Assembly: GCF_988242995.1 (NCBI RefSeq)
Contig: NZ_OZ547043.1
Strand: one strand, 5' to 3'
Length of the DNA stretch: 64,000 nucleotides
The position numbers were made by a program, and so were the translations under genes. Shown here one piece after another: positions 1 through 64,000 of the stretch. Positions within the stretch are counted from its first letter, which is position 1, and the number at the start of each line of letters is the position of its first letter. Under the pieces are notes generated by a model that searched no databases, had not been told where the DNA came from, and saw only the letters and a program-made list of their open reading frames with translations.

Positions 1-31
1 GTGTCGAGATGTTCTGCCGGTTTATAAGCTT

Positions 32-152
32 GTTTACGGGTTCTGTTGCCGGATGCGGCGTGAGCGCCTTATCCGGCCTACGGAGCTGGTTTGCTTGCCG
101 GATGCGGCGTGAAGGTAGGTCGGATAAGATGCGTCAGCATCGCATCCGACAG
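32..152. repeat. REP/BIME-like palindromic repeats downstream of wzc
   Basis: Repeated GCCGGATGCGGCGTGA...CCTTATCCGGCCTAC-type palindromic units typical of E. coli REP elements; lie 3' of the wzc stop. Confidence 0.5.
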
Positions 153-161
153 CGGATGTCG

Positions 162-2324
162 TTATTTCGCATCCGACTTATATTCGTATTCGTAATAGCC
201 ATAATCCTGATACGCGCTGGCGCGGCGGAAGATGGAGTTCAGAATCACCCCTTTCACCGGAATACCGTTTTGCTCAAAGCGGCTCAGACTGGTTTCCACT
301 TCTTTCAAGGTGTTGACCGCATAACGCGCCACCATTAACGTGGTTCCGACATGACGACCAACAATTGCCGCATCGGTCACTGCCAGAATCGGCGGCGTAT
401 CAATCAACACCAGGTCATAGTTTTTACTCGCCCAGTTCACCAGTTCGGCAAAGCGTTCGCTCATCAACAGTTCAGAAGGATTTGGCGGCACCTGACCGCG
501 CGGGATCAGGTCAAATTTGGCAATAGAGGTCGGTTTAGCAGCGGTAGTAATATCGCCCTGACCAATCAGAATTTCCGACAGGCCATTAACGTTATTAGTG
601 CCCAGCAGCTCGTGGGTGTAGCCTTTGCGCATATCGCAGTCGATCAACAACACCCGTTTATTGGTCTGGCTGATCACCGCCGCCAGGTTGGCGCAGACAA
701 AGGTTTTACCGATTGACGGGCTAACCCCGGTCATCATCAACACATTGTTCTGTGCCTGCATCATCGCGAAGTGCAAACTGGTACGCAGACTGCGGATGGC
801 TTCAATCGCCAGATCGGTTGGATTCCCCATCGCCAGTAGCTGGCTCTGTTTATAGCGTTTAATCCCTTTGATGGTTTTGACGCTATCGCGCGCTTTCTGC
901 CATTCCGACAGCGGGATGCTGGCATAGACGCTGATACCGTGTTCTTCCAGCACCTGCGGGCTTTCGATGCCGCGATTAAACAACGAGCGCAGCAGCACAC
1001 CCACGATAGAAAGCATCAGGCCAAGGATAATCGCGCCGAGGATAATCAGCCCTTTCTTCGGTTTCAGCACGCCAGGCTGGGTGATTGCCGGGTCAACAAT
1101 GCGCACATCGCCGACGGTGCTGGCTTCGGTGATTTTCAGCTCCTGCTCTTTATTCAGCAGTTGCATATAGACCTGCTGACCAGACTCGACATCGCGGGTC
1201 AGGCGCACAATCTCCTGCTGGGTTTTCGGCATCGCCGTTACGCGACCGTTAAGTTTGGCTTTCTCTTCTTCCAGCGCCTGACGTTTCTCCAGCAGCGTGC
1301 GGTACGCCGGGTGAACTTTGGTGTACAGCTTGGAGATTTCCGCCTCTTTAAAGGTCAGTTCGTTCAACTGCGCGTCGATGTTCACCATCGAATCGAGCAC
1401 CGCTTTCGCTTCCAGCGGCAGATCAACAGAATCTTTATCCTGACGGAAGGCATTCAGTTTGTTTTCGGCAACATCGAGGCGGCTACGTACTTCCGGTAAC
1501 TGTTGCGCGAGGAAAGCGAGGCTTTTCGACGCTTCCGCCGATTTGCGCTCAATATTTTGTTCCTGATAGTTACGGGCGATGCTGTTAAGAATGTCGCGGA
1601 TCTGTTCGCGATCTTCACCGGTATAAGTCAGGCTCAGTACGCCTGCGTCTTTGCCGTTCTCCGTTACCGTCAGGCTGTTTTGCAGTTGGTTGATCATCCC
1701 CAACGTGGAGTATTTGGTGACGGCAAACTCACTGCCCGGGCGGGCGTGAATGGCTTCAACCATCAGCGTGACGCCTTCTTTTTTCAGCATCTGGCCCGCT
1801 TGCCCACGGGCGCTAAAGCCGCCATCACTGCTCAGGGTGTAGTTTTTATTGTCCAGCACATTAAGCGTAAACACCTGGTCCGCCATCTCTTTCGGGCGGT
1901 TAAAGGTGGTCACTTTCACCGTCTCGTTCTGACGTCCCATCAAACGATCCCAGCCCGCACCGAAAATCGGGAACGTGTTTTTGCTCACCGCAATATCGAG
2001 GTCGAGATCGTCCACCGTTTTACCAAGCACCAGGCGCGAACGAATCAACTGGATCTCGGCGTCCGATGCAGGCGGTTTGTTGGCTAATGCCGAACCAATG
2101 TCCTGCACTAACGAATTGCCGCTGTTTTGCTCGATTTGTACCAGTGCGTCGGCACTATAAATCGGCGTGGCGAAGAAGGTGTAAACCACGGCACAGAGGG
2201 CAAATACAGCGGTGATGCCAATCACCCACCAGCGCGCTTCAATGACGGTGCCGACCAGGCGACCAATATCGATTTCATCACTGCCCGTTACCGGAGCGGC
2301 ATGTTGTTTTACTTTTTCTGTCAT
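162..2324 (-). CDS. wzc: Colanic acid/capsule tyrosine autokinase Wzc
   Basis: ORF track 162..2360; start trimmed to ATG at 2324 (MTEKVKQHAAPVTG...), giving 720 aa. Walker-type BY-kinase region and Tyr-rich C-terminus (YQDYGYYEYEYKSDAK). Confidence 0.9.
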   Translation of the reverse strand: MTEKVKQHAAPVTGSDEIDIGRLVGTVIEARWWVIGITAVFALCAVVYTFFATPIYSADALVQIEQNSGNSLVQDIGSALANKPPASDAEIQLIRSRLVLGKTVDDLDLDIAVSKNTFPIFGAGWDRLMGRQNETVKVTTFNRPKEMADQVFTLNVLDNKNYTLSSDGGFSARGQAGQMLKKEGVTLMVEAIHARPGSEFAVTKYSTLGMINQLQNSLTVTENGKDAGVLSLTYTGEDREQIRDILNSIARNYQEQNIERKSAEASKSLAFLAQQLPEVRSRLDVAENKLNAFRQDKDSVDLPLEAKAVLDSMVNIDAQLNELTFKEAEISKLYTKVHPAYRTLLEKRQALEEEKAKLNGRVTAMPKTQQEIVRLTRDVESGQQVYMQLLNKEQELKITEASTVGDVRIVDPAITQPGVLKPKKGLIILGAIILGLMLSIVGVLLRSLFNRGIESPQVLEEHGISVYASIPLSEWQKARDSVKTIKGIKRYKQSQLLAMGNPTDLAIEAIRSLRTSLHFAMMQAQNNVLMMTGVSPSIGKTFVCANLAAVISQTNKRVLLIDCDMRKGYTHELLGTNNVNGLSEILIGQGDITTAAKPTSIAKFDLIPRGQVPPNPSELLMSERFAELVNWASKNYDLVLIDTPPILAVTDAAIVGRHVGTTLMVARYAVNTLKEVETSLSRFEQNGIPVKGVILNSIFRRASAYQDYGYYEYEYKSDAK

Positions 2325-2326
2325 TC

Positions 2327-2770
2327 TTATACCTGCTCTGCGTTCAATGCCTGCGCCCACTGGCGGGCAGACCGTTCAAGTAATGTGTACACCGCTGCAA
2401 ACGTTTCCCGGCTTTTGCGATACGGATCGGGGATTTCACATTCGTTATCCCAGTGACCAAACAGCATCACTTTGCCGCGCATCTCAGGTGCCATCTCGCA
2501 TAAGCGTTCGATATGGCGCTTTTCCATGGTCAAAATCAGGTCGTAGTTGCGACACAGACGGCGGCTGATTTGACGGGCACAGTGACCTTCCAGAGACAGT
2601 TGATGTTCTGCGGCGACGCTGATAGCGGTAGGATCAGCGCCCTTACCGACCAGCGCGCCGAGTCCAGCGGACTCCACTTTCAGCTCCGGGTGATAACGTT
2701 GCAGTAAGCGTTCCGCCGTCGGGGAACGGCAAATATTGCCGACACAGACAACTAAGATGTTGTTAAACAT
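2327..2770 (-). CDS. wzb: Low-molecular-weight protein-tyrosine phosphatase Wzb
   Basis: 147-aa ORF; N-terminal CVGNICRSP motif (CX5R LMW-PTP signature); immediately upstream of wzc. Confidence 0.9.
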   Translation of the reverse strand: MFNNILVVCVGNICRSPTAERLLQRYHPELKVESAGLGALVGKGADPTAISVAAEHQLSLEGHCARQISRRLCRNYDLILTMEKRHIERLCEMAPEMRGKVMLFGHWDNECEIPDPYRKSRETFAAVYTLLERSARQWAQALNAEQV

Positions 2771-2775
2771 GACGA

Positions 2776-3915
2776 TTACCAGTTATGAATGTCGCTGGCT
2801 GTATCCGTCATGTAACGGACACCGCTAATAGTTGGCAGCAACTGATTGATCAGACGGTTCCAGCGGGAAACCGGGGCGGTGGTGACATACACCACGTCAT
2901 AAGGTTGCAGGCGGAATTCTGTCGCCATCACCAGCGACGTGGCATCGGACATATCCAGCTGGTAGATATTGGCAATCTTGCCGTTACGCCCGCCCTCGCC
3001 TTTCAGCGGACGAATGACAAAGATGCCGCTGGCGTTGGAGGTGGTCATGTCGATGCCTTCAGCATTGCCCAGGGCTTCGGTCAGGGTCATGCCGCTAAAG
3101 TCCATTTTCAGGGTGCTCTGTTTCTTCACTTCACCCATCACAAATACTTTCAGATCATCATTACGTGGCACGTAGAGAATATCGCCGGGGTAAAGCAGGC
3201 GATTCTGGTTGAGGTCGCCGTTTTGCATCAGCGCCTGCAAAGAAATGCGTTCTTCACGACCATTGTGTGTTAACACCACGTTGCGCCAGTCAGCGGTGTC
3301 GGTCAGGCCACCTGCGGCGTTGATGGCGTCGAGAATAGTCAGTGGCACGTTGGTGATCGCCTGTTGACCGGATTTATTCACCTGACCGGAGATATAGGCC
3401 TTTTGTGAGCGGAAGGCGGCGATATTAACGTCCACCTGCGGGTCAGCGATGTACGTCGCTAAGCGCCCGGTAATATCACTGCGGATTTCAGCGAGCGTTT
3501 TCCCGACTACGTGAACCTTGCCGATATACGGGTAGAACATAGTGCCGTCAGGCTGTACCCAGTTGCCGGTGTCGCTGGAGCTGCGGTACTGACCAGCTGG
3601 CGTGGTGAGTTCCGGGTGATCCCAGACGGTGACATTAAGAACGTCGCCCGGCCCGACGCGATACTGGTAATTCGCGATCTCACTTTCCAGCGTCATATTG
3701 GGGCGCGCTACATTCGGGCGTGGGCGTAATTGGTCAATCAGGCGCGGGGTCAACGGATAAACATTCACCATTTTGTCGAGATCGAAATCAGCGTCCTGCT
3801 GTTTGATGACGTCTTTGCCCATCGTCGACATATTGCTGCCCGGAAGTACTGTGCAACCGCTTATCAAGGTTACTGACACCAATAATGGCATCAATTTCAT
3901 TTTGGATTTCATCAT
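2776..3915 (-). CDS. wza: Outer-membrane polysaccharide export lipoprotein Wza
   Basis: 379-aa ORF; signal peptide with lipobox (LISGC); conserved wza-wzb-wzc order. Confidence 0.9.
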
Positions 3916-4093
3916 TGTTTATTTATCACTTTGGCAGAGTAATTATCCTGTGCACTATTAATAGCAATGTCGCCATGCACATTTACCTTGCAGTTAATTG
4001 AATAAAAATTTAACTGGCATCAGTCCTAAAAAAATTGATTTCATCCGCAGGCTATTGACAGAATAATTCAGACTGGTCTTTCAGGCATCCAGA

Positions 4094-4105
4094 CACGCTA
4101 CCGCC
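4094..4105 (-). promoter_or_regulatory. ops element (GGCGGTAGCGTG) within JUMPstart region of the wza leader
   Basis: Reverse complement of 4094..4105 reads GGCGGTAGCGTG, the RfaH-recruiting ops sequence; located in the untranslated leader upstream of wza. Confidence 0.6.
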
Positions 4106-4572
4106 CCTGGCTTTTTAGCTACCAATACACTGATTTAGCTTAATTTTTCAAACCCTCTCTGCATACAATCGTTGATGAGAAAGGGTTATTGCGGAAATTA
4201 ACTTCCGAATATAAGGTGACATTATGGTAATTGAATATTGGCTCTCCAATAATGCAGGAGGAAGTGTTACAGCTAACGGAATAGCAGGCAAGGTAACAAT
4301 TCGGCAATTGGCTATTTTTAAGAATTATATTAAGTGTCATTCAATATGGTTTTTAGGAGTTTCTTTAGGTTGACAATATTTAATATTGCGTCTCCACATG
4401 CGATATTTCTTAAATATGTTTTATTATTACCACTTTTAATTCAGGGATAATGTGAGGTTATTACCCTCAAATAATATGAGATAAATAGTGCTGCAACATT
4501 GCATTTTTGCCCCGATTTATCCATGATCGAATTGTGACATTTGTCATACAACGAATAGGTTTTGTACTTACT

Positions 4573-6156
4573 ATGGAATGGATTGCCGATCCGTCTATCT
4601 GGGCCGGGTTAATCACGCTGATTGTGATCGAACTGGTCCTCGGCATTGATAACCTGGTCTTTATTGCCATCCTCGCCGAAAAACTACCGCCGAAGCAGCG
4701 CGACCGCGCACGGGTTACCGGGCTGTTGCTGGCGATGTTAATGCGCCTGTTACTGCTGGCGTCAATCTCCTGGCTGGTCACCCTGACGCAACCGCTGTTC
4801 AGCTTCCGCTCGTTTACCTTTAGCGCCCGCGACTTAATCATGCTGTTTGGTGGTTTCTTCCTGTTGTTCAAAGCCACGATGGAGCTGAACGAACGGCTGG
4901 AAGGGAAAGACAGCAATAATCCCACACAACGCAAAGGTGCGAAGTTCTGGGGGGTGGTGACACAAATTGTGGTACTGGACGCCATCTTCTCTCTCGACTC
5001 AGTGATTACCGCCGTCGGGATGGTCGACCATTTACTGGTCATGATGGCCGCCGTGGTTATCGCTATCAGCCTGATGTTGATGGCCAGCAAGCCGTTAACG
5101 CAATTTGTTAACAGTCACCCGACCATCGTTATTCTCTGCTTAAGCTTCCTGTTGATGATTGGCTTTAGCCTGGTGGCAGAAGGTTTCGGCTTCGTCATTC
5201 CGAAAGGCTACCTGTACGCTGCTATTGGTTTCTCGGTGATGATCGAGGCGCTCAATCAGTTGGCTATCTTTAACCGGCGACGTTTTCTTTCCGCTAACCA
5301 GACGCTGCGCCAGCGGACTACCGAAGCGGTAATGCGCCTGCTTAGCGGGCAAAAAGAAGATGCGGAACTGGACGCCGAAACCGCGTCCATGCTGGTGGAT
5401 CATGGTAACCAGCAGATCTTTAATCCGCAGGAACGGCGGATGATTGAGCGGGTACTTAATCTTAACCAGCGTACCGTCAGCAGCATTATGACGTCGCGCC
5501 ACGATATTGAGCATATCGATCTCAACGCGCCGGAAGAAGAAATCCGCCAGTTACTGGAGCGAAACCAGCATACGCGGCTGGTGGTTACCGACGGTGATGA
5601 CGCAGAAGATTTGCTCGGTGTTGTTCACGTTATCGACCTGCTACAACAGTCACTGCGCGGCGAACCGCTCAACCTGCGGGTGTTGATTCGCCAGCCGCTG
5701 GTGTTCCCGGAAACCTTGCCGTTGTTACCTGCCCTGGAGCAGTTCCGTAATGCCCGCACACACTTTGCTTTTGTGGTGGATGAGTTTGGCTCGGTGGAAG
5801 GGATTGTGACATTAAGTGACGTCACTGAAACCATTGCCGGTAACTTACCGAACGAAGTGGAAGAGATCGACGCCCGCCATGATATTCAGAAGAATGCGGA
5901 CGGTTCCTGGACGGCGAATGGTCATATGCCGCTGGAAGATCTGGTGCAATATGTGCCGTTGCCGCTGGATGAAAAACGTGAATATCACACCATTGCCGGG
6001 CTATTGATGGAATATTTGCAACGTATTCCAAAACCTGGCGAAGAAGTTCAGGTGGGGGATTATTTGCTTAAAACGTTGCAGGTGGAAAGCCATCGCGTGC
6101 AGAAGGTGCAGATTATTCCGCTGCGTAAGGATGGCGAGATGGAGTACGAGGTGTGA
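4573..6156 (+). CDS. yegH: Inner-membrane protein YegH (TerC-like N-terminus plus CBS/CorC-type C-terminus)
   Basis: ORF track 4507..6156; start moved to ATG 4573 ([12 protein letters not shown]...), giving 527 aa; multiple TM helices then a soluble C-terminal domain. Confidence 0.85.
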
Positions 6157-6159
6157 TGG

Positions 6160-6205
6160 CATGTAGGCCTGATAAGACGCGTAAAGCGTCGCATCAGGCC
6201 TACAG
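6160..6205. repeat. REP element between convergent yegH and asmA
   Basis: Palindrome GCCTGATAAGACGCG...CGCATCAGGCCTACA typical of REP. Confidence 0.5.
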
Positions 6206-6223
6206 GACAGGTCACCTGGTAAC

Positions 6224-8077
6224 CTACATCTTCTCCAGCAACTTCTTCACATCTTTGCCATTGCGGGAATCTTTATTCCGCTCGGCCCAGTCGTTAAGAC
6301 GGCGTTTTGCTTCATCCTGTAGATGTTTACGCAGTAACTGATCCACTTGCAGGCTGTAATTAAGTTGCTGCCAGTTGCCATAAACCCGCAGCGGTACTGG
6401 CGTTTCTTTGAGGAAATCAATCAGTTTGCTTTCCCCGTTCCAGCCCCCCACGACCCGAATATCAAACTGGGTGTCACAGGTTTGATCTGCCAGATTCAAC
6501 ATGCCTTCCCCTGTCAGCACCAGCACAGGCGATTGACCTTGCATGTCGTTTAACGTCACGACGCCATCCTTCAACGTCAAATCGGTGGTAAAGCGGTCAA
6601 GACGCGTCACGTTATCGAAGTTTTCAGCGGCCTTCACATCACCACCATTACGTTCTACCGCTTGCTGAATCATCTGCTGGAAGTTCATCCCTTCCATGCG
6701 TGTATCAGTCATTTCGACATGTGCCTGCCCTTGCCAGTTGTGGCGGAATGCGTCGGCATCTATGTCAGCACCGGAGAAATCACCAGCCAGTGACATCTTT
6801 CCGGTCAACGAAATCGGATAGTTAAACGCCTTCAGAATGGTGCCAATCTCAACGTTTTCCAGCCGTGGCTGGAAGTTTATCCGCGGATTTATTGATGTCG
6901 CGTCCAACGTGCCCGGCAGTGAAACCTGTCCACCGTTAAGTTTGCCCTGCAGTTGAGTAATTTCCAGCAAACCCGACTTGTTGGTCATTTGCGTGGCAAC
7001 ATCTGTAAAATTCATTCCGCGCCAGCGCACGTTACTGGCCTGCAACAAAATATCAGCCGTAAAGCCTTGCAGTCCCTGATAGGCCGGTTCATCAATACGC
7101 GAAGAAATGACCGGGCGCGGCAACGTTGATTGGCTCTGCCCTTGCTGCGCGGCACCGTTCTCACCGTTCGCTGTTTCATTAAGGGGGATGAGGTTGTCAA
7201 GATTCAGTTGCGGGAATTGCAGTCTCAGCTGCCATTCCGGTTTCTCTGTCAACGTGACCTGTGCTTGCCCGCTCAGCGTACTGTCATTGGCGGTCAAACT
7301 AATTTGGTTAAATGAAAGGCGTTTATGTGACTCCTGCCACTGGACCTGGAAACTCCCCTGCCCCTGAATACCTTGTTTTGGTAAATCTGCACCCTGCAAC
7401 TGCCAGTTAACTTGTTCAATAGCCGCCGTTAAATCATGCGGATAATCAGAAGCATCTACCGTACCGTTAAGGGATATCGTGAGATCGCGCTGATCGCGAT
7501 TAACCCGCCCGGAGAACTCAAATGAACCACGATGTTGGGGATCTTGTTCCATTTGCAGGCGAATATTGCGGATTGTCACCTGCTCGTCATCTTCATGCTG
7601 GAACACCAGCACGCTGTCCGCCACCTTAAGACTGGATATATCAAACGACCATCCGCGATCGTCTGACAGATCCGGCAAGGTATTGTCGCGTGGTGCAACC
7701 GGGGCATCTTCACTGCGTACCGCTTCCGTCTGCGGCGTCAGTTGGATCACTGCCCCTTTTAGCATCACCTGCTTAACGCTCAGTTGATGACTCAGCAGTG
7801 GTAAAAGCGCCACGTCCAGACGCATGTTGTCTGCGCGAACCAGTGGCTGGCTCGCGCCCTGGGCAGTGAGAGACATTCGCCCGGAGAGGATACTAAGCTG
7901 CGGCCAGACGTGCCAACGCAGTGGCCCGTCGAGCTGCAATTGATAACCGCTACGTGCAGCAACTTGCTTGACCATATAGTCGCGGAAATCATTCGGATTC
8001 ACCAGCAACACTAACGCAGATAACCCGGCCACCAGCACGACCAGGAGTATCATCAGCGTCGTCAGAAATCGTCTCAT
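6224..8077 (-). CDS. asmA: Outer-membrane assembly protein AsmA
   Basis: 617-aa ORF with N-terminal TM anchor (MRRFLTTLMILLVVLVAGL); conserved position upstream of dcd. Confidence 0.9.
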   Translation of the reverse strand: MRRFLTTLMILLVVLVAGLSALVLLVNPNDFRDYMVKQVAARSGYQLQLDGPLRWHVWPQLSILSGRMSLTAQGASQPLVRADNMRLDVALLPLLSHQLSVKQVMLKGAVIQLTPQTEAVRSEDAPVAPRDNTLPDLSDDRGWSFDISSLKVADSVLVFQHEDDEQVTIRNIRLQMEQDPQHRGSFEFSGRVNRDQRDLTISLNGTVDASDYPHDLTAAIEQVNWQLQGADLPKQGIQGQGSFQVQWQESHKRLSFNQISLTANDSTLSGQAQVTLTEKPEWQLRLQFPQLNLDNLIPLNETANGENGAAQQGQSQSTLPRPVISSRIDEPAYQGLQGFTADILLQASNVRWRGMNFTDVATQMTNKSGLLEITQLQGKLNGGQVSLPGTLDATSINPRINFQPRLENVEIGTILKAFNYPISLTGKMSLAGDFSGADIDADAFRHNWQGQAHVEMTDTRMEGMNFQQMIQQAVERNGGDVKAAENFDNVTRLDRFTTDLTLKDGVVTLNDMQGQSPVLVLTGEGMLNLADQTCDTQFDIRVVGGWNGESKLIDFLKETPVPLRVYGNWQQLNYSLQVDQLLRKHLQDEAKRRLNDWAERNKDSRNGKDVKKLLEKM

Positions 8078-8098
8078 GGTATCCTCAATGGGCCTGAA

Positions 8099-8680
8099 TT
8101 AGTCTTTATCGATTCGGCTGGCTACCGCGCCCTGCTGGTTGCGATATTTCGCATCTTCACGGCGGTTGTAAGGTCGCGCCGCCGGGCCGGAAAGCGGCTC
8201 AAAGCTCAGCGCACCAATTAACATGCCCGGACGCAGCGCCAGCGGCAGCTTACCGGAGTTGTAGAACTCCAGCACAATACAGCCAGACCAGCCCGGATCG
8301 ATACGGTGCGCGGTGACGTGCACCATCAGCCCCAGACGCGCCAGTGAGGAACGACCGTCCAGCCATCCCACCAGATCGGCTGGCAGCGTCACCGACTCCA
8401 GCGTCACCGCCAGCGCCAGCTCTCCTGGGTGAAGATAAAACGCCTCGCTTTCATCGAGTACGATCTCATCGCTCATCACGCGGTCAAGCGCGGCGCTCAC
8501 TTCATCTTTGGGACCGCTCAGATCGATAAACGCTGCCGTGTGACCACGGAAGGTACGAAATTTATTGCCCAGGCGCACATCCACCGTCGCGCCATTAATA
8601 CGCTCCACTGGCGGACGTGGGTTGATCGACAAACGGCCTTCATCAAGCCAGGCTTCAATATCTCGGTCACACAGACGCAT
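8099..8680 (-). CDS. dcd: dCTP deaminase
   Basis: 193-aa ORF beginning [17 protein letters not shown]; conserved neighbour of udk. Confidence 0.9.
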
Positions 8681-8771
8681 GGCATTTTCTCCTTTCGTGC
8701 ATCACTCCCTTAACGCCAATTACGTCAAGGGCATACCAGGTTATCACTGAACGGTACACAATTTATCAAGC

Positions 8772-9413
8772 TTATTCAAAGAACTGACTTATTTTCGCTT
8801 TCAATATATCGATGGCGATGCGGTTTTTCCCGCCGCGCGGCACGATAATGTCCGCATATTGTTTAGAAGGCTCAATGAATTGCAGGAACATCGGGCGCAC
8901 GGTTTTTTGATATTGCGCCATCACTGAATCCATTGAACGCCCACGCTCGTTAACGTCACGCTTGATGCGGCGCATCAGGCAGATATCCAGCGGGGTATCA
9001 ACGAAAATGGAGAAGTTAAGTTCGTCACGCAAACGCGCATCTGTCAGCAACAAAATGCCTTCGAGAATGATGACCTTCTTCGGCTCAACCGTCACCGTTT
9101 CTTTCATTCGCGTATGTTCAACATAGCTGTAAACCGGCAGGTCAATTGCCGAGCCGCGTTTCAACGCTTGTAAATGCTCAAGCAACAGGCTGTGATCCAT
9201 CGCGCTGGGATGGTCGTAGTTGGTCTTAACGCGTTCTTCCATCGACAGATGGCTTTGATCTTTGTAATAGCAGTCTTCGGGAATTACGCCGATGTGTTCA
9301 TCACCGACTTGCTCACGTAATTCACGATAAAGGGTACTGGCAATAAGACTCTTGCCGGAAGCCGATGCGCCAGCGATACCGATAATGACGCACTGATGAG
9401 ACTGATCAGTCAT
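8772..9413 (-). CDS. udk: Uridine/cytidine kinase
   Basis: ORF track 8772..9476; start trimmed to ATG 9413 ([23 protein letters not shown]-loop), giving 213 aa. Confidence 0.9.
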
Positions 9414-9730
9414 ATATTTAGCGACCTGATTAACCTGGATGTTAGGAAGGGGGCGACGAAGCGCCAAACGCGGCAATTATAGGGATTTCATCCGCCTGAT
9501 ACCAGTCGAATAGCGTTGCCGCGCGCTCAGAGTTAATTGTTGACGAAGAATTCCCGGTGGCAAATTACGTTGATCAGTTTTATACAAGGTAAAAATTGTT
9601 ATACGCAGTTGCGCAAATTATCCGCCTTTACGTCACTTTATGAGCAATTCGCATATAAAATGTAAAACTTTTGTACTAGCATAAACACAGAAACGAATAC
9701 TGGCGACCTGGTCTTGCGGATAAAGCGGTA

Positions 9731-12700
9731 ATGAGCAAACAATCACAGCATGTATTAATTGCCCTGCCCCACCCGCTGCTTCACCTGGTCAGTTTAGGTT
9801 TAGTCTCGTTTATCTTTACCCTTTTCTCGCTTGAGCTTTCGCAGTTTGGCACCCAACTCGCCCCACTGTGGTTCCCGACGTCCATCATGATGGTGGCGTT
9901 TTATCGCCATGCCGGGCGCATGTGGCCGGGGATTGCGCTGAGCTGCTCGCTGGGAAATATCGCCGCATCCATCCTGCTTTTTTCCACCAGCTCGCTGAAC
10001 ATGACCTGGACGACCATCAATATTGTTGAAGCCGTGGTCGGGGCAGTGCTACTACGTAAATTGCTGCCGTGGTATAACCCATTGCAAAATCTGGCTGACT
10101 GGCTGCGTCTGGCACTCGGCAGCGCCATTGTTCCACCTCTGTTGGGGGGTGTTCTGGTTATCCTGCTGACGCCCGGAGACGATCCTCTCAGGGCATTTTT
10201 GATATGGGTACTGTCAGAATCCATCGGCGCACTGGCACTGGTGCCGCTGGGATTGTTATTTAAACCACACTATCTGCTGCGCCATCGCAACCCACGGTTG
10301 CTTTTTGAGTCGCTGCTCACGTTAGCCATCACACTGACGTTAAGCTGGCTTTCGATGCTGTATCTGCCGTGGCCTTTTACTTTCATTATTGTGCTGTTGA
10401 TGTGGAGCGCCGTGCGCCTGCCACGAATGGAAGCCTTTTTGATCTTCCTTACCACGGTGATGATGGTGTCACTGATGATGGCCGCTGATCCCTCCCTGCT
10501 TGCTACGCCGCGTACATACCTGATGAGCCATATGCCGTGGCTACCGTTTTTGCTGATCCTGCTGCCCGCCAACATCATGACCATGGTGATGTATGCCTTT
10601 CGTGCGGAACGCAAACACATTTCCGAAAGCGAAACCCGTTTTCGTAATGCCATGGAATATTCCGCCATCGGCATGGCATTAGTGGGCACCGAGGGACAAT
10701 GGCTGCAATCCAACAAAGCGCTCTGCCAGTTTCTCGGTTACAGTCAGGAAGAACTGCGCGGACTCACCTTTCAGCAACTGACCTGGCCGGAGGATCTCAA
10801 TAAAGATCTGCAACAGGTTGAAAAGCTGATCAGCGGTGAAATAAACACCTATTCAATGGAAAAACGCTACTACAACCGCAATGGCGATGTTGTCTGGGCG
10901 TTGCTTGCCGTCTCACTGGTGCGCCACACGGATGGCACGCCGCTCTATTTTATCGCTCAGATTGAAGACATTAACGAGCTAAAACGCACCGAACAGGTGA
11001 ACCAGCAACTGATGGAGCGCATCACGCTGGCTAACGAAGCGGGCGGGATTGGCATCTGGGAGTGGGAGCTAAAGCCGAATATTTTTAGCTGGGATAAGCG
11101 GATGTTCGAGCTGTATGAAATTCCTCCGCATATCAAACCGAACTGGCAGGTGTGGTACGAGTGCGTGCTGCCGGAAGATCGCCAGCATGCCGAAAAAGTG
11201 ATTCGTGATTCGTTGCAATCACGCTCGCCCTTTAAGCTGGAATTTCGCATTGCCGTGAAAGATGGCATCCGCCATATCCGCGCCCTCGCCAACCGGGTAC
11301 TGAATAAAGAAGGCGAAGTCGAACGTCTGCTCGGCATTAATATGGATATGACCGAGGTTAAACAGCTTAACGAGGCATTGTTTCAGGAAAAAGAGCGCCT
11401 GCACATTACGCTGGATTCCATCGGCGAAGCCGTGGTTTGTATTGATATGGCAATGAAAATTACCTTTATGAATCCGGTGGCGGAGAAGATGAGCGGCTGG
11501 ACGCAGGAAGAAGCGTTAGGTGTTCCACTCCTGACGGTGTTGCATATTACTTTTGGCGACAACGGACCATTAATGGAGAACATTTACAGTGCCGACACCT
11601 CACGTTCCGCGATTGAACAAGATGTGGTGTTGCACTGCCGAAGCGGCGGCAGCTACGACGTGCATTACAGTATTACGCCGTTAAGTACTCTGGACGGCAG
11701 CAATATTGGTTCGGTTCTGGTGATTCAGGACGTCACCGAATCGCGCAAAATGCTGCGCCAGCTGAGCTACAGCGCCTCCCATGATGCACTGACGCATCTC
11801 GCCAATCGCGCCAGTTTTGAGAAGCAACTGCGTATCCTGCTGCAAACGGTAAATAGTACGCACCAGCGACATGCCCTGGTGTTTATCGATCTTGATCGCT
11901 TTAAAGCGGTGAATGACAGCGCCGGGCACGCCGCTGGCGACGCTTTACTGCGCGAACTGGCGTCATTGATGCTGAGTATGCTGCGCTCCAGCGACGTGCT
12001 GGCGCGACTCGGTGGCGATGAATTTGGTCTGCTGCTGCCAGATTGTAATGTCGAAAGTGCGCGTTTTATCGCTACACGCATTATCAGCGCCGTGAATGAC
12101 TATCACTTTATCTGGGAAGGACGTGTACATCGGGTAGGTGCCAGTGCCGGGATTACCTTGATTGATGACAACAATCATCAGGCGGCTGAAGTGATGTCGC
12201 AGGCTGATATCGCCTGTTATGCCTCCAAAAATGGTGGCCGGGGCCGGGTGACGATTTACGAACCGCAGCAAGCTGCCGCACATAGCGAACGGGCGGCGAT
12301 GTCGCTTGATGAACAGTGGCGGATGATTAAAGAGAATCAGTTGATGATGATCGCCCACGGTGTCGCTTCGCCGCGGATCCCGCAAGCGCGTAATTTGTGG
12401 CTGATTTCACTTAAGCTCTGGAGTTGCGAAGGCGAGATTATTGATGAACAAACATTTCGTCGTAGCTTCAGCGATCCGGCACTTAGCCATGCTCTTGACC
12501 GACGGGTATTCCACGATTTTTTCCAGCAGGCCGCCAAAGCGGTTGCCAGTAAAGGTATAAGCATCGCCCTCCCGCTTTCCGTTGCCGGTTTGAGTAGCGC
12601 CACGCTGGTGAATGAACTAATTGAGCAGCTGGAAAATAGCCCTCTACCACCACGGTTATTACATCTGATTATTCCGGCAGACGCGATTTTAGATCACGCA

Positions 12701-13048
12701 GAAAGCGTGCAAAAACTGCGGCTGGCGGGATGTCGGATCGTATTCAGTCAGGTGGGCCGCGATCTGCAAATCTTCAACTCGCTGAAAGCGAATATGGCAG
12801 ATTACCTGCTACTTGATGGTGAGTTATGCGCCAACGTGCAGGGAAATTTGATGGATGAGATGCTGATTACGATCATTCAGGGGCACGCTCAGCGGCTCGG
12901 GATGAAGACCATCGCCGGGCCAGTAGTTTTACCCCTGGTGATGGATACGCTTTCTGGCATCGGCGTCGATCTGATTTATGGCGATGTGATTGCCGATGCC
13001 CAACCGCTGGATTTGCTGGTGAATAGCAGTTATTTCGCGATTAACTGA
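9731..13048 (+). CDS. dgcE: Diguanylate cyclase DgcE (MASE1 membrane domain, PAS domains, GGDEF, degenerate EAL)
   Basis: 1105-aa ORF; hydrophobic N-terminus; GGDEF motif (RLGGDEFGLL); C-terminal EAL-like region. Confidence 0.9.
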   Translation: MSKQSQHVLIALPHPLLHLVSLGLVSFIFTLFSLELSQFGTQLAPLWFPTSIMMVAFYRHAGRMWPGIALSCSLGNIAASILLFSTSSLNMTWTTINIVEAVVGAVLLRKLLPWYNPLQNLADWLRLALGSAIVPPLLGGVLVILLTPGDDPLRAFLIWVLSESIGALALVPLGLLFKPHYLLRHRNPRLLFESLLTLAITLTLSWLSMLYLPWPFTFIIVLLMWSAVRLPRMEAFLIFLTTVMMVSLMMAADPSLLATPRTYLMSHMPWLPFLLILLPANIMTMVMYAFRAERKHISESETRFRNAMEYSAIGMALVGTEGQWLQSNKALCQFLGYSQEELRGLTFQQLTWPEDLNKDLQQVEKLISGEINTYSMEKRYYNRNGDVVWALLAVSLVRHTDGTPLYFIAQIEDINELKRTEQVNQQLMERITLANEAGGIGIWEWELKPNIFSWDKRMFELYEIPPHIKPNWQVWYECVLPEDRQHAEKVIRDSLQSRSPFKLEFRIAVKDGIRHIRALANRVLNKEGEVERLLGINMDMTEVKQLNEALFQEKERLHITLDSIGEAVVCIDMAMKITFMNPVAEKMSGWTQEEALGVPLLTVLHITFGDNGPLMENIYSADTSRSAIEQDVVLHCRSGGSYDVHYSITPLSTLDGSNIGSVLVIQDVTESRKMLRQLSYSASHDALTHLANRASFEKQLRILLQTVNSTHQRHALVFIDLDRFKAVNDSAGHAAGDALLRELASLMLSMLRSSDVLARLGGDEFGLLLPDCNVESARFIATRIISAVNDYHFIWEGRVHRVGASAGITLIDDNNHQAAEVMSQADIACYASKNGGRGRVTIYEPQQAAAHSERAAMSLDEQWRMIKENQLMMIAHGVASPRIPQARNLWLISLKLWSCEGEIIDEQTFRRSFSDPALSHALDRRVFHDFFQQAAKAVASKGISIALPLSVAGLSSATLVNELIEQLENSPLPPRLLHLIIPADAILDHAESVQKLRLAGCRIVFSQVGRDLQIFNSLKANMADYLLLDGELCANVQGNLMDEMLITIIQGHAQRLGMKTIAGPVVLPLVMDTLSGIGVDLIYGDVIADAQPLDLLVNSSYFAIN

Positions 13049-13085
13049 GGCGTGCTTCCCCATCGCCTGATGCGGCGTATCAGGC

Positions 13086-13943
13086 CTACAATTCGTCCGT
13101 TCCGTCTGGTTGCCAGCCTTCCGTATACCAGATATGCAACAGCGCATAAGAACGCCAGGGCTTCCAGCGTTCGGCATAACGGCGGATTTGTGCCGGTGTC
13201 ATTCCCGGAAATCGCTGTTTAATCAGATAATCATCCGGCAGGAAAACATCTTTCGCCTGCCAGCCACGTAAGGCGAAATAATTCGCCGTCCAGCGCCCGA
13301 TACCCGGAAAAGTTTGCAGCGTTTTCATCGCTTGCTCTACGTCGCCCGGAATTGTCATTGGTAAGGTGCCCTCCAGCGCCGCATTTGCCAGATTAATCAG
13401 CGCCTCTGCCCGTTTCAACGGCATACCTAACGCTTTTAATGCCTGCGGGTCGGCTGCAGCCAGCCGCTGAGGCGTGGGGAAGCAGACATAATCCGGAAAA
13501 TCATCCAGCCGTTCGCCATAAAGCTGTGCCACTCTGGCGGTCAATTTTGCCGCCATCGCCACGCTCACCAGTTGGCCTAAAATCGCCCGCACGCCCTGCT
13601 CAAAAGCATCAACACTGCCGGGTAAACGCAATCCGGGCCGCGCCGCGCCTAACTTGCCCAACGCACCGTTAACAATCTGCGGGTTACATTGCAGATCAAA
13701 CAGGCGGCTCATTTTCGCCAGACACTCTGCGGCAACAGGTTCTAAACCTGCACTTAAATTTATGTGCAGAGTATGGCGGGCTATATCCGGAATAGCAGTC
13801 ACCACGCCGCGATATTCGCCCACCGCCAGACTACGGGCATAATAATCGTCAGCGACCGTTTCCACACCGTTCACCGCACGGGCGGCGAGAAATCCCAACA
13901 TCCACGACCAGTCATACGGCGGCTGCCAGTTCAGGGTATACAT
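13086..13943 (-). CDS. alkA: 3-methyladenine DNA glycosylase II
   Basis: 285-aa ORF beginning MYTLNWQPPYDWSWMLGFLAARAV; HhH-GPD region (TFPGIGRWTANYFALRG). Confidence 0.9.
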   Translation of the reverse strand: MYTLNWQPPYDWSWMLGFLAARAVNGVETVADDYYARSLAVGEYRGVVTAIPDIARHTLHINLSAGLEPVAAECLAKMSRLFDLQCNPQIVNGALGKLGAARPGLRLPGSVDAFEQGVRAILGQLVSVAMAAKLTARVAQLYGERLDDFPDYVCFPTPQRLAAADPQALKALGMPLKRAEALINLANAALEGTLPMTIPGDVEQAMKTLQTFPGIGRWTANYFALRGWQAKDVFLPDDYLIKQRFPGMTPAQIRRYAERWKPWRSYALLHIWYTEGWQPDGTDEL

Positions 13944-14076
13944 CGCATCTCCTTGTTAATCCGCTTTCAGCATAAACGTTATTCAGACGTTACGCTTTGC
14001 TTTCATATTCCGGTTGTCGCGACGGCAACATTTCGCTAAAGTCACGCCCCTTCTTCACCGGCATGGGGATTATTTC

Positions 14077-15429
14077 GTGTTTATTGGTTTTGATTACGGT
14101 ACAGCAAACTGTTCAGTGGCGGTCATGCGCGACGGTAAGCCGCAATTACTGAAAATGGAAAACGACAGCACGCTGCTGCCTTCAATGCTTTGCGCGCCAA
14201 CGCGTGAAGCGGTAAGCGAATGGCTGTACCGCCATCATGATGTTCCGGCAGACGACGATGAAACGCAGGCGCTGTTGCGTCGGGCGATTCGTTATAACCG
14301 CGAAGAAGATATCGATGTTACGGCGAAAAGCGTGCAGTTCGGTCTTTCCTCACTGGCACAGTACATTGATGATCCAGAAGAAGTGTGGTTTGTGAAATCA
14401 CCAAAATCGTTCCTCGGTGCCAGCGGCTTAAAACCGCAGCAGGTAGCGCTGTTTGAGGATCTGGTCTGCGCAATGATGTTGCACATTCGCCAGCAGGCGC
14501 AGGCACAGCTGCCAGAAGCGATTACTCAGGCGGTGATTGGTCGCCCTATCAACTTCCAGGGGCTTGGCGGCGATGAAGCAAACACCCAGGCGCAGGGGAT
14601 TCTGGAACGCGCGGCGAAGCGTGCCGGGTTTAAGGATGTGGTATTCCAGTACGAGCCGGTCGCGGCTGGGCTGGATTACGAAGCCACCTTGCAGGAAGAA
14701 AAACGGGTGCTGGTGGTGGATATCGGCGGTGGTACGACTGACTGTTCATTGCTGCTGATGGGGCCGCAGTGGCGTTCGCGTCTCGATCGTGAAGCCAGCC
14801 TGCTGGGTCACAGTGGTTGCCGTATTGGCGGTAACGATCTGGATATCGCGCTGGCGTTTAAAAACCTGATGCCGTTACTGGGCATGGGTGGCGAAACCGA
14901 AAAAGGCATCGCCCTGCCTATTCTGCCGTGGTGGAATGCGGTTGCCATCAACGACGTTCCTGCACAGAGTGATTTCTACAGTAGTGCCAACGGTCGTCTG
15001 CTTAACGACCTGGTACGCGATGCCCGCGAACCGGAAAAAGTGGCCCTGTTACAGAAAGTCTGGCGTCAGCGTTTAAGCTATCGCCTGGTACGTAGCGCAG
15101 AAGAGAGCAAAATTGCGCTTTCAAGCGTAGCGGAAACCCGCGCCTCACTGCCGTTTATCAGCGATGAACTGGCTACGCTGATTAGCCAGCAAGGGCTGGA
15201 AAGCGCCCTCAGCCAGCCACTGGCGCGGATTCTGGAACAGGTGCAACTGGCGCTGGATAACGCCCAGGAAAAACCGGATGTTATCTATCTGACCGGCGGT
15301 AGCGCCCGTTCACCGCTGATTAAAAAAGCGCTGACAGAACAGTTGCCGGGCATTCCGATTGCAGGTGGCGATGACTTTGGCTCCGTCACCGCCGGGCTCG
15401 CACGCTGGGCGGAAGTGGTGTTTCGTTAA
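14077..15429 (+). CDS. yegD: Hsp70-family actin-fold ATPase YegD
   Basis: ORF track 14014..15429; likely GTG start at 14077 (VFIGFDYGTANCSVAV..., Hsp70 phosphate-1 motif), giving 450 aa. Confidence 0.8.
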   Translation: MFIGFDYGTANCSVAVMRDGKPQLLKMENDSTLLPSMLCAPTREAVSEWLYRHHDVPADDDETQALLRRAIRYNREEDIDVTAKSVQFGLSSLAQYIDDPEEVWFVKSPKSFLGASGLKPQQVALFEDLVCAMMLHIRQQAQAQLPEAITQAVIGRPINFQGLGGDEANTQAQGILERAAKRAGFKDVVFQYEPVAAGLDYEATLQEEKRVLVVDIGGGTTDCSLLLMGPQWRSRLDREASLLGHSGCRIGGNDLDIALAFKNLMPLLGMGGETEKGIALPILPWWNAVAINDVPAQSDFYSSANGRLLNDLVRDAREPEKVALLQKVWRQRLSYRLVRSAEESKIALSSVAETRASLPFISDELATLISQQGLESALSQPLARILEQVQLALDNAQEKPDVIYLTGGSARSPLIKKALTEQLPGIPIAGGDDFGSVTAGLARWAEVVFR

Positions 15430-15441
15430 TTGAAAACTGGT

Positions 15442-17382
15442 TCAGCAACGGCTTAAATCAGCCTGCGCCTGAGCCAGTTTTTCTGCCGCCTGACGTAACG
15501 GTTCCATCAACGGCATGGTCCGTGCTGGAGCATGAAGGCGGAATCGCTGCAACTCTGTCGCACCGACAGTCAACGCCGATTCCAGCCGATGTCGTTTGGC
15601 GGCCATTTTTGCCATTACCGCTTGTCTGTCTGCAGGCGTTACCGCTTCGTTCGGCCTGAAAACAAAACGGCGTTCGCAACTCGCTTTCCAGTCGATAACC
15701 GCCTGGGTCAGATGATCACCAAAACCTTTCACTTGCTTAACGCTCCGTCGGGTAACGTCTGCCGCCGTTTCAATACCAAAGGACCGTAACGCAGCTTTAC
15801 GCGCAGGGCCAACGCCGGGAATAGAGGCAACATCAATAAAAAATCCCTCCAGAAACTTCTGCTTCTGCCGTTCCCTTGCGGTGTCCTGAAGTGCTGCCAG
15901 AGCGCGTTTCTCTTCTTCCGGTAACCCGAGCATTTCGTCCTTCATTTTTTCGAGCATCGTCCGTTTGGCGATAAAACCTTCCAGCCCGCCCAACCGTTGG
16001 ATCTGGCTGACTAAATGGTCATAGTCCATTTTCGCGCGATTAAACGCCTCACGGCGTTGCTGGATTTCTGCTTTGTACGCTTTGCTTGTCAGGCTGCCAA
16101 TAATCCAGATAGCCGCCAGCACAGGAACCAAAATAATATAACGCGGTTCTGCCTGAAGGCCGCAAAGCAACAGCGATAACGCTGACAGTGCGATCTCAAT
16201 CAGAATGATGTATTCGCGCCGTAACAGGCCTAAAGGAAGCGGCCTGCCAGTCAGTTGGAAATGATCGGGTAATGGCAGTTGCAATGCTGGCGGTGCTACT
16301 GACGCCATCACCATCGCCCAGACTTTCGCCAGCACAAAATCACCGCTGGTGGTAATGACCTCTTCGCCGAGATCAATAAAATAGATAACGCCTTGATTAT
16401 CCAGCGCACACCACGGGCAGTCAGTCAAATGACCGGGGTAAACATGCATTGCCGAAACGGTACATTTCTTTAACTGTTGGCGTAGTAAATCAAGTGCCGC
16501 AACCCACGCTTTTGCCGTCGGACGCCCGGTTGCCACGCCACTTTCCGTGAATGCCTGCTGAAACATGGTTTCAACATCGCCCGGTAACATCGACAGCGGA
16601 ATAGATCGTGGCGGCGGTTTTAAACCACGTCGCTGATTATCTGACGCGTAGGCATAACGGAAATGGGCAATATCCGTCTCCAGTGCATTACCCGCATCAG
16701 AGACAAGCGGTACACCGGAATAAGGATGCCGCCCACCAAACAAGACGTGAAAAATCAGCAACGCAAGGCCAAAATTATCGTGATTCGCGGTGCGTTCAAA
16801 GCCGACAAATGATGGCAAGGTTTGCAGCTCTGGCGGCGTAAAATGCGACACGCCGACTTCGCATAAATGCAGCGTGCCATTGGCGTTAATCTGAAAGGAG
16901 TCGCTATCAATCAACACCACTTTGCTGTCGCGACCTACCATAAAACTGTTCTGGTTTACGTCACCCACGACGTGCCCGTGCTCGTGAACCGTAGCAAAAG
17001 ATGAAGCAATATTGCGCGCAACATAGAGTAGAAAATCCCACGCACAATGAGGGTAACGTTGACGACGATGTGCCGGGCTATAGATCATATGAATCGGTTC
17101 TTTACCAGAAACTTTTGGCATCATAAAACCGATAACTTTTCCGCCTCGTCCACCGTGAAGCGTTGCCTGCGGCCAGGCGACATAATTCAACAATTGCGCG
17201 TCAGCTGTCGCAGCCATAAAGGCAAGTTTGTCCTGTTTTAAGGCGGGTGGCGGCGTGTGATAAATCTTGGCGACGCTATCGACAAACTCATTGATATCAT
17301 AAACCGCGCCTTCACCGCCTTTGCCCAGTTCACGGCCTGGCGTAACGCACTCACCAGTAGCAGTATATAAAGTGGGTTTCAT
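15442..17382 (-). CDS. yegI: Eukaryotic-like Ser/Thr protein kinase YegI
   Basis: ORF track 15442..17391; ATG at 17382 overlaps the pphC stop (ATGA); kinase-like N-terminal region, TM segment and C-terminal domain. Confidence 0.85.
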   Translation of the reverse strand: MKPTLYTATGECVTPGRELGKGGEGAVYDINEFVDSVAKIYHTPPPALKQDKLAFMAATADAQLLNYVAWPQATLHGGRGGKVIGFMMPKVSGKEPIHMIYSPAHRRQRYPHCAWDFLLYVARNIASSFATVHEHGHVVGDVNQNSFMVGRDSKVVLIDSDSFQINANGTLHLCEVGVSHFTPPELQTLPSFVGFERTANHDNFGLALLIFHVLFGGRHPYSGVPLVSDAGNALETDIAHFRYAYASDNQRRGLKPPPRSIPLSMLPGDVETMFQQAFTESGVATGRPTAKAWVAALDLLRQQLKKCTVSAMHVYPGHLTDCPWCALDNQGVIYFIDLGEEVITTSGDFVLAKVWAMVMASVAPPALQLPLPDHFQLTGRPLPLGLLRREYIILIEIALSALSLLLCGLQAEPRYIILVPVLAAIWIIGSLTSKAYKAEIQQRREAFNRAKMDYDHLVSQIQRLGGLEGFIAKRTMLEKMKDEMLGLPEEEKRALAALQDTARERQKQKFLEGFFIDVASIPGVGPARKAALRSFGIETAADVTRRSVKQVKGFGDHLTQAVIDWKASCERRFVFRPNEAVTPADRQAVMAKMAAKRHRLESALTVGATELQRFRLHAPARTMPLMEPLRQAAEKLAQAQADLSRC

Positions 17383-18140
17383 GGTAACCACAGCGCCAGT
17401 GCCAACGTTTTATCATCATCCGTACGCTCGTTTACCGCCGGGCTGGACAAAAACTGCTTTAACAATTCAGGTAATAAATCGAGTTGTTCCTGCGTTGCTG
17501 ACGCCAGTCCATTGAAAAACGGGGTAAAGAAAGGTACATGAGGAGAATTATCCAGCATATTTAACGCCAGTCGCTGGATACCATCCGTAAATGCTGCAAC
17601 TTTGTGCGCACGCCCAGTGCTGGTGAAAGTTTCCAGTCTGGAAACGGCATCTTCGTCGGTAATGAAGTGCGTCATATTGGCATATTCACCCACCATCGGC
17701 GTGAGAGGCAATTGCAGACCGTGACCCAAATCTACCACCATGCCGCCATCGCCAATCTGCATAATCAAGGTGCCGTCAGGCGATGAAATCAGTCCCAGAA
17801 ATGTACAGGCAAAATCGCGAACCGCTAATTCTTTGGCTTCCGCCTCGGCAAAAAGTCGTTGACGAATGGTCAGCACAATATCCGTGGCGAGGACATCATT
17901 AAGCCCCAATTCCCCGCCCTGCACTTTTTGCGACATATAAGCCATCGCTTCATTGACGGCGAGCATCGCGCCTTCGCCACCCTGCGAGACACTGCCTGCG
18001 CCATCAGCGACAAATACCGACAATAATGGCTGCTGGTCATTTAACCAGGCAACCTGCATCTGGCAGGCATCCTGGCAAGGCAAGTCCGCGCTGATGTGCG
18101 ACGTTCCAACGGTTGATGCATAGACCAGACGCCAGCTCAC
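17379..18140 (-). CDS. pphC: PP2C-family protein phosphatase PphC (YegK)
   Basis: 253-aa ORF; PP2C-like acidic motifs ([12 protein letters not shown]); translationally coupled to yegI and yegL. Confidence 0.85.
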
Positions 18141-18796
18141 ACTGACGTCCAGCCTTTTGGCGCTTCCAGCACAACTTCCGTTCCCGGCGTGGAGCGGGAA
18201 ACCGAACGCAGCGAACTGGATAACCAGCTAAACAGTTCACGGAATTGTAATCCCTGCAGTGGCAAAGGCTGACGAACGCTGATTTGTGCCAGCGTCTTCA
18301 TATCCGCCCCCTGTACACCAATGGTAAAGAAGGCAAACTTCTTATCTTCTTCCCCCTGAAACACTTTGTTGGCGGCAGCCTGCCACTCATCGGTTGGAGC
18401 GCCATCGGTGATCAGGAAAATCCACGGGCGATAATAGGAAATACCATTTGCACGATACTCACGTTTCCGCTCCTCTACCATATCCAGGGCTTTGGTAATG
18501 GCAGCGCCCATTGGTGTATCGCCCTGGGCAAACAGGATGGGCGGGAAAAAATTAGCGGCGCTGGTAAAGGGTTGTTCCACATGCACCGGGCCGAACGTCA
18601 CAATGCCGAGTTCCACTCTTTTTAAGGCTAGCGAATCGGCAAGCAGTTCATCGCGAAAGGTAACCAATCCGGCGTTAAGTTCATTAATAGGTCTACCACT
18701 CATCGAACCAGAAACATCCAACAGCAAAATGCAGGGGCAACGTGGTTCCGGGTTACTGGCAAAATCGCTGGTGGCAAACGTGATTTGTTCGCTCAT
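18137..18796 (-). CDS. yegL: von Willebrand factor A domain protein YegL
   Basis: 219-aa ORF with vWA MIDAS-type motif (DVSGSMSG); first gene of the yegL-pphC-yegI operon. Confidence 0.85.
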
Positions 18797-18979
18797 AAGA
18801 AATCCTTTCTTAGAGAATTATCGAGGTCCGGTATCATACCGATTGCAATAATGAAATAAGAGCAAACGAAGAAACTTTCAGAATTAGGCCCGGCGGCGCA
18901 GAAAATTTTGCTATTCGCCTCGCAAGAACGGAGAGCCGTCGATTGACACTAAGGGCGGAGTGACATAATTTCAGGAGTG

Positions 18980-19126
18980 AGGGTTAGGGAGAGGTTTCCC
19001 CCTCCCCCTGGTGTTCTTAGTAAGCCTGGAAGCTAATCACTAAGAGTATCACCAGTATGATGACGTGCTTCATCATAACCCTTTCCTTATTAAAAGCCCT
19101 CTTCTCCGGGAGAGGGTTTCCCGTTT
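18980..19126 (+). ncRNA. sibA: Sib antitoxin sRNA, copy 1 (antisense to ibs copy 1)
   Basis: Sigma70-like promoter TTGACA (18943-18948), 17-bp spacer, TAATTT (18966-18971); intrinsic terminator hairpin CCCTCTTCTCCGGGAGAGGG plus T-tract ending ~19126; fully overlaps ibs on the opposite strand. Ends are approximate. Confidence 0.6.
19017..19076 (-). CDS. ibsA: Type I toxin Ibs, copy 1 (MMKHVIILVILLVISFQAY)
   Basis: 19-codon ORF on the minus strand encoding a hydrophobic Ibs-family peptide; embedded in the first ~330-bp tandem unit. Confidence 0.75.
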   Translation of the reverse strand: MMKHVIILVILLVISFQAY

Positions 19127-19312
19127 CAGCGTCCCGCTGAAATCGTCGGCTTACCTCCTTTCGCCCTGAATGCAGTCTATCGCTAACGCGTGAACAAAAT
19201 AGTTTCCTCTGTGATTATTGCGTAACGACTCGCAAAGAATATTTGCTGGCAGGATCGCAGACTGCAAAGCCTGCGGATTGACAATCTTATCGTGAAGGCA
19301 TAATTTCAGGAG

Positions 19313-19454
19313 TGAGGGTAGAGCGGGGTTTCCCCCGCCCTGGTAGTCTTAGTAAGCGGGGAAGCTTATGACTAAGAGCACCACGATGATGAGTAGCTTC
19401 ATCATGACCCTTTCCTTATTTAAGGCCCCTTCCTCGGGAGGGGCTTTCCCGTTT
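19313..19454 (+). ncRNA. sibB: Sib antitoxin sRNA, copy 2
   Basis: Promoter TTGACA (19278-19283), 17-bp spacer, TAATTT (19301-19306); terminator hairpin GGCCCCTTCCTCGGGAGGGGC plus T-tract ending ~19454. Ends are approximate. Confidence 0.6.
19349..19405 (-). CDS. ibsB: Type I toxin Ibs, copy 2 (MMKLLIIVVLLVISFPAY)
   Basis: 18-codon minus-strand ORF; Ibs-family hydrophobic peptide within the second tandem unit. Confidence 0.75.
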   Translation of the reverse strand: MMKLLIIVVLLVISFPAY

Positions 19455-19640
19455 CAGCGTCCCGCTGAAATCGTCGACTTACCTCCTTTCGCCCTGTATG
19501 CAGTCTATCGCTGACTTGCGGATAAAATAGTTTCCAGTGTGATTATTGCGTAACGTCTCGCAAAGAATATTTGCTGGCAGGATCGCAGACTGCAAAGCCT
19601 GCAGATTGACAATCTTATCGTGAAGGCATACTTTCAGGAG

Positions 19641-19782
19641 TGAGGGTAGAGCGGGGTTTCCCCCGCCCTGGTAGTCTTAGTATGCTGGGTAGCTAATCAC
19701 TAAGAGCACCACGATGATGATCCACTTCATCATGACCCTTTCCTTATTTAAGGCCCCTTCCTCGGGAGGGGCTTTCCCGTTT
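19641..19782 (+). ncRNA. Sib antitoxin sRNA, copy 3
   Basis: Promoter TTGACA (19606-19611), 17-bp spacer, TACTTT (19629-19634); terminator hairpin plus T-tract ending ~19782. Ends are approximate. Confidence 0.55.
19677..19733 (-). CDS. Type I toxin Ibs, copy 3 (MMKWIIIVVLLVISYPAY)
   Basis: 18-codon minus-strand ORF, paralogous to copies 1 and 2, within the third tandem unit. Confidence 0.7.
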   Translation of the reverse strand: MMKWIIIVVLLVISYPAY

Positions 19783-19940
19783 CAGCGTCCCGCTGAAATC
19801 GTCGGCTTACCTCCTTTCGCCATGCAAGCAGTCTATCGCTAACGCGTAGATAAAATAGTTTCATGTGTTATTACTGGATGCGTGCTCGCAAATGTGCCCG
19901 TCATTCAGACGATTCCCGACAGTGTTTCATAATTCCTCCA

Positions 19941-19958
19941 TTTTTCTCCCTTATTGGC
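19941..19958 (+). promoter_or_regulatory. BaeR box upstream of mdtA (TTTTTCTCCCTTATTGGC)
   Basis: Near match to the BaeR binding consensus TTTTTCTCCATDATTGGC, about 55-70 bp upstream of the mdtA start. Confidence 0.6.
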
Positions 19959-20011
19959 TGGCTACACTAGTATCATTCCGCGAAACGTTTCAGGAAGAGA
20001 AACTCTTAACG

Positions 20012-21259
20012 ATGAAAGGCAGTTATAAATCCCGTTGGGTAATCGTAATCGTGGTGGTTATCGCCGCCATCGCCGCATTCTGGTTCTGGCAAGGCCGCAA
20101 TGACTCCCGGAGTGCAGCCCCAGGGGCGACGAAACAAGCGCAGCAATCGCCAGCGGGTGGTCGCCGTGGTATGCGTTCCGGCCCATTAGCCCCGGTTCAG
20201 GCGGCGACCGCCGTAGAACAGGCTGTTCCGCGTTACCTCACCGGGCTTGGCACCATTACCGCCGCTAATACTGTTACGGTGCGCAGCCGCGTGGACGGTC
20301 AACTGATGGCGTTACATTTCCAGGAAGGCCAGCAGGTCAAAGCAGGCGATTTACTGGCAGAAATTGACCCCAGCCAGTTCAAAGTTGCATTAGCACAAGC
20401 CCAGGGCCAACTGGCAAAAGATAAAGCCACGCTTGCCAACGCCCGCCGTGACCTGGCGCGTTATCAGCAACTGGCAAAAACCAATCTCGTATCTCGTCAG
20501 GAACTGGATGCCCAACAAGCGCTGGTCAGTGAAACCGAAGGCACCATTAAGGCTGATGAAGCAAGCGTCGCCAGCGCGCAGCTGCAACTCGACTGGAGCC
20601 GCATCACCGCACCAGTCGATGGTCGCGTTGGTCTCAAGCAGGTTGATGTTGGTAACCAAATCTCCAGTGGTGATACCACCGGGATTGTGGTGATCACCCA
20701 GACGCATCCTATCGATTTGCTCTTTACCCTGCCGGAAAGCGATATCGCTACCGTAGTACAGGCGCAAAAAGCCGGAAAACCGCTGGTTGTTGAAGCCTGG
20801 GATCGCACCAACTCGAAGAAATTAAGTGAAGGCACGCTGTTAAGTCTCGATAACCAAATCGATGCCACTACCGGTACGATTAAAGTGAAAGCACGCTTTA
20901 ATAATCAGGATGATGCGCTGTTTCCCAATCAGTTTGTTAACGCGCGTATGTTAGTCGACACCGAACAAAACGCCGTGGTGATCCCCACCGCCGCTCTGCA
21001 AATGGGCAACGAAGGCCATTTTGTCTGGGTGCTGAATAGCGAAAACAAGGTCAGCAAACATCTGGTGACGCCGGGCATTCAGGACAGTCAGAAAGTGGTG
21101 ATCCGCGCAGGTATTTCTGCGGGCGACCGCGTAGTGACAGACGGCATTGATCGCCTGACCGAAGGGGCGAAAGTGGAAGTAGTGGAAGCCCAGAGCGCCA
21201 CCACTCCGGAAGAGAAAGCCACCAGCCGCGAATACGCGAAAAAAGGAGCACGCTCCTGA
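20012..21259 (+). CDS. mdtA: RND efflux membrane-fusion protein MdtA
   Basis: ORF track 19865..21259; start set to ATG 20012 ([19 protein letters not shown]...), giving 415 aa. Confidence 0.9.
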
Positions 21260-24200
21260 TGCAGGTGTTACCCCCGAGCAGCACAGGCGGCCCGTCGCGC
21301 CTGTTTATTATGCGTCCTGTCGCCACCACGCTGCTGATGGTGGCGATCTTACTCGCCGGGATTATCGGTTATCGCGCCCTGCCCGTTTCGGCGCTGCCGG
21401 AAGTGGACTATCCGACCATTCAGGTAGTCACGCTCTACCCAGGTGCGAGCCCGGATGTCATGACCTCTGCCGTTACCGCGCCGCTTGAACGCCAGTTTGG
21501 GCAGATGTCTGGCCTGAAACAGATGTCGTCGCAAAGTTCCGGCGGTGCGTCAGTTATCACCTTACAGTTCCAGCTAACATTACCGCTCGATGTCGCCGAG
21601 CAGGAAGTGCAGGCCGCGATTAACGCTGCGACCAACTTGTTGCCGAGCGATCTGCCTAACCCGCCGGTTTACAGCAAAGTGAACCCGGCAGATCCACCAA
21701 TCATGACGCTCGCCGTCACCTCAACCGCCATGCCAATGACGCAAGTGGAAGATATGGTGGAAACCCGCGTCGCGCAGAAAATCTCGCAGATTTCCGGTGT
21801 CGGCCTGGTGACGCTTTCCGGCGGCCAGCGTCCGGCTGTTCGCGTCAAACTTAACGCTCAGGCGATTGCCGCCCTCGGCCTGACCAGCGAAACCGTACGC
21901 ACCGCTATTACCGGCGCTAACGTTAACTCGGCAAAAGGTAGCCTCGACGGCCCTTCCCGTGCGGTCACACTTTCCGCGAACGACCAGATGCAATCCGCCG
22001 AAGAGTATCGCCAGCTGATCATCGCCTACCAGAACGGCGCGCCGATTCGTCTGGGCGATGTCGCAACCGTAGAGCAAGGTGCAGAAAACAGCTGGCTCGG
22101 CGCATGGGCGAATAAAGAACAGGCCATTGTGATGAATGTTCAGCGCCAGCCCGGTGCTAACATTATCTCCACCGCCGACAGCATCCGGCAGATGCTGCCA
22201 CAGCTCACCGAGAGTCTGCCGAAATCGGTGAAGGTGACGGTACTTTCTGACCGTACCACCAATATCCGCGCATCCGTCGATGATACCCAGTTTGAACTGA
22301 TGATGGCTATCGCGCTGGTAGTCATGATTATCTACCTGTTTTTGCGCAATATTCCGGCGACCATCATTCCTGGCGTCGCAGTGCCGCTGTCGTTAATTGG
22401 CACCTTTGCGGTTATGGTGTTTCTCGATTTTTCAATCAATAACCTGACGCTGATGGCGTTAACTATCGCCACCGGATTCGTGGTCGATGACGCCATCGTG
22501 GTGATCGAGAACATTTCGCGCTATATCGAAAAAGGCGAAAAACCGCTGGCGGCGGCGCTCAAAGGCGCAGGTGAAATCGGCTTTACCATTATCTCGCTGA
22601 CCTTCTCACTGATTGCAGTGTTGATCCCACTGCTATTTATGGGCGATATCGTCGGGCGACTGTTCCGCGAATTTGCAATTACTCTGGCAGTCGCGATTTT
22701 GATCTCAGCCGTGGTGTCGCTGACCCTGACACCGATGATGTGTGCGCGGATGCTCAGCCAGGAGTCGCTGCGTAAACAGAACCGCTTCTCCCGTGCCTCG
22801 GAAAAAATGTTCGACAGGATAATCGCCGCCTATGGTCAGGGACTTGCGAAAGTGCTGAATCATCCGTGGCTGACCTTAAGCGTGGCGCTCAGCACGCTGC
22901 TGCTTAGCGTGCTGTTGTGGGTGTTCATTCCGAAAGGTTTCTTCCCGGTACAGGACAACGGCATTATTCAGGGCACTTTGCAGGCACCGCAATCCAGCTC
23001 CTTTACCAATATGGCCCAGCGGCAACGCCAGGTCGCGGATGTGATTTTGCAAGATCCGGCGGTGCAAAGTCTGACCTCATTTGTTGGCGTTGATGGCACT
23101 AACCCGTCGCTGAACAGTGCGCGTTTGCAGATCAACCTCAAACCGTTGGATGAACGTGATGATCGGGTGCAAAAAGTCATCGCCCGTCTGCAAACGGCGG
23201 TGGATAAAGTGCCGGGCGTCGATCTCTTCCTGCAACCAACGCAGGACCTGACCATCGATACTCAGGTCAGCCGCACCCAGTACCAGTTTACCTTGCAGGC
23301 CACGTCACTGGATGCGCTCAGTACCTGGGTGCCACAGTTGATGGAAAAACTCCAGCAACTGCCACAGCTTTCTGATGTCTCCAGCGACTGGCAGGACAAA
23401 GGGCTGGTGGCGTATGTCAATGTTGATCGCGACAGCGCCAGCCGTCTGGGGATCAGCATGGCGGACGTCGATAACGCCCTGTACAACGCGTTTGGTCAGC
23501 GACTGATTTCCACTATTTATACTCAGGCCAACCAGTATCGCGTGGTGCTGGAGCACAACACCGAAAATACTCCTGGGCTTGCGGCGCTGGATACTATTCG
23601 CCTGACCAGCAGCGACGGCGGCGTGGTGCCGCTAAGCTCAATTGCCAAAATTGAGCAGCGTTTTGCGCCGCTTTCCATCAACCATCTGGATCAGTTCCCG
23701 GTAACGACCATCTCCTTTAACGTGCCGGATAACTATTCGCTGGGCGATGCGGTGCAGGCGATTATGGACACCGAAAAGACGCTGAATCTGCCGGTGGATA
23801 TCACCACGCAGTTCCAGGGCAGCACCCTCGCCTTCCAGTCGGCGTTGGGCAGCACTGTCTGGCTGATTGTCGCGGCGGTGGTGGCGATGTATATCGTGCT
23901 CGGCATTCTGTACGAGAGCTTTATTCACCCGATCACCATTCTCTCGACGCTACCCACCGCAGGGGTCGGCGCACTGCTGGCGTTACTGATTGCCGGTAGC
24001 GAGCTGGATGTGATTGCGATTATCGGCATTATTTTGCTGATCGGTATCGTGAAGAAGAACGCCATCATGATGATCGACTTCGCGCTGGCTGCTGAGCGCG
24101 AGCAAGGCATGTCGCCGCGCGAGGCAATCTACCAGGCTTGTCTGTTACGTTTTCGTCCGATCCTGATGACCACTCTGGCGGCTCTGCTTGGCGCGCTGCC

Positions 24201-24381
24201 GCTGATGTTGAGTACCGGGGTCGGCGCGGAACTGCGTCGTCCGTTAGGTATCGGCATGGTCGGCGGTCTGATTGTCAGCCAGGTGCTGACGCTGTTCACC
24301 ACGCCGGTGATTTATCTGCTGTTCGACCGCCTGGCATTGTGGACCAAAAGTCGCTTTGCTCGCCATGAAGAGGAGGCGTAA
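21259..24381 (+). CDS. mdtB: RND multidrug efflux transporter MdtB
   Basis: 1040-aa ORF; 12-TM RND architecture; start overlaps the mdtA stop. Confidence 0.9.
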
Positions 24382-27300
24382 GTGAAGTTTTTTGCCCTCT
24401 TCATTTACCGCCCGGTGGCGACGATTTTACTGTCGGTCGCCATTACCCTGTGCGGCATACTGGGCTTCCGTATGCTGCCGGTCGCCCCACTGCCGCAGGT
24501 CGATTTTCCGGTGATTATGGTCAGCGCCTCGCTGCCCGGTGCGTCACCAGAAACAATGGCGTCTTCCGTTGCCACGCCGCTGGAACGTTCGCTTGGGCGC
24601 ATTGCCGGGGTTAGTGAAATGACCTCCAGCAGTTCGCTCGGCAGCACGCGCATTATTTTGCAGTTTGATTTTGACCGCGATATCAACGGCGCAGCGCGCG
24701 ATGTGCAAGCGGCGATCAACGCCGCGCAAAGTTTGCTGCCCAGCGGGATGCCAAGCCGTCCGACCTATCGCAAAGCGAACCCGTCGGATGCGCCAATAAT
24801 GATCCTGACGCTGACGTCCGATACTTATTCGCAGGGTGAACTGTACGATTTCGCCTCGACGCAGTTGGCTCCGACGATTTCGCAAATCGACGGTGTCGGT
24901 GATGTCGATGTTGGCGGCAGCTCGCTGCCCGCCGTACGCGTCGGGCTGAATCCGCAGGCGCTGTTTAATCAGGGCGTGTCGCTGGACGATGTGCGCAGCG
25001 CCATCAGCAATGCCAACGTGCGTAAACCGCAGGGGGCGCTGGAAGATAGCACTCACCGCTGGCAGATCCAGACCAACGATGAGCTAAAAACCGCCGCTGA
25101 ATATCAGCCGTTGATTATTCATTACAACAACGGCGGCGCGGTTCGTCTGGGCGATGTGGCGACGGTGACCGACTCGGTGCAGGATGTGCGCAACGCCGGG
25201 ATGACCAACGCCAAACCGGCTATTTTGCTGATGATCCGCAAGCTGCCGGAAGCCAATATTATCCAGACGGTTGACAGCATCCGGGCAAAATTACCGGAGT
25301 TGCAGGAGACCATTCCGGCGGCGATTGATCTGCAAATTGCCCAGGATCGCTCCCCCACTATTCGCGCCTCGCTGGAGGAAGTAGAGCAAACGCTGATTAT
25401 CTCGGTGGCGCTGGTCATTCTGGTGGTCTTTTTATTCCTGCGCTCGGGTCGCGCCACTATTATTCCCGCCGTTGCGGTGCCGGTTTCGCTGATTGGTACG
25501 TTTGCGGCGATGTACCTGTGCGGTTTCAGTCTCAATAACCTGTCGTTAATGGCGCTCACTATTGCTACTGGTTTCGTGGTGGATGACGCCATCGTGGTGC
25601 TGGAAAACATTGCCCGTCACCTGGAAGCGGGGATGAAACCACTACAGGCCGCACTGCAAGGTACTCGCGAAGTCGGTTTTACGGTGCTGTCGATGAGTCT
25701 GTCACTAGTGGCGGTGTTCCTGCCGCTGCTGTTGATGGGCGGATTGCCGGGCCGACTGTTACGCGAATTTGCCGTGACGCTTTCTGTTGCCATTGGGATT
25801 TCGTTGCTGGTTTCCCTGACGCTAACGCCGATGATGTGCGGCTGGATGCTAAAAGCCAGCAAGCCGCGCGAGCAAAAGCGACTGCGTGGTTTTGGTCGCA
25901 TGTTGGTAGCCCTGCAACAAGGCTATGGCAAGTCGCTGAAATGGGTGCTCAATCATACCCGTCTGGTGGGCGTGGTGCTGCTTGGCACCATTGCGCTGAA
26001 TATCTGGCTATATATCTCGATCCCGAAAACCTTCTTCCCGGAGCAGGACACCGGCGTGTTGATGGGCGGGATACAGGCGGATCAGAGTATTTCGTTTCAG
26101 GCGATGCGCGGTAAGTTGCAGGATTTTATGAAAATTATCCGTGACGATCCGGCGGTGGATAATGTCACCGGCTTTACCGGCGGTTCGCGGGTGAACAGTG
26201 GGATGATGTTTATCACCCTCAAGCCACGCGACGAACGCAGCGAAACGGCGCAGCAAATTATCGACCGTCTGCGCGTAAAACTGGCGAAAGAACCGGGGGC
26301 GAATCTGTTCCTGATGGCGGTACAGGATATTCGCGTTGGCGGACGTCAGTCGAACGCCAGTTACCAGTACACGTTGTTATCCGACGACCTGGCGGCACTG
26401 CGCGAATGGGAGCCGAAAATCCGCAAAAAACTGGCAACGTTGCCGGAACTGGCGGACGTGAACTCCGATCAGCAGGATAACGGCGCGGAGATGAATCTGG
26501 TTTACGACCGCGACACCATGGCGCGGCTGGGAATCGACGTGCAGGCCGCCAACAGCCTGTTAAATAACGCCTTCGGTCAGCGGCAAATCTCGACCATTTA
26601 CCAGCCGATGAACCAGTACAAAGTGGTGATGGAAGTGGATCCGCGCTATACCCAGGACATCAGCGCGCTGGAAAAAATGTTCGTTATCAATAACGAAGGA
26701 AAAGCGATCCCGCTGTCGTATTTCGCTAAATGGCAACCGGCGAATGCTCCGCTGTCGGTGAATCATCAGGGATTATCGGCGGCCTCGACCATTTCGTTTA
26801 ACCTGCCGACCGGGAAATCGCTCTCGGACGCCAGTGCGGCGATCGATCGCGCAATGACCCAGCTTGGTGTGCCTTCGACGGTGCGCGGTAGTTTTGCCGG
26901 CACGGCGCAGGTGTTCCAGGAGACGATGAACTCGCAGGTGATCCTGATTATCGCCGCCATCGCCACGGTGTATATCGTGCTGGGTATCCTTTACGAGAGT
27001 TACGTACATCCGCTGACGATTCTCTCCACCCTGCCCTCGGCGGGCGTTGGAGCGCTGTTGGCGCTGGAGCTGTTCAATGCCCCGTTCAGCCTAATCGCCC
27101 TGATAGGGATCATGCTATTAATCGGCATCGTGAAGAAAAACGCCATTATGATGGTCGATTTTGCGCTTGAAGCCCAACGGCACGGTAACCTGACGCCGCA
27201 GGAAGCTATTTTCCAGGCCTGTCTGCTGCGTTTTCGCCCGATTATGATGACTACCCTGGCGGCGCTGTTTGGTGCGCTGCCGCTGGTATTGTCGGGCGGT

Positions 27301-27459
27301 GACGGCTCGGAGTTGCGGCAACCATTGGGGATCACCATTGTCGGCGGTCTGGTCATGAGCCAGCTTCTGACGCTGTATACCACGCCGGTGGTGTATCTCT
27401 TTTTCGACCGTCTGCGGCTGCGTTTTTCGCGTAAACCTAAACAAGCGGTAACCGAGTAA
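24382..27459 (+). CDS. mdtC: RND multidrug efflux transporter MdtC
   Basis: 1025-aa ORF paralogous to MdtB; contiguous with mdtB. Confidence 0.9.
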
Positions 27460-28875
27460 ATGACAGATCTTCCCGACAGCACCCGCTGGCAATTGTGGAT
27501 TGTGGCTTTCGGCTTCTTTATGCAGTCGCTGGACACCACCATCGTTAACACCGCGCTTCCCTCAATGGCGCAAAGCCTCGGGGAAAGTCCGTTGCATATG
27601 CACATGGTCATTGTCTCTTATGTACTGACCGTGGCGGTGATGTTGCCTGCCAGCGGCTGGCTGGCGGACAAAGTCGGCGTACGCAATATTTTCTTTACCG
27701 CCATCGTGCTGTTTACTCTCGGTTCACTGTTTTGCGCGCTTTCCGGCACGCTGAACGAACTGTTGCTGGCACGCGCGTTACAGGGCGTTGGCGGTGCGAT
27801 GATGGTGCCGGTCGGCAGATTGACGGTGATGAAAATCGTACCGCGCGAGCAATATATGGCGGCGATGACCTTTGTCACACTGCCCGGTCAGGTCGGTCCG
27901 CTGCTGGGTCCGGCGCTCGGCGGTCTGCTGGTGGAGTACGCATCGTGGCACTGGATCTTTTTGATCAACATTCCGGTGGGGATTATCGGTGCGATCGCAA
28001 CACTAATGTTGATGCCGAACTACACCATGCAGACGCGGCGCTTCGATCTCTCCGGCTTTTTATTGCTGGCGGTTGGTATGGCGGTATTAACCCTGGCGCT
28101 GGACGGCAGTAAAGGTACAGGTTTATCGCCGCTGGCGATTGCTGGCCTGGTCGCAGTTGGCGTGGTAGCACTGGTGCTTTATTTGCTGCACGCCAGAAAT
28201 AACAACCGCGCCCTGTTCAGTCTGAAACTGTTCCGCACTCGTACCTTTTCGCTGGGCCTGGCGGGGAGTTTTGCCGGACGTATCGGTAGCGGCATGTTGC
28301 CCTTTATGACGCCGGTTTTCCTGCAAATTGGCCTTGGCTTCTCACCGTTTCATGCCGGACTGATGATGATCCCGATGGTGCTTGGCAGCATGGGGATGAA
28401 GCGAATTGTTGTACAGGTGGTGAATCGCTTTGGTTATCGTCGGGTGCTGGTGGCGACCACGCTGGGTCTGTCGCTGGTCACCCTGTTGTTTATGACCACC
28501 GCGCTGCTGGGCTGGTACTACGTTTTACCGTTCGTCCTGTTTTTACAAGGAATGGTCAACTCAACGCGTTTCTCCTCCATGAACACCCTGACGCTGAAAG
28601 ATCTCCCGGACAATCTGGCGAGCAGCGGAAACAGCCTGCTGTCGATGATTATGCAATTGTCGATGAGTATCGGCGTCACCATCGCCGGGCTGTTGCTGGG
28701 GCTTTTTGGTTCGCAGCATGTCAGCGTCGACAGCGGCACCACACAAACCGTCTTTATGTACACCTGGCTTAGCATGGCGTTTATCATCGCCCTTCCGGCG
28801 TTCATCTTTGCCAGAGTGCCGAACGATACGCATCAAAATGTAGCTATTTCGCGGCGAAAAAGGAGCGCGCAATGA
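27460..28875 (+). CDS. mdtD: MFS transporter MdtD
   Basis: 471-aa ORF, highly hydrophobic, MFS-like; part of the mdtABCD-baeSR operon. Confidence 0.9.
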
Positions 28876-30275
28876 AGTTCTGGCGACCCGGTATTACCGG
28901 CAAACTGTTTCTGGCGATTTTCGCCACCTGCATTGTCTTGCTGATCAGTATGCACTGGGCGGTGCGTATCAGTTTTGAGCGTGGCTTTATTGATTACATC
29001 AAGCATGGTAATGAACAGCGATTACAACTGTTAAGTGATGCGCTTGGCGAGCAGTATGCGCAGCATGGCAACTGGCGCTTCCTGCGCAACAATGATCGCT
29101 TTGTCTTTCAGATCCTGCGTTCATTTGAACACGAAAATTCGGAAGATAAACCCGGCCCGGGTATGCCGCCGCACGGCTGGCGTACCCAGTTCTGGGTGGT
29201 TGATCAAAACAACAAAGTGCTGGTTGGTCCGCGAGCGCCGATTCCACCTGACGGTACACGGCGACCCATTCTGGTCAACGGTGCGGAAGTGGGTGCGGTG
29301 ATTGCCTCCCCTGTTGAGCGACTGACCCGCAATACTGATATCAATTTCGATAAACAACAGCGGCAAACCAGCTGGCTGATTGTCGCCCTGGCTACGTTAC
29401 TCGCGGCACTCGCCACCTTTCTGCTGGCGCGTGGTCTGTTGGCCCCGGTCAAACGGCTGGTGGACGGCACGCACAAACTGGCGGCGGGCGATTTCACTAC
29501 CCGCGTGACACCCACCAGTGAAGATGAACTGGGCAAACTGGCGCAAGACTTCAACCAGCTTGCCAGCACGCTGGAGAAAAACCAGCAAATGCGGCGCGAT
29601 TTTATGGCCGATATTTCTCACGAACTGCGTACGCCATTAGCGGTGCTGCGCGGTGAACTGGAAGCCATTCAGGATGGCGTGCGTAAATTCACGCCGGAGA
29701 CGGTGGCGTCTTTACAGGCGGAGGTCGGTACACTGACCAAACTGGTTGACGATCTCCATCAGTTGTCGATGTCTGATGAAGGCGCTCTCGCCTATCAAAA
29801 AGCACCGGTAGATTTGATCCCACTGCTGGAAGTAGCGGGCGGCGCATTTCGCGAACGATTCGCCAGCCGTGGCCTGAAACTGCAATTTTCCCTGCCAGAC
29901 AGTATTACCGTATTTGGCGATCGCGACCGTTTAATGCAGTTATTCAATAACTTACTGGAAAACAGCCTGCGCTACACTGACAGCGGCGGTAGCCTGAAAA
30001 TCTCTGCCGAGCAGCACGACAAAACGGTGCGACTGACCTTTGCCGACAGCGCGCCGGGCGTCAGTGACGATCAGCTACAAAAATTGTTTGAACGTTTTTA
30101 TCGCACCGAAGGTTCCCGCAACCGAGCCAGCGGCGGTTCCGGGCTGGGGCTGGCGATTTGCCTGAACATTGTTGAAGCACATAATGGTCGCATTATTGCT
30201 GCCCATTCGCCTTTTGGCGGGGTAAGCATTACAGTAGAGTTACCGCTGGAACGGGATTTACAGAGAGAAGTATGA
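28872..30275 (+). CDS. baeS: Envelope-stress sensor histidine kinase BaeS
   Basis: 467-aa ORF; HAMP region, H-box ([11 protein letters not shown]), C-terminal ATP-binding G-boxes. Confidence 0.9.
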
Positions 30276-30994
30276 CCGAGTTACCAATCGACGAGAACAC
30301 ACCGCGTATTTTGATCGTGGAAGATGAACCAAAGCTGGGGCAGTTGCTCATTGATTATCTGCGTGCTGCGAGCTATGCGCCGACGCTTATCAGCCACGGC
30401 GATCAGGTACTGCCGTATGTGCGCCAGACACCACCGGATCTGATCCTGCTGGATCTGATGCTCCCTGGCACCGATGGCCTGACGCTGTGCCGGGAAATTC
30501 GTCGTTTTTCTGACATTCCGATCGTGATGGTGACAGCAAAAATCGAAGAGATCGACCGCCTGCTGGGGCTGGAAATTGGCGCTGATGACTACATCTGCAA
30601 ACCGTACAGCCCACGGGAAGTGGTAGCGCGCGTCAAAACCATTTTGCGCCGTTGCAAACCGCAGCGTGAGTTGCAGCAACAGGATGCTGAAAGCCCGTTG
30701 ATTATCGACGAAGGTCGTTTTCAGGCTTCCTGGCGCGGAAAAATGCTTGACCTGACGCCTGCGGAATTTCGTCTGTTGAAAACGCTCTCTCATGAACCAG
30801 GAAAAGTGTTCTCCCGCGAGCAATTGCTCAATCATCTTTATGACGACTACCGCGTAGTAACCGACCGCACCATCGACAGCCACATTAAAAACCTGCGTCG
30901 CAAGCTGGAATCTCTCGACGCCGAACAGTCCTTTATCCGTGCCGTTTACGGCGTCGGTTACCGCTGGGAAGCCGACGCCTGCCGCATCGTTTAA
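30272..30994 (+). CDS. baeR: OmpR-family response regulator BaeR
   Basis: 240-aa ORF; receiver domain (ILIVEDEP...LDLMLPG) plus winged-helix output domain. Confidence 0.9.
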
Positions 30995-31173
30995 CATTTT
31001 TACCTGCCGGAGAAGGCATTCACGCCGCATCCGGCAACATTATCCCGCGCATGGTCAGCAAACTGACATTATCTCTCCGCCCTGGCAACCGCCTGAAAAT
31101 CGCTCATACTTTAATCGGTAAACAGTTCTTTTAGATGCTGTTTTCGATACGCAATTTCAATCAAGGAGTCATT

Positions 31174-31506
31174 ATGGCTGGTTGGTTTGAACTCAGTAAG
31201 AGCAGTGATAATCAGTTCCGGTTTGTGCTAAAAGCGGGCAATGGTGAGACTATCCTCACCAGCGAGCTATATACCTCAAAAGCCTCTGCGGAAAAGGGTA
31301 TCGCGTCGGTGCGTAGCAACAGCCCGCAAGAAGAACGCTATGAGAAAAAAACGGCAAGCAACGGCAAATTCTATTTCAATCTGAAAGCCGCCAATCATCA
31401 AATTATCGGCTCCAGCCAGATGTACGCCACCGCGCAATCTCGTGAAACCGGAATTGCCTCCGTTAAAGCCAATGGCACAAGCCAGACGGTGAAAGACAAT
31501 ACGTAA
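31174..31506 (+). CDS. yegP: UPF0339-family protein YegP (tandem DUF1508 repeats)
   Basis: ORF track 31135..31506; start at ATG 31174 with AAGGAG RBS (MAGWFELSKSS...), giving 110 aa with an internal two-fold repeat. Confidence 0.85.
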   Translation: MAGWFELSKSSDNQFRFVLKAGNGETILTSELYTSKASAEKGIASVRSNSPQEERYEKKTASNGKFYFNLKAANHQIIGSSQMYATAQSRETGIASVKANGTSQTVKDNT

Positions 31507-31653
31507 TTACGATGCCGGGCGTGGGTTGTTGGCGTCCGGCGCTTTACCAGCTCCCCCCTACAGCGCTACAATGCCCGCCCTTAAAGTGGGGGCACTCCCC
31601 TGGCCGCTTCATCAGGTGAAGCGGATCTGACCTGTCATCAGAACGAGAGAATT

Positions 31654-33015
31654 ATGTTTAAACCGGAACTCCTTTCCCCGGCGGGAACGCTGAAAAATAT
31701 GCGTTACGCTTTCGCTTATGGCGCAGATGCTGTTTATGCGGGCCAGCCGCGTTACTCCCTGCGTGTGCGCAACAACGAATTTAACCACGAAAATCTTCAG
31801 CTCGGCATCAATGAAGCCCACGCGCTGGGGAAAAAGTTTTATGTCGTGGTCAACATTGCACCGCACAACGCCAAGCTGAAAACCTTTATCCGTGACCTGA
31901 AACCGGTGGTGGAAATGGGGCCGGATGCGCTGATTATGTCTGATCCAGGGCTGATTATGCTGGTGCGCGAGCACTTCCCTGAAATGCCGATCCATCTCTC
32001 AGTACAGGCTAACGCCGTGAACTGGGCGACGGTGAAATTCTGGCAGCAAATGGGTCTGACCCGCGTGATCCTCTCTCGCGAACTGTCACTGGAAGAGATT
32101 GAAGAGATCCGCAATCAGGTGCCAGATATGGAGATCGAAATCTTCGTTCACGGCGCGCTGTGCATGGCCTACTCCGGTCGCTGCCTGCTCTCTGGCTATA
32201 TCAACAAGCGCGACCCGAACCAGGGCACCTGCACCAACGCCTGCCGCTGGGAGTACAACGTCCAGGAAGGGAAAGAAGATGACGTTGGCAACATCGTGCA
32301 CAAGTACGAGCCGATTCCGGTGCAAAATGTTGAGCCGACGCTGGGTATCGGCGCACCAACTGACAAAGTGTTTATGATCGAAGAAGCCCAGCGTCCGGGC
32401 GAGTATATGACCGCGTTTGAAGATGAGCACGGCACTTACATCATGAACTCGAAAGATCTGCGCGCTATCGCCCACGTTGAACGCCTGACCAAAATGGGCG
32501 TGCATTCGCTGAAAATCGAAGGCCGTACTAAATCTTTCTACTATTGCGCACGCACCGCACAGGTTTACCGTAAAGCTATCGATGACGCCGCTGCGGGCAA
32601 ACCGTTCGATACCAGCCTGCTGGAAACTCTGGAAGGTCTGGCGCATCGTGGCTATACCGAAGGTTTCCTGCGTCGTCATACTCACGACGATTATCAGAAC
32701 TACGAATACGGTTATTCAGTTTCTGACCGCCAGCAGTTTGTTGGTGAGTTTACCGGTGAGCGCAAGGGCGACCTCGCGGCGGTAGCGGTGAAAAATAAAT
32801 TCTCCGTTGGCGACAGCCTTGAGCTGATGACGCCGCAAGGCAACATTAATTTTACCCTTGAGCACATGGAAAACGCCAAAGGTGAAGCTATGCCGGTCGC
32901 ACCAGGCGATGGTTATACTGTGTGGATCCCGGTGCCGCAGGATCTTGAGCTAAATTACGCGCTGCTGATGCGTAATTTCTCCGGGGAAACCACGCGTAAC
33001 CCCCACGGTAAGTGA
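31654..33015 (+). CDS. yegQ: Peptidase U32-family protein YegQ (TrhP-type)
   Basis: 453-aa ORF beginning MFKPELLSPAGTLKNMRYAFAYGADAVYAG; Cys-rich U32 motif region. Confidence 0.9.
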   Translation: MFKPELLSPAGTLKNMRYAFAYGADAVYAGQPRYSLRVRNNEFNHENLQLGINEAHALGKKFYVVVNIAPHNAKLKTFIRDLKPVVEMGPDALIMSDPGLIMLVREHFPEMPIHLSVQANAVNWATVKFWQQMGLTRVILSRELSLEEIEEIRNQVPDMEIEIFVHGALCMAYSGRCLLSGYINKRDPNQGTCTNACRWEYNVQEGKEDDVGNIVHKYEPIPVQNVEPTLGIGAPTDKVFMIEEAQRPGEYMTAFEDEHGTYIMNSKDLRAIAHVERLTKMGVHSLKIEGRTKSFYYCARTAQVYRKAIDDAAAGKPFDTSLLETLEGLAHRGYTEGFLRRHTHDDYQNYEYGYSVSDRQQFVGEFTGERKGDLAAVAVKNKFSVGDSLELMTPQGNINFTLEHMENAKGEAMPVAPGDGYTVWIPVPQDLELNYALLMRNFSGETTRNPHGK

Positions 33016-33047
33016 TTAATTTCGATTATTTTTCCCGGATGGAAAAT

Positions 33048-33069
33048 TCTTAGAAACCGATCACATACA
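33048..33069 (+). promoter_or_regulatory. Putative CRP site of the cyaR promoter
   Basis: TTCTTAGAAACCGATCACATAC has a good TCACA right half-site and a weaker left half, centred about 41 bp upstream of the inferred cyaR 5' end; cyaR is known to be CRP-activated. Confidence 0.35.
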
Positions 33070-33099
33070 GCTGCATTTATTAAGGTTATCATCTGTTTC

Positions 33100-33186
33100 G
33101 CTGAAAAACATAACCCATAAAATGCTAGCTGTACCAGGAACCACCTCCTTAGCCTGTGTAATCTCCCTTACACGGGCTTATTTTTT
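33100..33186 (+). ncRNA. cyaR: CyaR (RyeE) Hfq-dependent sRNA
   Basis: 87 nt recognised from memory as CyaR: GCTGAAAAACATAACCCATAAAATGCTAGCTGTACCAGGAACCACCTCCTTAGCCTGTGTAATCTCCCTTACACGGGCTTATTTTTT, ending in an intrinsic terminator. Confidence 0.85.
33160..33186. other. P2-type attachment-site core (27 bp) overlapping the cyaR 3' terminator
   Basis: AATCTCCCTTACACGGGCTTATTTTTT is the reverse complement of the P2 att core AAAAAATAAGCCCGTGTAAGGGAGATT as recalled; it abuts the ogr end of the prophage. Confidence 0.7.
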
Positions 33187-33250
33187 ACGCGTAACACAAT
33201 GAAATAAAAGGATTTATTTCTGGTCACGTCCACACATTGACCACATCGAC

Positions 33251-33278
33251 AAAAAAGCCCCTCGACTGAGGGGCTTCC
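33251..33278 (-). terminator. Intrinsic terminator downstream of ogr
   Basis: Hairpin GCCCCTC-GACT-GAGGGGC followed by TTTTTT when read on the minus strand. Confidence 0.6.
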
Positions 33279-33287
33279 TGTTTGTAA

Positions 33288-33506
33288 TTACATCCACATA
33301 ATTTGCTGCCCTGACGGCAACGGGTGCGGTCTTACGGCGTGGACTTCTCCCGGCTTCACGATGTATCGCTGTACCGACTCATAAGTGATGAATGTGGCGC
33401 TGCAATTCACGTTCTGACACTGGTGATAACGCTCTTTTGTCGTGTCAGTGATATAGCGGCTTGTACGCGCATGTGCGGCATGCTGGCATAAAGGACAATG
33501 AAACAT
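33288..33506 (-). CDS. ogr: Late-gene transcription activator Ogr (Cys4 zinc finger)
   Basis: ORF track 33288..33569; start at ATG 33506 (MFHCPLCQHAAHARTSRYITDTTKERYHQCQNVNCSATF...), giving 72 aa. Confidence 0.9.
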   Translation of the reverse strand: MFHCPLCQHAAHARTSRYITDTTKERYHQCQNVNCSATFITYESVQRYIVKPGEVHAVRPHPLPSGQQIMWM

Positions 33507-33587
33507 CGCGAGCACCTCTTCCGGTTTTGTTGATGGTGCCATTTTAGTTAATTTATCCTTATAAAACAAACAGATAAATAAATTACA

Positions 33588-34751
33588 TCACTCATCATCT
33601 TCTGTTTCGTACTCCACATCAGAAAGCCTGACCTCAAGCTCTAAGGACGTCGTGAAGCCGCTATTATTCAGAAAATGTGTCACCTTAGTGATTGTCCAGT
33701 CCTGCTCGTCTATGACGCGCTTAAAGCCTGATACTTTAACCGGTGTTTCCGTGTAAATATCAGCACGACCGGTAGCCAGGCTGATGGAGAACTCCGCAAC
33801 GCCCCGTTGCAGTTTATCCCACTTCGCCTGAGCGGCACGCATGGCCTGTGCTTTCGTGGCATATACCGTGGTCAGGGCAAAAACGTTGTCAGCCTCACCG
33901 GCCATGTATTCACCTTCGCGCGCTTCCGGTACTTTTGGCGCTTTCTTCTGCCTGACCGGTTTTGCTTTCGGGTGCTCCAGTGCGCGCAGGTGTTTTTCTT
34001 TCTTTTTGCGTTTCAGTTTTACCTTCTGCTTTTGCGGCTTCGGGTCTTTGGTGTGTAACCACTTTGCCGTTACGCCGGTATAGGCTCCACGGTCAGCAAT
34101 CGCAAAATGATGGCGGTCGCCGTCGCTGCGGGTGATGGTGACCTGCGGGATTTTTTTACCGCTGGCCGTCACCCCCTGCCCCGCTTTGAGAAACAGCAGT
34201 TTTCCCATTTTTACCGACACCTCACCGCCGTTGCGTTCTGCAAGACGGGTCAGGAATTTCGCATCAGACTCCTGCGACTGGTCGATGTGCGGGATTTTAA
34301 TTCCGGCCAGTGACGGCGCGACACTGGCTTCCAGCTTGTTACGGGAGGCTATCGCCTCAACAATCGCACCGAGCGTGGTGTCATGCCATGAGCCTTCACG
34401 GCGGGAATTGAGCGTCCCGCGAAAATCTGCACTCCGGGCGCGGATGGTGACCACATCCGGTGCGCCCCGGTGTTCAACCTCATCAACGGTAAATTTCCCT
34501 TTGCATACCAGGGCAAAACCTTTCCAGCCGATATACACCGTCAGAACAGCACCACGAACCGGCAGTTCGACCTGCCCGTCGGCATCGTTCAGTTCAATAT
34601 CAAGCTGGTCAGCCTCAAAGCCCCGGTTATCCGTCAGGGTCATGCTCATCAGACGGTCGCTGATATTGCCGGTAATATCCCTGCTGTCGAGCATCAGCAT
34701 GTAATCCGGCGTCAGCGTACTGCCTGCATCAAATGTCAGCGCATCCAGCAT
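33588..34751 (-). CDS. D: P2 gpD-like tail protein
   Basis: 387-aa ORF in the conserved position after ogr; lysine-rich central segment. Confidence 0.85.
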   Translation of the reverse strand: MLDALTFDAGSTLTPDYMLMLDSRDITGNISDRLMSMTLTDNRGFEADQLDIELNDADGQVELPVRGAVLTVYIGWKGFALVCKGKFTVDEVEHRGAPDVVTIRARSADFRGTLNSRREGSWHDTTLGAIVEAIASRNKLEASVAPSLAGIKIPHIDQSQESDAKFLTRLAERNGGEVSVKMGKLLFLKAGQGVTASGKKIPQVTITRSDGDRHHFAIADRGAYTGVTAKWLHTKDPKPQKQKVKLKRKKKEKHLRALEHPKAKPVRQKKAPKVPEAREGEYMAGEADNVFALTTVYATKAQAMRAAQAKWDKLQRGVAEFSISLATGRADIYTETPVKVSGFKRVIDEQDWTITKVTHFLNNSGFTTSLELEVRLSDVEYETEDDE

Positions 34752-35230
34752 TATCCTGCCCCCGTCATACCCGTGAATCTGGTCGCCATACTGCCGGCCT
34801 TACCGATGAGCGACTCCGCCTGTTTACCAATATCGCCATAAAGCGCGGCCAGTGATTCATCAACGCGGGTGAGAGACAGCGTAAAATCAATTTTCCGGGG
34901 TGTGCCGTCTGCAAAGAAAATACTCCCTGTTTCACTCACCCTGCTGATGACATACATGCCGTAAATCATGCCGGTGCCATCCAGCAACGGCCACGCCCGG
35001 CCTTCCTCTGCCATCAGCCTGAGAGTGGTCATCGTCAGCTTGCCGCCGGTCAGTTCGGGATAAAGCACACCGGCAAGCGTGATGTTTTCCTCGCCAACGC
35101 CGAGAAACTGATAGGCATCCCGTTTACCGATACGGGAATTTGAAGGCCAGCGATAATCAGATTCACGCTGCATGGTCTGGTGTGGCAACGTCTGGCGCAT
35201 AAAAACAAACATACCTAACGCGAGCATCAT
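34751..35230 (-). CDS. U: P2 gpU-like tail protein
   Basis: 159-aa ORF between T and D, stop/start overlapping D. Confidence 0.85.
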   Translation of the reverse strand: MMLALGMFVFMRQTLPHQTMQRESDYRWPSNSRIGKRDAYQFLGVGEENITLAGVLYPELTGGKLTMTTLRLMAEEGRAWPLLDGTGMIYGMYVISRVSETGSIFFADGTPRKIDFTLSLTRVDESLAALYGDIGKQAESLIGKAGSMATRFTGMTGAG

Positions 35231-35244
35231 TTTTCGTCACCTCC

Positions 35245-37692
35245 TTAACCGTCATGCATCATGCTGGCACGGGCGCGCGCACGTTTATCCCGCTCGTATT
35301 TTTCGAGCGCATCCTGTAACTGGCGGTCAAGCTGTGTCCCCGGCGCAGTACCGCCCGTCAGGTTGATGTGATATTCGTTTTTACTCTGGTCCACATAAGA
35401 GCGGCCAGCCAGTGCCGTGACTGGCTGATAAGCCTGATAGCCTGCATAAGAGCTGGTCGCCGGAATATAACCACCGGTGCCATACGTGGCGGCATGAGTT
35501 CTGGCGGCGGTCTGGTCAAGTGTGTCTGACTCTTTGTTGATGACCCCGAGCTTTTCCAGTACCCAGTCAATACCGCTGCGCAGTTTGTTGAACGCATTAA
35601 GCGGCAGCATCAACGCGTCAGCCAGTGCCTGCCCGAACATGACGCCCGTATCACGGCAACGGTTCAGGGTGTCCCGGGTGGCTTTGACCGGGGCAATCAG
35701 GTTTTTAAACCACTGCCACGCGGCCTGTAACTTTTCGCCCAGCCAGTCAAACACCGGCTTAAGTGGCGTGAACAGTTCCCCCACCGGCGCAAATGCCGCT
35801 TTCAGCCCTTCAACCACACCGCCAAAGAATGCGCTGACAGGCTCCCAGTATTTACGGATAAGTAACGCCCCGGCGACAATGGCGGCCACCACGGCCACAA
35901 CCGGCCAGCTAATCGCCCCGATGGCCGTCATAACAGCACTGCCAACCGTCGTGAAGATTGCTCCCATTGCGCCTGCTGCCGCGATGATGGCATTGATGCC
36001 GGTGATAACCGGCCAGGCTACGAGGCCAATGGCACCGATGACACCAATCAGCGCCAGTGCACCACCGACAATGATGCCGATGGTTGACGCCAGTGATTTG
36101 TTTTTCTGTATCCAGCCGTCGAGTTTTAACACATACTTTGTGGCCGTCTGCGTGAGCTTACGCAGTGCGCCTTCCTGCTGGTCAAACAGGTCAGTCCCCA
36201 CCGCCTCATAAGCGGACTGAAACTCCTTAAAGTCACCGCCGAGGTTGTCCTGCATGATATTTACCAGCTCGGCGGTCTTCCCGTCTGAGGCTTTAAACGC
36301 AGCGGTCAGTTTGTCCAGCTTTCCAGTTGAGGCGGCAGTCATCAGCACGGCGGCGGCTGAGCTGGCCTCCTCCCCGAAAATAGTTTTCATGTATTCAGCC
36401 TGCTGGGCAGTACCGAGCCGGTTTTTCTCAAAACTGGCCTGCATTTCTTTCAGAATGGTAAATACTGGTCGAGTATTCCCTTTACTGTCTGAGGTTTTCA
36501 CGCCAAGCTCTTTCAGTGCATCCCATGCTTTTCCCGTCGGTGCCTGCAGGCGGCTTAACACGGCACGGCTTCCCGTCCCCGCCATTGAACCGGTAATTTT
36601 TGCATCATGCAGCGCCCCGACCATTGCGGCGGTTTCTTCAATGCTGACACCAGCATTTTTTGCCACAGGTGCGGCATAGGTCAGCGCATCGCTCATGCCA
36701 TCAAAATCGGCGGCGGTTTTGTTCATCGTCATGGAGAGAACATCCCCGATATGAGCGACCTTATCGTTTGAAAGCTGAAAGGCGGATTTCATCCCCATCA
36801 GCAGGGCGGCGTTTTCTTCCATCGTGCGACGGTTCGCCAACGCCATATTCAGCGTGACCGGCGTTGCCGCCTGAATGGCATCAACATCCCCACCGGCTTT
36901 CGCAATAATAATCTGCGCACCGGCTGCATCATCTGCCGAGGCTGCGGTATTGTCGCCGAGCTGGCGCGCCTGCTTGCGTAGTGCAGCCATTTCGGCGGAG
37001 TCTTTTGCCACACCGAGCACAGCCTGCAATTCTGAGTTTTTCTGCGCAAACTCATAACCGGGCATCAGCAACTTAACTCCGGCCATCGTTCCCGCAGCAG
37101 CAATCCCCACACCGGCAGCGCCCACTGAGGCCATATTTCCGGCCAGTTCCTTTCCGGCCTGATAACGCTGTTTTACTGCGTTAAGTTTTGCCTGTTGTGC
37201 ACTGACACGCGCCAGCGCGTCACGCTGACGGTTAAGCTGTGCGGTGGTTTCACTGATACGGTTTTTCAGTCCCTGCTCATCATGTGCAAGATTGCGGGTA
37301 TTAATTCCCACAGCGGCCAGTTCCCGCTGCTGGCGTTTAATGGAATCTGTCAGGCGGTTATATTTCGCCTGTAAGTCCTCCGCCGCACGCTTTGCGGATT
37401 CCAGCACTTTCGCCTGAGCACGGGTCGGACGTTCAGTGTTTTTAAGCTGTGTGGCAAGGGCTTCGGCTTCCTGCCGTGCCTTTTCAAGTGCATGACCAGT
37501 CACGGCAAGCTGTGCGCTGGTCTTGCGAAATCCCTCAATACGGGATGCGTGACCGTTCAGCTCGCGCAGTGATTTTTGTGTTTCCCGGATATCCCCCGAC
37601 AGCGACTTACTCGCTGTGCGGATGGATTTAAACGGGCGGGATGCCTGGTCAACAGCCCTGAGCAATACCTGTAATTTTACATTGTTACTCAT
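35245..37692 (-). CDS. T: Tail tape-measure protein gpT
   Basis: 815-aa ORF, coiled-coil-rich with Ala/Gly-rich TM-like stretches; follows E/E'. Confidence 0.85.
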   Translation of the reverse strand: MSNNVKLQVLLRAVDQASRPFKSIRTASKSLSGDIRETQKSLRELNGHASRIEGFRKTSAQLAVTGHALEKARQEAEALATQLKNTERPTRAQAKVLESAKRAAEDLQAKYNRLTDSIKRQQRELAAVGINTRNLAHDEQGLKNRISETTAQLNRQRDALARVSAQQAKLNAVKQRYQAGKELAGNMASVGAAGVGIAAAGTMAGVKLLMPGYEFAQKNSELQAVLGVAKDSAEMAALRKQARQLGDNTAASADDAAGAQIIIAKAGGDVDAIQAATPVTLNMALANRRTMEENAALLMGMKSAFQLSNDKVAHIGDVLSMTMNKTAADFDGMSDALTYAAPVAKNAGVSIEETAAMVGALHDAKITGSMAGTGSRAVLSRLQAPTGKAWDALKELGVKTSDSKGNTRPVFTILKEMQASFEKNRLGTAQQAEYMKTIFGEEASSAAAVLMTAASTGKLDKLTAAFKASDGKTAELVNIMQDNLGGDFKEFQSAYEAVGTDLFDQQEGALRKLTQTATKYVLKLDGWIQKNKSLASTIGIIVGGALALIGVIGAIGLVAWPVITGINAIIAAAGAMGAIFTTVGSAVMTAIGAISWPVVAVVAAIVAGALLIRKYWEPVSAFFGGVVEGLKAAFAPVGELFTPLKPVFDWLGEKLQAAWQWFKNLIAPVKATRDTLNRCRDTGVMFGQALADALMLPLNAFNKLRSGIDWVLEKLGVINKESDTLDQTAARTHAATYGTGGYIPATSSYAGYQAYQPVTALAGRSYVDQSKNEYHINLTGGTAPGTQLDRQLQDALEKYERDKRARARASMMHDG

Positions 37693-37836
37693 TCGTGTTT
37701 CCGCTTCGCCGGAGCGCCTTTTCGCGCCATGTGATGAGTTCGGTCAGGCTCATGGGATACAGTTCTGATGGCGGCCAGTGAAATATCACTGCCACATCCG
37801 CCATCAGGTCATCGACCGAGAGATTTTTCGGGAACG

Positions 37837-38112
37837 TTACTGCACCGAGTTCGGCGACAAAAAACCGACCACCTTACCGGCCAGCGCCACAAGGTCAGGC
37901 AGTTCCAGCGCGGCGACTTCCTGCTCGGTCAGCATCGGTGCCGTCATGCGCGGCAGCACCTTAATCAGTGCATCGACTTCGGAGTTCGCGACCGCAGCCA
38001 GACTGACACCGCGCAGCGTCCCGGCATTAGGTTTCATCAGCGTGACCTGTTCGATAACCTGCTCACCACGCTTGACCGGATTGTCCAGGGTAATCACATT
38101 TTCTTTGTTCAT
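37837..38112 (-). CDS. E: Tail assembly chaperone gpE (E+E' made by -1 frameshift)
   Basis: 91-aa ORF MNKENVITLDNPVKRGEQVIEQVTLMKPNAGTLRGV...; C-terminal G-F-L codons form the slippery heptamer. Confidence 0.85.
   Translation of the reverse strand: MNKENVITLDNPVKRGEQVIEQVTLMKPNAGTLRGVSLAAVANSEVDALIKVLPRMTAPMLTEQEVAALELPDLVALAGKVVGFLSPNSVQ
37858..37864 (-). other. Programmed -1 ribosomal frameshift slippery site T_TTT_TTG for gpE+E'
   Basis: Minus-strand codons GGT-TTT-TTG near the 3' end of E give the canonical X_XXY_YYZ heptamer; conserved chaperone frameshift of long-tailed phages. Confidence 0.65.
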
Positions 38113-38168
38113 GGTTTTCTCACTTCTGAATCGGGGTTAACCGGTCAGCCAGGCTGACCGGATGAAAA

Positions 38169-38687
38169 TCACAGGCCGATATTGCGGCGGTGTTGCTCCA
38201 GCCGGTCGACGCCGTTCACCTTCTCAATCATGTTGATGGTGTCGATTTCGACCAGCTCCTTACCGTCCATCGTCAGCCGGAAATAGGTGCAGACCACGGA
38301 GATTTTCGACTCGGTGTCTTCTCCCTGTTTGCCCTCGCCGGTGTCGATTTCTTTCTGACGTCCACGCATGACCACCTCGACGGCCACCGTTTCGCCGGTA
38401 TCGTCGCGCTGGTAAGAGCCTGCAAAACGAATCGGTACGGAATCCACACCGGTTGCGGCGTAAAGCTCCCAGATAACCGAATCCGGGAAGCCACCGAGCG
38501 ACCACTCCATTGACAGCGCATCGTCATCAAGGCCGAGGTCTACCGGTGCGCTGCCGTTCATCCCCGCACCGCGATAGTTTTCGAGCTTACGGGTCAGTTT
38601 TGGTAGCGTGACGGACTTCGCGACGCCCTGATAGCTGTAGCCGTTCAGAAAGACGTTCATTAACTTGAGTTTGCGCGGCATTGCCAT
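38169..38687 (-). CDS. FII: Tail tube protein gpFII
   Basis: 172-aa ORF immediately downstream of FI. Confidence 0.85.
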   Translation of the reverse strand: MAMPRKLKLMNVFLNGYSYQGVAKSVTLPKLTRKLENYRGAGMNGSAPVDLGLDDDALSMEWSLGGFPDSVIWELYAATGVDSVPIRFAGSYQRDDTGETVAVEVVMRGRQKEIDTGEGKQGEDTESKISVVCTYFRLTMDGKELVEIDTINMIEKVNGVDRLEQHRRNIGL

Positions 38688-38699
38688 CGGTCAGGCTCC

Positions 38700-39890
38700 T
38701 TAATTGCTGTTAACCGAGGTGACCAGATTTGCCAGGTATTTATCGGTAATACGCTGGCGCAGGGTCAGGTTTTCAAGAGGAGGCACCGGTGTATAGTCGT
38801 AGTCGATATACAGTTTTCCGGCCTTGAGGGTTTCCGCATCGTTGGATTCTTCGCTGAACCAGCAGGTCGCATCCACGATATAGCCGTTTGTTTTCAGCTC
38901 ACGGAATTTGGCATTGATGCCGTCAACGATGTCGCGAATCAGCGTTGCGGTGATGGGCTTGTCCACCGCCCACATGTGCGCCTCAGCCATCGTGTCGGCC
39001 ATCACCTGCGCGGTGCGGGTGTAGTTTTCAAAGAGGAACAGCGGGTCATCAGAGCAGGTACGGTTACCCCAGAATCGGAAACCGTCGCGGCGAATCAGCG
39101 TAGTGACGCCTGACTCGTTAAGCAGGTCAGCATCGGTGCCGGACTCCTGCAAATCCCAGAATACAGATGCGCTGATGCCGGTAACACCGTTTACCCCGAC
39201 GTTGGACAGCGTTTTATGCCAGCCCTGCTCCTGGTCGATTTTAGCGCGCAGACCCAGCGCACGGGCGGTGGCATACGCGGTGGCGGTGGTACTGGTGACC
39301 GTATCCCATGCGAGGAAATCCGGCCAGATGACCATCAGCTCACGCTGGCTGAAATTCTGGCGGTAGGCTTTCACCTCGGAAATGGTCTTACAGCCCCATG
39401 CGCTGATATATCCGAAAGCGCGCAGCTTCTGACAGACGGATGCCAGTGCAACAGCCACCTCTTTGGTATCCAGTCCCGGCACGCCGAGAATACGCGGTTT
39501 AACACCGGTTACCGACTCCGCCGCCAGCAGGGCTTTCAGTCCGGTGTACTGACCGTTTTCGTCGGTGGTGCCGATGATATTGGAAACGGTCTGCGCAAGT
39601 TTCGTTTCCTCGTCATCACCGGTGCCGTCTTCCACGCGCACGACAACGGTGACCGGTTTTGACTGGTCAGCGATGGCCTGCAACGATGCCGCCAGCGTGC
39701 CTTTTTTACCGGCCTTTGCAATTGCGCTCTGCACATTGGTAATCAGCACCGGTTTATTGAGGGGGAAGGTTTCCGCATCCGCATCGCTGGCCGTGCAGAC
39801 CATGCCGACAATGGCAGTGGATACGGTGGAAATGACGCGGGTGCCGTCGTTAATCTCCAGCACCTGCACGCCGTGATGATAGTCACTCAT
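38700..39890 (-). CDS. FI: Contractile tail sheath protein gpFI
   Basis: 396-aa ORF beginning MSDYHHGVQVLEINDGTRVISTVSTAIVG. Confidence 0.9.
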   Translation of the reverse strand: MSDYHHGVQVLEINDGTRVISTVSTAIVGMVCTASDADAETFPLNKPVLITNVQSAIAKAGKKGTLAASLQAIADQSKPVTVVVRVEDGTGDDEETKLAQTVSNIIGTTDENGQYTGLKALLAAESVTGVKPRILGVPGLDTKEVAVALASVCQKLRAFGYISAWGCKTISEVKAYRQNFSQRELMVIWPDFLAWDTVTSTTATAYATARALGLRAKIDQEQGWHKTLSNVGVNGVTGISASVFWDLQESGTDADLLNESGVTTLIRRDGFRFWGNRTCSDDPLFLFENYTRTAQVMADTMAEAHMWAVDKPITATLIRDIVDGINAKFRELKTNGYIVDATCWFSEESNDAETLKAGKLYIDYDYTPVPPLENLTLRQRITDKYLANLVTSVNSN

Positions 39891-40257
39891 CCGTTTAACT
39901 CCGTGGTTAATGGGTGCAACTATTTTCTGTTGTGCAGAGCATGAGACGCTATTTGCCCTGGATGGTCAGTGGATGAAACAACAGATACAGAAAAGGCGGG
40001 CAATTCGCCCGCATTTCCTAATTTGTACTAACCCAGCTTCCAACTGACAATTTACGTAGCCAAAAAGCTATCAAGTCTGGCAGACTGATTTGTACGAGGT
40101 GTGGATAACCATAATTATGTGCATGCTAACATCACGGTGCATGAGTCAATCGGGTCTATGCCAAAGAATTACGCCTTGATTGACCATAGATTGCTTGCCC
40201 TTGAATTTGACCATTCCAATAAAATGAATTATGATAATCGTCAAATGGAGGTGCACA

Positions 40258-40902
40258 ATGATCAAACACACCGCAGCAGAAAGGGAAACCAACACTTCAG
40301 CTAAGCTGAATGAATACCAGTTGAACCTTCTGAAAAGAATTAACAACCTCGCTATTTCCCTGATGCCTGAATTTGAAGACAAAAACCAGGCAATTAATGC
40401 TATCACGCTGGATGATAGTTCACTGATGCAATTGCTCTACACCGTTCAACTCGAACAGAAGACTCGTGTCAATGACTACGAACTACGTAAAGTGCGCCGT
40501 CGTCGCGAAAATCTGGAACGATTTTATCGTGGGCTTCAGGAGTTAGGCGGTACGCTAAAGGTAAATGACGTGGTCGATATTCTTGGAATCACCCGCCAGG
40601 CGATCAACATTCGCGTTAAGAAGAACAAGCTTTTAGCATTCAAGCAGAACGGTGATTTTATTTTCCCGAAATTTCAGTTCACAGATAACGGGCTGATTCC
40701 CGGCTTTGAAGACGTAATGGCGGCATTTGACGAGAATACCCATCCAATGCTGAGGTTGGGTGTGCTGAAATCACCAATAGAGGTTAATAGCGAAGGCCTG
40801 AAAAAGACGCCGATTCAAATCATGCAGGACGGCGCTAAAAATAGTGAACTTAGTCTGGCTATCCGTGCCGCTAAACAGTTCGGAAATCATGTATCCAGTT
40901 AA
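40258..40902 (+). CDS. Hotspot cargo: HTH protein with C-terminal MbcA/ParS (DUF2384)-like toxin-binding region; putative antitoxin or regulator
   Basis: ORF track 40231..40902; ATG 40258 has a GGAGG RBS, giving 214 aa. Central HTH-like segment (VVDILGITRQAINIRVKKN); C-terminal SPIEVNSEGLKKTPIQIMQDG...LSLAIRAAKQFG resembles the MbcA/ParS toxin-binding domain as recalled; not in the P2 core. Confidence 0.45.
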   Translation: MIKHTAAERETNTSAKLNEYQLNLLKRINNLAISLMPEFEDKNQAINAITLDDSSLMQLLYTVQLEQKTRVNDYELRKVRRRRENLERFYRGLQELGGTLKVNDVVDILGITRQAINIRVKKNKLLAFKQNGDFIFPKFQFTDNGLIPGFEDVMAAFDENTHPMLRLGVLKSPIEVNSEGLKKTPIQIMQDGAKNSELSLAIRAAKQFGNHVSS

Positions 40903-40908
40903 TTGTTT

Positions 40909-40940
40909 TAAAAAGAGGGGCTAGCCAGCCCCTCTTTGGT
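40909..40940. terminator. Bidirectional intrinsic terminator between the convergent cargo genes
   Basis: Hairpin AGAGGGGCT-AGCC-AGCCCCTCT flanked by T-rich runs on both strands, lying in the 38-bp gap between the two stop codons. Confidence 0.6.
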
Positions 40941-41651
40941 TTACATTGGTTCTGGCGTAATTTCGAATCCAAGCAGTTCTTCGAACATCTCTTCACCTGA
41001 CATCGTTCCTTTGTGCCACCCTTTAGGGAAGATACCTTCGTCATTTTCGATGTAACTGGCATAAGGCACCATCCCCTGAGGGGTATCGGTAAAGGCTGGT
41101 GTACTATCCGGTCGTTCCCAAAAGGCATAACAGCGTTTATAGCGTTTATGCCTTGAGGTATAGGCTATCCCGTCATAGTCACGCCCGAAATGTGTATAAA
41201 GATGTTCCATTAGCCATTGAGTAAAAGTGTAATCCTCGTTCTCTAAGCTATCCAAAGGAATATGTAACAACTCACAGAGCGCTACAACATCGATCACTTT
41301 CACTGGCCTCATGACATCCACAGAGCACATATAGTGTTGTGAAAGTACCGATTCAGGATAAGAAATCGTCCCTTCGAGATGGAGCAAACGCCCATAAGCT
41401 TCTGCCGCCGCCGTTAACGCAGAGTCAGAGGCATACCATACCGCCACACATCCCCCTGGGGGGTTGTATCGCCCACATTCATTTTCCTCAATTGGCGCTC
41501 TGAAGTTGATTGCGCTTTCATACAACGCCCTTTGATGACGCTTCAAAAGACCAGAGCCTGGTTGAATGTCAATCGCCGGAATACGTCCAGATTTATTTTT
41601 TGCAGCAATTCCTTGTGCAACAATATTTTTTTCAAATGTCCATTTGGTCAT
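40941..41651 (-). CDS. Hotspot cargo: RES-domain protein (putative NAD+-consuming toxin)
   Basis: ORF track 40941..41699; ATG 41651 has an AAGGAG RBS, giving 236 aa. N-terminal CGRYNPPGGCVAVWYASDSALTAAAE matches the RES signature GGRWNPP...Y.A.S...A..E (Arg, Glu); later DGIAYTSRH supplies the conserved Ser. Confidence 0.55.
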   Translation of the reverse strand: MTKWTFEKNIVAQGIAAKNKSGRIPAIDIQPGSGLLKRHQRALYESAINFRAPIEENECGRYNPPGGCVAVWYASDSALTAAAEAYGRLLHLEGTISYPESVLSQHYMCSVDVMRPVKVIDVVALCELLHIPLDSLENEDYTFTQWLMEHLYTHFGRDYDGIAYTSRHKRYKRCYAFWERPDSTPAFTDTPQGMVPYASYIENDEGIFPKGWHKGTMSGEEMFEELLGFEITPEPM

Positions 41652-42066
41652 TTTTACTACTCCTTCTATAAACAGATTAAGCCATAGGCTCCTCTCCATA
41701 TTGATTGAAAATAATCCCTACCGTGCTTGCCCGGCAGGGGGTATGAGAACATGTGTATCTCAATCTCGATTATACCAAGCAAATTTTCTATTTTTCGGAA
41801 ATTTAGAGAGTTTTTTTAATGCTTCGCATGCCTTCTCGATGTATTGATGGGGCTGAAAAGAAGAAATAACGCAGGAAGTTTTACGGAAAGGAGAACTATA
41901 AAGATTTTTTTCAAGTGAATTAGAAATAAGAACTTCGCAGGATACTGCATTTTTAGTGAAGATGGGTTGAGTTTCTCAGCAAGAGTCCCGCGAGAGCCGT
42001 ATTGACAGCATGCATGACTCGGAGATTATTCCCCATGCAGGATGGTACACCAATGCAAGAGTTGGT

Positions 42067-42255
42067 TTACGCAAATGATTGGATGATCGCGATTACCGAC
42101 CGTACATTGCGCAAATAACGTTCTGCGTCGATGCTATTAAGATGCCCCGACCACACCGTACGACGGACGCCGTAGTGATCCGAGCTTAAGAATAGATAAT
42201 CTTTTCTCTCCGGATTCACCGTTCGCAGTGCGTTTTCCATAGCTGTCGCAAGCAC
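42067..42255 (-). CDS. Small hypothetical ORF in the Z/fun-equivalent region
   Basis: 62-aa ORF (MLATAMENALRTVNPERKDYLFLSSDHYGVRR...) without a recognisable RBS; may be a gene remnant. Confidence 0.2.
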   Translation of the reverse strand: MLATAMENALRTVNPERKDYLFLSSDHYGVRRTVWSGHLNSIDAERYLRNVRSVIAIIQSFA

Positions 42256-42345
42256 AATACTTCCGCTACAGGCACAGAGCGGACTGTCAGATTAGGTTTT
42301 ACTCTGTGCCATAGATGAGTAATCTCACACCAGATCTAATACGAT

Positions 42346-42924
42346 TTATTGTGGCATTTCAGGCCATTCTATATCCGGAGCATCTTCCGGCTGAACGCGA
42401 TTCAGTAGCACACGGTATTTTTTCCAGTGTGTCAGGCTTAACTTTTCTTCCTCGGTAGCCATATCTAAATCGACAGCATCCTGCAGCGTGGCAATAATTT
42501 CACCTGCATATGCAATCAGCTCTTTCTTCTGAGAGTCAGCCGCTCTGACAAGCGCATCACGCTCTGCATTCTCATCATTCACCCACGCATTTCCGTTCCA
42601 TTTCTGATAATCCCCATCCGGGGAAATGGCTGTCACGTCTGGAGGTAATGCGCCAAGTTCAGAAATATAAATGGCTGCTCCCGTTTTCGTTTCGTAGACA
42701 GTCTTTCCGCGATGATCTTCCATCAACTCCCATTTTATTTCATCTGCATTGAAAACGGCTGCATAACCAGCCGGTATATCAGGCGGCGCAATATCTGTAC
42801 TGTTTGCAGGCAGACCTGTATACGGTGGAATATACGCGTCACTTTCCCCAATAAATTCATTGGTTCCATCAAGTAAATTAAATACGCGGATAGTTTGTGC
42901 TTCTGCACTCATTCTGAAAGCCAT
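42346..42924 (-). CDS. G: Tail fiber assembly chaperone (gpG/Tfa-like)
   Basis: 192-aa ORF immediately downstream of and overlapping the tail fiber gene stop; conserved position. Confidence 0.7.
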
Positions 42925-45542
42925 TATGCAAGCCTCACAATATAGTTAAATGCGATGTTTTTTACGGTATTTTCTGTATTACCTGTAGCATTAACGGTAA
43001 TAGAGTGCCCGTGTGAGCCAATAGCAACCGTGTGTGAATGTGCACCAATACCAACAGTATGGTTATGTGCTCCAATGTCGACTGTATGTGCATGATTGCC
43101 TGATGAACTTGTAGTCGTAGCACCTTTATCACTTCGCGGAACACCATAATCTGCACCGCCTGATTGCACGCTCACAGCAAAACCGACGGTATGTGTATGA
43201 TTGCCAGAAGTATTGGTTGATTTTGTGCCGTGGTTAAACGTACTGACTGTTTTTGTCCCGTAATCAAATGAACTGGTTGTTTTCGTTCCCAAATCCGTAT
43301 TTGACGCACTGGCGCTGTGAGTATGCGATTTAATCCCGTCCTGTTCCTGTGACAATACGGCACGCCCACTGGCAGGTTTGCCCTTGATTGTCCAGCCGCG
43401 CATATCAGGAATAACACCTGAAGGATAGGCAACAGCCAGTTTCGGATATGCAGCCTTATCAAACGTCTGCCCCTGCATAATTGCATAGCCCGCAGGTGGT
43501 GTATCTGATGGCCACGGCAACGGAACACCTGGCGGAAACGCTTCAATATCTTTCGTCCCGTCAAACGTTACGCCATTAATCGCCCTTGCCGTTTTCAGCT
43601 TTGTAGCTGTAGCCGCATTGCCGGACAGTTCGCCTGAAAGACCGGCGCTGAAGGTTTGTTTCGCCGCCCATGTCTGAGCTTCGTCGATAATTGGCACACG
43701 TCTTGTCGTGATCGTGCGGCTTCCCGGATTTCCTGAAATACGCACCATAAAAAAGCGGTAGTTCGCTTTACTTACAGTGCTGCGCCATACATGCATTGAG
43801 CGCCCAGTACCGGAATCATCACTCGGACCAACTGCGATGTTTATCAGGTTGCCATCAATGACGCCCCAGTCCATACCGTCGGGAATATTGGTCATGTTAT
43901 CAAGCCGAACGGTTATCAGACTGCCCGGCACAAAGTCGTGGGTCTGCCAGTCCAGGCTGGTGAGTTTTGCCACTGCACCGCCGATACCCAGATTCAGGGG
44001 AAGTGAATACGAGGTGTAGACTTCCCGCCATTCGCTCCACGAGCTGCCGGTATAGACGCGCTCAAACGTGCGACCTTTAAGGGTTGCACCTGTTCCGGCA
44101 GTTGTATAACGCTGCCATACGTTAACACCATCAAAGCGCCTCAACACTTCCAGAATACCGAGGACTGTCACGCCGTTTCCGTCCAGTATTGGACCGTTGG
44201 TCGCTTTACCTGTAACGCTGTAAATACCTGGTGAAGTCACATCATTCAAATCCCCGTCGTAATAACGACTCTCTGACTGATGACCGACTCTTAACCACGG
44301 TTCCCACTGCGGATTTGATGCATCCCAGCTTGCCGCAAGGCAGCGGACATACATATTTCCACGGCGAGTGGTATAACGTTGCGTTCTTCCATAATTCCCG
44401 CCTTCGAGGATCTCAAGCGTCCCCTGAGCAAAGCCGCCTTCCTCTGGATAATTGCGTTCATATGAAGCTATAGCCGAGCTACTGTTACGCCATAAACCAA
44501 GATGTTCGGCGGCTCCAAGCGTATTCAGGTCTATAGTCGTACTCAAAGGGCGGGTAGCTGATTGAGTGTGACGCCATACGCCCCATGGACCATCAGTACC
44601 ATTCCACTGATTGGCGAGTTTACGCATGTATACATTGCCGTCTCTCGTGATAAAGCGTTGCGTGCCTGCAAAATTGCCGGCAGCAAAAACCTCAAGCACA
44701 CCGACAGCATTATCTTCCGGGAAATTTTTCTCCAGTGTTGCGTTAGTTGAGGTAGCTTTAGACCAGATCCCCAGATAAGCCTTAACGGGACCAAATGTAT
44801 TCAGATCAGCATCAACCGGCATTTCGCCGTTGTTTTTCATAAACGTCAGGCTGGTAACGCCAACATTGTCCAGAAAAGCGTCCTTATCTGGAATATCGCC
44901 ACCGTTCTGGTCTTTCTGCAGACGTTTCTCAGCATTGTCATAGGCTGCTTTTACTGCCTTTGGCGTTGCCGCCAGCTTTTCACTGGTGCTGTTTGTTGCA
45001 CTGCTTAACTGAGTAAAACCTTTTTCTGTCAGCGTGGCGTCAGGATGGCGGCGGGACTGCTCATGCTCTGCGATTTTGTCATCGACGTAATCCTGCGTCG
45101 CCATCACCGTGCTGGCATCAATACTCAGCTCAACGGACGCCACGTTGCTGAGAATAATAACCATGCGGCAGGTCTGCGCACGTCCGGAGCCTTCAGCCAG
45201 TTCTGGCTTATAGCTTTCTGCCATGTTGGATACCGCAATCAGTGTTCCGGCATCGTCATACAGACCAAGCTCACGCATCCAGAAGCCGCCCACTTCGGGC
45301 GGTACAACCAGTTCAGCCACGATATAGTTTTTATTCTTGTTATCCACGCTGACTTTATTCAGAGCGTGACGCCAGACCTCATGCACCAGTTTCGTCTGAC
45401 CGGCATCCGGCACCGGCAATTTGCCATTACCGTCACCCACGGCCATTGCAGACAGGTTTACTTTTTTCCCGCCGGGGACAGTGGCGGCTGCCAGCTTTGC
45501 GGCTCCGGCAGTAGTGATAACGGTTTTAAATTTCGTGCTCAT
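42924..45542 (-). CDS. H: Tail fiber protein gpH, mosaic, with His-box-rich C-terminal receptor-binding region
   Basis: 872-aa ORF; P2 H-like N-terminus ([40 protein letters not shown]...); C-terminal repeated GNHxHTV/GxHxH motifs. Confidence 0.85.
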
Positions 45543-45552
45543 TGTTTCTCAC

Positions 45553-46083
45553 TTATCCGGGATAAACAGTAATAACATCACCATCACAGACCACACCGCC
45601 TGTATACAGATAGCCGGGAATGTCCTGGATAATGTTCAGGCCGATAAGGTGGCGACTTGCGGGTTTGGCATCGGCAATCAGCCGTTCCATTTCCAGATAC
45701 ATCTCCTCCGTGATACCGCTTTCCAGCACACCGATATCAAGGCGAAAGGTTCCGGGCGGGTCGTTTGTCTCCCACCATTCCTTTACGTTAATGAGATAGC
45801 CGAGCGGCTCCACCACACGCCGGATTGCGCCGACAGTGCCTTTATGACAATGAATGAAATACGCATCGCGGATAACGGCGCGTTTTGTCGCTTCCGGCCA
45901 CTTTTCATCCCACCTGTCGACCGAAAACGCCCACGCCAGCCACGGCAGCAGATTTGCCGGACAGGTATCCGGGTTCCACAGCTCACGAATACTGACCGGC
46001 GTTTTTTCAATTTCCGCACAGGCTTTTGCGGCAGCAACTTCAAGCGGTGATGAGCCGGTCGGCAGCAGTCGCGAATCACTCAT
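45553..46083 (-). CDS. I: Baseplate protein gpI
   Basis: 176-aa ORF between J and H. Confidence 0.85.
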   Translation of the reverse strand: MSDSRLLPTGSSPLEVAAAKACAEIEKTPVSIRELWNPDTCPANLLPWLAWAFSVDRWDEKWPEATKRAVIRDAYFIHCHKGTVGAIRRVVEPLGYLINVKEWWETNDPPGTFRLDIGVLESGITEEMYLEMERLIADAKPASRHLIGLNIIQDIPGYLYTGGVVCDGDVITVYPG

Positions 46084-46984
46084 CCGAGCCTCCGGTCACG
46101 ACGCGGTATTCGGTACAGAAAGACGCCTGCGTACTGTTGAGCACGATGTCAGCCAGTGGTGCAGTCAGTTCGACACGCTGCACGCCTTCCACATGCAAAG
46201 CGGCATAAATGGCAGACAGACGGATGTCGCGCCCCAGCCGGTGCTGTGCCGTGATATACGCTTCCAGTTTTTTTACTGCGGCCGCGCGGATGGGTTCGCT
46301 TTCGGGACCAGGGTAAAGGTAAAGCGTGGCGTTTATCTGGTATTCAACGATGGCGGCAGACTGCACGGTCACGCGGTCGGCCACCGGCCTGACATCCTCG
46401 CCATTAAGGGCGTTACGTACCACAGCCAGCAGGTCTTCGGATGCCACACCGTTATTCTCACGTGACAGCACAGAGATGGTGACGCAGGCCGGAGACGGAC
46501 TGGTGACAGAGATATCCGCGACACGCCCGTCGGCACTGCGGCCATGATACTGATAGGCACCCACCGACCCGGCGACGCTTAAACCTTCAAACGCCTGCTG
46601 AATACGCAGACGATAATCGGTGTCAGATTCCATCACTGCCGGTGTCGGCGGGAGGGTCGAATCATCTGCCGGGGTGATAATCAGGCGCGTGGTGTTGTAA
46701 TTGGCACCAATCACATCAAGGTCATTACCGGCTGCACAGGCCAGCATCACCGCCCGTGCAGCCTCATTCACACGCTGACGCCAGATAAGCTCACGATAAG
46801 CATTTTCCTCCAGCAGTTTGACGAGAGGCTCAGATTCCAGCGTCAGGGTACGGGCGACCGCCTCCTGCTGGTCTTCCGGGTAAAGGGAAATCAGTGTCGC
46901 CTTGCGTTCGGCGAGAATGGTTTCAAAGTCCAGCTCCTCGACCACATCCGGTGCGGGTAGCTGGTTCAGGTCGATAATCGGCAT
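46076..46984 (-). CDS. J: Baseplate wedge protein gpJ
   Basis: 302-aa ORF overlapping the W and I boundaries. Confidence 0.85.
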   Translation of the reverse strand: MPIIDLNQLPAPDVVEELDFETILAERKATLISLYPEDQQEAVARTLTLESEPLVKLLEENAYRELIWRQRVNEAARAVMLACAAGNDLDVIGANYNTTRLIITPADDSTLPPTPAVMESDTDYRLRIQQAFEGLSVAGSVGAYQYHGRSADGRVADISVTSPSPACVTISVLSRENNGVASEDLLAVVRNALNGEDVRPVADRVTVQSAAIVEYQINATLYLYPGPESEPIRAAAVKKLEAYITAQHRLGRDIRLSAIYAALHVEGVQRVELTAPLADIVLNSTQASFCTEYRVVTGGSDE

Positions 46985-46988
46985 GGTT

Positions 46989-47336
46989 TCAACTCACAGG
47001 GATGGTTAACGAAAGTGGCTGGCCGGTGTCGTTGTGCTGGCCGGTTAACGTGACCGTCATTCGCCCGTCAAAACTGCGCGCCGTGGTGACAGATGACAGC
47101 GTGACGCGGGGTTCCCATTTCAGCACCGCCATGTAACAGGCGACCTTAATCTGCAACTCAAGCGCCGGGGTCTGCGGCTGGTCAATCATTGACGCCAGCA
47201 ACGAGCCGTAATCACGACGCATCACCCGTGAGCCGACCGGTGTGCGCAGGATATCGCCGATACTCTGGCTGATATGCTCAAGGTCAGTGACAGTCAGGCC
47301 ATCACTGCGATTCATTCCGAGATAACGCGCTGTCAT
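46989..47336 (-). CDS. W: Baseplate protein gpW (gp25-like)
   Basis: 115-aa ORF, conserved position. Confidence 0.85.
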   Translation of the reverse strand: MTARYLGMNRSDGLTVTDLEHISQSIGDILRTPVGSRVMRRDYGSLLASMIDQPQTPALELQIKVACYMAVLKWEPRVTLSSVTTARSFDGRMTVTLTGQHNDTGQPLSLTIPVS

Positions 47337-47968
47337 AGAGGGCTCCCGGTTGTGCCGCCGCTGTCGCCGGGGTGTTTATGGGTATGCAGTACCTTACCGT
47401 TTGATGAGAGTTCACCGCCGGTGTGTTCAATGTTGCCGCGCATCGTCCCGCCCTTCTGCACTTCCAGCGTGCCGGTAATCAGCCTGTTGGTGCAGACCAC
47501 CTCCGGTGTGTCCAGGGTGACGCGGGTTGATGCTTTCACCATGACCACCGGCACCGTGGCAGTAACAGAATCAGAAGCCGTCACGCTGGCCGTTTTAATT
47601 CCGCTTACCGTGAGTGCACTGGTTTCAGGTTCATATTCAATCACCGCCCCGTCAGGGAAACGGATATGCAGGGCATCCGCCGACGCAGACGGCGCGGGGT
47701 TATTGCCGGAATAAATCCCCGGCAGAACGAACGCCGTGTCGAGTTCACCGCCCACGGCCAGAATCAGCACCTGCTCCCCCACGGAAGGTGCCCACCATGT
47801 GCGCGAACGACCGGCACGATGGGTCAGCCACTGAAGCCAGTCAGTGCACATGCCGCCGGTCTGCACACGGCAGCGACCGGCGTTAAGGTCGGTTTCGACG
47901 ACAAGGCCGGTGCGGATCATGTTGCGCAGTGCGCGCGCGATTTCCTGAATATTTGCGAGAGTGTTCAT
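47333..47968 (-). CDS. V: Baseplate spike protein gpV
   Basis: 211-aa ORF beginning MNTLANIQEIARALRNMIRTGLV. Confidence 0.85.
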   Translation of the reverse strand: MNTLANIQEIARALRNMIRTGLVVETDLNAGRCRVQTGGMCTDWLQWLTHRAGRSRTWWAPSVGEQVLILAVGGELDTAFVLPGIYSGNNPAPSASADALHIRFPDGAVIEYEPETSALTVSGIKTASVTASDSVTATVPVVMVKASTRVTLDTPEVVCTNRLITGTLEVQKGGTMRGNIEHTGGELSSNGKVLHTHKHPGDSGGTTGSPL

Positions 47969-48034
47969 AACGGGAAGGATGCCGCCGGGTCATACCGGCG
48001 GCAATGTGACGATGAGGTGTCGGGAATGGCACAA

Positions 48035-48487
48035 CTAACGGTCGAGGTGAGCCAGGATAATCTCTTCAATCATCTGTACATCCTCACCGGTGAAGCCGAG
48101 CAGAGGGCGCGCCGGATAATCAATTTTCTTACCGTCTTTCCGGTTTTCTTCCGACAGACCGAACTGATGCACACTGGCGATTTTCGGTGACTTCCCGCCG
48201 TAAAACTCCATTGATGCCTGTTCCGGGCTGGCGCGGATATGCAAAAAACGACTGGTGATAAGTTTCGCAAACATTTTTCGCTTAACACGACCGGTCTTTT
48301 TTCTGGCGCTCTGCTGCTGGCGTGGCGCATAGGGTGTGCCGTCCGGGGCTTTCTGTGCCATCACCCGACGCTGCTGACTCTGTCGCAGACGTTTTGCCAG
48401 TTCGGCACTCAGTCGCCGACGCCCTGATGGTGACAGTGATTCAATCAGCCCGGTCAGCCGGTCTTCAAAACGCTTAAACTCATTCAT
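48035..48487 (-). CDS. S: Tail completion protein gpS
   Basis: 150-aa ORF, conserved position. Confidence 0.8.
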   Translation of the reverse strand: MNEFKRFEDRLTGLIESLSPSGRRRLSAELAKRLRQSQQRRVMAQKAPDGTPYAPRQQQSARKKTGRVKRKMFAKLITSRFLHIRASPEQASMEFYGGKSPKIASVHQFGLSEENRKDGKKIDYPARPLLGFTGEDVQMIEEIILAHLDR

Positions 48488-48947
48488 CCCACTTGCTCAC
48501 CAGTTCGCCATTGATATAAAGCTCCATCGGGCGGGTGACCGGCTCCGGCGGCGGAGGTTCCGGGATATTCTTCACATGCAGTGCGCCGTCCACCTCACTG
48601 ACCAGCGTGCGCTCGGTCAGCATCAGGCTGATGCTGATATCAAAGCTGCTGTCATTGTTGATGTCCGCATAAAACGTGAAGCCCTTTTTCTGGCCTTCGT
48701 CGGTGGTCATGATGTCGGGCTGATTTTCCCGCAGCCACGCCAGCACCGGCACGATGAGCAGGTCAAAATCACCGGTAAAGTCGGTCACAATGACATTGAG
48801 CGTGTAACGCTTTTCGAATGACAGCGACGTCGCCAGTGTGGAGGCAATACTCCCGTTATCCACGAATATCCGCAGCATCTCTGGACTGGTTTTCAGCACC
48901 GTGACGGCATCAGTCAGCGCCCTGCGCAGGCTGTCGGGTTTGAGCAT
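48480..48947 (-). CDS. R: Tail completion protein gpR
   Basis: 155-aa ORF, conserved position. Confidence 0.8.
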   Translation of the reverse strand: MLKPDSLRRALTDAVTVLKTSPEMLRIFVDNGSIASTLATSLSFEKRYTLNVIVTDFTGDFDLLIVPVLAWLRENQPDIMTTDEGQKKGFTFYADINNDSSFDISISLMLTERTLVSEVDGALHVKNIPEPPPPEPVTRPMELYINGELVSKWDE

Positions 48948-49200
48948 CGTTTTCGTCCTGACAGTGTTTAATCATTTTTACCTGGCTGGCACAGCGTGCC
49001 AGCGCGTTCTCAAGCTGCCGGATATCGGCACTTAAATCGCCGTTCTTCTGCGGGTCACTGCCCGGCATCGGGCAAAGACTCACTTTCGGGCAGGCGTTGT
49101 GGACAATCACTGGCGTCGGCGCAGGCCGGGCGCTGGTGCAACCGGCGCACAGCATCAGGCAGGTCAGCACCGTACCAGCGGCGGAAATCTTCGTTTTCAT
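48910..49200 (-). CDS. lysC: LysC (Rz1-like outer-membrane lipoprotein spanin component), nested out of frame in lysB
   Basis: Start at ATG 49200 (MKTKISAAGTVLTCLMLCAGCTS..., lipobox LCAGC), about 96 aa; overlaps lysB in another frame. Confidence 0.7.
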   Translation of the reverse strand: MKTKISAAGTVLTCLMLCAGCTSARPAPTPVIVHNACPKVSLCPMPGSDPQKNGDLSADIRQLENALARCASQVKMIKHCQDENDAQTRQPAQGAD

Positions 49201-49480
49201 TAAGTAACCTCGTGATGGTTTTCTCGCGCAGTGCTTCACGCTTCGCGGCGTTCTCCAGTTCCTGACGCAGTGCCACCTGCGCCAGCTCGTTTTTGTCTGC
49301 CCTGGTGAGGGCAACATGAAGCTGGTTTTTCAGCATGGTGATGGTCGTCTGCTGTTCACTGGCGACGTTGTTCACCCTGTCCAGCGAGGCGCGCAGGCTG
49401 GCGTTTTCATGCTTCGCCAGAAACAGCCCCGCCACCGCCAGCGATAACAACACAACCAGCACAATCATCAGCTTTGACAT
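49055..49480 (-). CDS. lysB: LysB (Rz-like inner-membrane spanin component)
   Basis: 141-aa ORF with N-terminal TM segment (MSKLMIVLVVLLSLAVAGLFLA) and coiled-coil periplasmic region. Confidence 0.8.
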   Translation of the reverse strand: MSKLMIVLVVLLSLAVAGLFLAKHENASLRASLDRVNNVASEQQTTITMLKNQLHVALTRADKNELAQVALRQELENAAKREALREKTITRLLNENEDFRRWYGADLPDAVRRLHQRPACADASDCPQRLPESESLPDAGQ

Positions 49481-49893
49481 GGTTCCCGCCCCTCAAGACG
49501 TTGACGGCAGGCCGTACGTATCAGCCGGAAGAACACCGACGCCACGAGATAAATCAGCGCGGTAAAAATCCACCCGGCAGCGACCAGCGAGATAAATGTC
49601 GCCACCATCACCACCAGAGCCGCCGCCCGTCTGCACCACGGCACCGGCTGCAAAAACAGCGACATGACAATCTTCACGGCCAGCGACTCCGGTGGCAGCT
49701 CCCACCCGTAGCGTTCCAGCGCATACTCAGTGGCATAAACGCCGACACCACCGGCAACCACACAGATAACCGTCGCCAGAATCGCCCAGGCAGCGACAAA
49801 ATTGACGGCCACGCTCTGCGGGTAAATCAGGGACAGTGCCAGCATCAGCGCCAGCGACACGTGCAGCATCAGTGAAAGGGATAATTTCTTCAT
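49468..49893 (-). CDS. lysA: LysA (membrane protein, lysis timing)
   Basis: 141-aa hydrophobic ORF between K and lysB. Confidence 0.75.
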   Translation of the reverse strand: MKKLSLSLMLHVSLALMLALSLIYPQSVAVNFVAAWAILATVICVVAGGVGVYATEYALERYGWELPPESLAVKIVMSLFLQPVPWCRRAAALVVMVATFISLVAAGWIFTALIYLVASVFFRLIRTACRQRLEGREPCQS

Positions 49894-49907
49894 GGTGTTT
49901 ACTCCGT

Positions 49908-50405
49908 TTAAGCCGGTACGCCGCCAGCGGTACGCCAGACGGTGACCAGTTTTTCCAGTGAATGCTCACGCTGACCGTAACCGGCACCCGGCAGGGACGC
50001 CCAGATATTGCGACAGCGTGAAATGGCGCGCTCAATGCGTCCCGCCCGGATGTCATCCAGTGCACCGCGTTCGCGGATCAACTGAATGGCGAGTCTGTCC
50101 TGCGACAACGGACTGAAATCCGGCAGGGCAAGCTGTTTGCGGTAGTGCGGCCAGAACAGGTAAAGCTGCTGATAGCGACCGGAGGCCGTGGATTTTTCAC
50201 CGCGACGGTTAAACACCTTCGCCGGTCGGCCATGTGCGAACGGGTGGTCACTGTAGTCGGTGAAGATTTCCGGCTTCCCGTCCAGTCCGGTGACTATCAC
50301 GTCATAGCCCCGGTTTTTCGTCAGCGGGTGATTCGCCGTCCCTTCGGACACGGCCAGCATGTCGAGAAAGGCAGCGATATTCTGATGCGTGTTAATTACC
50401 GGCAT
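49908..50405 (-). CDS. K: Endolysin gpK
   Basis: 165-aa ORF downstream of holin Y. Confidence 0.85.
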   Translation of the reverse strand: MPVINTHQNIAAFLDMLAVSEGTANHPLTKNRGYDVIVTGLDGKPEIFTDYSDHPFAHGRPAKVFNRRGEKSTASGRYQQLYLFWPHYRKQLALPDFSPLSQDRLAIQLIRERGALDDIRAGRIERAISRCRNIWASLPGAGYGQREHSLEKLVTVWRTAGGVPA

Positions 50406-50686
50406 TACTGTTTCCCCCTGCCCTTAAAGCGGCGCTGAATGGCAATCTCAATCACCTGATAACCGGCGATACCCAGCATGGAGCCGATGCCGCACACCGC
50501 AGGCAGTGACAGGTCAGGAAACTGCACCAGAACAACACCGGCAACCATCGAGACAAAACCACCGAGCAACATGCGCCCGATAAACAGACGCGGGGTGATG
50601 GGTTCACCACCGGCAAGCACCTTGCCGACAACAATCAGCACCCCAATCATGAAAAGCGACAGGACGCTTTTTTCTTCTGCTGTCAT
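50405..50686 (-). CDS. Y: Holin gpY
   Basis: 93-aa ORF with TM segments and charged C-terminus (RRFKGRGKQ). Confidence 0.8.
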   Translation of the reverse strand: MTAEEKSVLSLFMIGVLIVVGKVLAGGEPITPRLFIGRMLLGGFVSMVAGVVLVQFPDLSLPAVCGIGSMLGIAGYQVIEIAIQRRFKGRGKQ

Positions 50687-50689
50687 GCG

Positions 50690-50893
50690 TTACTCCCACA
50701 GATTGACAGTTTCAGCCACGGGCGCGGTCTGAACGTCGGGCAGTTCGACGGCGGTGCTGTGCGGCAGCACCGCACCCAGTTCAGCCAGTCCCGGATTTGC
50801 GGCGAGCACGGCCTCAACCACGCCCTCAGTGCGCCCGTAATACCGGACACAAATGGCGTCGAGCGTGTCGCCCTGTAGCGCAAAGGTCTTCAT
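50690..50893 (-). CDS. X: Tail protein gpX
   Basis: ORF track 50690..50962; start at ATG 50893 (MKTFALQGDTLDAICVRYYGRTEGV...), giving 67 aa. Confidence 0.8.
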   Translation of the reverse strand: MKTFALQGDTLDAICVRYYGRTEGVVEAVLAANPGLAELGAVLPHSTAVELPDVQTAPVAETVNLWE

Positions 50894-51402
50894 CAGATTT
50901 GACTCACGATGCAGCGCGGCTTGTCCTGGATACGCGCCACCGCCCAGCGCATATCCCGCCACAGTTCATCAATGGTGCTGTCAATGCTGTCGGCCTTCTT
51001 GTCGCCTTTCGCACTGGCATCCACGCCGCGATAACGCTCATAAAGCGACGCGGTCGCCATCGCACACACGGCGCGCTCGTAGTAAAAAACTTTGATGCTT
51101 TCACCGTCGATATCGTCTGCCGGGACGTCAGCCAGACGCGTAAAACCGGCGGCAATTTTCTGTTCGCGGTACTCGTACAGCTCCGCATTCGTTTCAGCCA
51201 TGCCTGACTTGATGGCCTCACGCAGACGGGCGGGGGCGACGGTCTGCTCAAGGCGCATACGTTCCCGGACGCGCTTCGGGTCGATATCGGGAAAAAAGAA
51301 CGTGTTTTTAATCACCGGCTCGTCGCCTGCCGGTTGCGGGATGACCACCGTACCCTCACCGGACACGGGAGCCTCCTTTCGCGGAATAATCAGCGTCATC
51401 AT
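50893..51402 (-). CDS. L: Head completion protein gpL
   Basis: ORF track 50893..51462; start trimmed to 51402 (MMTLIIPRKEAPVSGEG...), giving 169 aa. Confidence 0.8.
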   Translation of the reverse strand: MMTLIIPRKEAPVSGEGTVVIPQPAGDEPVIKNTFFFPDIDPKRVRERMRLEQTVAPARLREAIKSGMAETNAELYEYREQKIAAGFTRLADVPADDIDGESIKVFYYERAVCAMATASLYERYRGVDASAKGDKKADSIDSTIDELWRDMRWAVARIQDKPRCIVSQI

Positions 51403-51501
51403 GACTACCTCTGAAAAGTCGGGCGGTGGACGCCGGTACAGTGTCAGGTGATTCACCCTCACTGACCGGCGTGCCGCCCTGGCGCGGGGCGCATTCGGTT
51501 G

Positions 51502-52245
51502 TTAACTGGCTTTCTTTTTCGGGCGTCCACGTTTTGCCGGTGTCACGCTCCGGGTCTTACGCGGGGTACGGGTGGCCGCTTTTGGCTGCGGCTCCGGCTT
51601 CGGTTTCAGCTCCCGCTCCAGTCGTTCAATCTCTTTTTTGACGCCTGCCTGACAGTCGAGCTGCGTCGCACGTTGCAGGTGAGCCAGCGCACCGGCGGCA
51701 TCACCACCGTCACGCAGAAACAGACCGGTGATTTTGTGCAGCTTTGCGCGCACTTCATCAGGCATGTCAGCCGTGGCGGTCAGTTCAAGGGTCTCCGTCA
51801 GCAGGCGGGTATCCACAGACTCACCGGCAGCGTGAGCGCGCATGGCCGCAAGCGCTACCTCCTCGGTGAACATGTACGGCGGGGTACGGCGGTGTTTACC
51901 CGGCATGGTCAGACCGTACTTCAGGGCATAACGGGCAATCTCCAGCGCACCGGCAATATCGCCGGTATCCAGACGCCACAGCATGACCGTCATCAGAATG
52001 TCATCCTGTGCACCTTTGCCCTGCTCCAGCACGCCGTTCACCCACGGCAACCAGAACGGCAGCAGTTCGCGTTTTTTCGCGGCCTTCAGCTCTTTTGAAT
52101 AAATCGCTTTCAGTGTGCGCTGGTCTGCGGCGAGCTTAACCAGCATCTGCTCATAGACAGTTGCATGTCGCAGCGGGGCGGCTTCCCGCTGCGCGGTCAT
52201 CGCTGCCGAGACCCGCATCATGTGGCGCTGTGCGGGACTCGTCAT
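51502..52245 (-). CDS. M: Terminase small (endonuclease) subunit gpM
   Basis: 247-aa ORF with basic C-terminus. Confidence 0.85.
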   Translation of the reverse strand: MTSPAQRHMMRVSAAMTAQREAAPLRHATVYEQMLVKLAADQRTLKAIYSKELKAAKKRELLPFWLPWVNGVLEQGKGAQDDILMTVMLWRLDTGDIAGALEIARYALKYGLTMPGKHRRTPPYMFTEEVALAAMRAHAAGESVDTRLLTETLELTATADMPDEVRAKLHKITGLFLRDGGDAAGALAHLQRATQLDCQAGVKKEIERLERELKPKPEPQPKAATRTPRKTRSVTPAKRGRPKKKAS

Positions 52246-52248
52246 CGG

Positions 52249-53322
52249 TTACGCTCCCGGCTCTGCGGTCGCTTTAGCCAGTGTGGAGAAATCACCGACC
52301 TTAATTTTTTCCACCAGACAACCGGCGGCGTAGTCTTCCACCACGTAATCAATGTTCATTGACTCGTAGTTCTCCACGCGGTCGAGTTTCGGGTTTTCCT
52401 CAATCACGCGGCGATGGCTGTCATCCATGTAGTAGATGGACAGGTTTTCCAGCTTTGTGATGAGCATCGCATCCGCCGGGAAGTACGGGACGCGTACCGC
52501 CGGCAGGTTACCGATGCGTTTCTGGCTGATGATGACGTCAGCGGCCAGCATTTCGCTGTTGTCCTGCTCCTTGTTGACGATGGGAAAATACTTGTCCGCC
52601 AGTAGCTGACGTCCCACAATCACCACAAGGTCAGGGTCTTCCTGATACCACGGCTCAATCAGGTTGTTGGTCGCATCCATCACCAGTGCGTCAAGGCTGG
52701 CATAATCACCGCCCTTACCCACGCGGATAACCTCAGAGGTCGTGCGGCCTTCCTCGTCAGTGACCTTGCTCATCACGCGCGCCGGGGCTTCATTGCGGTA
52801 TTTCTGCAGCCAGCCGACCGCCACATCCTGCAGCATCGGATTGCTGCTGCGGTCAGAGGTTTCTGCACGCTTCACGCCGTTAAAACCGGCCATAATGAAA
52901 TCAAGGGACTGGCGTTTGATAATGGCGTTACGGACACGGAGCTGGAAATCCTGATAACGCGCCCACAGGTCAAGCGTTTTGTAGCGGATATAAAAATCGA
53001 AGTTAATCTGGTCGCATTCGTACTTGTTTGACGCCAGCTTCGAGAAGTCCTTCGGCTGACGCTCGGTGCCACCGGCAGTGTCGGTGGTGCTGGCGATTGA
53101 GCCGGTGACACCAATACCAATTTTTTCCCCTTTCATTTCGCTGACCGGCACAATGTTGATGCGGGTCAGAAAATCAGAGGACTCCTGCATGGTGTTCATC
53201 AGGGTCTGGGTGACCGACGGTTCAACGGTGAATTTTTTCGACACATCACCGGCGTCGATGCCGTTCAGTTCGGCAACACGGGACAGGTAGGCATTAAATT
53301 TAAAGCGGGTTTCCTGGCGCAT
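52249..53322 (-). CDS. N: Major capsid protein gpN
   Basis: 357-aa ORF, conserved position. Confidence 0.9.
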   Translation of the reverse strand: MRQETRFKFNAYLSRVAELNGIDAGDVSKKFTVEPSVTQTLMNTMQESSDFLTRINIVPVSEMKGEKIGIGVTGSIASTTDTAGGTERQPKDFSKLASNKYECDQINFDFYIRYKTLDLWARYQDFQLRVRNAIIKRQSLDFIMAGFNGVKRAETSDRSSNPMLQDVAVGWLQKYRNEAPARVMSKVTDEEGRTTSEVIRVGKGGDYASLDALVMDATNNLIEPWYQEDPDLVVIVGRQLLADKYFPIVNKEQDNSEMLAADVIISQKRIGNLPAVRVPYFPADAMLITKLENLSIYYMDDSHRRVIEENPKLDRVENYESMNIDYVVEDYAAGCLVEKIKVGDFSTLAKATAEPGA

Positions 53323-53380
53323 AGTTTTTCCTGAAATTAAGGGTTAATCGTGAAGGTTTTCCCGGACTGACTGACGCCGG

Positions 53381-54235
53381 TCAGCAGTTCGTCATCAGGG
53401 CGTCACCGCCACCGCCGGTGGCCTTGCTGCGGCGCTGCTGGGTCAGACTTTCGGTGTGGTCGAGACTGTTTTTCAGGCGGGTGAATGCCTGGCTGGTTTC
53501 ATCCGCCCTGTCTGTCACCTCCTGCTTAAGTGCGGAAAAGGCAGTTTCCATCTCAGCGAGGCGCTGCTCAGTGGCGCTCAGTTTTTCCTGCACATGTTCA
53601 GCAACAGCGGTCACCGCTTCATGCACGTCATTCAGACGGGCGTCATCGCTGGCCTGTTTGCGGCCAAAAATGGACTTCACCTTTTCGGTCAGGGCGGTGA
53701 ACACGGTTTCAGGCAGGTCTTCAAATTCCAGCTCAACGGGCGTTGCCACTGAAATCAGGTTTTCAGGGCTTAATTTGAAGCGGTTCAGGGGGTTGTGTTT
53801 TGCCGTGCGGCAGAATTCCAGGTATTCCGTGCCGAGGCTTGCCGGGTCATCGGTGACGGCCAGTCCCACCAGATAACATTTGCCGGTGTTGGCAAAGTTC
53901 GGCTGAATTTCCATTGAGGTGTAGACCTTCTGCGCGGCCTTGTTCATCGCGATAAGGTCATCGGTCGGGGTGATTTTCGCAAACAGCGCCCATTTGCCTT
54001 TCAGCGCCGAATCATCGTCAATCTTTTCGGCCTTCAGTTCGACCACATCGCCATAACGCTTAAAAATACCGTCAGGCAGGATGCCGCGCAGATGTTCCAG
54101 GTTAATGCGGCAACCATAGACTCGCGGGTCAAAGGTTTCGGCCATTTCCTGAATATCCTGCGCACTGATGACACGCCCGTCACAGGTGTCACCCTCAACG
54201 CCGATACGAAAGAATTTTGAGACTTTTTTTGCCAT
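53381..54235 (-). CDS. O: Capsid scaffold protein gpO
   Basis: ORF track 53381..54301; start at ATG 54235 (MAKKVSKFFRIGVEGDTCDGR...), giving 284 aa. Confidence 0.85.
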   Translation of the reverse strand: MAKKVSKFFRIGVEGDTCDGRVISAQDIQEMAETFDPRVYGCRINLEHLRGILPDGIFKRYGDVVELKAEKIDDDSALKGKWALFAKITPTDDLIAMNKAAQKVYTSMEIQPNFANTGKCYLVGLAVTDDPASLGTEYLEFCRTAKHNPLNRFKLSPENLISVATPVELEFEDLPETVFTALTEKVKSIFGRKQASDDARLNDVHEAVTAVAEHVQEKLSATEQRLAEMETAFSALKQEVTDRADETSQAFTRLKNSLDHTESLTQQRRSKATGGGGDALMTNC

Positions 54236-54408
54236 TGTCAGGAGTCCTGAATAGTGATTAGAGGAGTCACATGTCGGCATCAGTTTCCCGACGATACGCA
54301 TCCTCCGCCATCAGTCCCGGATGGCTTATCACTGACACAACAGCACCTTAGCGAATCGCGGGGCGCGACTCAGTAGCCTTGCCGTGTATTCATCACGGCG
54401 AGGTATTC

Positions 54409-56181
54409 ATGACCATCACCACAGACACCACTCTTTTACACGACCCGCGTCGTCAGGCGGCGCTGCTGTACTGGCAGGGGTTTTCCGTGCCGCAGATTGC
54501 CGCCATGTTGCAGATGAAACGCCCGACGGTGCAGAGCTGGAAACAGCGCGACGGCTGGGACAGCGTTGCCCCCATCAGCCGTGTCGAAATGAGTCTGGAA
54601 GCGCGGCTGACCCAGCTCATCATCAAACCGCAGAAAACCGGCGGTGACTTCAAGGAAATTGACCTGCTCGGACGCCAGATTGAACGACTGGCACGGGTCA
54701 ACCGTTACAGTCAGACCGGCAACGAGGCAGACCTTAATCCGAACGTCGCTAACCGCAACAAAGGCGGGCGTCGCAAACCGAAAAAGAATTTTTTCAGTGA
54801 CGAGGCCATCGAAAAGCTGGACCAGATTTTCTTTGAGCAGTCTTTCGAATATCAGTTGCACTGGTATCGCGCCGGGCTTGAGCACCGCATCCGCGATATC
54901 CTGAAATCCCGCCAGATTGGCGCGACGTTTTATTTTTCCCGCGAGGCGCTGCTGCGCGCCCTGAAAACCGGTCATAACCAGATTTTTCTGTCGGCCAGTA
55001 AAACGCAGGCGTATGTGTTCCGCGAATACATCATCGCCTTTGCCCGGCTGGTTGACGTTGACCTGACCGGTGACCCGATTGTCCTGGGCAATAACGGCGC
55101 AAAACTGATTTTTCTCGGCACCAACTCCAACACCGCGCAGAGCCATAACGGCGACCTGTACGTCGACGAGATTTTCTGGATCCCGAATTTTCAGGTACTG
55201 CGTAAGGTGGCATCAGGTATGGCCTCACAGAGTCACCTGCGTTCGACCTATTTCTCCACCCCGTCCACGCTGGCGCACGACGCCTACCCGTTCTGGTCGG
55301 GTGAACTGTTTAACCGGGGACGCGCCAGCGCCGCCGAACGCGTGGAAATCGACGTCAGTCATAACGCCCTTGCCGGTGGACTTCTCTGTGCGGACGGCCA
55401 GTGGCGGCAGATTGTCACCATTGAGGACGCCCTGAAAGGCGGCTGCACGCTGTTCGACATTGAGCAGCTTAAACGCGAAAACAGCGCCGACGATTTTAAA
55501 AACCTGTTCATGTGTGAATTTGTTGACGACAAGGCGTCGGTGTTCCCGTTCGAGGAGCTGCAACGCTGCATGGTCGACACGCTGGAAGAATGGGAAGACT
55601 ATGCGCCGTTTGCCGCGAATCCGTTCGGCTCCCGCCCGGTATGGATTGGTTACGACCCGTCACACCGTGGCGACAGCGCCGGATGCGTGGTACTGGCACC
55701 GCCGGTGGTGGCCGGTGGCAAATTCAGAATACTTGAGCGTCACCAGTGGAAAGGCATGGACTTTGCCACTCAGGCTGAATCCATCCGCAAACTCACCGAA
55801 AAATACAACGTCGAATACATCGGTATTGATGCCACCGGCCTCGGTGTCGGCGTGTTCCAGCTCGTGCGCTCGTTCTATCCCGCCGCGCGCGACATCCGCT
55901 ACACGCCGGAAATGAAAACCGCAATGGTGCTCAAGGCAAAAGACGTTATCCGCCGTGGCTGTCTGGAATATGACGTCAGCGCCACCGACATCACCAGCTC
56001 GTTTATGGCTATCCGCAAGACCATGACCAGCAGCGGGCGCAGCGCCACCTATGAGGCCAGCCGCAGCGAGGAAGCCAGCCACGCCGACCTCGCCTGGGCG
56101 ACCATGCACGCCCTGTTAAATGAGCCACTCACCGCCGGTATCAGCACCCCGCTGACATCCACCATTCTGGAGTTTTACTGA
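54409..56181 (+). CDS. P: Terminase large (ATPase) subunit gpP
   Basis: ORF track 54379..56181; start at ATG 54409 with GAGGT RBS (MTITTDTTLLHDPRRQAALLYWQG...), giving 590 aa. Confidence 0.9.
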   Translation: MTITTDTTLLHDPRRQAALLYWQGFSVPQIAAMLQMKRPTVQSWKQRDGWDSVAPISRVEMSLEARLTQLIIKPQKTGGDFKEIDLLGRQIERLARVNRYSQTGNEADLNPNVANRNKGGRRKPKKNFFSDEAIEKLDQIFFEQSFEYQLHWYRAGLEHRIRDILKSRQIGATFYFSREALLRALKTGHNQIFLSASKTQAYVFREYIIAFARLVDVDLTGDPIVLGNNGAKLIFLGTNSNTAQSHNGDLYVDEIFWIPNFQVLRKVASGMASQSHLRSTYFSTPSTLAHDAYPFWSGELFNRGRASAAERVEIDVSHNALAGGLLCADGQWRQIVTIEDALKGGCTLFDIEQLKRENSADDFKNLFMCEFVDDKASVFPFEELQRCMVDTLEEWEDYAPFAANPFGSRPVWIGYDPSHRGDSAGCVVLAPPVVAGGKFRILERHQWKGMDFATQAESIRKLTEKYNVEYIGIDATGLGVGVFQLVRSFYPAARDIRYTPEMKTAMVLKAKDVIRRGCLEYDVSATDITSSFMAIRKTMTSSGRSATYEASRSEEASHADLAWATMHALLNEPLTAGISTPLTSTILEFY

Positions 56182-57215
56182 TGAGCAAGAAAAAAGGGAA
56201 AACACCGCAACCTGCGGCAAAAAAAATGACCGCCAGCGCCCCGAAAATGGAGGCATTCACCTTTGGTGAGCCGGTGCCGGTACTCGACCGCCGTGACATT
56301 CTGGATTACGTCGAGTGCATCAGTAACGGCAGATGGTATGAGCCACCGGTCAGCTTTACCGGTCTGGCAAAAAGTCTGCGTGCTGCCGTGCATCACAGCT
56401 CACCGATTTACGTTAAACGCAATATTCTGGCCTCGACATTTATCCCGCATCCGTGGCTTTCGCAACAGGATTTCAGCCGCTTTGTGCTGGATTTTCTGGT
56501 GTTCGGTAATGCGTTTCTGGAAAAGCGTTACAGCACCACCGGTAAGGTCATCAGACTGGAAACCTCACCGGCCAAATATACCCGTCGTGGCGTGGAGGAG
56601 GATGTTTACTGGTGGGTGCCGTCCTTCAACGAGCCGACAGCCTTCGCGCCCGGCTCCGTGTTTCACCTGCTGGAGCCTGATATTAATCAGGAGCTGTACG
56701 GCCTGCCGGAATATCTCAGCGCCCTTAACTCTGCCTGGCTGAATGAGTCGGCCACGCTGTTCCGCCGCAAGTATTACGAAAACGGCGCACATGCCGGATA
56801 CATCATGTACGTCACCGATGCCGTGCAGGACCGCAACGATATCGAAATGCTTCGCGAAAACATGGTTAAGTCGAAAGGCCGCAATAACTTTAAAAATCTG
56901 TTTCTCTATGCCCCACAGGGGAAAGCCGACGGCATTAAAATTATCCCGCTCAGTGAAGTGGCAACGAAGGACGATTTTTTTAATATCAAAAAAGCCAGTG
57001 CCGCAGACCTGCTGGACGCGCACCGCATCCCCTTTCAGTTGATGGGGGGCAAGCCGGAGAACGTCGGGTCGCTGGGTGATATTGAGAAAGTGGCAAAGGT
57101 CTTTGTCCGCAATGAGCTTATCCCGTTACAGGACAGGATCCGAGAGATAAACGGCTGGCTCGGTCAGGAGGTCATCCGCTTTAAAAACTACTCACTGGAC
57201 ACTGACAACGACTGA
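56181..57215 (+). CDS. Q: Portal protein gpQ
   Basis: 344-aa ORF overlapping the P stop. Confidence 0.9.
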   Translation: MSKKKGKTPQPAAKKMTASAPKMEAFTFGEPVPVLDRRDILDYVECISNGRWYEPPVSFTGLAKSLRAAVHHSSPIYVKRNILASTFIPHPWLSQQDFSRFVLDFLVFGNAFLEKRYSTTGKVIRLETSPAKYTRRGVEEDVYWWVPSFNEPTAFAPGSVFHLLEPDINQELYGLPEYLSALNSAWLNESATLFRRKYYENGAHAGYIMYVTDAVQDRNDIEMLRENMVKSKGRNNFKNLFLYAPQGKADGIKIIPLSEVATKDDFFNIKKASAADLLDAHRIPFQLMGGKPENVGSLGDIEKVAKVFVRNELIPLQDRIREINGWLGQEVIRFKNYSLDTDND

Positions 57216-57384
57216 ACATCGCCGCCTGCGGGCGGCTTTTTTACATCCCGTCATCACGCCCTCACACGCTCACCACCGCACAAAACACCCCTTAGACACA
57301 CCAACGCCCCGACGCACAATCTAAACGCCATCACGACGCGCTCAGACGCTGAAAAAATAAAATCAGCACCACCGCCAGCGCGCA

Positions 57385-57403
57385 GTGCTTTCCCCGCCTC
57401 GCC
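57385..57403. other. P2 cos cohesive-end sequence (19 nt)
   Basis: GTGCTTTCCCCGCCTCGCC is the reverse complement of the P2 cohesive end GGCGAGGCGGGGAAAGCAC as recalled; located just past Q. Confidence 0.75.
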
Positions 57404-57554
57404 CGCCCGCTTCATGGGTCGGTTTGAATGCAGTTGAATTACAACTACCAAACCAAGCAATCCCTACTATTACGCAGAAAATGCATACTGAAATACCTCG
57501 TGCAAATTGATGCAGCTAAGTATGCATAGGTTTTATGCCTCAACGTATACGTTA

Positions 57555-59387
57555 TCAAACAGAGCCCTGTTCAAAAACAGTATCAAAATATGGTAGGAGA
57601 GGATAAGCACACAGAAAGAAAATCAGGATGCATGCATATGTCGTTGTTTCATCGTAACAAGCATTAGTATATAAATTACCATGTGCTAATTTATGTCTTA
57701 AGGTTGCCCCACTCTTTCTGTTAAAAAGAACATCGATAGTCAAAACAAGATTTTTAGAAAAGATACTTTCCAAATCATCTCTGCATTTATCTAGAAGCTG
57801 AGAAATACTTGTTGACTCCTCTAATCCCTTATCCAAATATCTAGTAGCATCCTTTCCACTAAGCTCATAATAATAACGAACCATACCTTCCATTTGTGGT
57901 ATTAAAAGATAAGCTGCACTGATGTAATCTCCCTGCCATAATTTGTAAAAGCCCAAATTAAAAATCTCCCTAAACTCCGGCTTGACAATTGGACTAGTTG
58001 TAACCAATTTAACGAATGTTGACAACGTCAAGCCATGTTCTTGAGAAAGTACATAGCGAGCAGGTTCAAAGACACCGTTTACAAAAATCTTATGAGTAAT
58101 CTCGAAATTTCTTAGATATTGATCAATAACAACATCATCACTCATATCTTTTTTATTATCCAACGGCGGGATTGTATATATCTTACGCCCACTCTCATCA
58201 TTAATTTCTGTTCCAACAAAACTAGAGAATAAACTTTTTTCTGATAATCTTAAAACTTGTTCCCTCATGCTTTCAATATTTTCAATCGGTGTTTCACTCA
58301 TTAAAACTTTGAATATATCGGGCAAAGAACGCCCCGTCAGTTTTTTTTCACTTTCAGCAACCAAGTCACTAATATCAATAGAATGGCTTAAAGTGACATA
58401 TTCACTCCTTACTTCTTCTCTCAAATTAGCAAGTTGTTCCTTTAAATCTTCTATCTGTTGGCTATCACCACCGTACTGTCTTAATTCAGAGATAGCTGTT
58501 CTTAACCAAGAGATCTTACCCATATTATCAGGTCGTTCTGTTGCAACTTTAATAGTAATATTTGCAGATGCCAGTTTACATCTCTTGGCACGTTCATACT
58601 CACCATTTTTTTCATAAATAACTGCACTTGTCATATAAAGTGATTTTACAGCATCATAATATTTTTTATCTTTATGCTGCTCAGCCATCTTCTCAGCATT
58701 TTCCGCATACTGCAGATTATACCCATCAAAATCACGCACCATAAACCAAGTCAAATTATTGAAACCTTCAAAGATTAATCTTTCATTTTGAATACTATAA
58801 AGAGAATGAATGGCATTTTTAATCGCCATGTTTCCTTCTGATTTTCTAGGGTAGACCATTTTATTAATGTGCAAAGCCCTAGCAATATAATCACGAGCAA
58901 AAATAAAGCAATTTAAATCACTTTCATCCATGCTTTCGTTTTTTATTATTAGCTTTTCAATTGCTATATTTAGCATTTCAGCATAGGAATCAATTGCTTT
59001 AATTGCCACGTCTTTATTTTTCCGATTATTACACCAAACAACATCATATATTCTTGATAACAAAAATGGATTGGTTATTTTTTGAGAAACATATAAAAGA
59101 CAGTCATTCACCTGCTCATCAAAATCTTCAGGCAATATTGATCTTTTATTACCCCAAATCATTTGGGGTTCAAATGCTGGAGTGTTGTTAACAACTTGCA
59201 AATTGAAACTATATAGCATACCAAAAAGAGATGCTAATTTTTTCTCTTTGGGGTTTTCTGATGACTCAGCAATCCCATCCAGATATTTTTTTATTTTATG
59301 TGCATGAAATGTAACTGGTATATACATAAAAACACTATAATCTAGTGTTTCAAGCTCTTCCCTTGTAAGAACAAAGATATCATTCAT
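57555..59387 (-). CDS. Hotspot cargo: large AT-rich protein of unknown family with C-terminal HEPN-like Rx4H motif; candidate anti-phage effector
   Basis: ORF track 57555..59492; likely start ATG 59387 with AAGGTGA RBS (MNDIFVLTREELETLDY...), giving 610 aa. Occupies the position of P2 tin/old; codon usage visibly AT-rich; no Walker A, TOPRIM or RT motif seen; LRHKLAHG near the C-terminus. Confidence 0.6.
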   Translation of the reverse strand: MNDIFVLTREELETLDYSVFMYIPVTFHAHKIKKYLDGIAESSENPKEKKLASLFGMLYSFNLQVVNNTPAFEPQMIWGNKRSILPEDFDEQVNDCLLYVSQKITNPFLLSRIYDVVWCNNRKNKDVAIKAIDSYAEMLNIAIEKLIIKNESMDESDLNCFIFARDYIARALHINKMVYPRKSEGNMAIKNAIHSLYSIQNERLIFEGFNNLTWFMVRDFDGYNLQYAENAEKMAEQHKDKKYYDAVKSLYMTSAVIYEKNGEYERAKRCKLASANITIKVATERPDNMGKISWLRTAISELRQYGGDSQQIEDLKEQLANLREEVRSEYVTLSHSIDISDLVAESEKKLTGRSLPDIFKVLMSETPIENIESMREQVLRLSEKSLFSSFVGTEINDESGRKIYTIPPLDNKKDMSDDVVIDQYLRNFEITHKIFVNGVFEPARYVLSQEHGLTLSTFVKLVTTSPIVKPEFREIFNLGFYKLWQGDYISAAYLLIPQMEGMVRYYYELSGKDATRYLDKGLEESTSISQLLDKCRDDLESIFSKNLVLTIDVLFNRKSGATLRHKLAHGNLYTNACYDETTTYACILIFFLCAYPLLPYFDTVFEQGSV

Positions 59388-59506
59388 CGTTTTCACCTTT
59401 TTCAGTATAAATTTGCACGCATTATTATTAGCAACATAATCATCAATAGTTAACACATGCAGATAGACAGCAATTTTACTATTATGCAACAAATTAAATC
59501 AGATGT

Positions 59507-61789
59507 TTATTGCTCTGAATAACAATAAAACCAACTCCACTCATCAGCGACCGGATACGTAAATTTTTTCCCGTTGTAATTTACGGTCGCTCCACGCGCC
59601 AGCGCCTCCATCTCCCATCGCTGCGGCCTGATACCGTTCTGAGCAAGGTCAACGCGGATACGGGTAATTTGCATTCGTTCCGACCGGGTCAGTCTGGCCG
59701 ATGGCGCTATTTCATGCGGTTTTAGCGGGCTTCCGTTTCTTTGCTGACGATTTAGCGTTCTCAGCCCGTGTTTTAATGCGCCCCTGAGCGCCTTCACGAC
59801 CTCCGGGTCATTCCATTCGATAACACCGTCATTAACCAGATTAAGCACTGCTGCGGCGTGCTCAGAAGGTGTGGGAGCCGGTAACGAAGTATCACCACCA
59901 GTGAGCTTTCCACAGTTATTGACAGGACTCCGAGGCGCGGCGATGCCGCTTTTTAAAGTCAAAGGCTCAACGACCGGAACTTTCGGCACAATGCGCCAGT
60001 CCGTCGTTCTGGTGATATGAATATGACGCGCGCCGAGATGCGGCGCGTAAATGCCGACCACTCTCTCAACTTCTTCCTCGTACTCGTTAACGTCATCCGA
60101 CGGGCTACGGGCAACCCTGACAGTCTGACAATCGCGCGGGACATTTGCCCCACCCTGCGCGCTGATATACAACGCAAAATCACCACTGTCTGCGGCGGCG
60201 CGTGCAGCCTCGACGCGTTCGTCAAACTCATCAGCAATGCTGACGCCGCGAGGCAATTTGCGTAGTTCACGGTAAGCCCCCATTGTCGGCAGGCCAACCG
60301 TTTTAAATTGCGGGATGCGCCACGTTGACGCCCATGCGGTAACAGCCGCGGCAGTGTCATTCAGCGGTCTGCCGGTATCATTATCGAGCTGACCATCCAG
60401 TGCATATCCGTCGATATTTTTTGAGATGTATTTCGCGATATACCCCGCAGCACCGCCCCGGTTAAGGTGTTTCGCCTGAAAACGGTTTCGCGCGGCTCCT
60501 CTTTCGTCGCCATCCTCTTTGAGCGCGTAGCGACGCATGATTTCAATAATCTGGTTACGCTGGCGTGGATTACAAAAAAGCATCATATGCCAGTGCGGCG
60601 TTCCGTCGTGGTGTGGCTCGACGACTCGCAAACCGTAGACCTGTAAATCATTATCCTTGAATGCCGTGCGCATCAGGCTCCAGATACGGCAGAGATAACG
60701 CTGCGCATCCTTTGGATTAAATGCCTCATCGTTCCAGCCGTGATTAAGCTGGACGGTTTTACTTTCGCCTTTTCCGACCTGACGTGTCGGGTGATACTTT
60801 GACGGCGCGGTCAGCGTGATAAACATCCCCACATCACCCTCTGCGGCGGCGTAACGCTCAATACCGGCAATGGTGTTCATCAGCTCCATCCGGCGAATTT
60901 CAGGATTAGAAATACTGCCCATCACCTTACTGATAAGGTCGATGCGCTCGCCGGTTTCCCTGTTTTCAAGGTCACACGATTTAAGAAATTCCAGATTTGC
61001 CTGGCGGCGTGCACGTACATCACGAATGGCATGTTTACTGGCATAAGGAGAACGGTCTTTATTCACCTCCCCGACAGCAATCAGTAACGCCTCATGCCAG
61101 CGCATACGCTGGCCTTTAAGCTGATGAGTCCACCACTCATCGTTAAACAGACGGGCAATGGCAGAATATGCCTGCCTCGTGGTCATCTGTCCTTTACGGT
61201 ATTTTTTCCAGTAGAGAGGGGAAATATTGAAAGCACGTGCAGCGCCAGCAACATGACCATAGAGGTGAGCCTGCGCCTCATCCGTAAACAGCGATTCTTT
61301 CTCGCCATGCGCATCCACCCAGGCATCGCAGAGTTCCTCATACATCATGAAAAGCTGCGATGAGATACGGGCAGCAAATTTTTTCAGCTCCTTGTCATTC
61401 ATTCCCGGCAGGCGCGCATACTGGTCGCGCTCTGCCAGAAACAGCAACGACGCATCGGTGTTCATTTCATGGCGCTGATTCACACGATCAATGCGCGGCC
61501 ATAAACGACGCTGAAAAGTGGATGTGAGGAAATAAAACCCGTGCACTGGGCTTTTATTGCGCCTGATGTAGTCATAGCGTGAAGTAAACAGCGAGCGCAA
61601 AAAGTAAGGCAGGCGGTTAATCGTGGATAAAACACCTTGCACCTGACGCATCTCATCACGTGTAAGAGGTCTTTCGCGCCCGACAGCCTCGCGTGGCGCG
61701 TTCCATGCATAAGCACCGGTAAACATCTTACCGGTGCCTGCGGCAAATGCTGACGGAGGGACAAAACGCCCGGAGGCTTTAACGGCCAT
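59507..61789 (-). CDS. A: Replication initiation protein gpA (rolling-circle nickase)
   Basis: ORF track 59507..61831; probable start at 61789 (MAVKASGRFVPPSAFAAGTGKMF...), giving about 760 aa. Confidence 0.85.
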   Translation of the reverse strand: MAVKASGRFVPPSAFAAGTGKMFTGAYAWNAPREAVGRERPLTRDEMRQVQGVLSTINRLPYFLRSLFTSRYDYIRRNKSPVHGFYFLTSTFQRRLWPRIDRVNQRHEMNTDASLLFLAERDQYARLPGMNDKELKKFAARISSQLFMMYEELCDAWVDAHGEKESLFTDEAQAHLYGHVAGAARAFNISPLYWKKYRKGQMTTRQAYSAIARLFNDEWWTHQLKGQRMRWHEALLIAVGEVNKDRSPYASKHAIRDVRARRQANLEFLKSCDLENRETGERIDLISKVMGSISNPEIRRMELMNTIAGIERYAAAEGDVGMFITLTAPSKYHPTRQVGKGESKTVQLNHGWNDEAFNPKDAQRYLCRIWSLMRTAFKDNDLQVYGLRVVEPHHDGTPHWHMMLFCNPRQRNQIIEIMRRYALKEDGDERGAARNRFQAKHLNRGGAAGYIAKYISKNIDGYALDGQLDNDTGRPLNDTAAAVTAWASTWRIPQFKTVGLPTMGAYRELRKLPRGVSIADEFDERVEAARAAADSGDFALYISAQGGANVPRDCQTVRVARSPSDDVNEYEEEVERVVGIYAPHLGARHIHITRTTDWRIVPKVPVVEPLTLKSGIAAPRSPVNNCGKLTGGDTSLPAPTPSEHAAAVLNLVNDGVIEWNDPEVVKALRGALKHGLRTLNRQQRNGSPLKPHEIAPSARLTRSERMQITRIRVDLAQNGIRPQRWEMEALARGATVNYNGKKFTYPVADEWSWFYCYSEQ

Positions 61790-62054
61790 ATGAGCCAAAA
61801 GCCTCTGAGCAACGCTTGCTGAGTTGCTCAACCTGCGCGTTTAAATCAGCAAAAGACTTTGCGCTTCCGGTCAGAATATCGTGATGCATCAGGCCGGAAA
61901 CGAGCTGGCTTAATTTCGGGTAATAACCAACCACCGCCAGCCATTCCTGACCGGCGTTTTTACCGCTTTCCGCTCTCTTTTTCTCGTGGAGAATAAACTG
62001 AAAGCTGTCACTGGTAACGACATAACGTTCGCCAATTTCGATACGAATACTCAT
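61779..62054 (-). CDS. P2 orf83-like hypothetical protein
   Basis: 91-aa ORF in the conserved early-operon position. Confidence 0.6.
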   Translation of the reverse strand: MSIRIEIGERYVVTSDSFQFILHEKKRAESGKNAGQEWLAVVGYYPKLSQLVSGLMHHDILTGSAKSFADLNAQVEQLSKRCSEAFGSYGR

Positions 62055-62275
62055 GCCATTCTCCGGTAATGCTTGTTTTTTGCTTCAAAGACTGACTGAC
62101 AGGAAACACAACGCGTGGCTGACGGATAAGCCGCACGACGGGCAGCAGGTATTGGCGCGTCACACTCTTCGCAAACCAGCGCAGAAACACCGCAATGTTT
62201 CCCCCTTGCCGCGTTAATCTGGCGCTCCAGTAATTCAGCCTGTTGTTCCTGAATAAAATCCACGTTGTCCGGCAT
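62051..62275 (-). CDS. TraR/DksA-type C4 zinc-finger protein (P2 orf82-like)
   Basis: 74-aa ORF with CxxC...CxxC (CEECDAPIP...CVSCQ). Confidence 0.7.
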   Translation of the reverse strand: MPDNVDFIQEQQAELLERQINAARGKHCGVSALVCEECDAPIPAARRAAYPSATRCVSCQSVFEAKNKHYRRMA

Positions 62276-62277
62276 TA

Positions 62278-62580
62278 TCAGCTCCTTTTATCGTTAAGTT
62301 TCCTGGATACATCAACGCAATAACTGGCAAGTTCTGTCGTTAATTTTGTTAGTTCATCCACTGAGGAAATTTGCTTGTGGAATACAGCGCGTTTAACAAG
62401 TAAATTGACCACATCAGACAGGAGGTTTAATTCATTCTGATAAATCGCGATAACAGATTCAGTTATGTCGCGTTTTTCTTTATCAAGACAAAGTTGAATA
62501 AGAGACAAATCGCCATTTTTCATAACGGCGATTTTTAAGGCGTTATTCAGTAATACAACTGAACGAGAACAGGACATCAA
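62278..62580 (-). CDS. P2 orf81-like hypothetical protein
   Basis: 100-aa ORF in the early operon. Confidence 0.6.
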
Positions 62581-62834
62581 AGCACCTCCCCGCGAGACAA
62601 TCCGATATTGTGAAATTTTTCCGACTCCTGACTGAGCAGCTCGACTATCTCCACGCGGGATAACTCCGCCTTTGTGATGTGGCGAATCATGGCGTCAAGA
62701 TGAGAAGAAAAGCGGGTCGCAGCGTCGGCCTGTGCTTCGGTTCTGGCCTGTTGCAGCAGTAATGCGTATATACCGCACTGATTTTCAGAAACTGTATGCA
62801 TGACTTTCTCCAGGCAAAAAGAAGCCCCGCACAA
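62577..62834 (-). CDS. P2 orf80-like hypothetical protein
   Basis: 85-aa ORF in the early operon. Confidence 0.6.
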
Positions 62835-62864
62835 TTAAGTGCGTTAAAAACTCTGGTTAATTAC

Positions 62865-63365
62865 TTAATGCAGATATTGCTCTGGTTTTACCGACGTCAG
62901 AATTGTCGGTGCATACTCAAACAGACTGAATAATTCACGTAATGCACGGAATAAAGCATCACGCCAGTAACATGATTCTTCATTAATTCGCCAGTATGGC
63001 TGGTTAAATTCTTTTTCTGTCAGTCGTGCGTGCATAAATAAAGTGCGACGCTGACTGACTGTTAAAAAACTAATATATGCATACTCACTTGCGCCAACCT
63101 GACGGCGTTTTGAGAATGCCCCACGCAATTCATCAATTGCACATACCAGTCGTTCACGTTCGACATCATTCATTTCTTCAAAACGCATCGTTGCGTGACG
63201 CTGTTTTAACTGAGCATGGAAGCAAACCGTTAGCCGTTCGCGTTCCATCATCTGATTATAATAATCACATGTCTCCTGCCAGCGAGGGACGGCAAGATGC
63301 TTACCAATTATCCGGCGCATAGTTGCTGGCTGTTTTTCAACGAGATTGAGCGTCATCACTGTCAT
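62865..63365 (-). CDS. B: Replication protein gpB (helicase-loader-like)
   Basis: 166-aa ORF in the conserved position. Confidence 0.8.
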   Translation of the reverse strand: MTVMTLNLVEKQPATMRRIIGKHLAVPRWQETCDYYNQMMERERLTVCFHAQLKQRHATMRFEEMNDVERERLVCAIDELRGAFSKRRQVGASEYAYISFLTVSQRRTLFMHARLTEKEFNQPYWRINEESCYWRDALFRALRELFSLFEYAPTILTSVKPEQYLH

Positions 63366-63556
63366 TTCCAGACCCTCCGGCTTTTCAGAAAGGTCAGAGC
63401 CTTTTTTAACGGACTCTGTTTTTTGGTGCGGATAATGATTCCCTTACGCCCCTTACCGTGGGTGATGGTGAAGTCAATCGCCCTGGGGCTTTCGTTACGC
63501 AGTAACTGAGCAATACAACGAGGCTCATTCATACGGTTCTCCTTAACGTGGTTCAC
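63362..63556 (-). CDS. P2 orf78-like small protein
   Basis: 64-aa ORF between cox and B. Confidence 0.6.
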   Translation of the reverse strand: MNHVKENRMNEPRCIAQLLRNESPRAIDFTITHGKGRKGIIIRTKKQSPLKKALTFLKSRRVWK

Positions 63557-63818
63557 CGAGACCTAACCACATCAACCAGCCGTCACGAATCTCTTTAGGA
63601 CGGCTTTCATAAGCCAGTTTTAGTCCGTTATTCCATGCCGGAAGGTATACCCAATATTCACCTGCACGACCTGAAGCTGATTGTGGATCGGTCATATCAA
63701 TTACTGGCAGCTTTCCTTTATCGATCATCCGACGAACCGCTCCTGTCGATTTTCCTATTAGTTTTGCGAACTCCTGATAAGGAATCGCATCAGTCATGAG
63801 TGTTACTTGCTTGCTCAT
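63543..63818 (-). CDS. cox: Cox (excision directionality factor / repressor of Pc)
   Basis: 91-aa ORF MSKQVTLMTDAIPYQEFAKLIGKSTGAVRRMIDKGKLPV... recognised as P2 Cox. Confidence 0.9.
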   Translation of the reverse strand: MSKQVTLMTDAIPYQEFAKLIGKSTGAVRRMIDKGKLPVIDMTDPQSASGRAGEYWVYLPAWNNGLKLAYESRPKEIRDGWLMWLGLGEPR

Positions 63819-63899
63819 GTCGTCCTCCAGCCCTCATGAATTGCGTTTAATGCCTTATAATGCCTTTTAGTGCCCACATCCAAGCACTAAACAATCTAC

Positions 63900-63929
63900 A
63901 TCTAAACTAAATACTATTGAGATCTAAAC
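63900..63929 (+). promoter_or_regulatory. Immunity operator: two ATCTAAAC direct repeats 22 bp apart in the Pe/Pc switch region
   Basis: ATCTAAAC at 63900-63907 and 63922-63929, directly upstream of the C start; P2 repressor C binds direct repeats spaced about two helical turns apart. Confidence 0.55.
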
Positions 63930-63932
63930 ACC

Positions 63933-64000
63933 ATGTCAAACACGATAAGCGAGAAGATAGTCTTAATGCGAAAATCAGAGTATTTGAGCAGACAACAACT
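63933..64000 (+). CDS. C: Immunity repressor C, 5' fragment (continues past window end)
   Basis: ATG at 63933 followed by MSNTISEKIVLMRKSEYLSRQQ, matching the P2 C N-terminus; truncated by the window. Confidence 0.8.
   Translation, partial: MSNTISEKIVLMRKSEYLSRQQ

Follow-up and report, generated by a model that had tools for sequence, protein, structure and literature searches.

The closest described counterpart of the locus considered here is the yegL-pphC-yegI operon of Escherichia coli REL606 and O157:H7 (Rajagopalan, Nagle and Dworkin, J Bacteriol 2018; Rajagopalan and Dworkin, FEBS Lett 2020). Its phosphatase, PphC, is a Mn2+-dependent PP2C Ser/Thr phosphatase that removes phosphate from YegI (10.1101/303594), and YegI is a two-pass inner-membrane kinase with both termini in the cytoplasm, according to PhoA-LacZ topology, which autophosphorylates with a requirement for Ser162 (10.1101/819920). 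The latter work also described the ATGA overlap of pphC and yegI in REL606 and O157:H7 and the presence of yegJ in K strains, and detected weak yegI expression in stationary phase (10.1101/819920). Expression of the triad was undetectable to its authors under any condition, and yegI mutations were recurrent in the long-term evolution experiment (10.1101/303594). Overproduction of YegL or YegI raises DNA damage, but since overproduction of the neighbouring MdtA and MdtB does the same (10.1101/354589), this effect is not specific to the triad.

The same vWA, PP2C and Ser/Thr kinase logic, in the form of a stand-alone cassette, is found in the TerY-P systems, which were hypothesised to be metal-sensing phosphorylation switches (Anantharaman et al. 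2012, as summarised in PMC11090510) and which protect against phage (PMC11090510; 10.1101/2022.08.12.503731). The validated TerY-P defence kinase (Gao et al. 2020) ends in a C-terminal OB fold (PMC11090510), and a P. aeruginosa variant was reported by Costa et al. (10.1101/2022.08.12.503731). Another comparable operon, Deinococcus radiodurans DRA0331-DRA0334, co-encodes a vWA protein, a membrane STPK and a PP2C phosphatase that acts on the operon's kinase (10.64898/2026.01.23.701218); it differs from the E. coli triad in gene order, in possessing an extra FHA protein and in the KI-FHA domain on its phosphatase.

The locus and its gene junctions

The window, by which we mean the whole 64,000-nucleotide stretch of DNA analysed, carries this triad on its minus strand, where three intact open reading frames exactly fill positions 15442 to 18796.

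18137-18796, minus strand: yegL, 219 aa, ATG start, vWA protein (open reading frame list and raw sequence)
18137-18140, minus strand: junction 1, GTGA, the yegL TGA stop overlapping the pphC GTG start by 4 nt (sequence; RefSeq coordinates agree)
17379-18140, minus strand: pphC (yegK), 253 aa, GTG start, PP2C phosphatase (open reading frame list and raw sequence)
17379-17382, minus strand: junction 2, ATGA, the pphC TGA stop overlapping the yegI ATG start by 4 nt (sequence)
15442-17382, minus strand: yegI, 646 aa from the ATG at 17382, Ser/Thr kinase (open reading frame list)

The longest yegI frame begins at a GTG at 17391; we place the start at the ATG at 17382 because both the RefSeq annotation of the closest genome and the family alignment support it. 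RefSeq names the products 'vWA domain-containing protein', 'protein-serine/threonine phosphatase PphC' and 'protein kinase YegI' (646 aa in the closest genome). The order of the three genes on one strand is that of the published locus, and comparison with K-12 and the closest genome places yegD on one side and the ibs/sib repeats upstream of mdtA on the other. Reading frames, domain matches and RefSeq names thus uphold the gene identities and order given in an earlier note on this DNA, and its placement of the triad next to type I toxin-antitoxin repeats is equally correct, those being the adjoining ibs/sib repeats. Compared with the published REL606 / O157:H7 operon, the window shares the flanks, the 219/253/646-aa products, the pphC/yegI ATGA overlap, the absence of yegJ and the catalytic residues, and differs in alleles only. 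This is the known, published operon, intact and ordinary here.

The earlier note had called both overlaps ATGA-type. They are indeed 4 nt long at both junctions, but only the one between pphC and yegI is ATGA, that between yegL and pphC being GTGA. Among ten homologous triads of other genera, the vWA/PP2C 4-nt overlap is retained in six, with examples in Klebsiella, Piscinibacter, Chromobacterium and metagenomic relatives, and the PP2C/kinase junction is in every case either a 4-nt overlap or a gap of at most 15 nt. Chance is not the source of the overlaps, because the arrangement aligns as a single colinear piece in most E. coli genomes. Through the start/stop overlaps, translation of the three genes would be coupled, with the proteins perhaps produced together. 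A search upstream of yegL yielded no sigma-70-like promoter, the scan counts being equal to the shuffled expectation and hence uninformative.

Distribution in E. coli and the yegJ segment

Of 5426 complete E. coli genomes, 5416 carry the locus, which is near-universal and, as the earlier note took it to be, a conserved chromosomal one; the triad is full length and intact (at least 80% coverage) in 5402 of them, as a colinear match of 95-99.5% identity. The window allele shares 95-97% identity with most genomes and reaches at least 99% in four only. Divergence specific to this locus was considered and rejected, as mdtB of the same window also peaks at 98.6%; going by these comparisons, the scarcity of close alleles reflects a generally divergent lineage. 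The dN/dS values against K-12 (yegL 0.065, pphC 0.31, yegI 0.125) indicate purifying selection on all three genes, and inspection of the window genes for frameshifts or loss of catalytic residues found none. Matches of the locus to E. coli 'plasmid' records were discarded as evidence of mobility; these records range from 0.04 to 4.9 Mb and are most likely chromosomal pieces or mislabelled.

The open reading frame list contains no yegJ-like frame between the triad genes of the window, in agreement with the earlier note, which was unsure whether K-12 has one at this place. It does: yegJ separates yegI from pphC there, is encoded on the other strand and forms part of an AT-rich 785-bp segment that substitutes for 50 bp corresponding to window positions 17338-17387, as placed by the BLAST break points. 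The genes are otherwise orthologous and the yegL/pphC overlap is identical, but with the swap the pphC/yegI overlap is lost, PphC ends in two different residues, and YegI, which has 648 aa in K-12, differs over its first ~15. The segment occurs in 1932 of the 5426 genomes (~35%), so synteny is not identical in all E. coli; the triad has no strain-specific feature here, the window representing the common yegJ-less form. That form is the majority form and probably the ancestral one.

Architecture of YegI, YegL and PphC

YegI begins with a kinase domain and continues through a zinc ribbon and a pair of TM helices to a coiled coil and a helix-hairpin-helix (HhH) tail; the zinc ribbon and the HhH module are predictions from conserved residues and profile matches.

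16483-17382, minus strand: YegI residues 1-300, Hanks-type kinase domain (invariant columns, Foldseek, PDB profile search)
16393-16476, minus strand: YegI residues 303-330, putative zinc ribbon, C307-x5-H313-x8-C322-P-W-C325
16084-16227, minus strand: YegI residues about 386-433, two TM helices with a loop of ~6 residues (model, family alignment)
15658-15849, minus strand: YegI residues 512-575, predicted HhH DNA-binding-type module (Pfam HHH_5, conserved block)

The window protein has no match to Pfam Pkinase at E <= 0.01 and does not reach the gathering score, in keeping with its characterisation in the literature as 'lacking conserved motifs'; Pkinase is nevertheless matched at E <= 0.001 by 63 of 74 family members, the best at 3.7e-11. 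A PDB profile search with YegI returned protein kinases exclusively. With an alignment of only 20 sequences, AlphaFold modelled the kinase domain at a pLDDT below 50, and we used instead the model built on 116 diverse sequences (pLDDT 94.7), whose Foldseek matches in the PDB include CaMKII, PknB, B-Raf and Aurora B at probability 1.00 and target-normalised TM-scores of 0.65-0.73. Across these 116 sequences G22, K39, D141, N143, D159, D161, S162 and E185 are invariant, so that the bilobal fold comes with the catalytic Lys (K39), the catalytic-loop Asp and Asn (D141, N143) and the DFG-equivalent Asp (D159); S162 is where autophosphorylation has been reported to take place. The predicted window protein retains K39, D141 and S162, and kinase activity is published for the REL606 / K-12 proteins.

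In the putative zinc ribbon C307, H313, C322, W324 and C325 are invariant in the 116 sequences, and the model shows two short strands, 304-306 and 314-316. The TM helices (389-409 and 415 onward in the model) form a poorly conserved segment with almost no periplasmic loop. The HHH_5 match of YegI (E 2.9e-4) is below the Pfam gathering score and 7 of 74 relatives match HHH_5; the block itself is strongly conserved (G525, G536, A540, D542, G553, W565) and is bordered by long coiled-coil helices (434-511 and 583-645). The family goes by the database name 'DNA-binding helix-hairpin-helix protein with protein kinase domain'.

YegL is a stand-alone, TerY-like vWA protein (Pfam VWA, E 2.8e-10) with a complete MIDAS metal site (D27-x-S-x-S31, T94, D130). 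The predicted PphC of the window retains the PP2C_2 domain (Pfam, E 3.2e-52), and phosphatase activity is published for the REL606 / K-12 proteins. An NCBIfam scan of the triad gave generic weak matches only. The convergent neighbour YegD is a PRK11678 Hsp70-like chaperone according to NCBIfam. We entertained it as a fourth component and dropped it, none of the ten related loci having an Hsp70-like gene nearby.

Kinship with TerY-P triads

By sequence comparison, YegL, PphC and YegI each show a specific relationship to the TerY-P triad found in the tellurite-resistance clusters of plasmids. YegL aligns with TerY-C of IncHI2 at 28% identity over 188 aa (E 3e-20), with the MIDAS DxSxS, T and D in register, and more than 2000 plasmids carry TerY paralogues that it matches; PphC matches the ter-cluster PP2C at E 5e-5, and YegI the ter-cluster kinase at E 2e-6, over the C-lobe and a CxxC motif that follows the kinase. 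The gene order vWA, PP2C, kinase is shared with the IncHI2 cluster. The proteins of the latter are larger or of another build, namely a TerY-C of 346 aa with a metal-binding C-domain, a PP2C of 545 aa and a kinase of 499 aa without the membrane hairpin, coiled coil and HhH that YegI has, and the IncHI2 triad is embedded among terW/terX/terY genes whereas the E. coli triad lacks ter neighbours. None of the ter genes sought (terZABCDE, terX, terW) was found in the flanks of the window triad or at ten related loci; such linkage is typical of the founding TerY-P examples and is not required for membership. The defining elements appear to be in place, with a TerY-like vWA bearing a MIDAS, an adjoining PP2C, and as third gene a kinase followed by the putative zinc ribbon.

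This kinship does not carry over to the defence models. We scanned the three proteins and YegD with PADLOC at E 0.01 and E 10. The TerY model of PADLOC-DB 2.0 met YegL over a partial stretch only (E 0.013, 13 bits), PphC had no match, and YegI had only weak PD-T4-6 and MkoA kinase matches. Filing the triad as a PADLOC TerY-P system was therefore rejected, since neither TerY-P nor any other defence model was matched in a meaningful way. The OB fold of the TerY-P defence kinase is missing in YegI, whose C-terminus instead runs through the TM hairpin and coiled coil into the predicted HhH module and then a long helix. Our literature search found no paper in which yegL-pphC-yegI was tested against phage, and a search of phage genomes with YegI returned one weak partial kinase match, leaving a phage-borne cassette unsupported.

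Relatives outside E. coli

At E <= 1e-30 the relatives fall into 3195 clusters (50% identity), and the triad of ~220, ~250 and ~645 aa persists down to 36% identity. Identity is 91% in E. marmotae, 63% in Klebsiella and about 60% in Betaproteobacteria; Deinococcus plasmid kinases match YegI at about 33%, and the cassette is found on Pseudomonas megaplasmids. The genes next to individual relatives are as follows.

Relative L003: SNase, BrxR, JetB and McrA-like genes
Relative L004: GmrSD, type I R-M and SymE
Relative L006: AbiH, KAP NTPase and Tn7-like genes
Relative L008: two SNase genes
Relative L011: a PLD-like gene
Relative L012: a Mrr_cat gene
Relatives L007, L009 and L013: housekeeping genes, without a defence neighbour

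The cassette is thus widespread and mobile outside E. coli and occurs in defence islands and beside nuclease genes. Together with the TerY-P kinship, these islands bear out the earlier note where it describes vWA/kinase modules as recurrent in conflict systems, the defence association of the cassette itself being anecdotal at ten contexts without a control set.

Discussion

We consider it very probable that the locus is best understood as the known operon in its yegJ-less form, working as a TerY-P-type three-component switch. Within this account, the membrane hairpin would merely localise YegI, and the HhH tail, which would lie in the cytoplasm and probably form dimers by way of the coiled coil, might bind DNA non-specifically and thereby gate trans-autophosphorylation of the kinase. 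YegL would then be a partner, a substrate or an adaptor of the switch, engaged through its MIDAS metal site, and PphC would reset it. The most likely role, as we draw it from the mobility of the cassette elsewhere and its frequent nuclease and defence neighbours, would be a response that normally stays silent and is directed at foreign or damaged DNA, as when a phage or plasmid enters. Counting against a role in defence, the copy in E. coli belongs to the core genome, is fixed, and has no nuclease linked to it. A bolder version of the same idea, which we regard as unlikely, makes the triad a domesticated mobile cassette of TerY-P type that serves as an inner-membrane sensor of foreign DNA or phage. 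The cytoplasmic HhH tail would detect incoming or damaged DNA and turn the kinase on by way of YegL, and PphC would reset it; the whole would constitute a distinct membrane/HhH subtype missed by the models of current defence finders, and the yegJ insertion, carried by about 35% of E. coli, would uncouple the kinase from the phosphatase as a natural regulatory polymorphism.

Let us consider, then, what the triad might be if it has no part in defence. YegI and PphC could belong to a housekeeping module of stress or stationary phase, tuning the phosphorylation of ordinary proteins, such as those of DNA repair, the nucleoid or the envelope, on an endogenous cue, with YegL as scaffold. The position of the locus as a core one, fixed in Escherichia and under purifying selection, among alkA, yegD and mdtABCD rather than in an island, speaks for this, as do the weak stationary-phase expression of yegI, its recurrent mutations in the long-term evolution experiment, the relatives L007 and L013 that also sit among housekeeping genes, and the DNA-damage signalling context in which the Deinococcus vWA/kinase/FHA/PP2C operon has been discussed (10.64898/2026.01.23.701218). 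Against these stand the megaplasmid copies of the cassette, its defence or mobile contexts, and a patchy phyletic pattern that, with the identity drop from E. marmotae to Klebsiella and Betaproteobacteria, points to spread by horizontal transfer and not to a housekeeping gene of long standing. We regard this explanation as possible but on the whole doubtful.

The same TerY kinship could also be read as pointing to a sensor of metal or of tellurite-type chemical stress, in which the MIDAS of YegL senses a metal ion and the kinase/phosphatase pair relays the signal. The closest annotated relatives of YegL are tellurite-cluster TerY proteins, its MIDAS is fully conserved, PphC depends on Mn2+, and metal sensing is what was hypothesised for TerY-P in the source summarised above. 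A MIDAS metal usually serves protein-ligand binding rather than sensing, ter genes are absent near the E. coli triad and the ten relatives, and the conserved HhH tail and the nuclease neighbours point to nucleic acid instead, so we hold this reading to be quite improbable. Equally little credence is given to the triad being a silent relic, left by a formerly mobile cassette that was domesticated or is in decay and that E. coli has ceased to express or use. Robust expression was seen under no condition, no promoter-like site stands upstream of yegL, roughly a third of genomes tolerate a divergently transcribed insertion between the phosphatase and kinase genes, and many YegI database entries are truncated, though most of these are probably contig fragments. 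A relic would sit poorly, however, with a triad that is full length in nearly all genomes at dN/dS of 0.07-0.3, that keeps all its catalytic, Ser162 and Cys/His residues, and whose recombinant proteins are active (10.1101/819920, 10.1101/303594).

Returning to the three-component switch, re-identification of the operon matters little in itself. Publications of 2018-2020 had already given its gene content, 4-nt coupling and yegJ polymorphism, and they cover all that the earlier note observed, the ATGA overlap and the matter of yegJ among it (10.1101/303594, 10.1101/819920). What is new here is the TerY-P kinship, the mismatch with PADLOC, the mobility of the cassette and the domain order of YegI. 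YegI and PphC are the only known pair of PP2C phosphatase and partner kinase in E. coli, and the TerY-P kinship, cassette mobility, nuclease and defence neighbours and HhH tail together provide a concrete hypothesis for what this pair may do, namely DNA-triggered defence or stress signalling, for which a yegJ-less strain such as that of the window would be a suitable setting.

Results

The triad and its flanks

The interval 15442-18796 is filled exactly by three intact minus-strand ORFs, in agreement with the earlier note, which had read a vWA / PP2C phosphatase / Ser-Thr kinase operon at these coordinates and had placed it next to type I toxin-antitoxin repeats.

Features of the triad locus
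15442-17382, minus strand, yegI, 646 aa, ATG start
17379-18140, minus strand, pphC (yegK), 253 aa, GTG start
18137-18796, minus strand, yegL, 219 aa, ATG start
18943-19091, plus strand, Sib/Ibs unit, Rfam SIB_RNA
19278-19420, plus strand, Sib/Ibs unit, Rfam SIB_RNA
19606-19748, plus strand, Sib/Ibs unit, Rfam SIB_RNA (139-150 bits for each unit)
Upstream flank of the triad: dgcE, alkA, yegD
Downstream flank of the triad: three Sib/Ibs type I toxin-antitoxin repeats, then mdtA

The repeats lie between yegL and mdtA as three tandem units of Sib antitoxin RNA and Ibs toxin, with a unit length of ~328 bp across 18989-19892; K-12 has two annotated ibs genes at this site, whereas NY1601, the genome closest to the window, has three, as the window does. 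Both gene junctions are 4-nt overlaps, but the ATGA type proposed for both holds, on the coding strand, only for pphC/yegI (17379-17382), the yegL/pphC overlap being GTGA (18137-18140). The longest yegI ORF begins at a GTG at 17391; judging from the RefSeq annotation of the closest genome and the family alignment, we take the ATG to be the true start.

YegL matches Pfam VWA (E 2.8e-10) and PphC matches PP2C_2 (E 3.2e-52), while the sole Pfam match of YegI is a sub-threshold HHH_5 at residues 515-551. Relative to K-12, dN/dS is 0.065 for yegL, 0.31 for pphC and 0.125 for yegI, and the three genes are therefore under purifying selection. We note that the dS of pphC (17379-18140), 0.035, is about fourfold below that of yegL (0.156) and yegI (0.137), which hints at a recombination mosaic inside the operon. 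In the upstream flank, alkA (13086-13943, minus strand) encodes 285 aa in the window and NY1601 versus 282 aa in K-12, with a different C-terminal end, and the longest yegD ORF, from a TTG at 14014, has 471 aa versus 450 aa in the RefSeq annotation.

Variation among E. coli and the yegJ segment

Megablast of the 3355-bp triad interval against 5426 complete E. coli genomes found the locus in 5416, with at least 80% coverage in 5402, and all are annotated yegI / pphC / yegL; this is indeed a conserved chromosomal locus. A yegI gene, at 91-98% identity, is also found in nine E. coli records labelled plasmids (H43-H51), which range in size from 43 kb to 4.9 Mb; these are probably pieces of chromosome or replicons with a wrong label, not genuine plasmid copies.

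The earlier note saw no yegJ between the genes and was unsure about K-12. The window has none; K-12 does, and because this opposite-strand gene sits between yegI and pphC, K-12-type genomes align in two pieces. By the alignment break points, 785 bp of K-12 (4897-5681 of the K-12-type locus) stand in place of 50 bp of the window (17338-17387), altering the first ~15 residues of YegI, one version of this N-terminus being MKTNIKVFTSTGELTTL, as well as the final two of PphC. The segment is present in 1932 of the 5426 genomes, in alleles down to 90-95% identity (up to 5-10% apart), and therefore ~65% of genomes have the arrangement of the window. In E. marmotae, in Klebsiella and in relatives further away nothing lies between the two genes and the YegI N-terminus is of the window type, so absence of yegJ is most likely the ancestral condition. 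We also observe that the K-12 segment is a replacement and not a simple insertion, and that its new YegI N-terminus, MKTNIKVFTSTGE..., fits the family consensus (..FTSxG..); this suggests that recombination brought the segment in from a homologous but divergent triad.

The triad allele of the window is unusually divergent, with at least 99% identity in four genomes only (best NY1601, 99.5%). Because mdtB (21259-24381) is equally divergent, its best match among the 5426 genomes being 98.6%, this divergence reflects the lineage of the strain and not the locus; the lineage is poorly represented among these genomes. At the tested loci most E. coli genomes are 95-99% identical to the window, and NY1601 is an isolate from chicken faeces. 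The triad itself is an operon that is well conserved and has been characterised before, and the window carries its majority form: synteny with K-12 and other E. coli, which the earlier note had left to comparison, is not uniform owing to the yegJ polymorphism, but there is no strain-specific feature inside the triad.

Anatomy of YegI

At E <= 1e-30 the YegI family is large, with 3195 clusters at 50% identity, and ~645 aa is the length of most of its proteins. Pfam Pkinase is matched by 63 of 74 family members but not by the E. coli protein itself. Across 116 aligned members G22, K39, D141, N143, D159, D161, S162 and E185 are invariant, as are C307, H313, C322, W324, C325 and several positions of the C-terminal block; S162, the published autophosphorylation site, is thus unchanged in 116/116. 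An AlphaFold model built from 116 diverse sequences (pLDDT 94.7, pTM 0.82) retrieved only protein kinases from the PDB with Foldseek (CaMKII, PknB, B-Raf, Aurora B; TM-score normalised to target ~0.7), and a sequence profile search of the PDB likewise returned kinases only, none of them a solved structure from the YegI family. The layout below combines the model with the conservation pattern.

Predicted layout of YegI
1-300, kinase domain
303-330, putative Cys/His zinc-ribbon-like hairpins
after 330, proline-rich linker
~386-433, two TM helices of low conservation, joined by a ~6-residue loop
to 511, coiled coil
512-575, HhH block with strong conservation
583-645, long terminal helix

Since the model leaves essentially no periplasmic loop, YegI would be unable to sense outside the cell, and localising the protein is most plausibly all that the membrane hairpin does.

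Relatives of the triad

Full-length YegI homologues are 91% identical in E. marmotae, whereas the next step, in Klebsiella spallanzanii and K. aerogenes, is already down at 63%, and Piscinibacter and Chromobacterium remain at ~58-60%; the distribution is patchy and horizontally transferred. The ~220/250/645-aa cassette is complete and tightly packed in all ten loci examined. It also occurs on Pseudomonas megaplasmids, including pQBR103, and was not found in the phage genomes searched.

Cassette neighbours in related loci (in brackets, nuclease-family genes directly beside the triad)
L003, Piscinibacter: SNase (5932-6474), McrA-like, SLFN-type helicase, BrxR, JetB
L004, K. spallanzanii: GmrSD, type I R-M, SymE
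L006, Chromobacterium: AbiH, KAP NTPase, Tn7-like genes
L008, metagenomic: two SNase genes (5917-6501 and 10709-11224)
L011: PLD-like gene (427-1731)
L012: Mrr_cat gene directly downstream (3636-4388)
L007, L009, L013: ordinary housekeeping genes

The adjacent nuclease genes (SNase, Mrr_cat, PLD-like) could be variable effectors; the E. coli triad has no adjoining nuclease gene. The SNase gene in these relatives is preceded by a ~70-aa ORF. We rejected the Hsp70-like YegD as a module member because it is never linked to the triad elsewhere in the ten loci.

TerY-P triads combine a vWA protein of the TerY type with a PP2C phosphatase and with a Ser/Thr kinase that has a zinc ribbon behind it; they are tied to DNA-processing systems and tellurite resistance, while some variants are stand-alone anti-phage systems (PMC11090510, PMC4978471, 10.1101/2022.08.12.503731). 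YegL matches TerY paralogues of ter clusters on >2000 plasmids. On the IncHI2 ter plasmid, where the order is TerY-C, PP2C, kinase, YegL aligns with TerY-C at all MIDAS residues (E 3e-20), PphC with the PP2C (E 5e-5) and YegI with the kinase over the C-lobe and CxxC motif (E 2e-6). Because all three proteins match in the same order, we classify yegL-pphC-yegI, by sequence comparison, as a TerY-P-type triad in the broad sense. Membership of the PADLOC-modelled TerY-P defence family was rejected: against those models YegL reaches only E 0.013 on TerY, PphC and YegI have no match, and validated TerY-P defence kinases end in an OB fold (PMC11090510) whereas YegI has a different tail. DUF4236 may be a recurrent triad associate: one such gene is close to the IncHI2 ter-cluster triad (L014, 2813-4021), another to a metagenomic YegI-type triad (L008, 1962-3182).

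Discussion

Much of this locus has been described. The phosphatase YegK/PphC, PP2C-like and Mn2+-dependent, removes phosphate from YegI and so reverses the autophosphorylation of the kinase (Rajagopalan, Nagle & Dworkin, 10.1101/303594; J Bacteriol 2018), in a paper that maps the operon in REL606 and K-12, yegJ included. YegI is an active Ser/Thr kinase lacking several consensus residues (Rajagopalan & Dworkin, 10.1101/819920; FEBS Lett 2020), and its activation requires Ser162; it crosses the inner membrane twice, with both termini in the cytoplasm. The same work reports the ATGA overlap of yegI with pphC in REL606 and O157:H7, and yegJ in K strains. A 2026 paper restates this strain distribution and reports binding of YegJ to RNase E (PMC13232886). 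The observation of the earlier note is confirmed and its interpretation supported, and every element of it is already in print (10.1101/303594, 10.1101/819920).

How might the triad work? The overlaps would couple translation and hold the three proteins in proportion. The coiled coil would make YegI a dimer, and its HhH tail might bind DNA near the membrane without sequence specificity and so control trans-autophosphorylation on S162; YegL, via its MIDAS site, would perhaps be adaptor or substrate of this switch, and PphC would reset it.

We regard a response to foreign or damaged DNA as the most likely, if weakly supported, role, on account of the nuclease and defence neighbours (ten contexts, taken without a control set), the TerY-P kinship, and the increase in endogenous DNA damage on overproduction of YegL or YegI (10.1101/354589); kinship and neighbours likewise bear out the link to conflict systems drawn in the earlier note. 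On the other side, the PADLOC models give no match and the E. coli triad lacks a linked effector. It is possible that the triad is a purely housekeeping stress-signalling module, and some relatives do sit among housekeeping genes, others beside defence genes; or a metal/tellurite sensor, the ter clusters being kin at the sequence level while the kinase tail differs. A silent relic is possible too: Rajagopalan & Dworkin found no condition with expression of the locus. Against a relic, the genes are under purifying selection. With a DNA response preferred, the core E. coli triad can be put forward, as an idea, as a candidate membrane/HhH subtype of TerY-P defence or DNA-sensing systems, which is the sole forward-looking element in an otherwise already known locus.

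What the first reader, a model, noticed from the sequence alone, without database searches (positions are those of the whole stretch)
18940..19800. Three tandem ibs/sib type I toxin-antitoxin units between yegL and mdtA
Three ~330-bp repeat units each encode an 18-19-codon hydrophobic Ibs toxin (MMKHVIILVILLVISFQAY, MMKLLIIVVLLVISFPAY, MMKWIIIVVLLVISYPAY) on the minus strand, overlapped by a Sib antisense sRNA with its own promoter and terminator on the plus strand. From memory K-12 has two units (ibsA, ibsB) here, so this strain appears to carry an extra copy. The third peptide has distinct substitutions (W4, Y15) and its Sib promoter -10 differs (TACTTT versus TAATTT), suggesting divergence after duplication.
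Basis: partly seen in the sequence, partly recalled or inferred. Interest (0 to 1): 0.45.

Follow-up and report, generated by a model that had tools for sequence, protein, structure and literature searches.

The report
Three-copy ibs/sib toxin-antitoxin array
The stretch between yegL and mdtA holds three tandem copies of the well-known E. coli Ibs toxin / Sib antisense-RNA module; K-12 has two, but three is as common among sequenced E. coli and is already annotated in public genomes, so the finding is correct but ordinary.

Summary
Three tandem units (periods 335 and 328 bp) lie between yegL and mdtA. Each gives a full-length Rfam SIB_RNA match on the + strand (139-150 bits, cutoff 56). Each carries an 18-19-codon ORF on the - strand that passes the Pfam Ibs_toxin cutoff. 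Units 1 and 2 are K-12 sibA/ibsA and sibB/ibsB, with 1 and 2 base differences. K-12 MG1655 has only these two.

The third unit is not a peculiarity of this strain. In evenly spaced samples of 5,422 complete E. coli records, about 38-40% have three units here, about 40% have two and about 13-15% have four. The exact third allele (MMKWIIIVVLLVISYPAY, RefSeq WP_100249716.1) occurs in 129 of 5,426 genomes.

Its -10 box, TACTTT, is the -10 box of K-12 sibB and the majority form. It is therefore not a sign that the third copy has diverged.

Units 2 and 3 differ at 9 of 136 RNA positions. All nine fall in two loops that Han et al. 2010 linked to target recognition.

Verdict: a real and correctly identified member of a known system, in a known copy-number polymorphism. 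Interest is low. A modest side lead is that alleles of the two recognition loops occur in many combinations across strains.

The parts
18137..18796 (-). yegL (vWA-domain protein), left flank of the array
   Evidence: ORF; Pfam VWA; RefSeq annotation of the 99.9% identical locus.
18964..19873 (.). Tandem array of three ~330-bp SIB/QUAD repeat units
   Evidence: TRF period 328, 2.8 copies, score 1426; three-way alignment with 88% mean column identity; unit spacings 335 and 328 bp.
18943..18971 (+). Unit 1 Sib promoter: -35 TTGACA (18943-18948), 17-bp spacer, -10 TAATTT (18966-18971)
   Evidence: Read directly from the sequence. Identical to the K-12 sibA upstream region. The geometry places +1G at 18979, the annotated K-12 sibA start. 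sibA and sibB are reported to start with +1G (PMC12956327).
18979..19122 (+). SibA antisense RNA (144 nt), with terminator hairpin at about 19094-19118
   Evidence: Coordinates transferred from the NC_000913.3 sibA annotation. One base differs from K-12 across the compared stretch (RNA plus 40 upstream and 10 downstream bases). Rfam 149.5 bits. Fold -58.5 kcal/mol, z -4.9.
19017..19076 (-). ibsA ORF, MMKHVIILVILLVISFQAY (19 aa)
   Evidence: same peptide as RefSeq WP_010723109.1, annotated IbsA; Pfam Ibs_toxin 48.8 bits.
19278..19306 (+). Unit 2 Sib promoter: -35 TTGACA (19278-19283), 17-bp spacer, -10 TAATTT (19301-19306)
   Evidence: K-12 sibB has TACTTT here, so this unit carries the minority -10 form, seen in 10 of 46 sampled B-type units.
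19314..19449 (+). SibB-type antisense RNA (136 nt), with terminator hairpin at about 19422-19446
   Evidence: Coordinates transferred from the K-12 sibB annotation. Two bases differ from K-12 over 186 nt: one in the -10 box and one in the J1/7 single strand. Rfam 143.5 bits. Fold z -4.4.
19349..19405 (-). ibsB ORF, MMKLLIIVVLLVISFPAY (18 aa)
   Evidence: RefSeq WP_001386899.1 in K-12 derivatives and in the best-matching genome; Pfam 41.5 bits.
19606..19634 (+). Unit 3 Sib promoter: -35 TTGACA (19606-19611), 17-bp spacer, -10 TACTTT (19629-19634)
   Evidence: The -10 box is identical to that of K-12 sibB and is the majority form, seen in 35 of 46 sampled B-type units.
19642..19777 (+). Third Sib antisense RNA (136 nt, predicted), with terminator hairpin at about 19750-19774
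   Evidence: Rfam 139.2 bits. Same predicted architecture as SibA and SibB, -60.1 kcal/mol, z -4.7. The J1/7 single strand and the terminator are identical to unit 2.
19677..19733 (-). Third ibs ORF, MMKWIIIVVLLVISYPAY (18 aa)
   Evidence: RefSeq WP_100249716.1, 'type I toxin-antitoxin system Ibs family toxin'; Pfam 35.3 bits. The 76-nt core is at least 99% identical in 129 of 5,426 E. coli genomes.
19683..19698 (.). Variable patch 1 of unit 3 (Sib +42 to +57, ibs codons 12-17), equivalent to SibC TRD1 / the P5 loop
   Evidence: Five of the nine unit 2 / unit 3 differences lie here: four synonymous third positions and F15Y. High-frequency polymorphism across 26 distinct B-type sequences. TRD1 is defined in PMC2943612.
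19721..19724 (.). Variable patch 2 of unit 3 (Sib +80 to +83, ibs codons 4-5), the loop of the AUGAUGA/UCAUCAU hairpin (P6)
   Evidence: The other four unit 2 / unit 3 differences, GUAG versus UCCA, giving LL versus WI.
20012..21259 (+). mdtA (RND efflux membrane-fusion subunit), right flank of the array
   Evidence: ORF; RefSeq annotation of the matching locus.

Best explanation
The region is a three-unit allele of the chromosomal ibs/sib (SIB/QUAD repeat) type I toxin-antitoxin array that sits upstream of mdtA in Escherichia.

Each unit encodes an 18-19-residue hydrophobic Ibs membrane toxin on the minus strand. On the plus strand it encodes a fully overlapping antisense Sib RNA of about 140 nt, driven by its own sigma-70 promoter and ended by its own hairpin terminator.

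By homology with the studied K-12 pairs, the abundant Sib RNA pairs with its ibs mRNA, starting from exposed recognition regions (the P5 loop, called TRD1, and the J1/7 strand, called TRD2, helped by the P6 loop). Pairing blocks the ribosome-binding site and triggers RNase III-dependent decay, so the toxin is not made. If Ibs escapes repression it inserts into the inner membrane and lowers membrane potential and ATP.

Units 1 and 2 are the K-12 sibA/ibsA and sibB/ibsB pairs. Unit 3 is a further B-type unit. Its two recognition loops combine an allele seen in O157-type 'WI' units with one seen in 'Y15' units.

The array size (1 to 4 units seen) varies among Escherichia, presumably by unequal crossing-over and gene conversion between the ~330-bp repeats. 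The window shows one common state of that polymorphism.

Shown here: sequence identity, family membership, anatomy and population frequency. Inferred: expression, toxicity, repression and the recombination history.
For: Family membership: three full-length SIB_RNA hits and three Ibs_toxin hits above the Pfam cutoff.

Identity with K-12: over the compared stretches (each RNA plus 40 upstream and 10 downstream bases) unit 1 differs from K-12 sibA/ibsA by one base and unit 2 from sibB/ibsB by two. The K-12 RNA ends are curated in NC_000913.3.

Anatomy: all three RNAs are predicted to fold into the same architecture, with z-scores of -4.4 to -4.9. Unit 3 has -35 TTGACA, a 17-bp spacer, a -10 box identical to K-12 sibB, and +1G. 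It has the same Shine-Dalgarno sequence, J1/7 strand and terminator as unit 2, and an intact ORF.

Frequency: RefSeq annotates the same three peptides in a 99.9% identical locus and in unrelated strains. In a 60-row even sample, 23 rows have three units, 24 have two and 8 have four. A 40-row sample gave 16, 17 (counting CFT073) and 6. The exact unit 3 core occurs in 129 of 5,426 genomes.

Other arrays: O145:H28 has A, LL-F, WI-F, IL-Y. O157:H7 has A, WI-F, IL-Y. APEC IMT5155 has A, WI-Y. These fit gain and loss of whole units.

Outgroups: a single unit lies upstream of mdtA in Citrobacter, Salmonella diarizonae, E. whittamii and Escherichia sp. MOD1-EC7003. Two units occur in Escherichia sp. 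E1V33.

Mechanism, from the literature: cognate-specific repression through TRD1 and TRD2 (PMC2943612). Translation block and RNase III involvement (PMC4147584). Membrane depolarisation by E. coli Ibs, and FoF1 ATP synthase as the target of Salmonella IbsA (bioRxiv 10.1101/2025.05.26.656083). Seven Ibs genes counted in O157:H7 Sakai in 2010 (PMC2887945).
Against: Nothing in the sequence argues against this reading. The limits are as follows.

No expression, toxicity or repression data exist for the unit 3 allele.

The generic promoter/terminator scanner did not flag the Sib promoters or terminators. The -10 boxes match only 3 of 6 consensus positions and the terminator T-runs are interrupted. 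Their function rests on identity with the K-12 genes.

I could not define ibs promoters for the A- and B-type units.

The unit-number frequencies are estimates from evenly spaced samples of a ranked list, not a full census.

NCBIfam gave no HMM hit for the peptides.
Confidence: 0.93

Rival explanations
1. The third unit is a recent, strain-specific duplication of ibsB/sibB that has begun to diverge.
For: Units 2 and 3 are much more alike than either is to unit 1, and they share the 3-bp deletions. Recent duplications do occur: strain TKEC21-17 has two adjacent units encoding the same IbsB peptide.
Against: The nine differences inside the RNA are not scattered. They form two multi-base patches. 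Each patch matches alleles present in other lineages: UCCA/WI as in O157:H7 unit 2, and the Y15 patch as in O157:H7 unit 3 and strain 504237 unit 3. The same three-unit array occurs in unrelated strains, and the allele is in 129 genomes. Three- and four-unit arrays make up about half of E. coli. Related alleles are found in other Escherichia species. The cited -10 difference is the K-12 sibB state.
Confidence: 0.04
2. The third unit is a decaying, non-functional relic: a silent toxin gene or a dead antitoxin.
For: The biological role of chromosomal type I loci is debated, and some hok/sok copies are degenerate (PMC4147584). K-12 ibsB is annotated only as a 'putative' toxic peptide. No clear ibs promoter could be identified for B-type units.
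Against: The ORF, start codons, Shine-Dalgarno sequence, Sib promoter, +1G, structure and terminator are all intact. Outside the two loop patches they are identical to K-12 sibB/ibsB. The hydrophobic core, residues 6-14, is unchanged. The 76-nt core is 100% conserved in the listed genomes from different hosts and countries. Synonymous variation is confined to the recognition loop rather than spread through the ORF as decay would predict.
Confidence: 0.06
3. The extra unit is an assembly artefact of a tandem repeat.
For: Repeats of ~330 bp at about 90% identity can be mis-assembled from short reads.
Against: The units differ at diagnostic positions, and the array is bracketed by unique flanks. 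Independent complete genomes carry the identical arrangement.
Confidence: 0.01

Closest known systems
E. coli K-12 sibA/ibsA and sibB/ibsB (b4436/b4667, b4437/b4668), the SIB or QUAD repeats between yegL and mdtA
   Same: Same locus, same orientation and same anatomy. Over the compared stretches (each RNA plus 40 upstream and 10 downstream bases) unit 1 differs from K-12 by 1 base and unit 2 by 2 bases. Unit 3 shares the K-12 sibB -10 box, +1G, stems, J1/7 strand and terminator.
   Different: K-12 has two units and the window has three. Relative to K-12, one 328-bp period is added. Its core carries different bases in the TRD1-equivalent loop (5 nt) and the P6 loop (4 nt), giving L4W, L5I and F15Y.
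Three- and four-unit arrays of other E. coli: O157:H7 (A, WI-F, IL-Y), O145:H28 (A, LL-F, WI-F, IL-Y), and strains 7/2 and EE72d (A, LL-F, WI-Y)
   Same: Same locus and same repeat period. RefSeq annotates these ORFs as Ibs family toxins. Strains 7/2 and EE72d and O158:H23 CFIAFB20140388 carry exactly the window's three peptides.
   Different: Compared with O157:H7 and O145:H28, the window's last unit pairs the 'WI' loop allele with the 'Y15' patch. In those strains the two alleles sit in separate units.
sibC/ibsC, the experimentally dissected pair (Han et al. 2010)
   Same: Same family and same predicted fold. The TRD1 (P5 loop), P6 hairpin, J1/7 (TRD2) and terminator can all be aligned. It serves as the model for how recognition works.
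   Different: It lies at a different locus (fau-serA), starts with +1A (and is NAD-capped, PMC12956327) and has different TRD sequences. The TRD assignments for B-type units are made by alignment only.
ldr/rdl (LDR) tandem type I toxin-antitoxin repeats of E. coli
   Same: A chromosomal type I module repeated in tandem within one intergenic region, with copy number varying between strains (PMC2887945, PMC4147584).
   Different: The toxin family is unrelated (35 aa Ldr). The antitoxin pairs with the 5' UTR rather than covering the whole ORF.

Membership tests
SIB_RNA (Rfam RF00113; Sib antitoxin RNAs) | Sequence and structure match the covariance model above the curated gathering score | tested here: met
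   149.5, 143.5 and 139.2 bits against 56; full-length matches, model positions 1-147.
SIB_RNA (Rfam RF00113; Sib antitoxin RNAs) | Encoded antisense to an ibs ORF, covering the whole ORF and its ribosome-binding site | tested here: met
   The Sib spans 18979-19122, 19314-19449 and 19642-19777 contain the minus-strand ORFs 19017-19076, 19349-19405 and 19677-19733 and the upstream GGAAAGGG Shine-Dalgarno sequence.
SIB_RNA (Rfam RF00113; Sib antitoxin RNAs) | Own promoter and intrinsic terminator, giving an RNA of about 136-144 nt | tested here: met
   Tested by sequence only. The -35 TTGACA, 17-bp spacer, -10 box and +1G match K-12 sibA/sibB, and the terminator hairpins are conserved. The generic scanner did not flag them. 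The transcripts themselves cannot be observed with these tools.
Ibs toxin (Pfam PF13956) | HMM match above the gathering score; an 18-19-aa peptide with an MMK start, a hydrophobic core and an aromatic C-terminus | tested here: met
   48.8, 41.5 and 35.3 bits against 27, with the peptides submitted together with 10 upstream in-frame residues to reach the minimum length. The peptides are identical to RefSeq WP_010723109.1, WP_001386899.1 and WP_100249716.1. NCBIfam gave no HMM hit.
Ibs toxin (Pfam PF13956) | Toxic (membrane depolarisation, growth arrest) when over-produced | not testable with these tools
   Known for K-12 Ibs peptides and for Salmonella IbsA from the literature. Not known for the W4/I5/Y15 allele.
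Type I toxin-antitoxin system | The antisense RNA represses synthesis of the cognate toxin | not testable with these tools
   Full complementarity follows from the cis-antisense arrangement. Repression and its specificity between units 2 and 3 need co-expression assays.

The most novel reading that the evidence does not exclude
Across E. coli, the B-type units of this array behave as a concerted-evolution repeat in which only two recognition loops stay different. These are the TRD1-equivalent P5 loop and the 4-nt P6 loop. Their alleles are shuffled combinatorially between units and strains by short gene-conversion tracts.

The TRD1 patch changes mostly at synonymous codon positions, while all other synonymous sites of the ORF are frozen. 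That would point to selection acting on the RNA, keeping co-resident Sib/ibs pairs distinguishable, rather than on the peptide.

On this reading the window's third unit (WI loop plus Y15 patch) is a natural recombinant. Together with the other seven or more combinations seen, it would form a ready-made allelic series for working out the Sib-ibs specificity code.
Probability: 0.3. Interest if true: 0.4.

Novelty: already known. Interest (0 to 1): 0.1.

Why it matters
It matters little as a discovery. The module, its mechanism, its tandem organisation and its variable copy number are published, and the exact peptides are in RefSeq.

It is useful as a calibration point. K-12 is not representative of this locus, since about half of complete E. 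coli genomes carry three or four units.

The allelic pattern of the two recognition loops offers a cheap natural experiment on how near-identical antisense RNAs avoid, or tolerate, cross-talk. That question was last addressed with engineered SibC/SibD chimeras in 2010.

Tried and rejected
1. The generic promoter/terminator scan found none of the Sib promoters or terminators. It found only a minus-strand terminator-like site in unit 1 and a promoter-like site near mdtA. I did not take this as evidence against function, because K-12 sibA and sibB have the same sequences.

2. Fozo et al. 2008, the founding paper, could not be read by PubMed id or by PMC id. Statements about it are taken from later papers that cite it.

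3. NCBIfam HMMs gave no hit for the padded peptides. Pfam did.

4. I tried to locate the ibs promoters of units 1-3 by aligning them to the mapped ibsC start (18 nt beyond the SibC 3' end). No convincing -10/-35 pair emerged, so this is left open.

5. The plasmid collection gave 14 hits in 72,556 records. Many are large, some Mb-sized, records labelled as plasmids, and 13 of the 14 are non-mobilizable. I rejected the idea that the module is plasmid-borne.

6. The genome-contig loci came back truncated, so array sizes in E. coli E69 and E. whittamii could not be fully read.

7. My first regular-expression extractions of units missed some copies. I replaced them with ORF-anchored extraction, which still misses a few A-type units and one B-type unit (WI-F in strain 2017.17.03CC).

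8. A simple unequal-crossover origin of unit 3 from O145-type units 3 and 4 was considered and rejected. A deletion product would carry F15 with I4/L5, not Y15 with W4/I5. The site pattern needs at least three switches, which points to patchy gene conversion.
Full report

Yes. Tandem Repeats Finder reports a single array at 18964-19873 with period 328, 2.8 copies and 89% matches. A three-way alignment of the units shows 88% mean column identity. The unit spacings are 335 and 328 bp.

Rfam finds exactly three SIB_RNA (RF00113) matches in the 64-kb window. All are full length and on the + strand: 18943-19091, 19278-19420 and 19606-19748. They score 149.5, 143.5 and 139.2 bits against a gathering score of 56.

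- 19017-19076, MMKHVIILVILLVISFQAY
- 19349-19405, MMKLLIIVVLLVISFPAY
- 19677-19733, MMKWIIIVVLLVISYPAY

The peptides are shorter than the scanner's minimum length. I therefore submitted them with ten upstream in-frame residues. All three then pass the Pfam Ibs_toxin cutoff (48.8, 41.5 and 35.3 bits against 27). NCBIfam has no matching HMM.

The flanks are yegL (18137-18796, -) and mdtA (20012-21259, +).

**2. Anatomy**

The curated K-12 MG1655 record annotates two pairs at this locus and nothing else: sibA (144 nt) with ibsA, and sibB (136 nt) with ibsB.

Transferring those coordinates gives SibA at 18979-19122 and the SibB-type RNA at 19314-19449. By register, the third Sib lies at 19642-19777.

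Each is preceded by -35 TTGACA, a 17-bp spacer, a -10 hexamer and 7 bp, and then starts at G in CAGGAGT|GAGGGT. This agrees with the published +1G start of sibA and sibB (PMC12956327).

Over the compared stretches (each RNA plus 40 upstream and 10 downstream bases), unit 1 differs from K-12 sibA/ibsA by one base, in the terminator. Unit 2 differs from K-12 sibB/ibsB by two bases, one in the -10 box and one in the single-stranded J1/7 segment.

All three RNAs are predicted to fold alike. Each has a closing stem, a GC hairpin, a long hairpin with an apical loop, an AUGAUGA/UCAUCAU hairpin, a single-stranded UCCUUAUU segment and a terminator hairpin. The z-scores against shuffled sequences are -4.4 to -4.9.

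A generic consensus scanner does not flag these promoters or terminators. The reason is that the -10 boxes match only 3 of 6 consensus positions and the terminator T-runs are interrupted. Because the sequences are those of expressed K-12 genes, I do not count this against function.

**3. The third unit**

Within the 136-nt RNA, unit 3 differs from unit 2 at nine positions, and all nine fall in two patches.

- Five lie at Sib +42 to +57. By alignment with SibC, this is the TRD1 / P5-loop recognition domain defined by Han et al. (PMC2943612). In the ibs frame, four of these are synonymous third positions (codons 12, 13, 16, 17) and one gives F15Y.
- Four are the contiguous loop bases of the AUGAUGA hairpin (P6), GUAG against UCCA. 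They give L4W and L5I.

The J1/7 segment (equivalent to TRD2), the Shine-Dalgarno complement, all stems and the terminator are identical between the two units.

The -10 box of unit 3, TACTTT, is identical to that of K-12 sibB. It occurs in 35 of 46 sampled B-type units. The TAATTT of unit 2 is the minority form, seen in 10 of 46.

**4. How common is this?**

I searched 5,426 complete E. coli genomes.

- With the window locus as query, 5,419 genomes match. In a 40-row evenly spaced sample, 16 rows span the full 1,601 bases in one piece (three units). Another 16 rows are 328 bp shorter (two units, including K-12 derivatives), and CFT073 makes 17. About 6 rows carry more than three units.
- With the four-unit O145:H28 locus as query, a 60-row sample gives 8 rows with four units, 23 with three and 24 with two. 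The few others are interrupted by IS150 or IS421 or are truncated.

So three units are about as frequent as the K-12 state. These figures are sample estimates, not a full census.

RefSeq already annotates the ORFs. The best match (O158:H23 CFIAFB20140388, 99.9% identity) lists IbsA, WP_001386899.1 and WP_100249716.1, the same three peptides.

The 76-nt core of unit 3 is at least 99% identical in 129 genomes. The same A / LL-F / WI-Y array is in strains 7/2 and EE72d. A two-unit A / WI-Y array is in APEC IMT5155.

Fozo et al. 2010 had already counted seven Ibs genes in O157:H7 Sakai, against five in K-12, and discussed lineage-specific duplications (PMC2887945). O157:H7 has three units at this locus.

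**5. History**

A scan of species-representative genomes finds a single ibs/sib unit upstream of mdtA in several Citrobacter species, Salmonella diarizonae, E. whittamii and Escherichia sp. MOD1-EC7003. Two B-type units occur in Escherichia sp. E1V33, and two units occur independently in Pseudocitrobacter faecalis.

The locus is therefore old. The array expanded within Escherichia and is polymorphic within E. coli.

Unit 3 of the window is not a fresh copy of unit 2. Site by site, its promoter spacer and P6 loop resemble O157:H7 unit 2, while its TRD1 patch and right flank resemble O157:H7 unit 3. That pattern needs several switches, so I infer gene conversion in short tracts rather than one crossover.

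Relative to K-12, the added material is one 328-bp period containing the unit 3 core. K-12 sibB has the unit 2 core with the unit 3 downstream flank.

**6. Mechanism**

This section rests on the literature for the family and is inferred for this allele.

- The Sib RNAs overlap the whole ibs ORF and its ribosome-binding site. Pairing begins at TRD1 and TRD2 and spreads. It blocks translation and leads to RNase III-dependent decay (PMC2943612; PMC4147584).
- Repression is cognate-specific except for ibsA.
- Over-produced Ibs peptides depolarise the membrane. Salmonella IbsA binds the a and b subunits of Fo and lowers ATP (bioRxiv 10.1101/2025.05.26.656083).
- The invariant core of the B-type peptides (residues 6-14, IIVVLLVIS) is intact in unit 3.

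Whether Sib-2 and Sib-3 cross-repress cannot be decided from sequence. In SibC either TRD suffices, and units 2 and 3 share the TRD2 equivalent. However, TRD2 also needs the P6 loop, and that loop differs at all four bases.

**7. Side lead**

I collected 26 distinct B-type Sib sequences from 21 strains. Of their nucleotide diversity, 71% lies in 20 of 136 positions: +42 to +57 and +80 to +83.

Synonymous third positions are polymorphic at high frequency in codons 12, 13, 16 and 17, as is the third position of codon 15 (part of the F/Y to W change). They are invariant in codons 6-11.

The Y15-type patch occurs with all three loop alleles: GUAU 6, UCCA 5 and GUAG 5 in my non-random sample. The UCCA loop occurs with both F-type and Y-type patches. 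Four-gamete logic with multi-base alleles therefore implies exchange between sites only about 23 nt apart.

This extends the remark by Han et al. that the TRDs sit in variable regions. It could reflect selection for distinguishable pairs, or merely relaxed constraint in loops. I did not find it described in the searchable literature, but the founding 2008 paper could not be read.

**8. Verdict**

The extra copy is a common, already annotated allele of a known copy-number polymorphism. Novelty: already known. Interest: low.

Noticed in passing
window 19683-19698 and 19721-19724; loci L001-L022: Among B-type units from 21 E. coli strains, 71% of nucleotide diversity sits in two patches: the TRD1-equivalent loop and the 4-nt P6 loop. 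The patch alleles occur in at least eight combinations. Variation in the first patch is mostly at synonymous sites, while other synonymous sites of the ORF are invariant.
   Followed up: partly
window 19301-19306: Unit 2 (the sibB equivalent) has -10 TAATTT where K-12 sibB and 35 of 46 sampled B-type units have TACTTT. The variant is shared with O158:H23 CFIAFB20140388, B20159 and GmM062. Its effect on SibB level is unknown.
   Followed up: partly
window 19097-19116 (- strand): The complement of the SibA terminator is itself a terminator-like hairpin followed by CTTTTAATAA. It lies in the ibsA leader just upstream of the Shine-Dalgarno sequence. In units 2 and 3 the T-run is shorter. It might attenuate ibsA transcription; sibA-deficient cells are reported to remain viable while expressing ibsA. 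This is speculation.
   Followed up: no
window about 33500-64000: A P2-like prophage lies next to CyaR (33098-33183), where K-12 has only a remnant (from memory). Genes found include gpD, tape measure, sheath, tail fibre, baseplate J, terminases, P2 capsid, portal and gpA.
   Followed up: partly
window 57555-59492 (-): A 645-aa DUF7380 protein sits between the portal gene and gpA of the prophage, a P2 cargo hotspot (from memory). It matches the PADLOC candidate defence family PDC-S39 (E = 2.9e-84).
   Followed up: partly
window 40231-41699: A RES-domain protein (40941-41699, -) lies next to a divergent 223-aa ORF (40231-40902, +) that has no Pfam or PADLOC hit. The pair sits between the sheath and tail-fibre genes of the prophage. 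It may be a toxin-antitoxin or defence cargo.
   Followed up: no
L006, L021 and hit H136 (other E. coli strains): The same ibs/sib array is interrupted by insertion sequences in some strains: IS150 next to or replacing the yegL side in strain 20 and strain E1, and IS421 between units in strain 2017.17.03CC.
   Followed up: no
L018 (E. coli TKEC21-17): A four-unit array contains two adjacent units that encode the identical IbsB peptide. This is an apparently recent duplication, showing that unit gain is ongoing.
   Followed up: no
L023-L047 (other Enterobacteriaceae): A single ibs/sib unit lies upstream of an mdtA homologue in several Citrobacter species, Salmonella diarizonae, E. whittamii and Escherichia sp. 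MOD1-EC7003. The association with mdtA therefore predates Escherichia. Pseudocitrobacter faecalis has two units 276 bp apart.
   Followed up: partly
window 4094-4132 (-): A JUMPstart element (57.3 bits) lies upstream of the wza/wzc capsule-export genes (162-3915, -). This is ordinary for the colanic acid locus.
   Followed up: no

What the first reader, a model, noticed from the sequence alone, without database searches (positions are those of the whole stretch)
19930..20011. Near-consensus BaeR box upstream of mdtA
TTTTTCTCCCTTATTGGC (19941..19958) closely matches the BaeR recognition sequence as I recall it, consistent with autoregulation of mdtABCD-baeSR. It lies only ~160 bp downstream of the third Sib terminator, so read-through from the sib unit into the mdt promoter region is conceivable.
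Basis: partly seen in the sequence, partly recalled or inferred. Interest (0 to 1): 0.2.

Follow-up and report, generated by a model that had tools for sequence, protein, structure and literature searches.

The report
Known BaeR site at mdtA promoter
This is the ordinary, already-described binding site through which the stress regulator BaeR switches on the mdtABCD-baeSR drug-efflux operon of E. coli; it is identical to the site in the K-12 lab strain, so it is real but not new.

Summary
TTTTTCTCCCTTATTGGC lies at 19941-19958, 53 nt before the mdtA start codon (20012). It differs at one position from the published BaeR consensus TTTTTCTCCATDATTGGC. No shuffled window gives a match that close.

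It is not new. E. coli K-12 has the same 18-mer, and the surrounding 40-mer is 100% identical in 5293 of 5412 E. coli records. The K-12 spy, acrD and mdtA 18-mers together reproduce the consensus, including its degenerate 'D'. So the "close match" is partly circular. A published K-12 BaeR ChIP-exo peak maps to window 19927-19963 and contains the box. Deleting baeR lowers the downstream genes mdtA-baeS about 10-25-fold under ethanol stress.

One refinement came from 79 Enterobacteriaceae species. The box's own CTCCC core (19/79) and ATTGGC tail (4/79) are specific to Escherichia and Citrobacter. The site is best read as tandem half-sites 10-11 bp apart, as expected for an OmpR/PhoB-type regulator.

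The Sib read-through idea has no supporting evidence. K-12 has the same 164-nt spacing behind sibB, and three ibs/sib units are a common polymorphism. Low interest.

The parts
19941..19958 (+). This is the published-type BaeR box of the mdtA promoter.
   Evidence: one mismatch to the consensus, unique in the window, 0/100 shuffles. Identical in K-12 at 2153945-2153962.
19935..19943 (+). Upstream half-site H2, CCTCCATTT, with core CTCCA at 19936-19940. This is the element conserved across Enterobacteriaceae.
   Evidence: CTCCA is present in 74/79 species and CTNCA in 78/79, always 35 nt before the -10 hexamer. It matches the CTNCA core described in PMC3799227.
19945..19953 (+). Downstream half-site H3, TCTCCCTTA, which is the core of the 18-mer. 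It lies 10 bp from H2.
   Evidence: 5 of 7 specified positions match TCTNCANAA. The CTCCC core is present in only 19/79 species, all Escherichia or Citrobacter.
19924..19932 (+). Candidate third half-site H1, GTTTCATAA, 11 bp upstream of H2.
   Evidence: 5 of 7 specified positions match TCTNCANAA. It is part of the near-invariant block 19925-19945. BaeR occupancy is inferred, not shown.
19927..19963 (.). Window equivalent of K-12 BaeR ChIP-exo peak_5 (2153931-2153967, S/N 10.96).
   Evidence: PMC7657598 Data Set S2. Coordinate mapping and sequence identity were checked.
19968..19994 (.). Window equivalent of K-12 BaeR ChIP-exo peak_6 (2153972-2153998, S/N 14.99). This is the core promoter and start region, and the signal probably reflects co-crosslinked RNA polymerase.
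   Evidence: The RNA polymerase reading is an inference.
19971..19976 (+). Predicted -10 hexamer TATCAT, inside the invariant block CTA(C/A)ACTAGTATCATT at 19962-19977. No conserved -35 is present.
   Evidence: TATCAT is present in 69/79 species and lies in a conserved block. The transcription start, predicted near 19983, has not been mapped.
20012..21259 (+). mdtA, the first gene of the regulated operon.
   Evidence: ORF. NCBIfam NF008589 MdtA equivalog, 722.9 bits.
21259..28875 (+). mdtB, mdtC and mdtD, contiguous or overlapping with one another.
   Evidence: Annotation of the strain whose 18700-20100 segment is identical.
28872..30994 (+). baeS (28872-30275) and baeR (30272-30994). These encode the sensor kinase and the regulator that binds the box, closing the autoregulatory loop.
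   Evidence: BaeR matches equivalog NF007982 at 450.5 bits.
19642..19777 (+). Sib RNA of the third ibs/sib unit, placed by homology to the K-12 sibB annotation. It runs in the same direction as mdtA. The terminator hairpin is at 19750-19775.

Best explanation
The region is the BaeR-dependent promoter of the mdtABCD-baeSR operon, and the 18-mer is its published BaeR box. Envelope stress (indole, metals, ethanol and similar) activates the kinase BaeS, which phosphorylates BaeR. [quoted passage not shown] In E. coli these are most likely H2 (CCTCCATTT, 19935-19943) and H3 (TCTCCCTTA, 19945-19953). They lie just upstream of a promoter that has a good -10 (TATCAT, 19971-19976) but no -35. BaeR recruits RNA polymerase to this promoter. 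Because baeS and baeR are the last genes of the same transcript, the site gives positive autoregulation. Shown here or in cited data: the sequence, its identity to K-12, in vivo BaeR occupancy in K-12, BaeR-dependent expression in K-12, the operon layout, and the conservation pattern. Inferred: the half-site assignment, the position of the transcription start, and the contact with RNA polymerase.
For: The sequence is present and is not a chance match. It is identical to K-12 across the whole mdtA promoter. Only two substitutions, at 19863 and 19917, separate the window from K-12 in the 237 nt from just after the last Sib 3' end through the ATG (19778-20014). The 40-mer 19924-19963 is 100% identical and single-copy in 5293 of 5412 E. 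coli records. K-12 BaeR ChIP-exo peak_5 maps to 19927-19963. It extends 8 nt beyond H2+H3 (19935-19955) on each side. Deleting baeR under 5% ethanol gives mdtA log2FC -4.0, mdtB -3.8, mdtC -3.6, mdtD/iceT -3.4 and baeS -4.6, with no effect on mdtA when unstimulated. The literature lists the mdt-bae operon among the four reported BaeR sites (PMC2731931) and calls the mdtA site 'well characterised' (PMC3160322). [quoted passage not shown] It is reported to bind as a dimer (PMC11644481). The CTCC cores at 19936 and 19946 are 10 bp apart. The distance from CTCCA to the -10 is fixed in 79 species even though the intervening sequence varies. The operon genes abut or overlap.
Against: I could not read any in vitro footprint for mdtA, because Baranova & Nikaido 2002 and Nishino 2005 are not in the held library. 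No transcription start is available for the induced promoter. An uninduced TSS data set has none there (PMC3415461 supplement). The 3' two-thirds of the 18-mer is not conserved outside Escherichia and Citrobacter, yet K. pneumoniae mdtA is still activated by a baeS mutation (PMC13059784). The 18-mer as written therefore cannot be the whole or universal recognition element. At spy, the perfect 18-mer (K-12 1825764-1825781) lies under neither called ChIP-exo peak (1825677-1825711 and 1825823-1825843). All experimental evidence comes from K-12, not from this strain.
Confidence: 0.9

Rival explanations
1. The functionally essential and ancestral BaeR site is the upstream pair H1+H2 (19924-19945). 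On this reading the reader's 18-mer (H3 plus ATTGGC) is a lineage-specific auxiliary half-site, or merely the spacer that stands where a -35 would be.
For: The block 19925-19945 is near-invariant in 79 species, while identity at 19946-19958 is 0.41-0.78, about the level of the unconstrained flank. Counts are CTCCA 74/79, CTCCC 19/79 and ATTGGC 4/79. In distant genera the best consensus match lies 62-63 nt before the ATG rather than 53 nt. Klebsiella lacks H3, yet its mdtA responds to BaeS activation.
Against: The left edge of the K-12 ChIP-exo peak (19927) cuts into H1, and the peak is centred on H2+H3. In E. coli, spy, acrD and mdtA all share TTTTTCTCC-N3-ATTGGC, which suggests the downstream element matters in this species. 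Conservation of 19925-19933 could have another cause, such as the CATAAT -10-like hexamer.
Confidence: 0.3
2. Transcription reading through the terminator of the last Sib RNA enters the mdtA promoter region and contributes to mdt-bae expression or modulates it.
For: Sib and mdtA are on the same strand. The Sib terminator hairpin is followed by an interrupted U-tract, CUUUCCCGUUUC. Basal mdtA expression is BaeR-independent in unstimulated K-12. Sib lies directly upstream of mdtA at the same spacing in Citrobacter, Pseudocitrobacter and Kluyvera.
Against: There are no data showing such transcripts. The geometry is the same in K-12 behind sibB, so nothing is special about the third unit. A strong 11-bp hairpin and a second 8-bp hairpin (19780-19798) stand in the way. 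The convergent ibs promoter fires in the opposite direction, with a start near 19823 (converted from the PMC3415461 supplement). Enterobacter, Klebsiella and Raoultella keep the conserved mdtA promoter without any sib. Copy number ranges from 1 to 4 among E. coli strains.
Confidence: 0.08
3. The match is a chance resemblance with no regulatory role.
For: At up to 3 mismatches, 21 of 100 shuffles give a match.
Against: At the observed 1 mismatch, 0 of 100 shuffles match. The position and orientation in front of a BaeR-dependent operon are right. The site is occupied in vivo in K-12. It is conserved in about 98% of E. coli records.
Confidence: 0.01

Closest known systems
BaeR box of the E. coli K-12 mdtA (yegM) promoter; consensus TTTTTCTCCATDATTGGC of Nishino et al. 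2005
   Same: The sequence is identical to K-12, with the same 53-nt distance to the mdtA ATG and the same operon downstream. It lies within the K-12 BaeR ChIP-exo peak.
   Different: Nothing differs in the site itself. This strain has three ibs/sib units upstream instead of two, and two substitutions further upstream at 19863 and 19917.
BaeR half-site direct repeat TCTNCANAA (Yamamoto et al. 2008, defined at spy) and the CTNCA core (Guerrero et al. 2013, PMC3799227)
   Same: The site has tandem half-sites with 10-11 bp periodicity. CTCCA at 19936-19940 fits CTNCA exactly. The spy distal site TCTTCATAATC/TCTGCAAAATC has the same architecture and lies under a ChIP-exo peak.
   Different: The mdtA half-sites are degenerate: H1 5/7, H2 4/7 and H3 5/7 of the specified positions. 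The A-rich 3' part (NAA) is replaced by T-rich sequence in H2 (and direct reading).
Pho box / PhoB-activated promoters (OmpR/PhoB family, activator site in place of a -35)
   Same: Both have two 7-bp direct repeats separated by about 4 bp of A/T-rich spacer, just upstream of a -10, with no recognisable -35. BaeR scores next-best to the CreB and PhoB models. The comparison rests on established knowledge of the family plus sequence reading.
   Different: The repeat sequence differs (TCTCCAT-like versus CTGTCAT). The gap between the box and the -10 is 12-15 bp here rather than about 10 bp. The regulator and the signal are different. The start site has not been mapped, so the positions are only predicted.

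Membership tests
BaeR box (18-mer consensus TTTTTCTCCATDATTGGC) | Sequence match to the consensus | tested here: met
   17 of 18 positions match. It is unique in the window, and 0 of 100 shuffles match at up to 1 mismatch.
BaeR box (18-mer consensus TTTTTCTCCATDATTGGC) | Lies upstream of, and co-oriented with, a BaeR-regulated transcription unit | tested here: met
   It ends 53 nt before mdtA, with mdtABCD-baeSR contiguous downstream.
BaeR box (18-mer consensus TTTTTCTCCATDATTGGC) | Occupied by BaeR in vivo | tested here: met
   This rests on published K-12 data only. ChIP-exo peak_5 (2153931-2153967) contains the identical sequence. It was not measured in this strain.
BaeR box (18-mer consensus TTTTTCTCCATDATTGGC) | Downstream genes depend on BaeR for induction | tested here: met
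   Published K-12 RNA-seq shows that deleting baeR lowers mdtA through baeS by log2 3.4-4.6 under ethanol. Reporter data from Salmonella agree. This strain was not tested.
BaeR box (18-mer consensus TTTTTCTCCATDATTGGC) | Direct in vitro binding or footprint on this sequence | not testable with these tools
   The primary papers (PMC135214, PMC1063996, PMC3133272) are not held. Secondary sources state that the site is reported and well characterised.
BaeR box (18-mer consensus TTTTTCTCCATDATTGGC) | Conservation of the whole 18-mer in orthologous promoters | tested here: not met
   Only TTTTT(C) and the upstream CTCCA are conserved across Enterobacteriaceae. CTCCC occurs in 19/79 species and ATTGGC in 4/79. 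This weakens the 18-mer as a universal motif. It does not weaken the identification of the E. coli site.
OmpR/PhoB-type tandem direct-repeat response-regulator site | Two or more similar half-sites in direct orientation at about one helical turn | tested here: met
   CTCCA at 19936 and CTCCC at 19946 are 10 bp apart. TTCAT at 19926 is 11 bp upstream.
OmpR/PhoB-type tandem direct-repeat response-regulator site | Cognate regulator has an OmpR/PhoB winged-helix output domain | tested here: met
   The baeR product matches BaeR equivalog NF007982. The next-best models are CreB, PhoB and OmpR.
OmpR/PhoB-type tandem direct-repeat response-regulator site | Fixed phasing relative to the core promoter | tested here: met
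   The distance from CTCCA to TATCAT is invariant (35 nt) in 78 of 79 species, despite variable intervening sequence. The transcription start itself is not mapped.
Sib/Ibs type I toxin-antitoxin unit (upstream neighbour) | Match to Rfam SIB_RNA with an antisense ibs ORF | tested here: met
   There are three matches at 139-150 bits against a gathering score of 56. Three Ibs CDSs are annotated in a strain whose 18700-20100 segment is 100% identical.

The most novel reading that the evidence does not exclude
The most novel reading not excluded is that the published 18-mer BaeR consensus is largely an E. coli-specific artefact of three or four founding sites. On this reading the true ancestral determinant at mdtA is the invariant TTTCATAATTCCTCCATTTTT block (19925-19945), held exactly 35 nt from the -10. 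BaeR regulon predictions based on the 18-mer in other Enterobacteriaceae would then be systematically misplaced by one helical turn. A less likely addition is that the co-oriented, copy-number-variable sib units upstream feed read-through transcription into the operon.
Probability: 0.25. Interest if true: 0.25.

Novelty: already known. Interest (0 to 1): 0.07.

Why it matters
The finding matters little as a discovery. It re-identifies a textbook regulatory site: BaeSR control of the MdtABC efflux pump and its own synthesis. The site is unchanged from K-12 and present in about 98% of E. coli genomes. Its use is as a positive control, since it shows the first-stage reader can recognise a real operator from sequence alone. 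The comparative result has modest practical value for anyone predicting BaeR regulons outside E. coli. In other genera the conserved core lies 10 bp upstream of the canonical box, and most of the 18-mer is not conserved.

Tried and rejected
(1) I tried to read the primary papers for the mapped site and transcription start (Baranova & Nikaido 2002, PMC135214; Nishino 2005, PMC1063996; Leblanc 2011, PMC3133272). None is held.

(2) I looked for a genome-wide TSS at the mdtA promoter. Conway 2014 has no held supplements. The Kim 2012 supplement lists no start at the promoter. It only has a 5' end inside sibA, 646 nt upstream, assigned to mdtA by proximity. That is uninformative, because the cells were not induced.

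(3) I scanned for a CpxR box (GTAAA-N5-GTAAA, up to 2 mismatches). Nothing falls between 19780 and 20011. The nearest hits (19222, 19550) lie in the sib repeat junctions.

(4) The generic promoter scan returned only TTCAGA-18-CATAAT at 19904-19933. That count is no more than the shuffled expectation (1 found, 1.4 expected). I rejected it as the BaeR-activated promoter, because BaeR would then bind downstream of the start.

(5) I searched the K-12 ycaC region for the fourth reported site. No match appeared at up to 4 mismatches.

(6) I tested a small 5'-UTR hairpin (19995-20007) for covariation. It is supported only between Escherichia and Citrobacter and is absent in other genera, so I dropped it.

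(7) A chance match was rejected.

Full report
**What is in the window**

The window is E. coli chromosome. Around the finding the order is pphC, yegL (minus strand), three tandem ibs/sib type I toxin-antitoxin units, then mdtA-mdtB-mdtC-mdtD-baeS-baeR on the plus strand. The segment 18700-20100 is 100% identical to E. coli O158:H23 strain CFIAFB20140388, whose annotation names these genes. The mdtA product matches the NCBIfam MdtA equivalog at 722.9 bits. The product of 30272-30994 matches the BaeR equivalog at 450.5 bits.

**Checking the observation**

- TTTTTCTCCCTTATTGGC lies exactly at 19941-19958 and ends 53 nt before the mdtA ATG at 20012.
- The published BaeR consensus is TTTTTCTCCATDATTGGC (Nishino et al. 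2005), as quoted in PMC3799227, PMC3915751 and PMC11644481. The window sequence differs only at position 10.
- It is the only match in the 64 kb at up to 3 mismatches.
- At up to 1 mismatch, none of 100 dinucleotide-preserving shuffles produced a match.
- The distance from the last Sib 3' end (by K-12 sibB homology, window 19777) to the box is 164 nt.

**Is it known?**

Yes.

- K-12 MG1655 carries the identical 18-mer at 2153945-2153962.
- Between the last Sib 3' end and the mdtA ATG, the window differs from K-12 at only two positions, 19863 and 19917. Neither is in the BaeR region.
- The 40-mer 19924-19963 is single-copy and 100% identical in 5293 of 5412 matching E. coli records.
- The three K-12 18-mers are spy TTTTTCTCCATAATTGGC, acrD TTTTTCTCCACGATTGGC and mdtA TTTTTCTCCCTTATTGGC. 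Together they reproduce the consensus. Position 12 is A, G and T respectively, which is exactly the 'D'. The mdtA site therefore helped define the consensus, and its near-match is partly circular.
[quoted passage not shown] PMC3160322 calls the mdtA site well characterised.

They do not. BaeR ChIP-exo in MG1655 (PMC7657598, Data Set S2) gives two peaks upstream of mdtA.

- Peak_5 (2153931-2153967, S/N 10.96) maps to window 19927-19963, sequence TCATAATTCCTCCATTTTTCTCCCTTATTGGCTGGCT. It contains the whole box.
- Peak_6 (2153972-2153998, S/N 14.99) maps to 19968-19994, sequence TAGTATCATTCCGCGAAACGTTTCAGG. This covers the -10 and start region.

The same study reports that deleting baeR under 5% ethanol lowers mdtA, mdtB, mdtC, iceT/mdtD and baeS by log2 3.4-4.6. 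Unstimulated mdtA is unchanged. In the window the six genes abut or overlap (mdtA/B share a base, and mdtD/baeS and baeS/baeR overlap by 4 nt), so one transcript is expected. Positive autoregulation from this promoter is therefore well supported for K-12. It can be transferred to this strain because the sequences are identical.

**Anatomy and mechanism**

BaeR belongs to the OmpR/PhoB family and is reported to bind as a dimer (PMC11644481). Regulators of this family bind direct repeats about one helical turn apart (established family knowledge). Read this way, the region holds three half-sites related to TCTNCANAA / CTNCA (consensus forms quoted):

| Half-site | Sequence | Coordinates | Note |
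|---|---|---|---|
| H1 | GTTTCATAA | 19924-19932 | 11 bp upstream of H2 |
| H2 | CCTCCATTT | 19935-19943 | core CTCCA at 19936-19940 |
| H3 | TCTCCCTTA | 19945-19953 | core CTCCC at 19946-19950; 10 bp from H2 |

These assignments come and direct reading.

- The spy distal site TCTTCATAATC/TCTGCAAAATC has the same architecture and lies under spy ChIP-exo peak_2.
- ChIP-exo peak_5 extends 8 nt beyond H2+H3 (19935-19955) on each side. The most likely occupied pair in E. coli is therefore H2+H3 (inference).
- Downstream is an invariant block CTA(C/A)ACTAGTATCATT containing a good -10 (TATCAT, 19971-19976). No conserved -35 sits at the expected position, 19948-19953.
- This is the layout of an activator-dependent promoter of the Pho-box type. 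The start is predicted near 19983. It has not been mapped.

**The comparative refinement**

I fetched mdtA loci from 80 species of Enterobacteriaceae and aligned the 130 nt upstream (79 unique sequences).

- The near-invariant blocks are 19925-19945 (TTTCATAATTCCTCCATTTTT), 19962-19977 (the -10 block) and 19988-20000 (TTTCAGGAnGAGA).
- Counted in fixed register from the -10: CTCCA is present in 74/79 species and CTNCA in 78/79. CTCCC is present in 19/79, all Escherichia or Citrobacter. ATTGGC is present in 4/79.
- The spacing between CTCCA and the -10 never varies, although the sequence between them does.
- In distant genera the best match to the 18-mer consensus shifts to 62-63 nt before the ATG, which places it on H2.
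- K. pneumoniae lacks H3, yet its mdtA is induced by an activating baeS mutation (PMC13059784; alignment).

The finding's range (19930-20011) contains the conserved core. A caveat on the consensus itself: at spy the perfect 18-mer (1825764-1825781) lies under neither called ChIP-exo peak.

**The read-through suggestion**

- Sib and mdtA are co-oriented.
- The Sib terminator is a strong 11-bp hairpin (19750-19775) followed by an interrupted U-tract. A second 8-bp hairpin follows at 19780-19798.
- The geometry is the same as behind sibB in K-12, so the 'third' unit adds nothing particular.
- In a spread sample of 60 E. coli records, the yegL-mdtA interval holds 1, 2, 3 or 4 units, with 2 and 3 about equally common. 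Earlier work already noted seven ibs genes in O157:H7 Sakai (PMC2887945).
- A sib unit directly upstream of mdtA at the same spacing also occurs in Citrobacter, Pseudocitrobacter and Kluyvera. It does not occur in Enterobacter, Klebsiella or Raoultella, which nevertheless keep the conserved mdtA promoter from about 19903 onward.
- I found no transcript data either way. The idea remains conceivable and unsupported.

**Verdict**

The feature is real and correctly interpreted, and it is already known. Interest is low. The only added value is the conservation result, which places the conserved core one helical turn upstream of the canonical box.

Noticed in passing
window 18943-19777 (three units, period 328 nt): There are three tandem ibs/sib type I toxin-antitoxin units between yegL and mdtA, where K-12 has two (sibA, sibB). 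Among E. coli genomes the interval holds 1 to 4 units, and 3 is about as common as 2 in a spread sample of 60 records. This is a common copy-number polymorphism.
   Followed up: partly
window 19904-19923: A moderately to strongly conserved element, TTCAGACgATTCCaGACAGT, is shared across 79 Enterobacteriaceae species. It reads as a tandem ATTC(C)AGAC repeat, or GTCTG-N5-GTCTG on the minus strand. It lies upstream of the BaeR half-sites and is present even in genera without sib. It overlaps a -35-like TTCAGA paired with CATAAT (19928-19933). Its binding factor is unknown, and no CpxR-type GTAAA repeat is found here.
   Followed up: partly
window 19988-20000: TTTCAGGAnGAGA is invariant in the predicted mdtA 5' UTR. 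Its AGGA lies 16 nt before the ATG, which is unusually far for a Shine-Dalgarno sequence. A small hairpin (AAGAG-AAA-CTCTT, 19995-20007) could shorten the effective distance. It shows compensatory changes in Citrobacter (ATGAG/CTCAT) but is absent in other genera.
   Followed up: partly
L082 (K-12 spy upstream), positions 265-282 and 324-344: The perfect-consensus 18-mer at spy (K-12 1825764-1825781) lies under neither published BaeR ChIP-exo peak. The peaks cover the distal TCTTCATAATC/TCTGCAAAATC direct repeat and the core promoter. This suggests the 18-mer consensus is not the best descriptor of in vivo BaeR sites.
   Followed up: partly
L007, L010, L012, L013 (Citrobacter), L039 (Pseudocitrobacter), L065 (Kluyvera), positions about 791-962: A SIB_RNA match lies directly upstream of mdtA, co-oriented and at the same spacing as in E. 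coli (about 264 nt from the end of the Rfam match to the ATG). Enterobacter, Klebsiella, Raoultella, Atlantibacter and others lack it.
   Followed up: partly
window 19780-19798: A perfect 8-bp inverted repeat, TTTCAGCG-TCC-CGCTGAAA, lies immediately after each Sib terminator hairpin. It is repeated in every unit. Its role is unknown; it could be a second terminator or the 5' structure of the antisense ibs mRNA.
   Followed up: no
K-12 2151394 (old NC_000913.2 coordinates), inside sibA: The Kim et al. 2012 TSS table assigns a 5' end inside sibA, 646 nt upstream, to mdtA by proximity. It lists no start at the real mdtA promoter, which fits a promoter that is silent without BaeR activation.
   Followed up: no
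window 17379-18796 (minus strand): pphC (a PP2C-type phosphatase) and yegL (a vWA-domain protein) lie immediately upstream, with the kinase yegI beyond them. This is a eukaryote-like kinase/phosphatase/vWA cluster and is unrelated to the finding.
   Followed up: no

Follow-up and report, generated by a model that had tools for sequence, protein, structure and literature searches.

Where a temperate phage is inserted at the very end of a small RNA gene, the question arises how the gene keeps its terminator and which of the terminator's bases are of phage origin. In the window, i.e. the whole 64,000-nt stretch of DNA analysed here, the host gene cyaR runs directly into the ogr end of a P2-like element. 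We interpret this element, with a probability of about 0.9, as a P2-type (Peduovirus) prophage at the classical P2 site, the 3' end of cyaR, and the boundary described here as its ogr-proximal attR junction. The features on both sides of this boundary are the following:

31654-33015 (+): yegQ/trhP, the host gene 5' of cyaR; 453-aa open reading frame, so annotated in matching E. coli genomes and in K-12
33100-33186 (+): cyaR (ryeE), sRNA gene of 87 nt; Rfam RF00112, 87/87 identical to K-12 cyaR (b4438)
33151-33178 (+): intrinsic terminator hairpin of CyaR with an 11 bp stem and a 6-nt loop, followed by the U-tail at 33179-33186
33160-33186 (unstranded): P2 att core, ogr-proximal copy, corresponding to P-O-B' (called attR for P2); agrees with the annotated attP of P2 at 27/27 positions
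33185-33218 (unstranded): counterpart of the IHF-binding site of P2 in the P arm; aligns to P2 24324-24357 with 6 mismatches
33222-33249 (unstranded): counterpart of the arm-type sites of P2 Int in the P arm (GTCCACA / GACCACA repeats); 28/28 identical to P2 24293-24320
33254-33277 (-): Rho-independent terminator of ogr and the F operon; found in the terminator scan and matching the P2 terminator at 24265-24288 with 1 mismatch
33288-33506 (-): ogr, activator of the late genes; 72/72 in tblastn with P2 Ogr

The assignment of cyaR is based on a covariance match of the Rfam family CyaR_RyeE (RF00112) at 33098-33183, which covers the full model (1-85) and scores 100.7 bits against a gathering score of 47. 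The 87 nt of the RNA body are likewise identical (87/87) in the non-lysogen YDC107, and in the 84 nt upstream of the gene a single base (33094) differs from K-12. For control of the cyaR promoter by cAMP-CRP, earlier literature is cited in PMC3333887. The terminator folds with -19.8 kcal/mol (z = -3.0), was returned as the same hairpin by the terminator scan and agrees with the paired columns of the Rfam consensus. Within the window letters at 33151-33192, GCCTGTGTAATCTCCCTTACACGGGCTTATTTTTTACGCGT, the loop corresponds to UCUCCC and UAUUUUUU follows directly 3' of the hairpin, with the tail counted as 6 U. Hairpin and U-tail together would constitute the module bound by Hfq.

The 27-mer AATCTCCCTTACACGGGCTTATTTTTT occurs a single time in the window, at 33160-33186 (+), and allowing up to 3 mismatches it was recovered in 0 of 100 shuffles. 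It is the reverse complement of the annotated attP core of the P2 reference genome (NC_001895, 24356-24382) at all 27 positions, and because the 87-nt K-12 cyaR maps to 33100-33186, the core coincides exactly with the final 27 nt of cyaR. The first-pass annotation, in which these last 27 nt had been equated with the reverse complement of the P2 core, was thus correct to the base. When the whole P2 genome was compared to the window by blastn, nucleotide homology stopped at P2 position 24382, equivalent to window position 33160. A chance overlap of core and terminator is ruled out by the outcome of the shuffles together with this exact limit of the phage homology. The statement that the att core doubles as the sRNA terminator has to be narrowed: within the CyaR terminator, the core comprises the loop, the complete 3' arm, the U-tract and, on the 5' arm, just its final 2 nt, so that most of the 5' arm is host-only sequence.

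A four-way alignment was used to compare the window junction with P2 attP, the K-12 junction and one int-side junction. To the left of the core, the window and K-12 carry host sequence, whereas attP and the int-side junction carry phage P' sequence; to the right, the window, K-12 and attP all continue into phage P-arm sequence. That the ogr end of the prophage begins right after the core, as had been proposed, is borne out by the alignment of the P arm, the ogr terminator and ogr to P2. The 6 mismatches in the IHF-site region are all clustered within the first 15 nt past the core, and the same variant of this region is also found in K-12 and in many lysogens. For the arm-type repeats of Int, a consensus of tgTGGaCa has been given (PMC3448106).

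From ogr to the end of the window, the prophage was compared to all 42 annotated P2 proteins by tblastn, which matched 36 of the 42. The segments beyond ogr are the following:

33588-39890 (-): F operon with the tail genes D, U, T, E/E', FII and FI; full-length tblastn matches, 98-99%
40231-41699 (both strands): cargo at the Z/fun position, a 223-aa open reading frame (+) and a 252-aa RES-domain open reading frame (-), without P2 homology
42346-47968 (-): V operon with V, W, J, I, the tail fibre gene H and a tail-fibre assembly protein; tblastn and the Pfam domains Phage_tail_fib, Collar and Caudo_TAP
48038-54235 (-): O operon with O, N, M, L, X, Y, K, lysA, lysB, lysC, R and S (head, lysis, tail completion); full-length tblastn matches, 93-100%
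54409-57215 (+): P (large terminase) and Q (portal); full-length tblastn matches, 99.7% and 99.4%
57385-57403 (-): cos, the 19-nt cohesive end; exact, 19/19 identical to P2 cos GGCGAGGCGGGGAAAGCAC
57555-59492 (-): cargo at the old/tin position, a DUF7380 protein of the candidate defence family PDC-S39; Pfam E = 3.8e-38, PADLOC E = 2.9e-84
59507-63818 (-): early operon with cox, orf78, B, orf80-83 and A (replication); full-length tblastn matches, 89-100%
63933-64000 (+): 5' part of C, which encodes the immunity repressor and is cut at the window end; its first 22 aa are those of P2 C

Full-length matches were obtained for Q, P, O, N, M, L, X, Y, K, lysA, lysB, lysC, R and S as well as for V, W, J, I, FI, FII, E, T, U, D, ogr, cox, orf78, B and orf80-83, and A was matched over 759 of 761 residues, with identities of 89-100% throughout. 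The essential P2 genes present in the window are all full-length, uninterrupted and in P2 order. The P2 proteins for which tblastn found no match in the window are int, which is located past the end of the window, together with five non-essential ones, orf30, fun(Z), orf91, tin and old; in the blastn comparison of the P2 genome with the window, the absence of orf30 was located to about 47968-48033. Genes that are swapped in comparison to P2 are restricted to non-essential cargo. The product of E and E' spans two frames, and its -1 frameshift architecture with a T-rich slippery site is conserved. The prophage had been described as looking complete, and the tblastn comparison agrees with this: the essential genes show neither frameshifts nor stops, and both the E/E' frameshift and cos are intact.

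In the tail-fibre region (42346-45542, -), H (872 aa) resembles P2 only in its N-terminal 207 aa and differs in its distal part, and it is followed by an assembly protein of the Caudo_TAP, lambda-gpK type, which suggests a swapped host-range module. At the old/tin position, the DUF7380 protein is called with 610 aa in related genomes. At the Z/fun hotspot, the 252-aa protein (-) contains a RES domain (Pfam E = 1.5e-12) and is convergent with the 223-aa open reading frame (+), for which no Pfam match was found; a PADLOC scan of the two open reading frames gave no match for either. The RES-domain gene and its convergent neighbour may form a toxin-type module.

The window ends 22 codons into C, so that int and the other junction are not visible in it. 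An exact look-up of the gpA protein led to contigs that all have the order yegS-yegR-int-C-cox-...-A. One of them, DBIHTX010000001.1 of assembly GCA_050090315.1, is 100.000% identical to window positions 49507-64000 (14,494 nt). A second piece of the same contig, retrieved by a look-up of gpD, is 100.000% identical to positions 30588-37751 (7,164 nt) and includes the host sequence on the yegQ side. The identity was thereby compared over two segments with a total of 21.7 kb, and since both share the same offset (contig position = window position + 54,983), the window and this contig are collinear. In GCA_050090315.1, C is identical to P2 C in 99 of 99 aa and int encodes a P2-type tyrosine integrase of 337 aa that matches P2 Int in 334 of 337 residues. 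The assembly also contains a perfect second core as a direct repeat (L006 6323-6349, window-equivalent 65441-65467), which is located 32,281 bp from the first and about 1.4 kb past the window end, is preceded by P2-like P'-arm sequence and is followed by yegR-yegS. A sequence search within the 64-kb window found no second copy of the core. The second core copy and the int gene that the first-pass annotation had sought beyond the window are thus both present in the collinear assembly, from which we infer int, most of C and the second core of the window's own prophage. An artificial 200-nt excision product, in which cyaR is joined to the host flank past the second core, is identical in 200 of 200 positions to YDC107, where the site reads yegQ-cyaR-yegR-yegS without a prophage.

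P2-type integrases bind a core that is common to attP and attB in addition to arm sites in attP (PMC3448106). We propose that the prophage was integrated by its own tyrosine integrase into the 3' end of cyaR. The phage attP would carry a 27-bp copy of the cyaR end that comprises the terminator loop, the 3' arm of the stem and the U-tract, and recombination inside the shared core would insert about 32.3 kb with one copy of the core at each end. Since cyaR ends with the core, a crossover at any point of the core would recreate an intact cyaR on the ogr side. The junction would then read as an uninterrupted cyaR, with promoter, seed, hairpin and U-tail kept, and the displaced host copy of the core would end up at the int side.

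By analogy with tyrosine integrases that target tRNA genes, strand exchange probably takes place in the section of the core that forms the terminator loop, or close to it. If the exchange falls in the loop, phage DNA would provide the 3' arm and the U-tract with which cyaR is now terminated. It had been claimed that integration regenerates the 3' stem and T-tract from phage DNA; the core does supply this 3' half and CyaR is unchanged (87/87), but the phage origin of the bases is deduced and depends on the crossover point because attP and attB are identical over the core. A usable statement on the cleavage positions of P2 Int was not found in the literature searched. The one informative core polymorphism, ACACAGGC, was found in the int-side core (attL) of locus L007; in an ST131 genome, both copies have the A allele.

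Intact open reading frames do not reveal whether a prophage is viable, and the element could be cryptic, i.e. complete-looking but incapable of excision or plaque formation because of missense defects or a defective Int, Cox or att arm. The same locus often harbours decayed P2 elements, as the K-12 remnant and the yegR relic described below illustrate, and the IHF-site region is unlike that of P2 at 6 of the first 15 nt past the core. However, this variant is shared with K-12 and many lysogens, the essential genes are all full length with 93-100% amino acid identity to P2, cos is exact, Int (334/337) and C (99/99) are almost or fully those of P2, and both cores are perfect. In addition, another host background (L007) harbours a phage with 1 mismatch in 14.5 kb, suggesting that the phage has moved recently. 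We consider a cryptic state unlikely and infer from the preserved gene set that the prophage could still make virions. The earlier description as a complete and potentially inducible prophage holds as far as the essential genes are concerned, but inducibility is doubtful: the repressor is 100% P2 C, with which an SOS response probably does not induce the prophage. Classically, neither UV nor the SOS response induces P2, and its release is spontaneous or follows derepression by P4. In the literature searched, we found no usable explicit statement of the non-inducibility of P2; the anti-repression of C by P4 has been described (PMC2995052). For this prophage, we expect spontaneous release or release through P4 or Cox, not SOS induction.

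An integrase-mediated event in this very chromosome is not the only route by which the locus could have become occupied. A yegQ-cyaR-prophage segment could have been acquired by homologous recombination after transduction or conjugation, or a phage could have recombined with a resident ogrK-D' remnant. The flank on the yegQ side (30587-33186) is only 97.6% identical to YDC107, whereas the flank on the yegR side is 100% identical, a contrast that suggests a recombination breakpoint at or near the prophage; the yegQ-side flank also reaches at most 98.4% identity to any of 5,426 complete E. coli genomes, and the locus lies near a polymorphic region adjoining polysaccharide gene clusters, to which the JUMPstart element at 4094-4132 belongs. 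A search of these 5,426 genomes for an identical one gave best matches of 98.4% and 98.1%. Yet an unrelated recombination tract could explain the divergence of the flank equally well, and the junctions are exactly those that recombination by Int predicts, which points to a site-specific event somewhere in the ancestry. Acquisition by homologous recombination thus appears rather improbable to us, although less so than a cryptic prophage. A very different proposal is that lysogeny alters the function of CyaR through changed termination, read-through or antisense transcription from ogr and the F operon, and thereby leads to a lysogenic conversion of the CRP-CyaR regulon. The sequence past the U-tract does change from the host's GTGCAT... 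or ATGCAT... to ACGCGT... of the phage, and late phage transcription converges on cyaR with only the hairpin at 33254-33277 to stop it. But the promoter (1 difference in 84 nt from K-12), the RNA body, the hairpin and the tail of 6 U are unchanged and the late operons are silent in a lysogen, so that we regard such an effect as highly improbable. We retain integration by the phage's own integrase, with CyaR left intact, as the preferred reading.

The arrangement is known and frequent. Among 5,426 complete E. coli genomes, yegQ-cyaR-ogr-D-U is contiguous in 724 and the int-side junction is present in 816, whereas in 4,573 the site is empty or holds a short remnant; a prophage of this kind occupies cyaR in about 13-15% of complete E. 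coli genomes. Table 2 of Archer et al. 2011 (PMC3032704) lists Wphi2 (P2) in E. coli W, ogr-D' in K-12 and P2*B in E. coli B at the site 'cyaR RNA', and Bobay et al. 2013 (PMC3603311) name E. coli ryeE (= cyaR) as a previously known phage target, citing Wassarman et al. 2001. As these two papers and the annotation of K-12 list the site, cyaR was already known as an insertion site of P2.

Compared to P2 at its preferred site in E. coli, the prophage has the same 27-bp core, P arm, Int (99%) and C repressor (100%). It also shares its orientation both with P2 at this site and with the P2 remnant PR-X of K-12, with ogr beside cyaR and int beside yegR. Differences from the P2 reference are the replacement of old/tin by the DUF7380/PDC-S39 gene and of fun(Z) by the RES-domain gene and the 223-aa open reading frame, the absence of orf30 and orf91, and a new tip of the tail fibre. 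Wphi2 of E. coli W and P2*B of E. coli B represent the same phage type at the same insertion site; they occur in other strains and have another set of cargo genes, which is no difference in kind. In K-12, PR-X (ogrK-yegZ) is reduced to ogrK plus 219 nt of D and 18 nt from the second core. The remnant ends in this partial second core, TACACGGGCTTATTTTTT, fused to gene D, and yegZ is a fragment of D. In the RefSeq record of K-12, PR-X starts inside cyaR and overlaps its last 18 nt. The cryptic remnant had been given as ogrK-yegZ-yegR, of which ogrK and the D fragment can be retained, but yegR lies outside PR-X. Its assignment to the remnant is ruled out, since yegR follows the second core in lysogens and is also found where the site is empty.

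Other phages also have an attP that duplicates the 3' part of an RNA gene, among them phage 186 (tRNA-Ile), Fels-2/SopE-phi (ssrA) and Salmonella phages at ryeB/sdsR. Integrases that target tRNA, tmRNA or sRNA genes leave the gene intact after insertion, and the hairpin of the gene supplies the inverted repeat, as it does here. The present case differs from tRNA-targeting integrases in that the target is the terminator of an Hfq-type sRNA instead of a tRNA arm and that the core is short (27 bp) and restricted to loop, 3' arm and U-tract. The locus is a clean textbook case of a phage that carries a spare end of a regulatory RNA gene, by which its insertion is rendered harmless. The prophage marks the strain as a P2 lysogen with P2 immunity and as a possible helper for P4-type satellites, it carries a candidate defence gene and a RES-domain gene in two cargo hotspots of P2, and its exact junctions could be used for PCR typing.

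A gpD identical to that of the window is also found in P2-like prophages at other sites, beside genes with cation-efflux and phosphofructokinase Pfam domains (L135, L140) and, in L139, beside genes with pyruvate formate-lyase-like and formate/nitrite-transporter domains. The occurrence of an identical gpD at different sites indicates that the same late-gene module travels with different integration modules.

How often the site has been used before was addressed with a pattern scan for the CyaR seed and the terminator loop in species-representative genomes, which returned at least 120 Enterobacteriaceae loci. The terminator stem varies between species, and the variants include ACACGGGC, ACGCAGGC, ACGCGGGC and GCGCAGGC. 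Among the 120 matches listed, 18 have P2-type P-arm motifs about 15 and about 49 nt past the local core; they include loci of Citrobacter, Buttiauxella, Enterobacter, Trabulsiella, Huaxiibacter, E. albertii and Salmonella diarizonae. An ogr homologue is also present in six of the 18 listed loci, and among the matches listed the core beside the P arms carries the terminator-stem variant of the respective host species. Likewise among the matches listed, yegS starts 74-117 nt past the core in at least 60 loci, including three divergent Escherichia lineages, and none of them has yegR. In typical E. coli, even when free of a prophage, about 815 nt that contain yegR are interposed between the cyaR core and a degenerate core (2601-3415 in YDC107 (L010), window-equivalent 65468-66282 in the collinear assembly). 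This segment begins with a fossil P2 P arm, CCATTGACCACATCGATAGAAT, and ends in the degenerate core AATCCTCCATACTTGAACTGATTTTTT, which matches 19 of 27 positions and is separated by 7 nt from the point at which the ancestral flank, CGACTTTCATCCTGTTCTGAC, begins again. In shuffles, at least 19/27 was reached anywhere in the 902 nt between core and yegS in only 0.3% of cases.

Given that other Enterobacteriaceae and three Escherichia lineages are without yegR, this gene looks like cargo of an ancient element that had integrated at the same att site. A broader and tentative interpretation, to which we assign somewhat less than an even chance, is that the cyaR terminator is an old P2-type landing pad that has been repeatedly rewritten across the Enterobacteriaceae, with at least three generations of integration and yegR as fossil cargo. 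If true, the three generations would be represented by the yegR relic, the ogrK-D' remnant of K-12 and the intact prophage, and the 'empty' site of E. coli would itself be a fossil integration with yegR, which is a small evolutionary point. Successive integrations at the att site of cyaR were not found stated in the literature searched. A contig from a metagenome-assembled genome labelled Collinsella sp. (L082) has a cyaR of the E. coli type ahead of a P2 ogr-D-U junction with a 100% identical Ogr and is almost certainly a mis-binned Escherichia contig.

Two further features of the window lie away from the prophage. A JUMPstart element, of the type found upstream of polysaccharide gene clusters, is located at 4094-4132 (-) with 57.3 bits in Rfam. 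Three tandem Sib antitoxin RNAs are encoded at 18943-19748 (+) with Rfam scores of 139-150 bits, and three Ibs toxins are annotated opposite to them in a related genome; K-12 has two Sib copies (sibA/sibB) at the corresponding locus.
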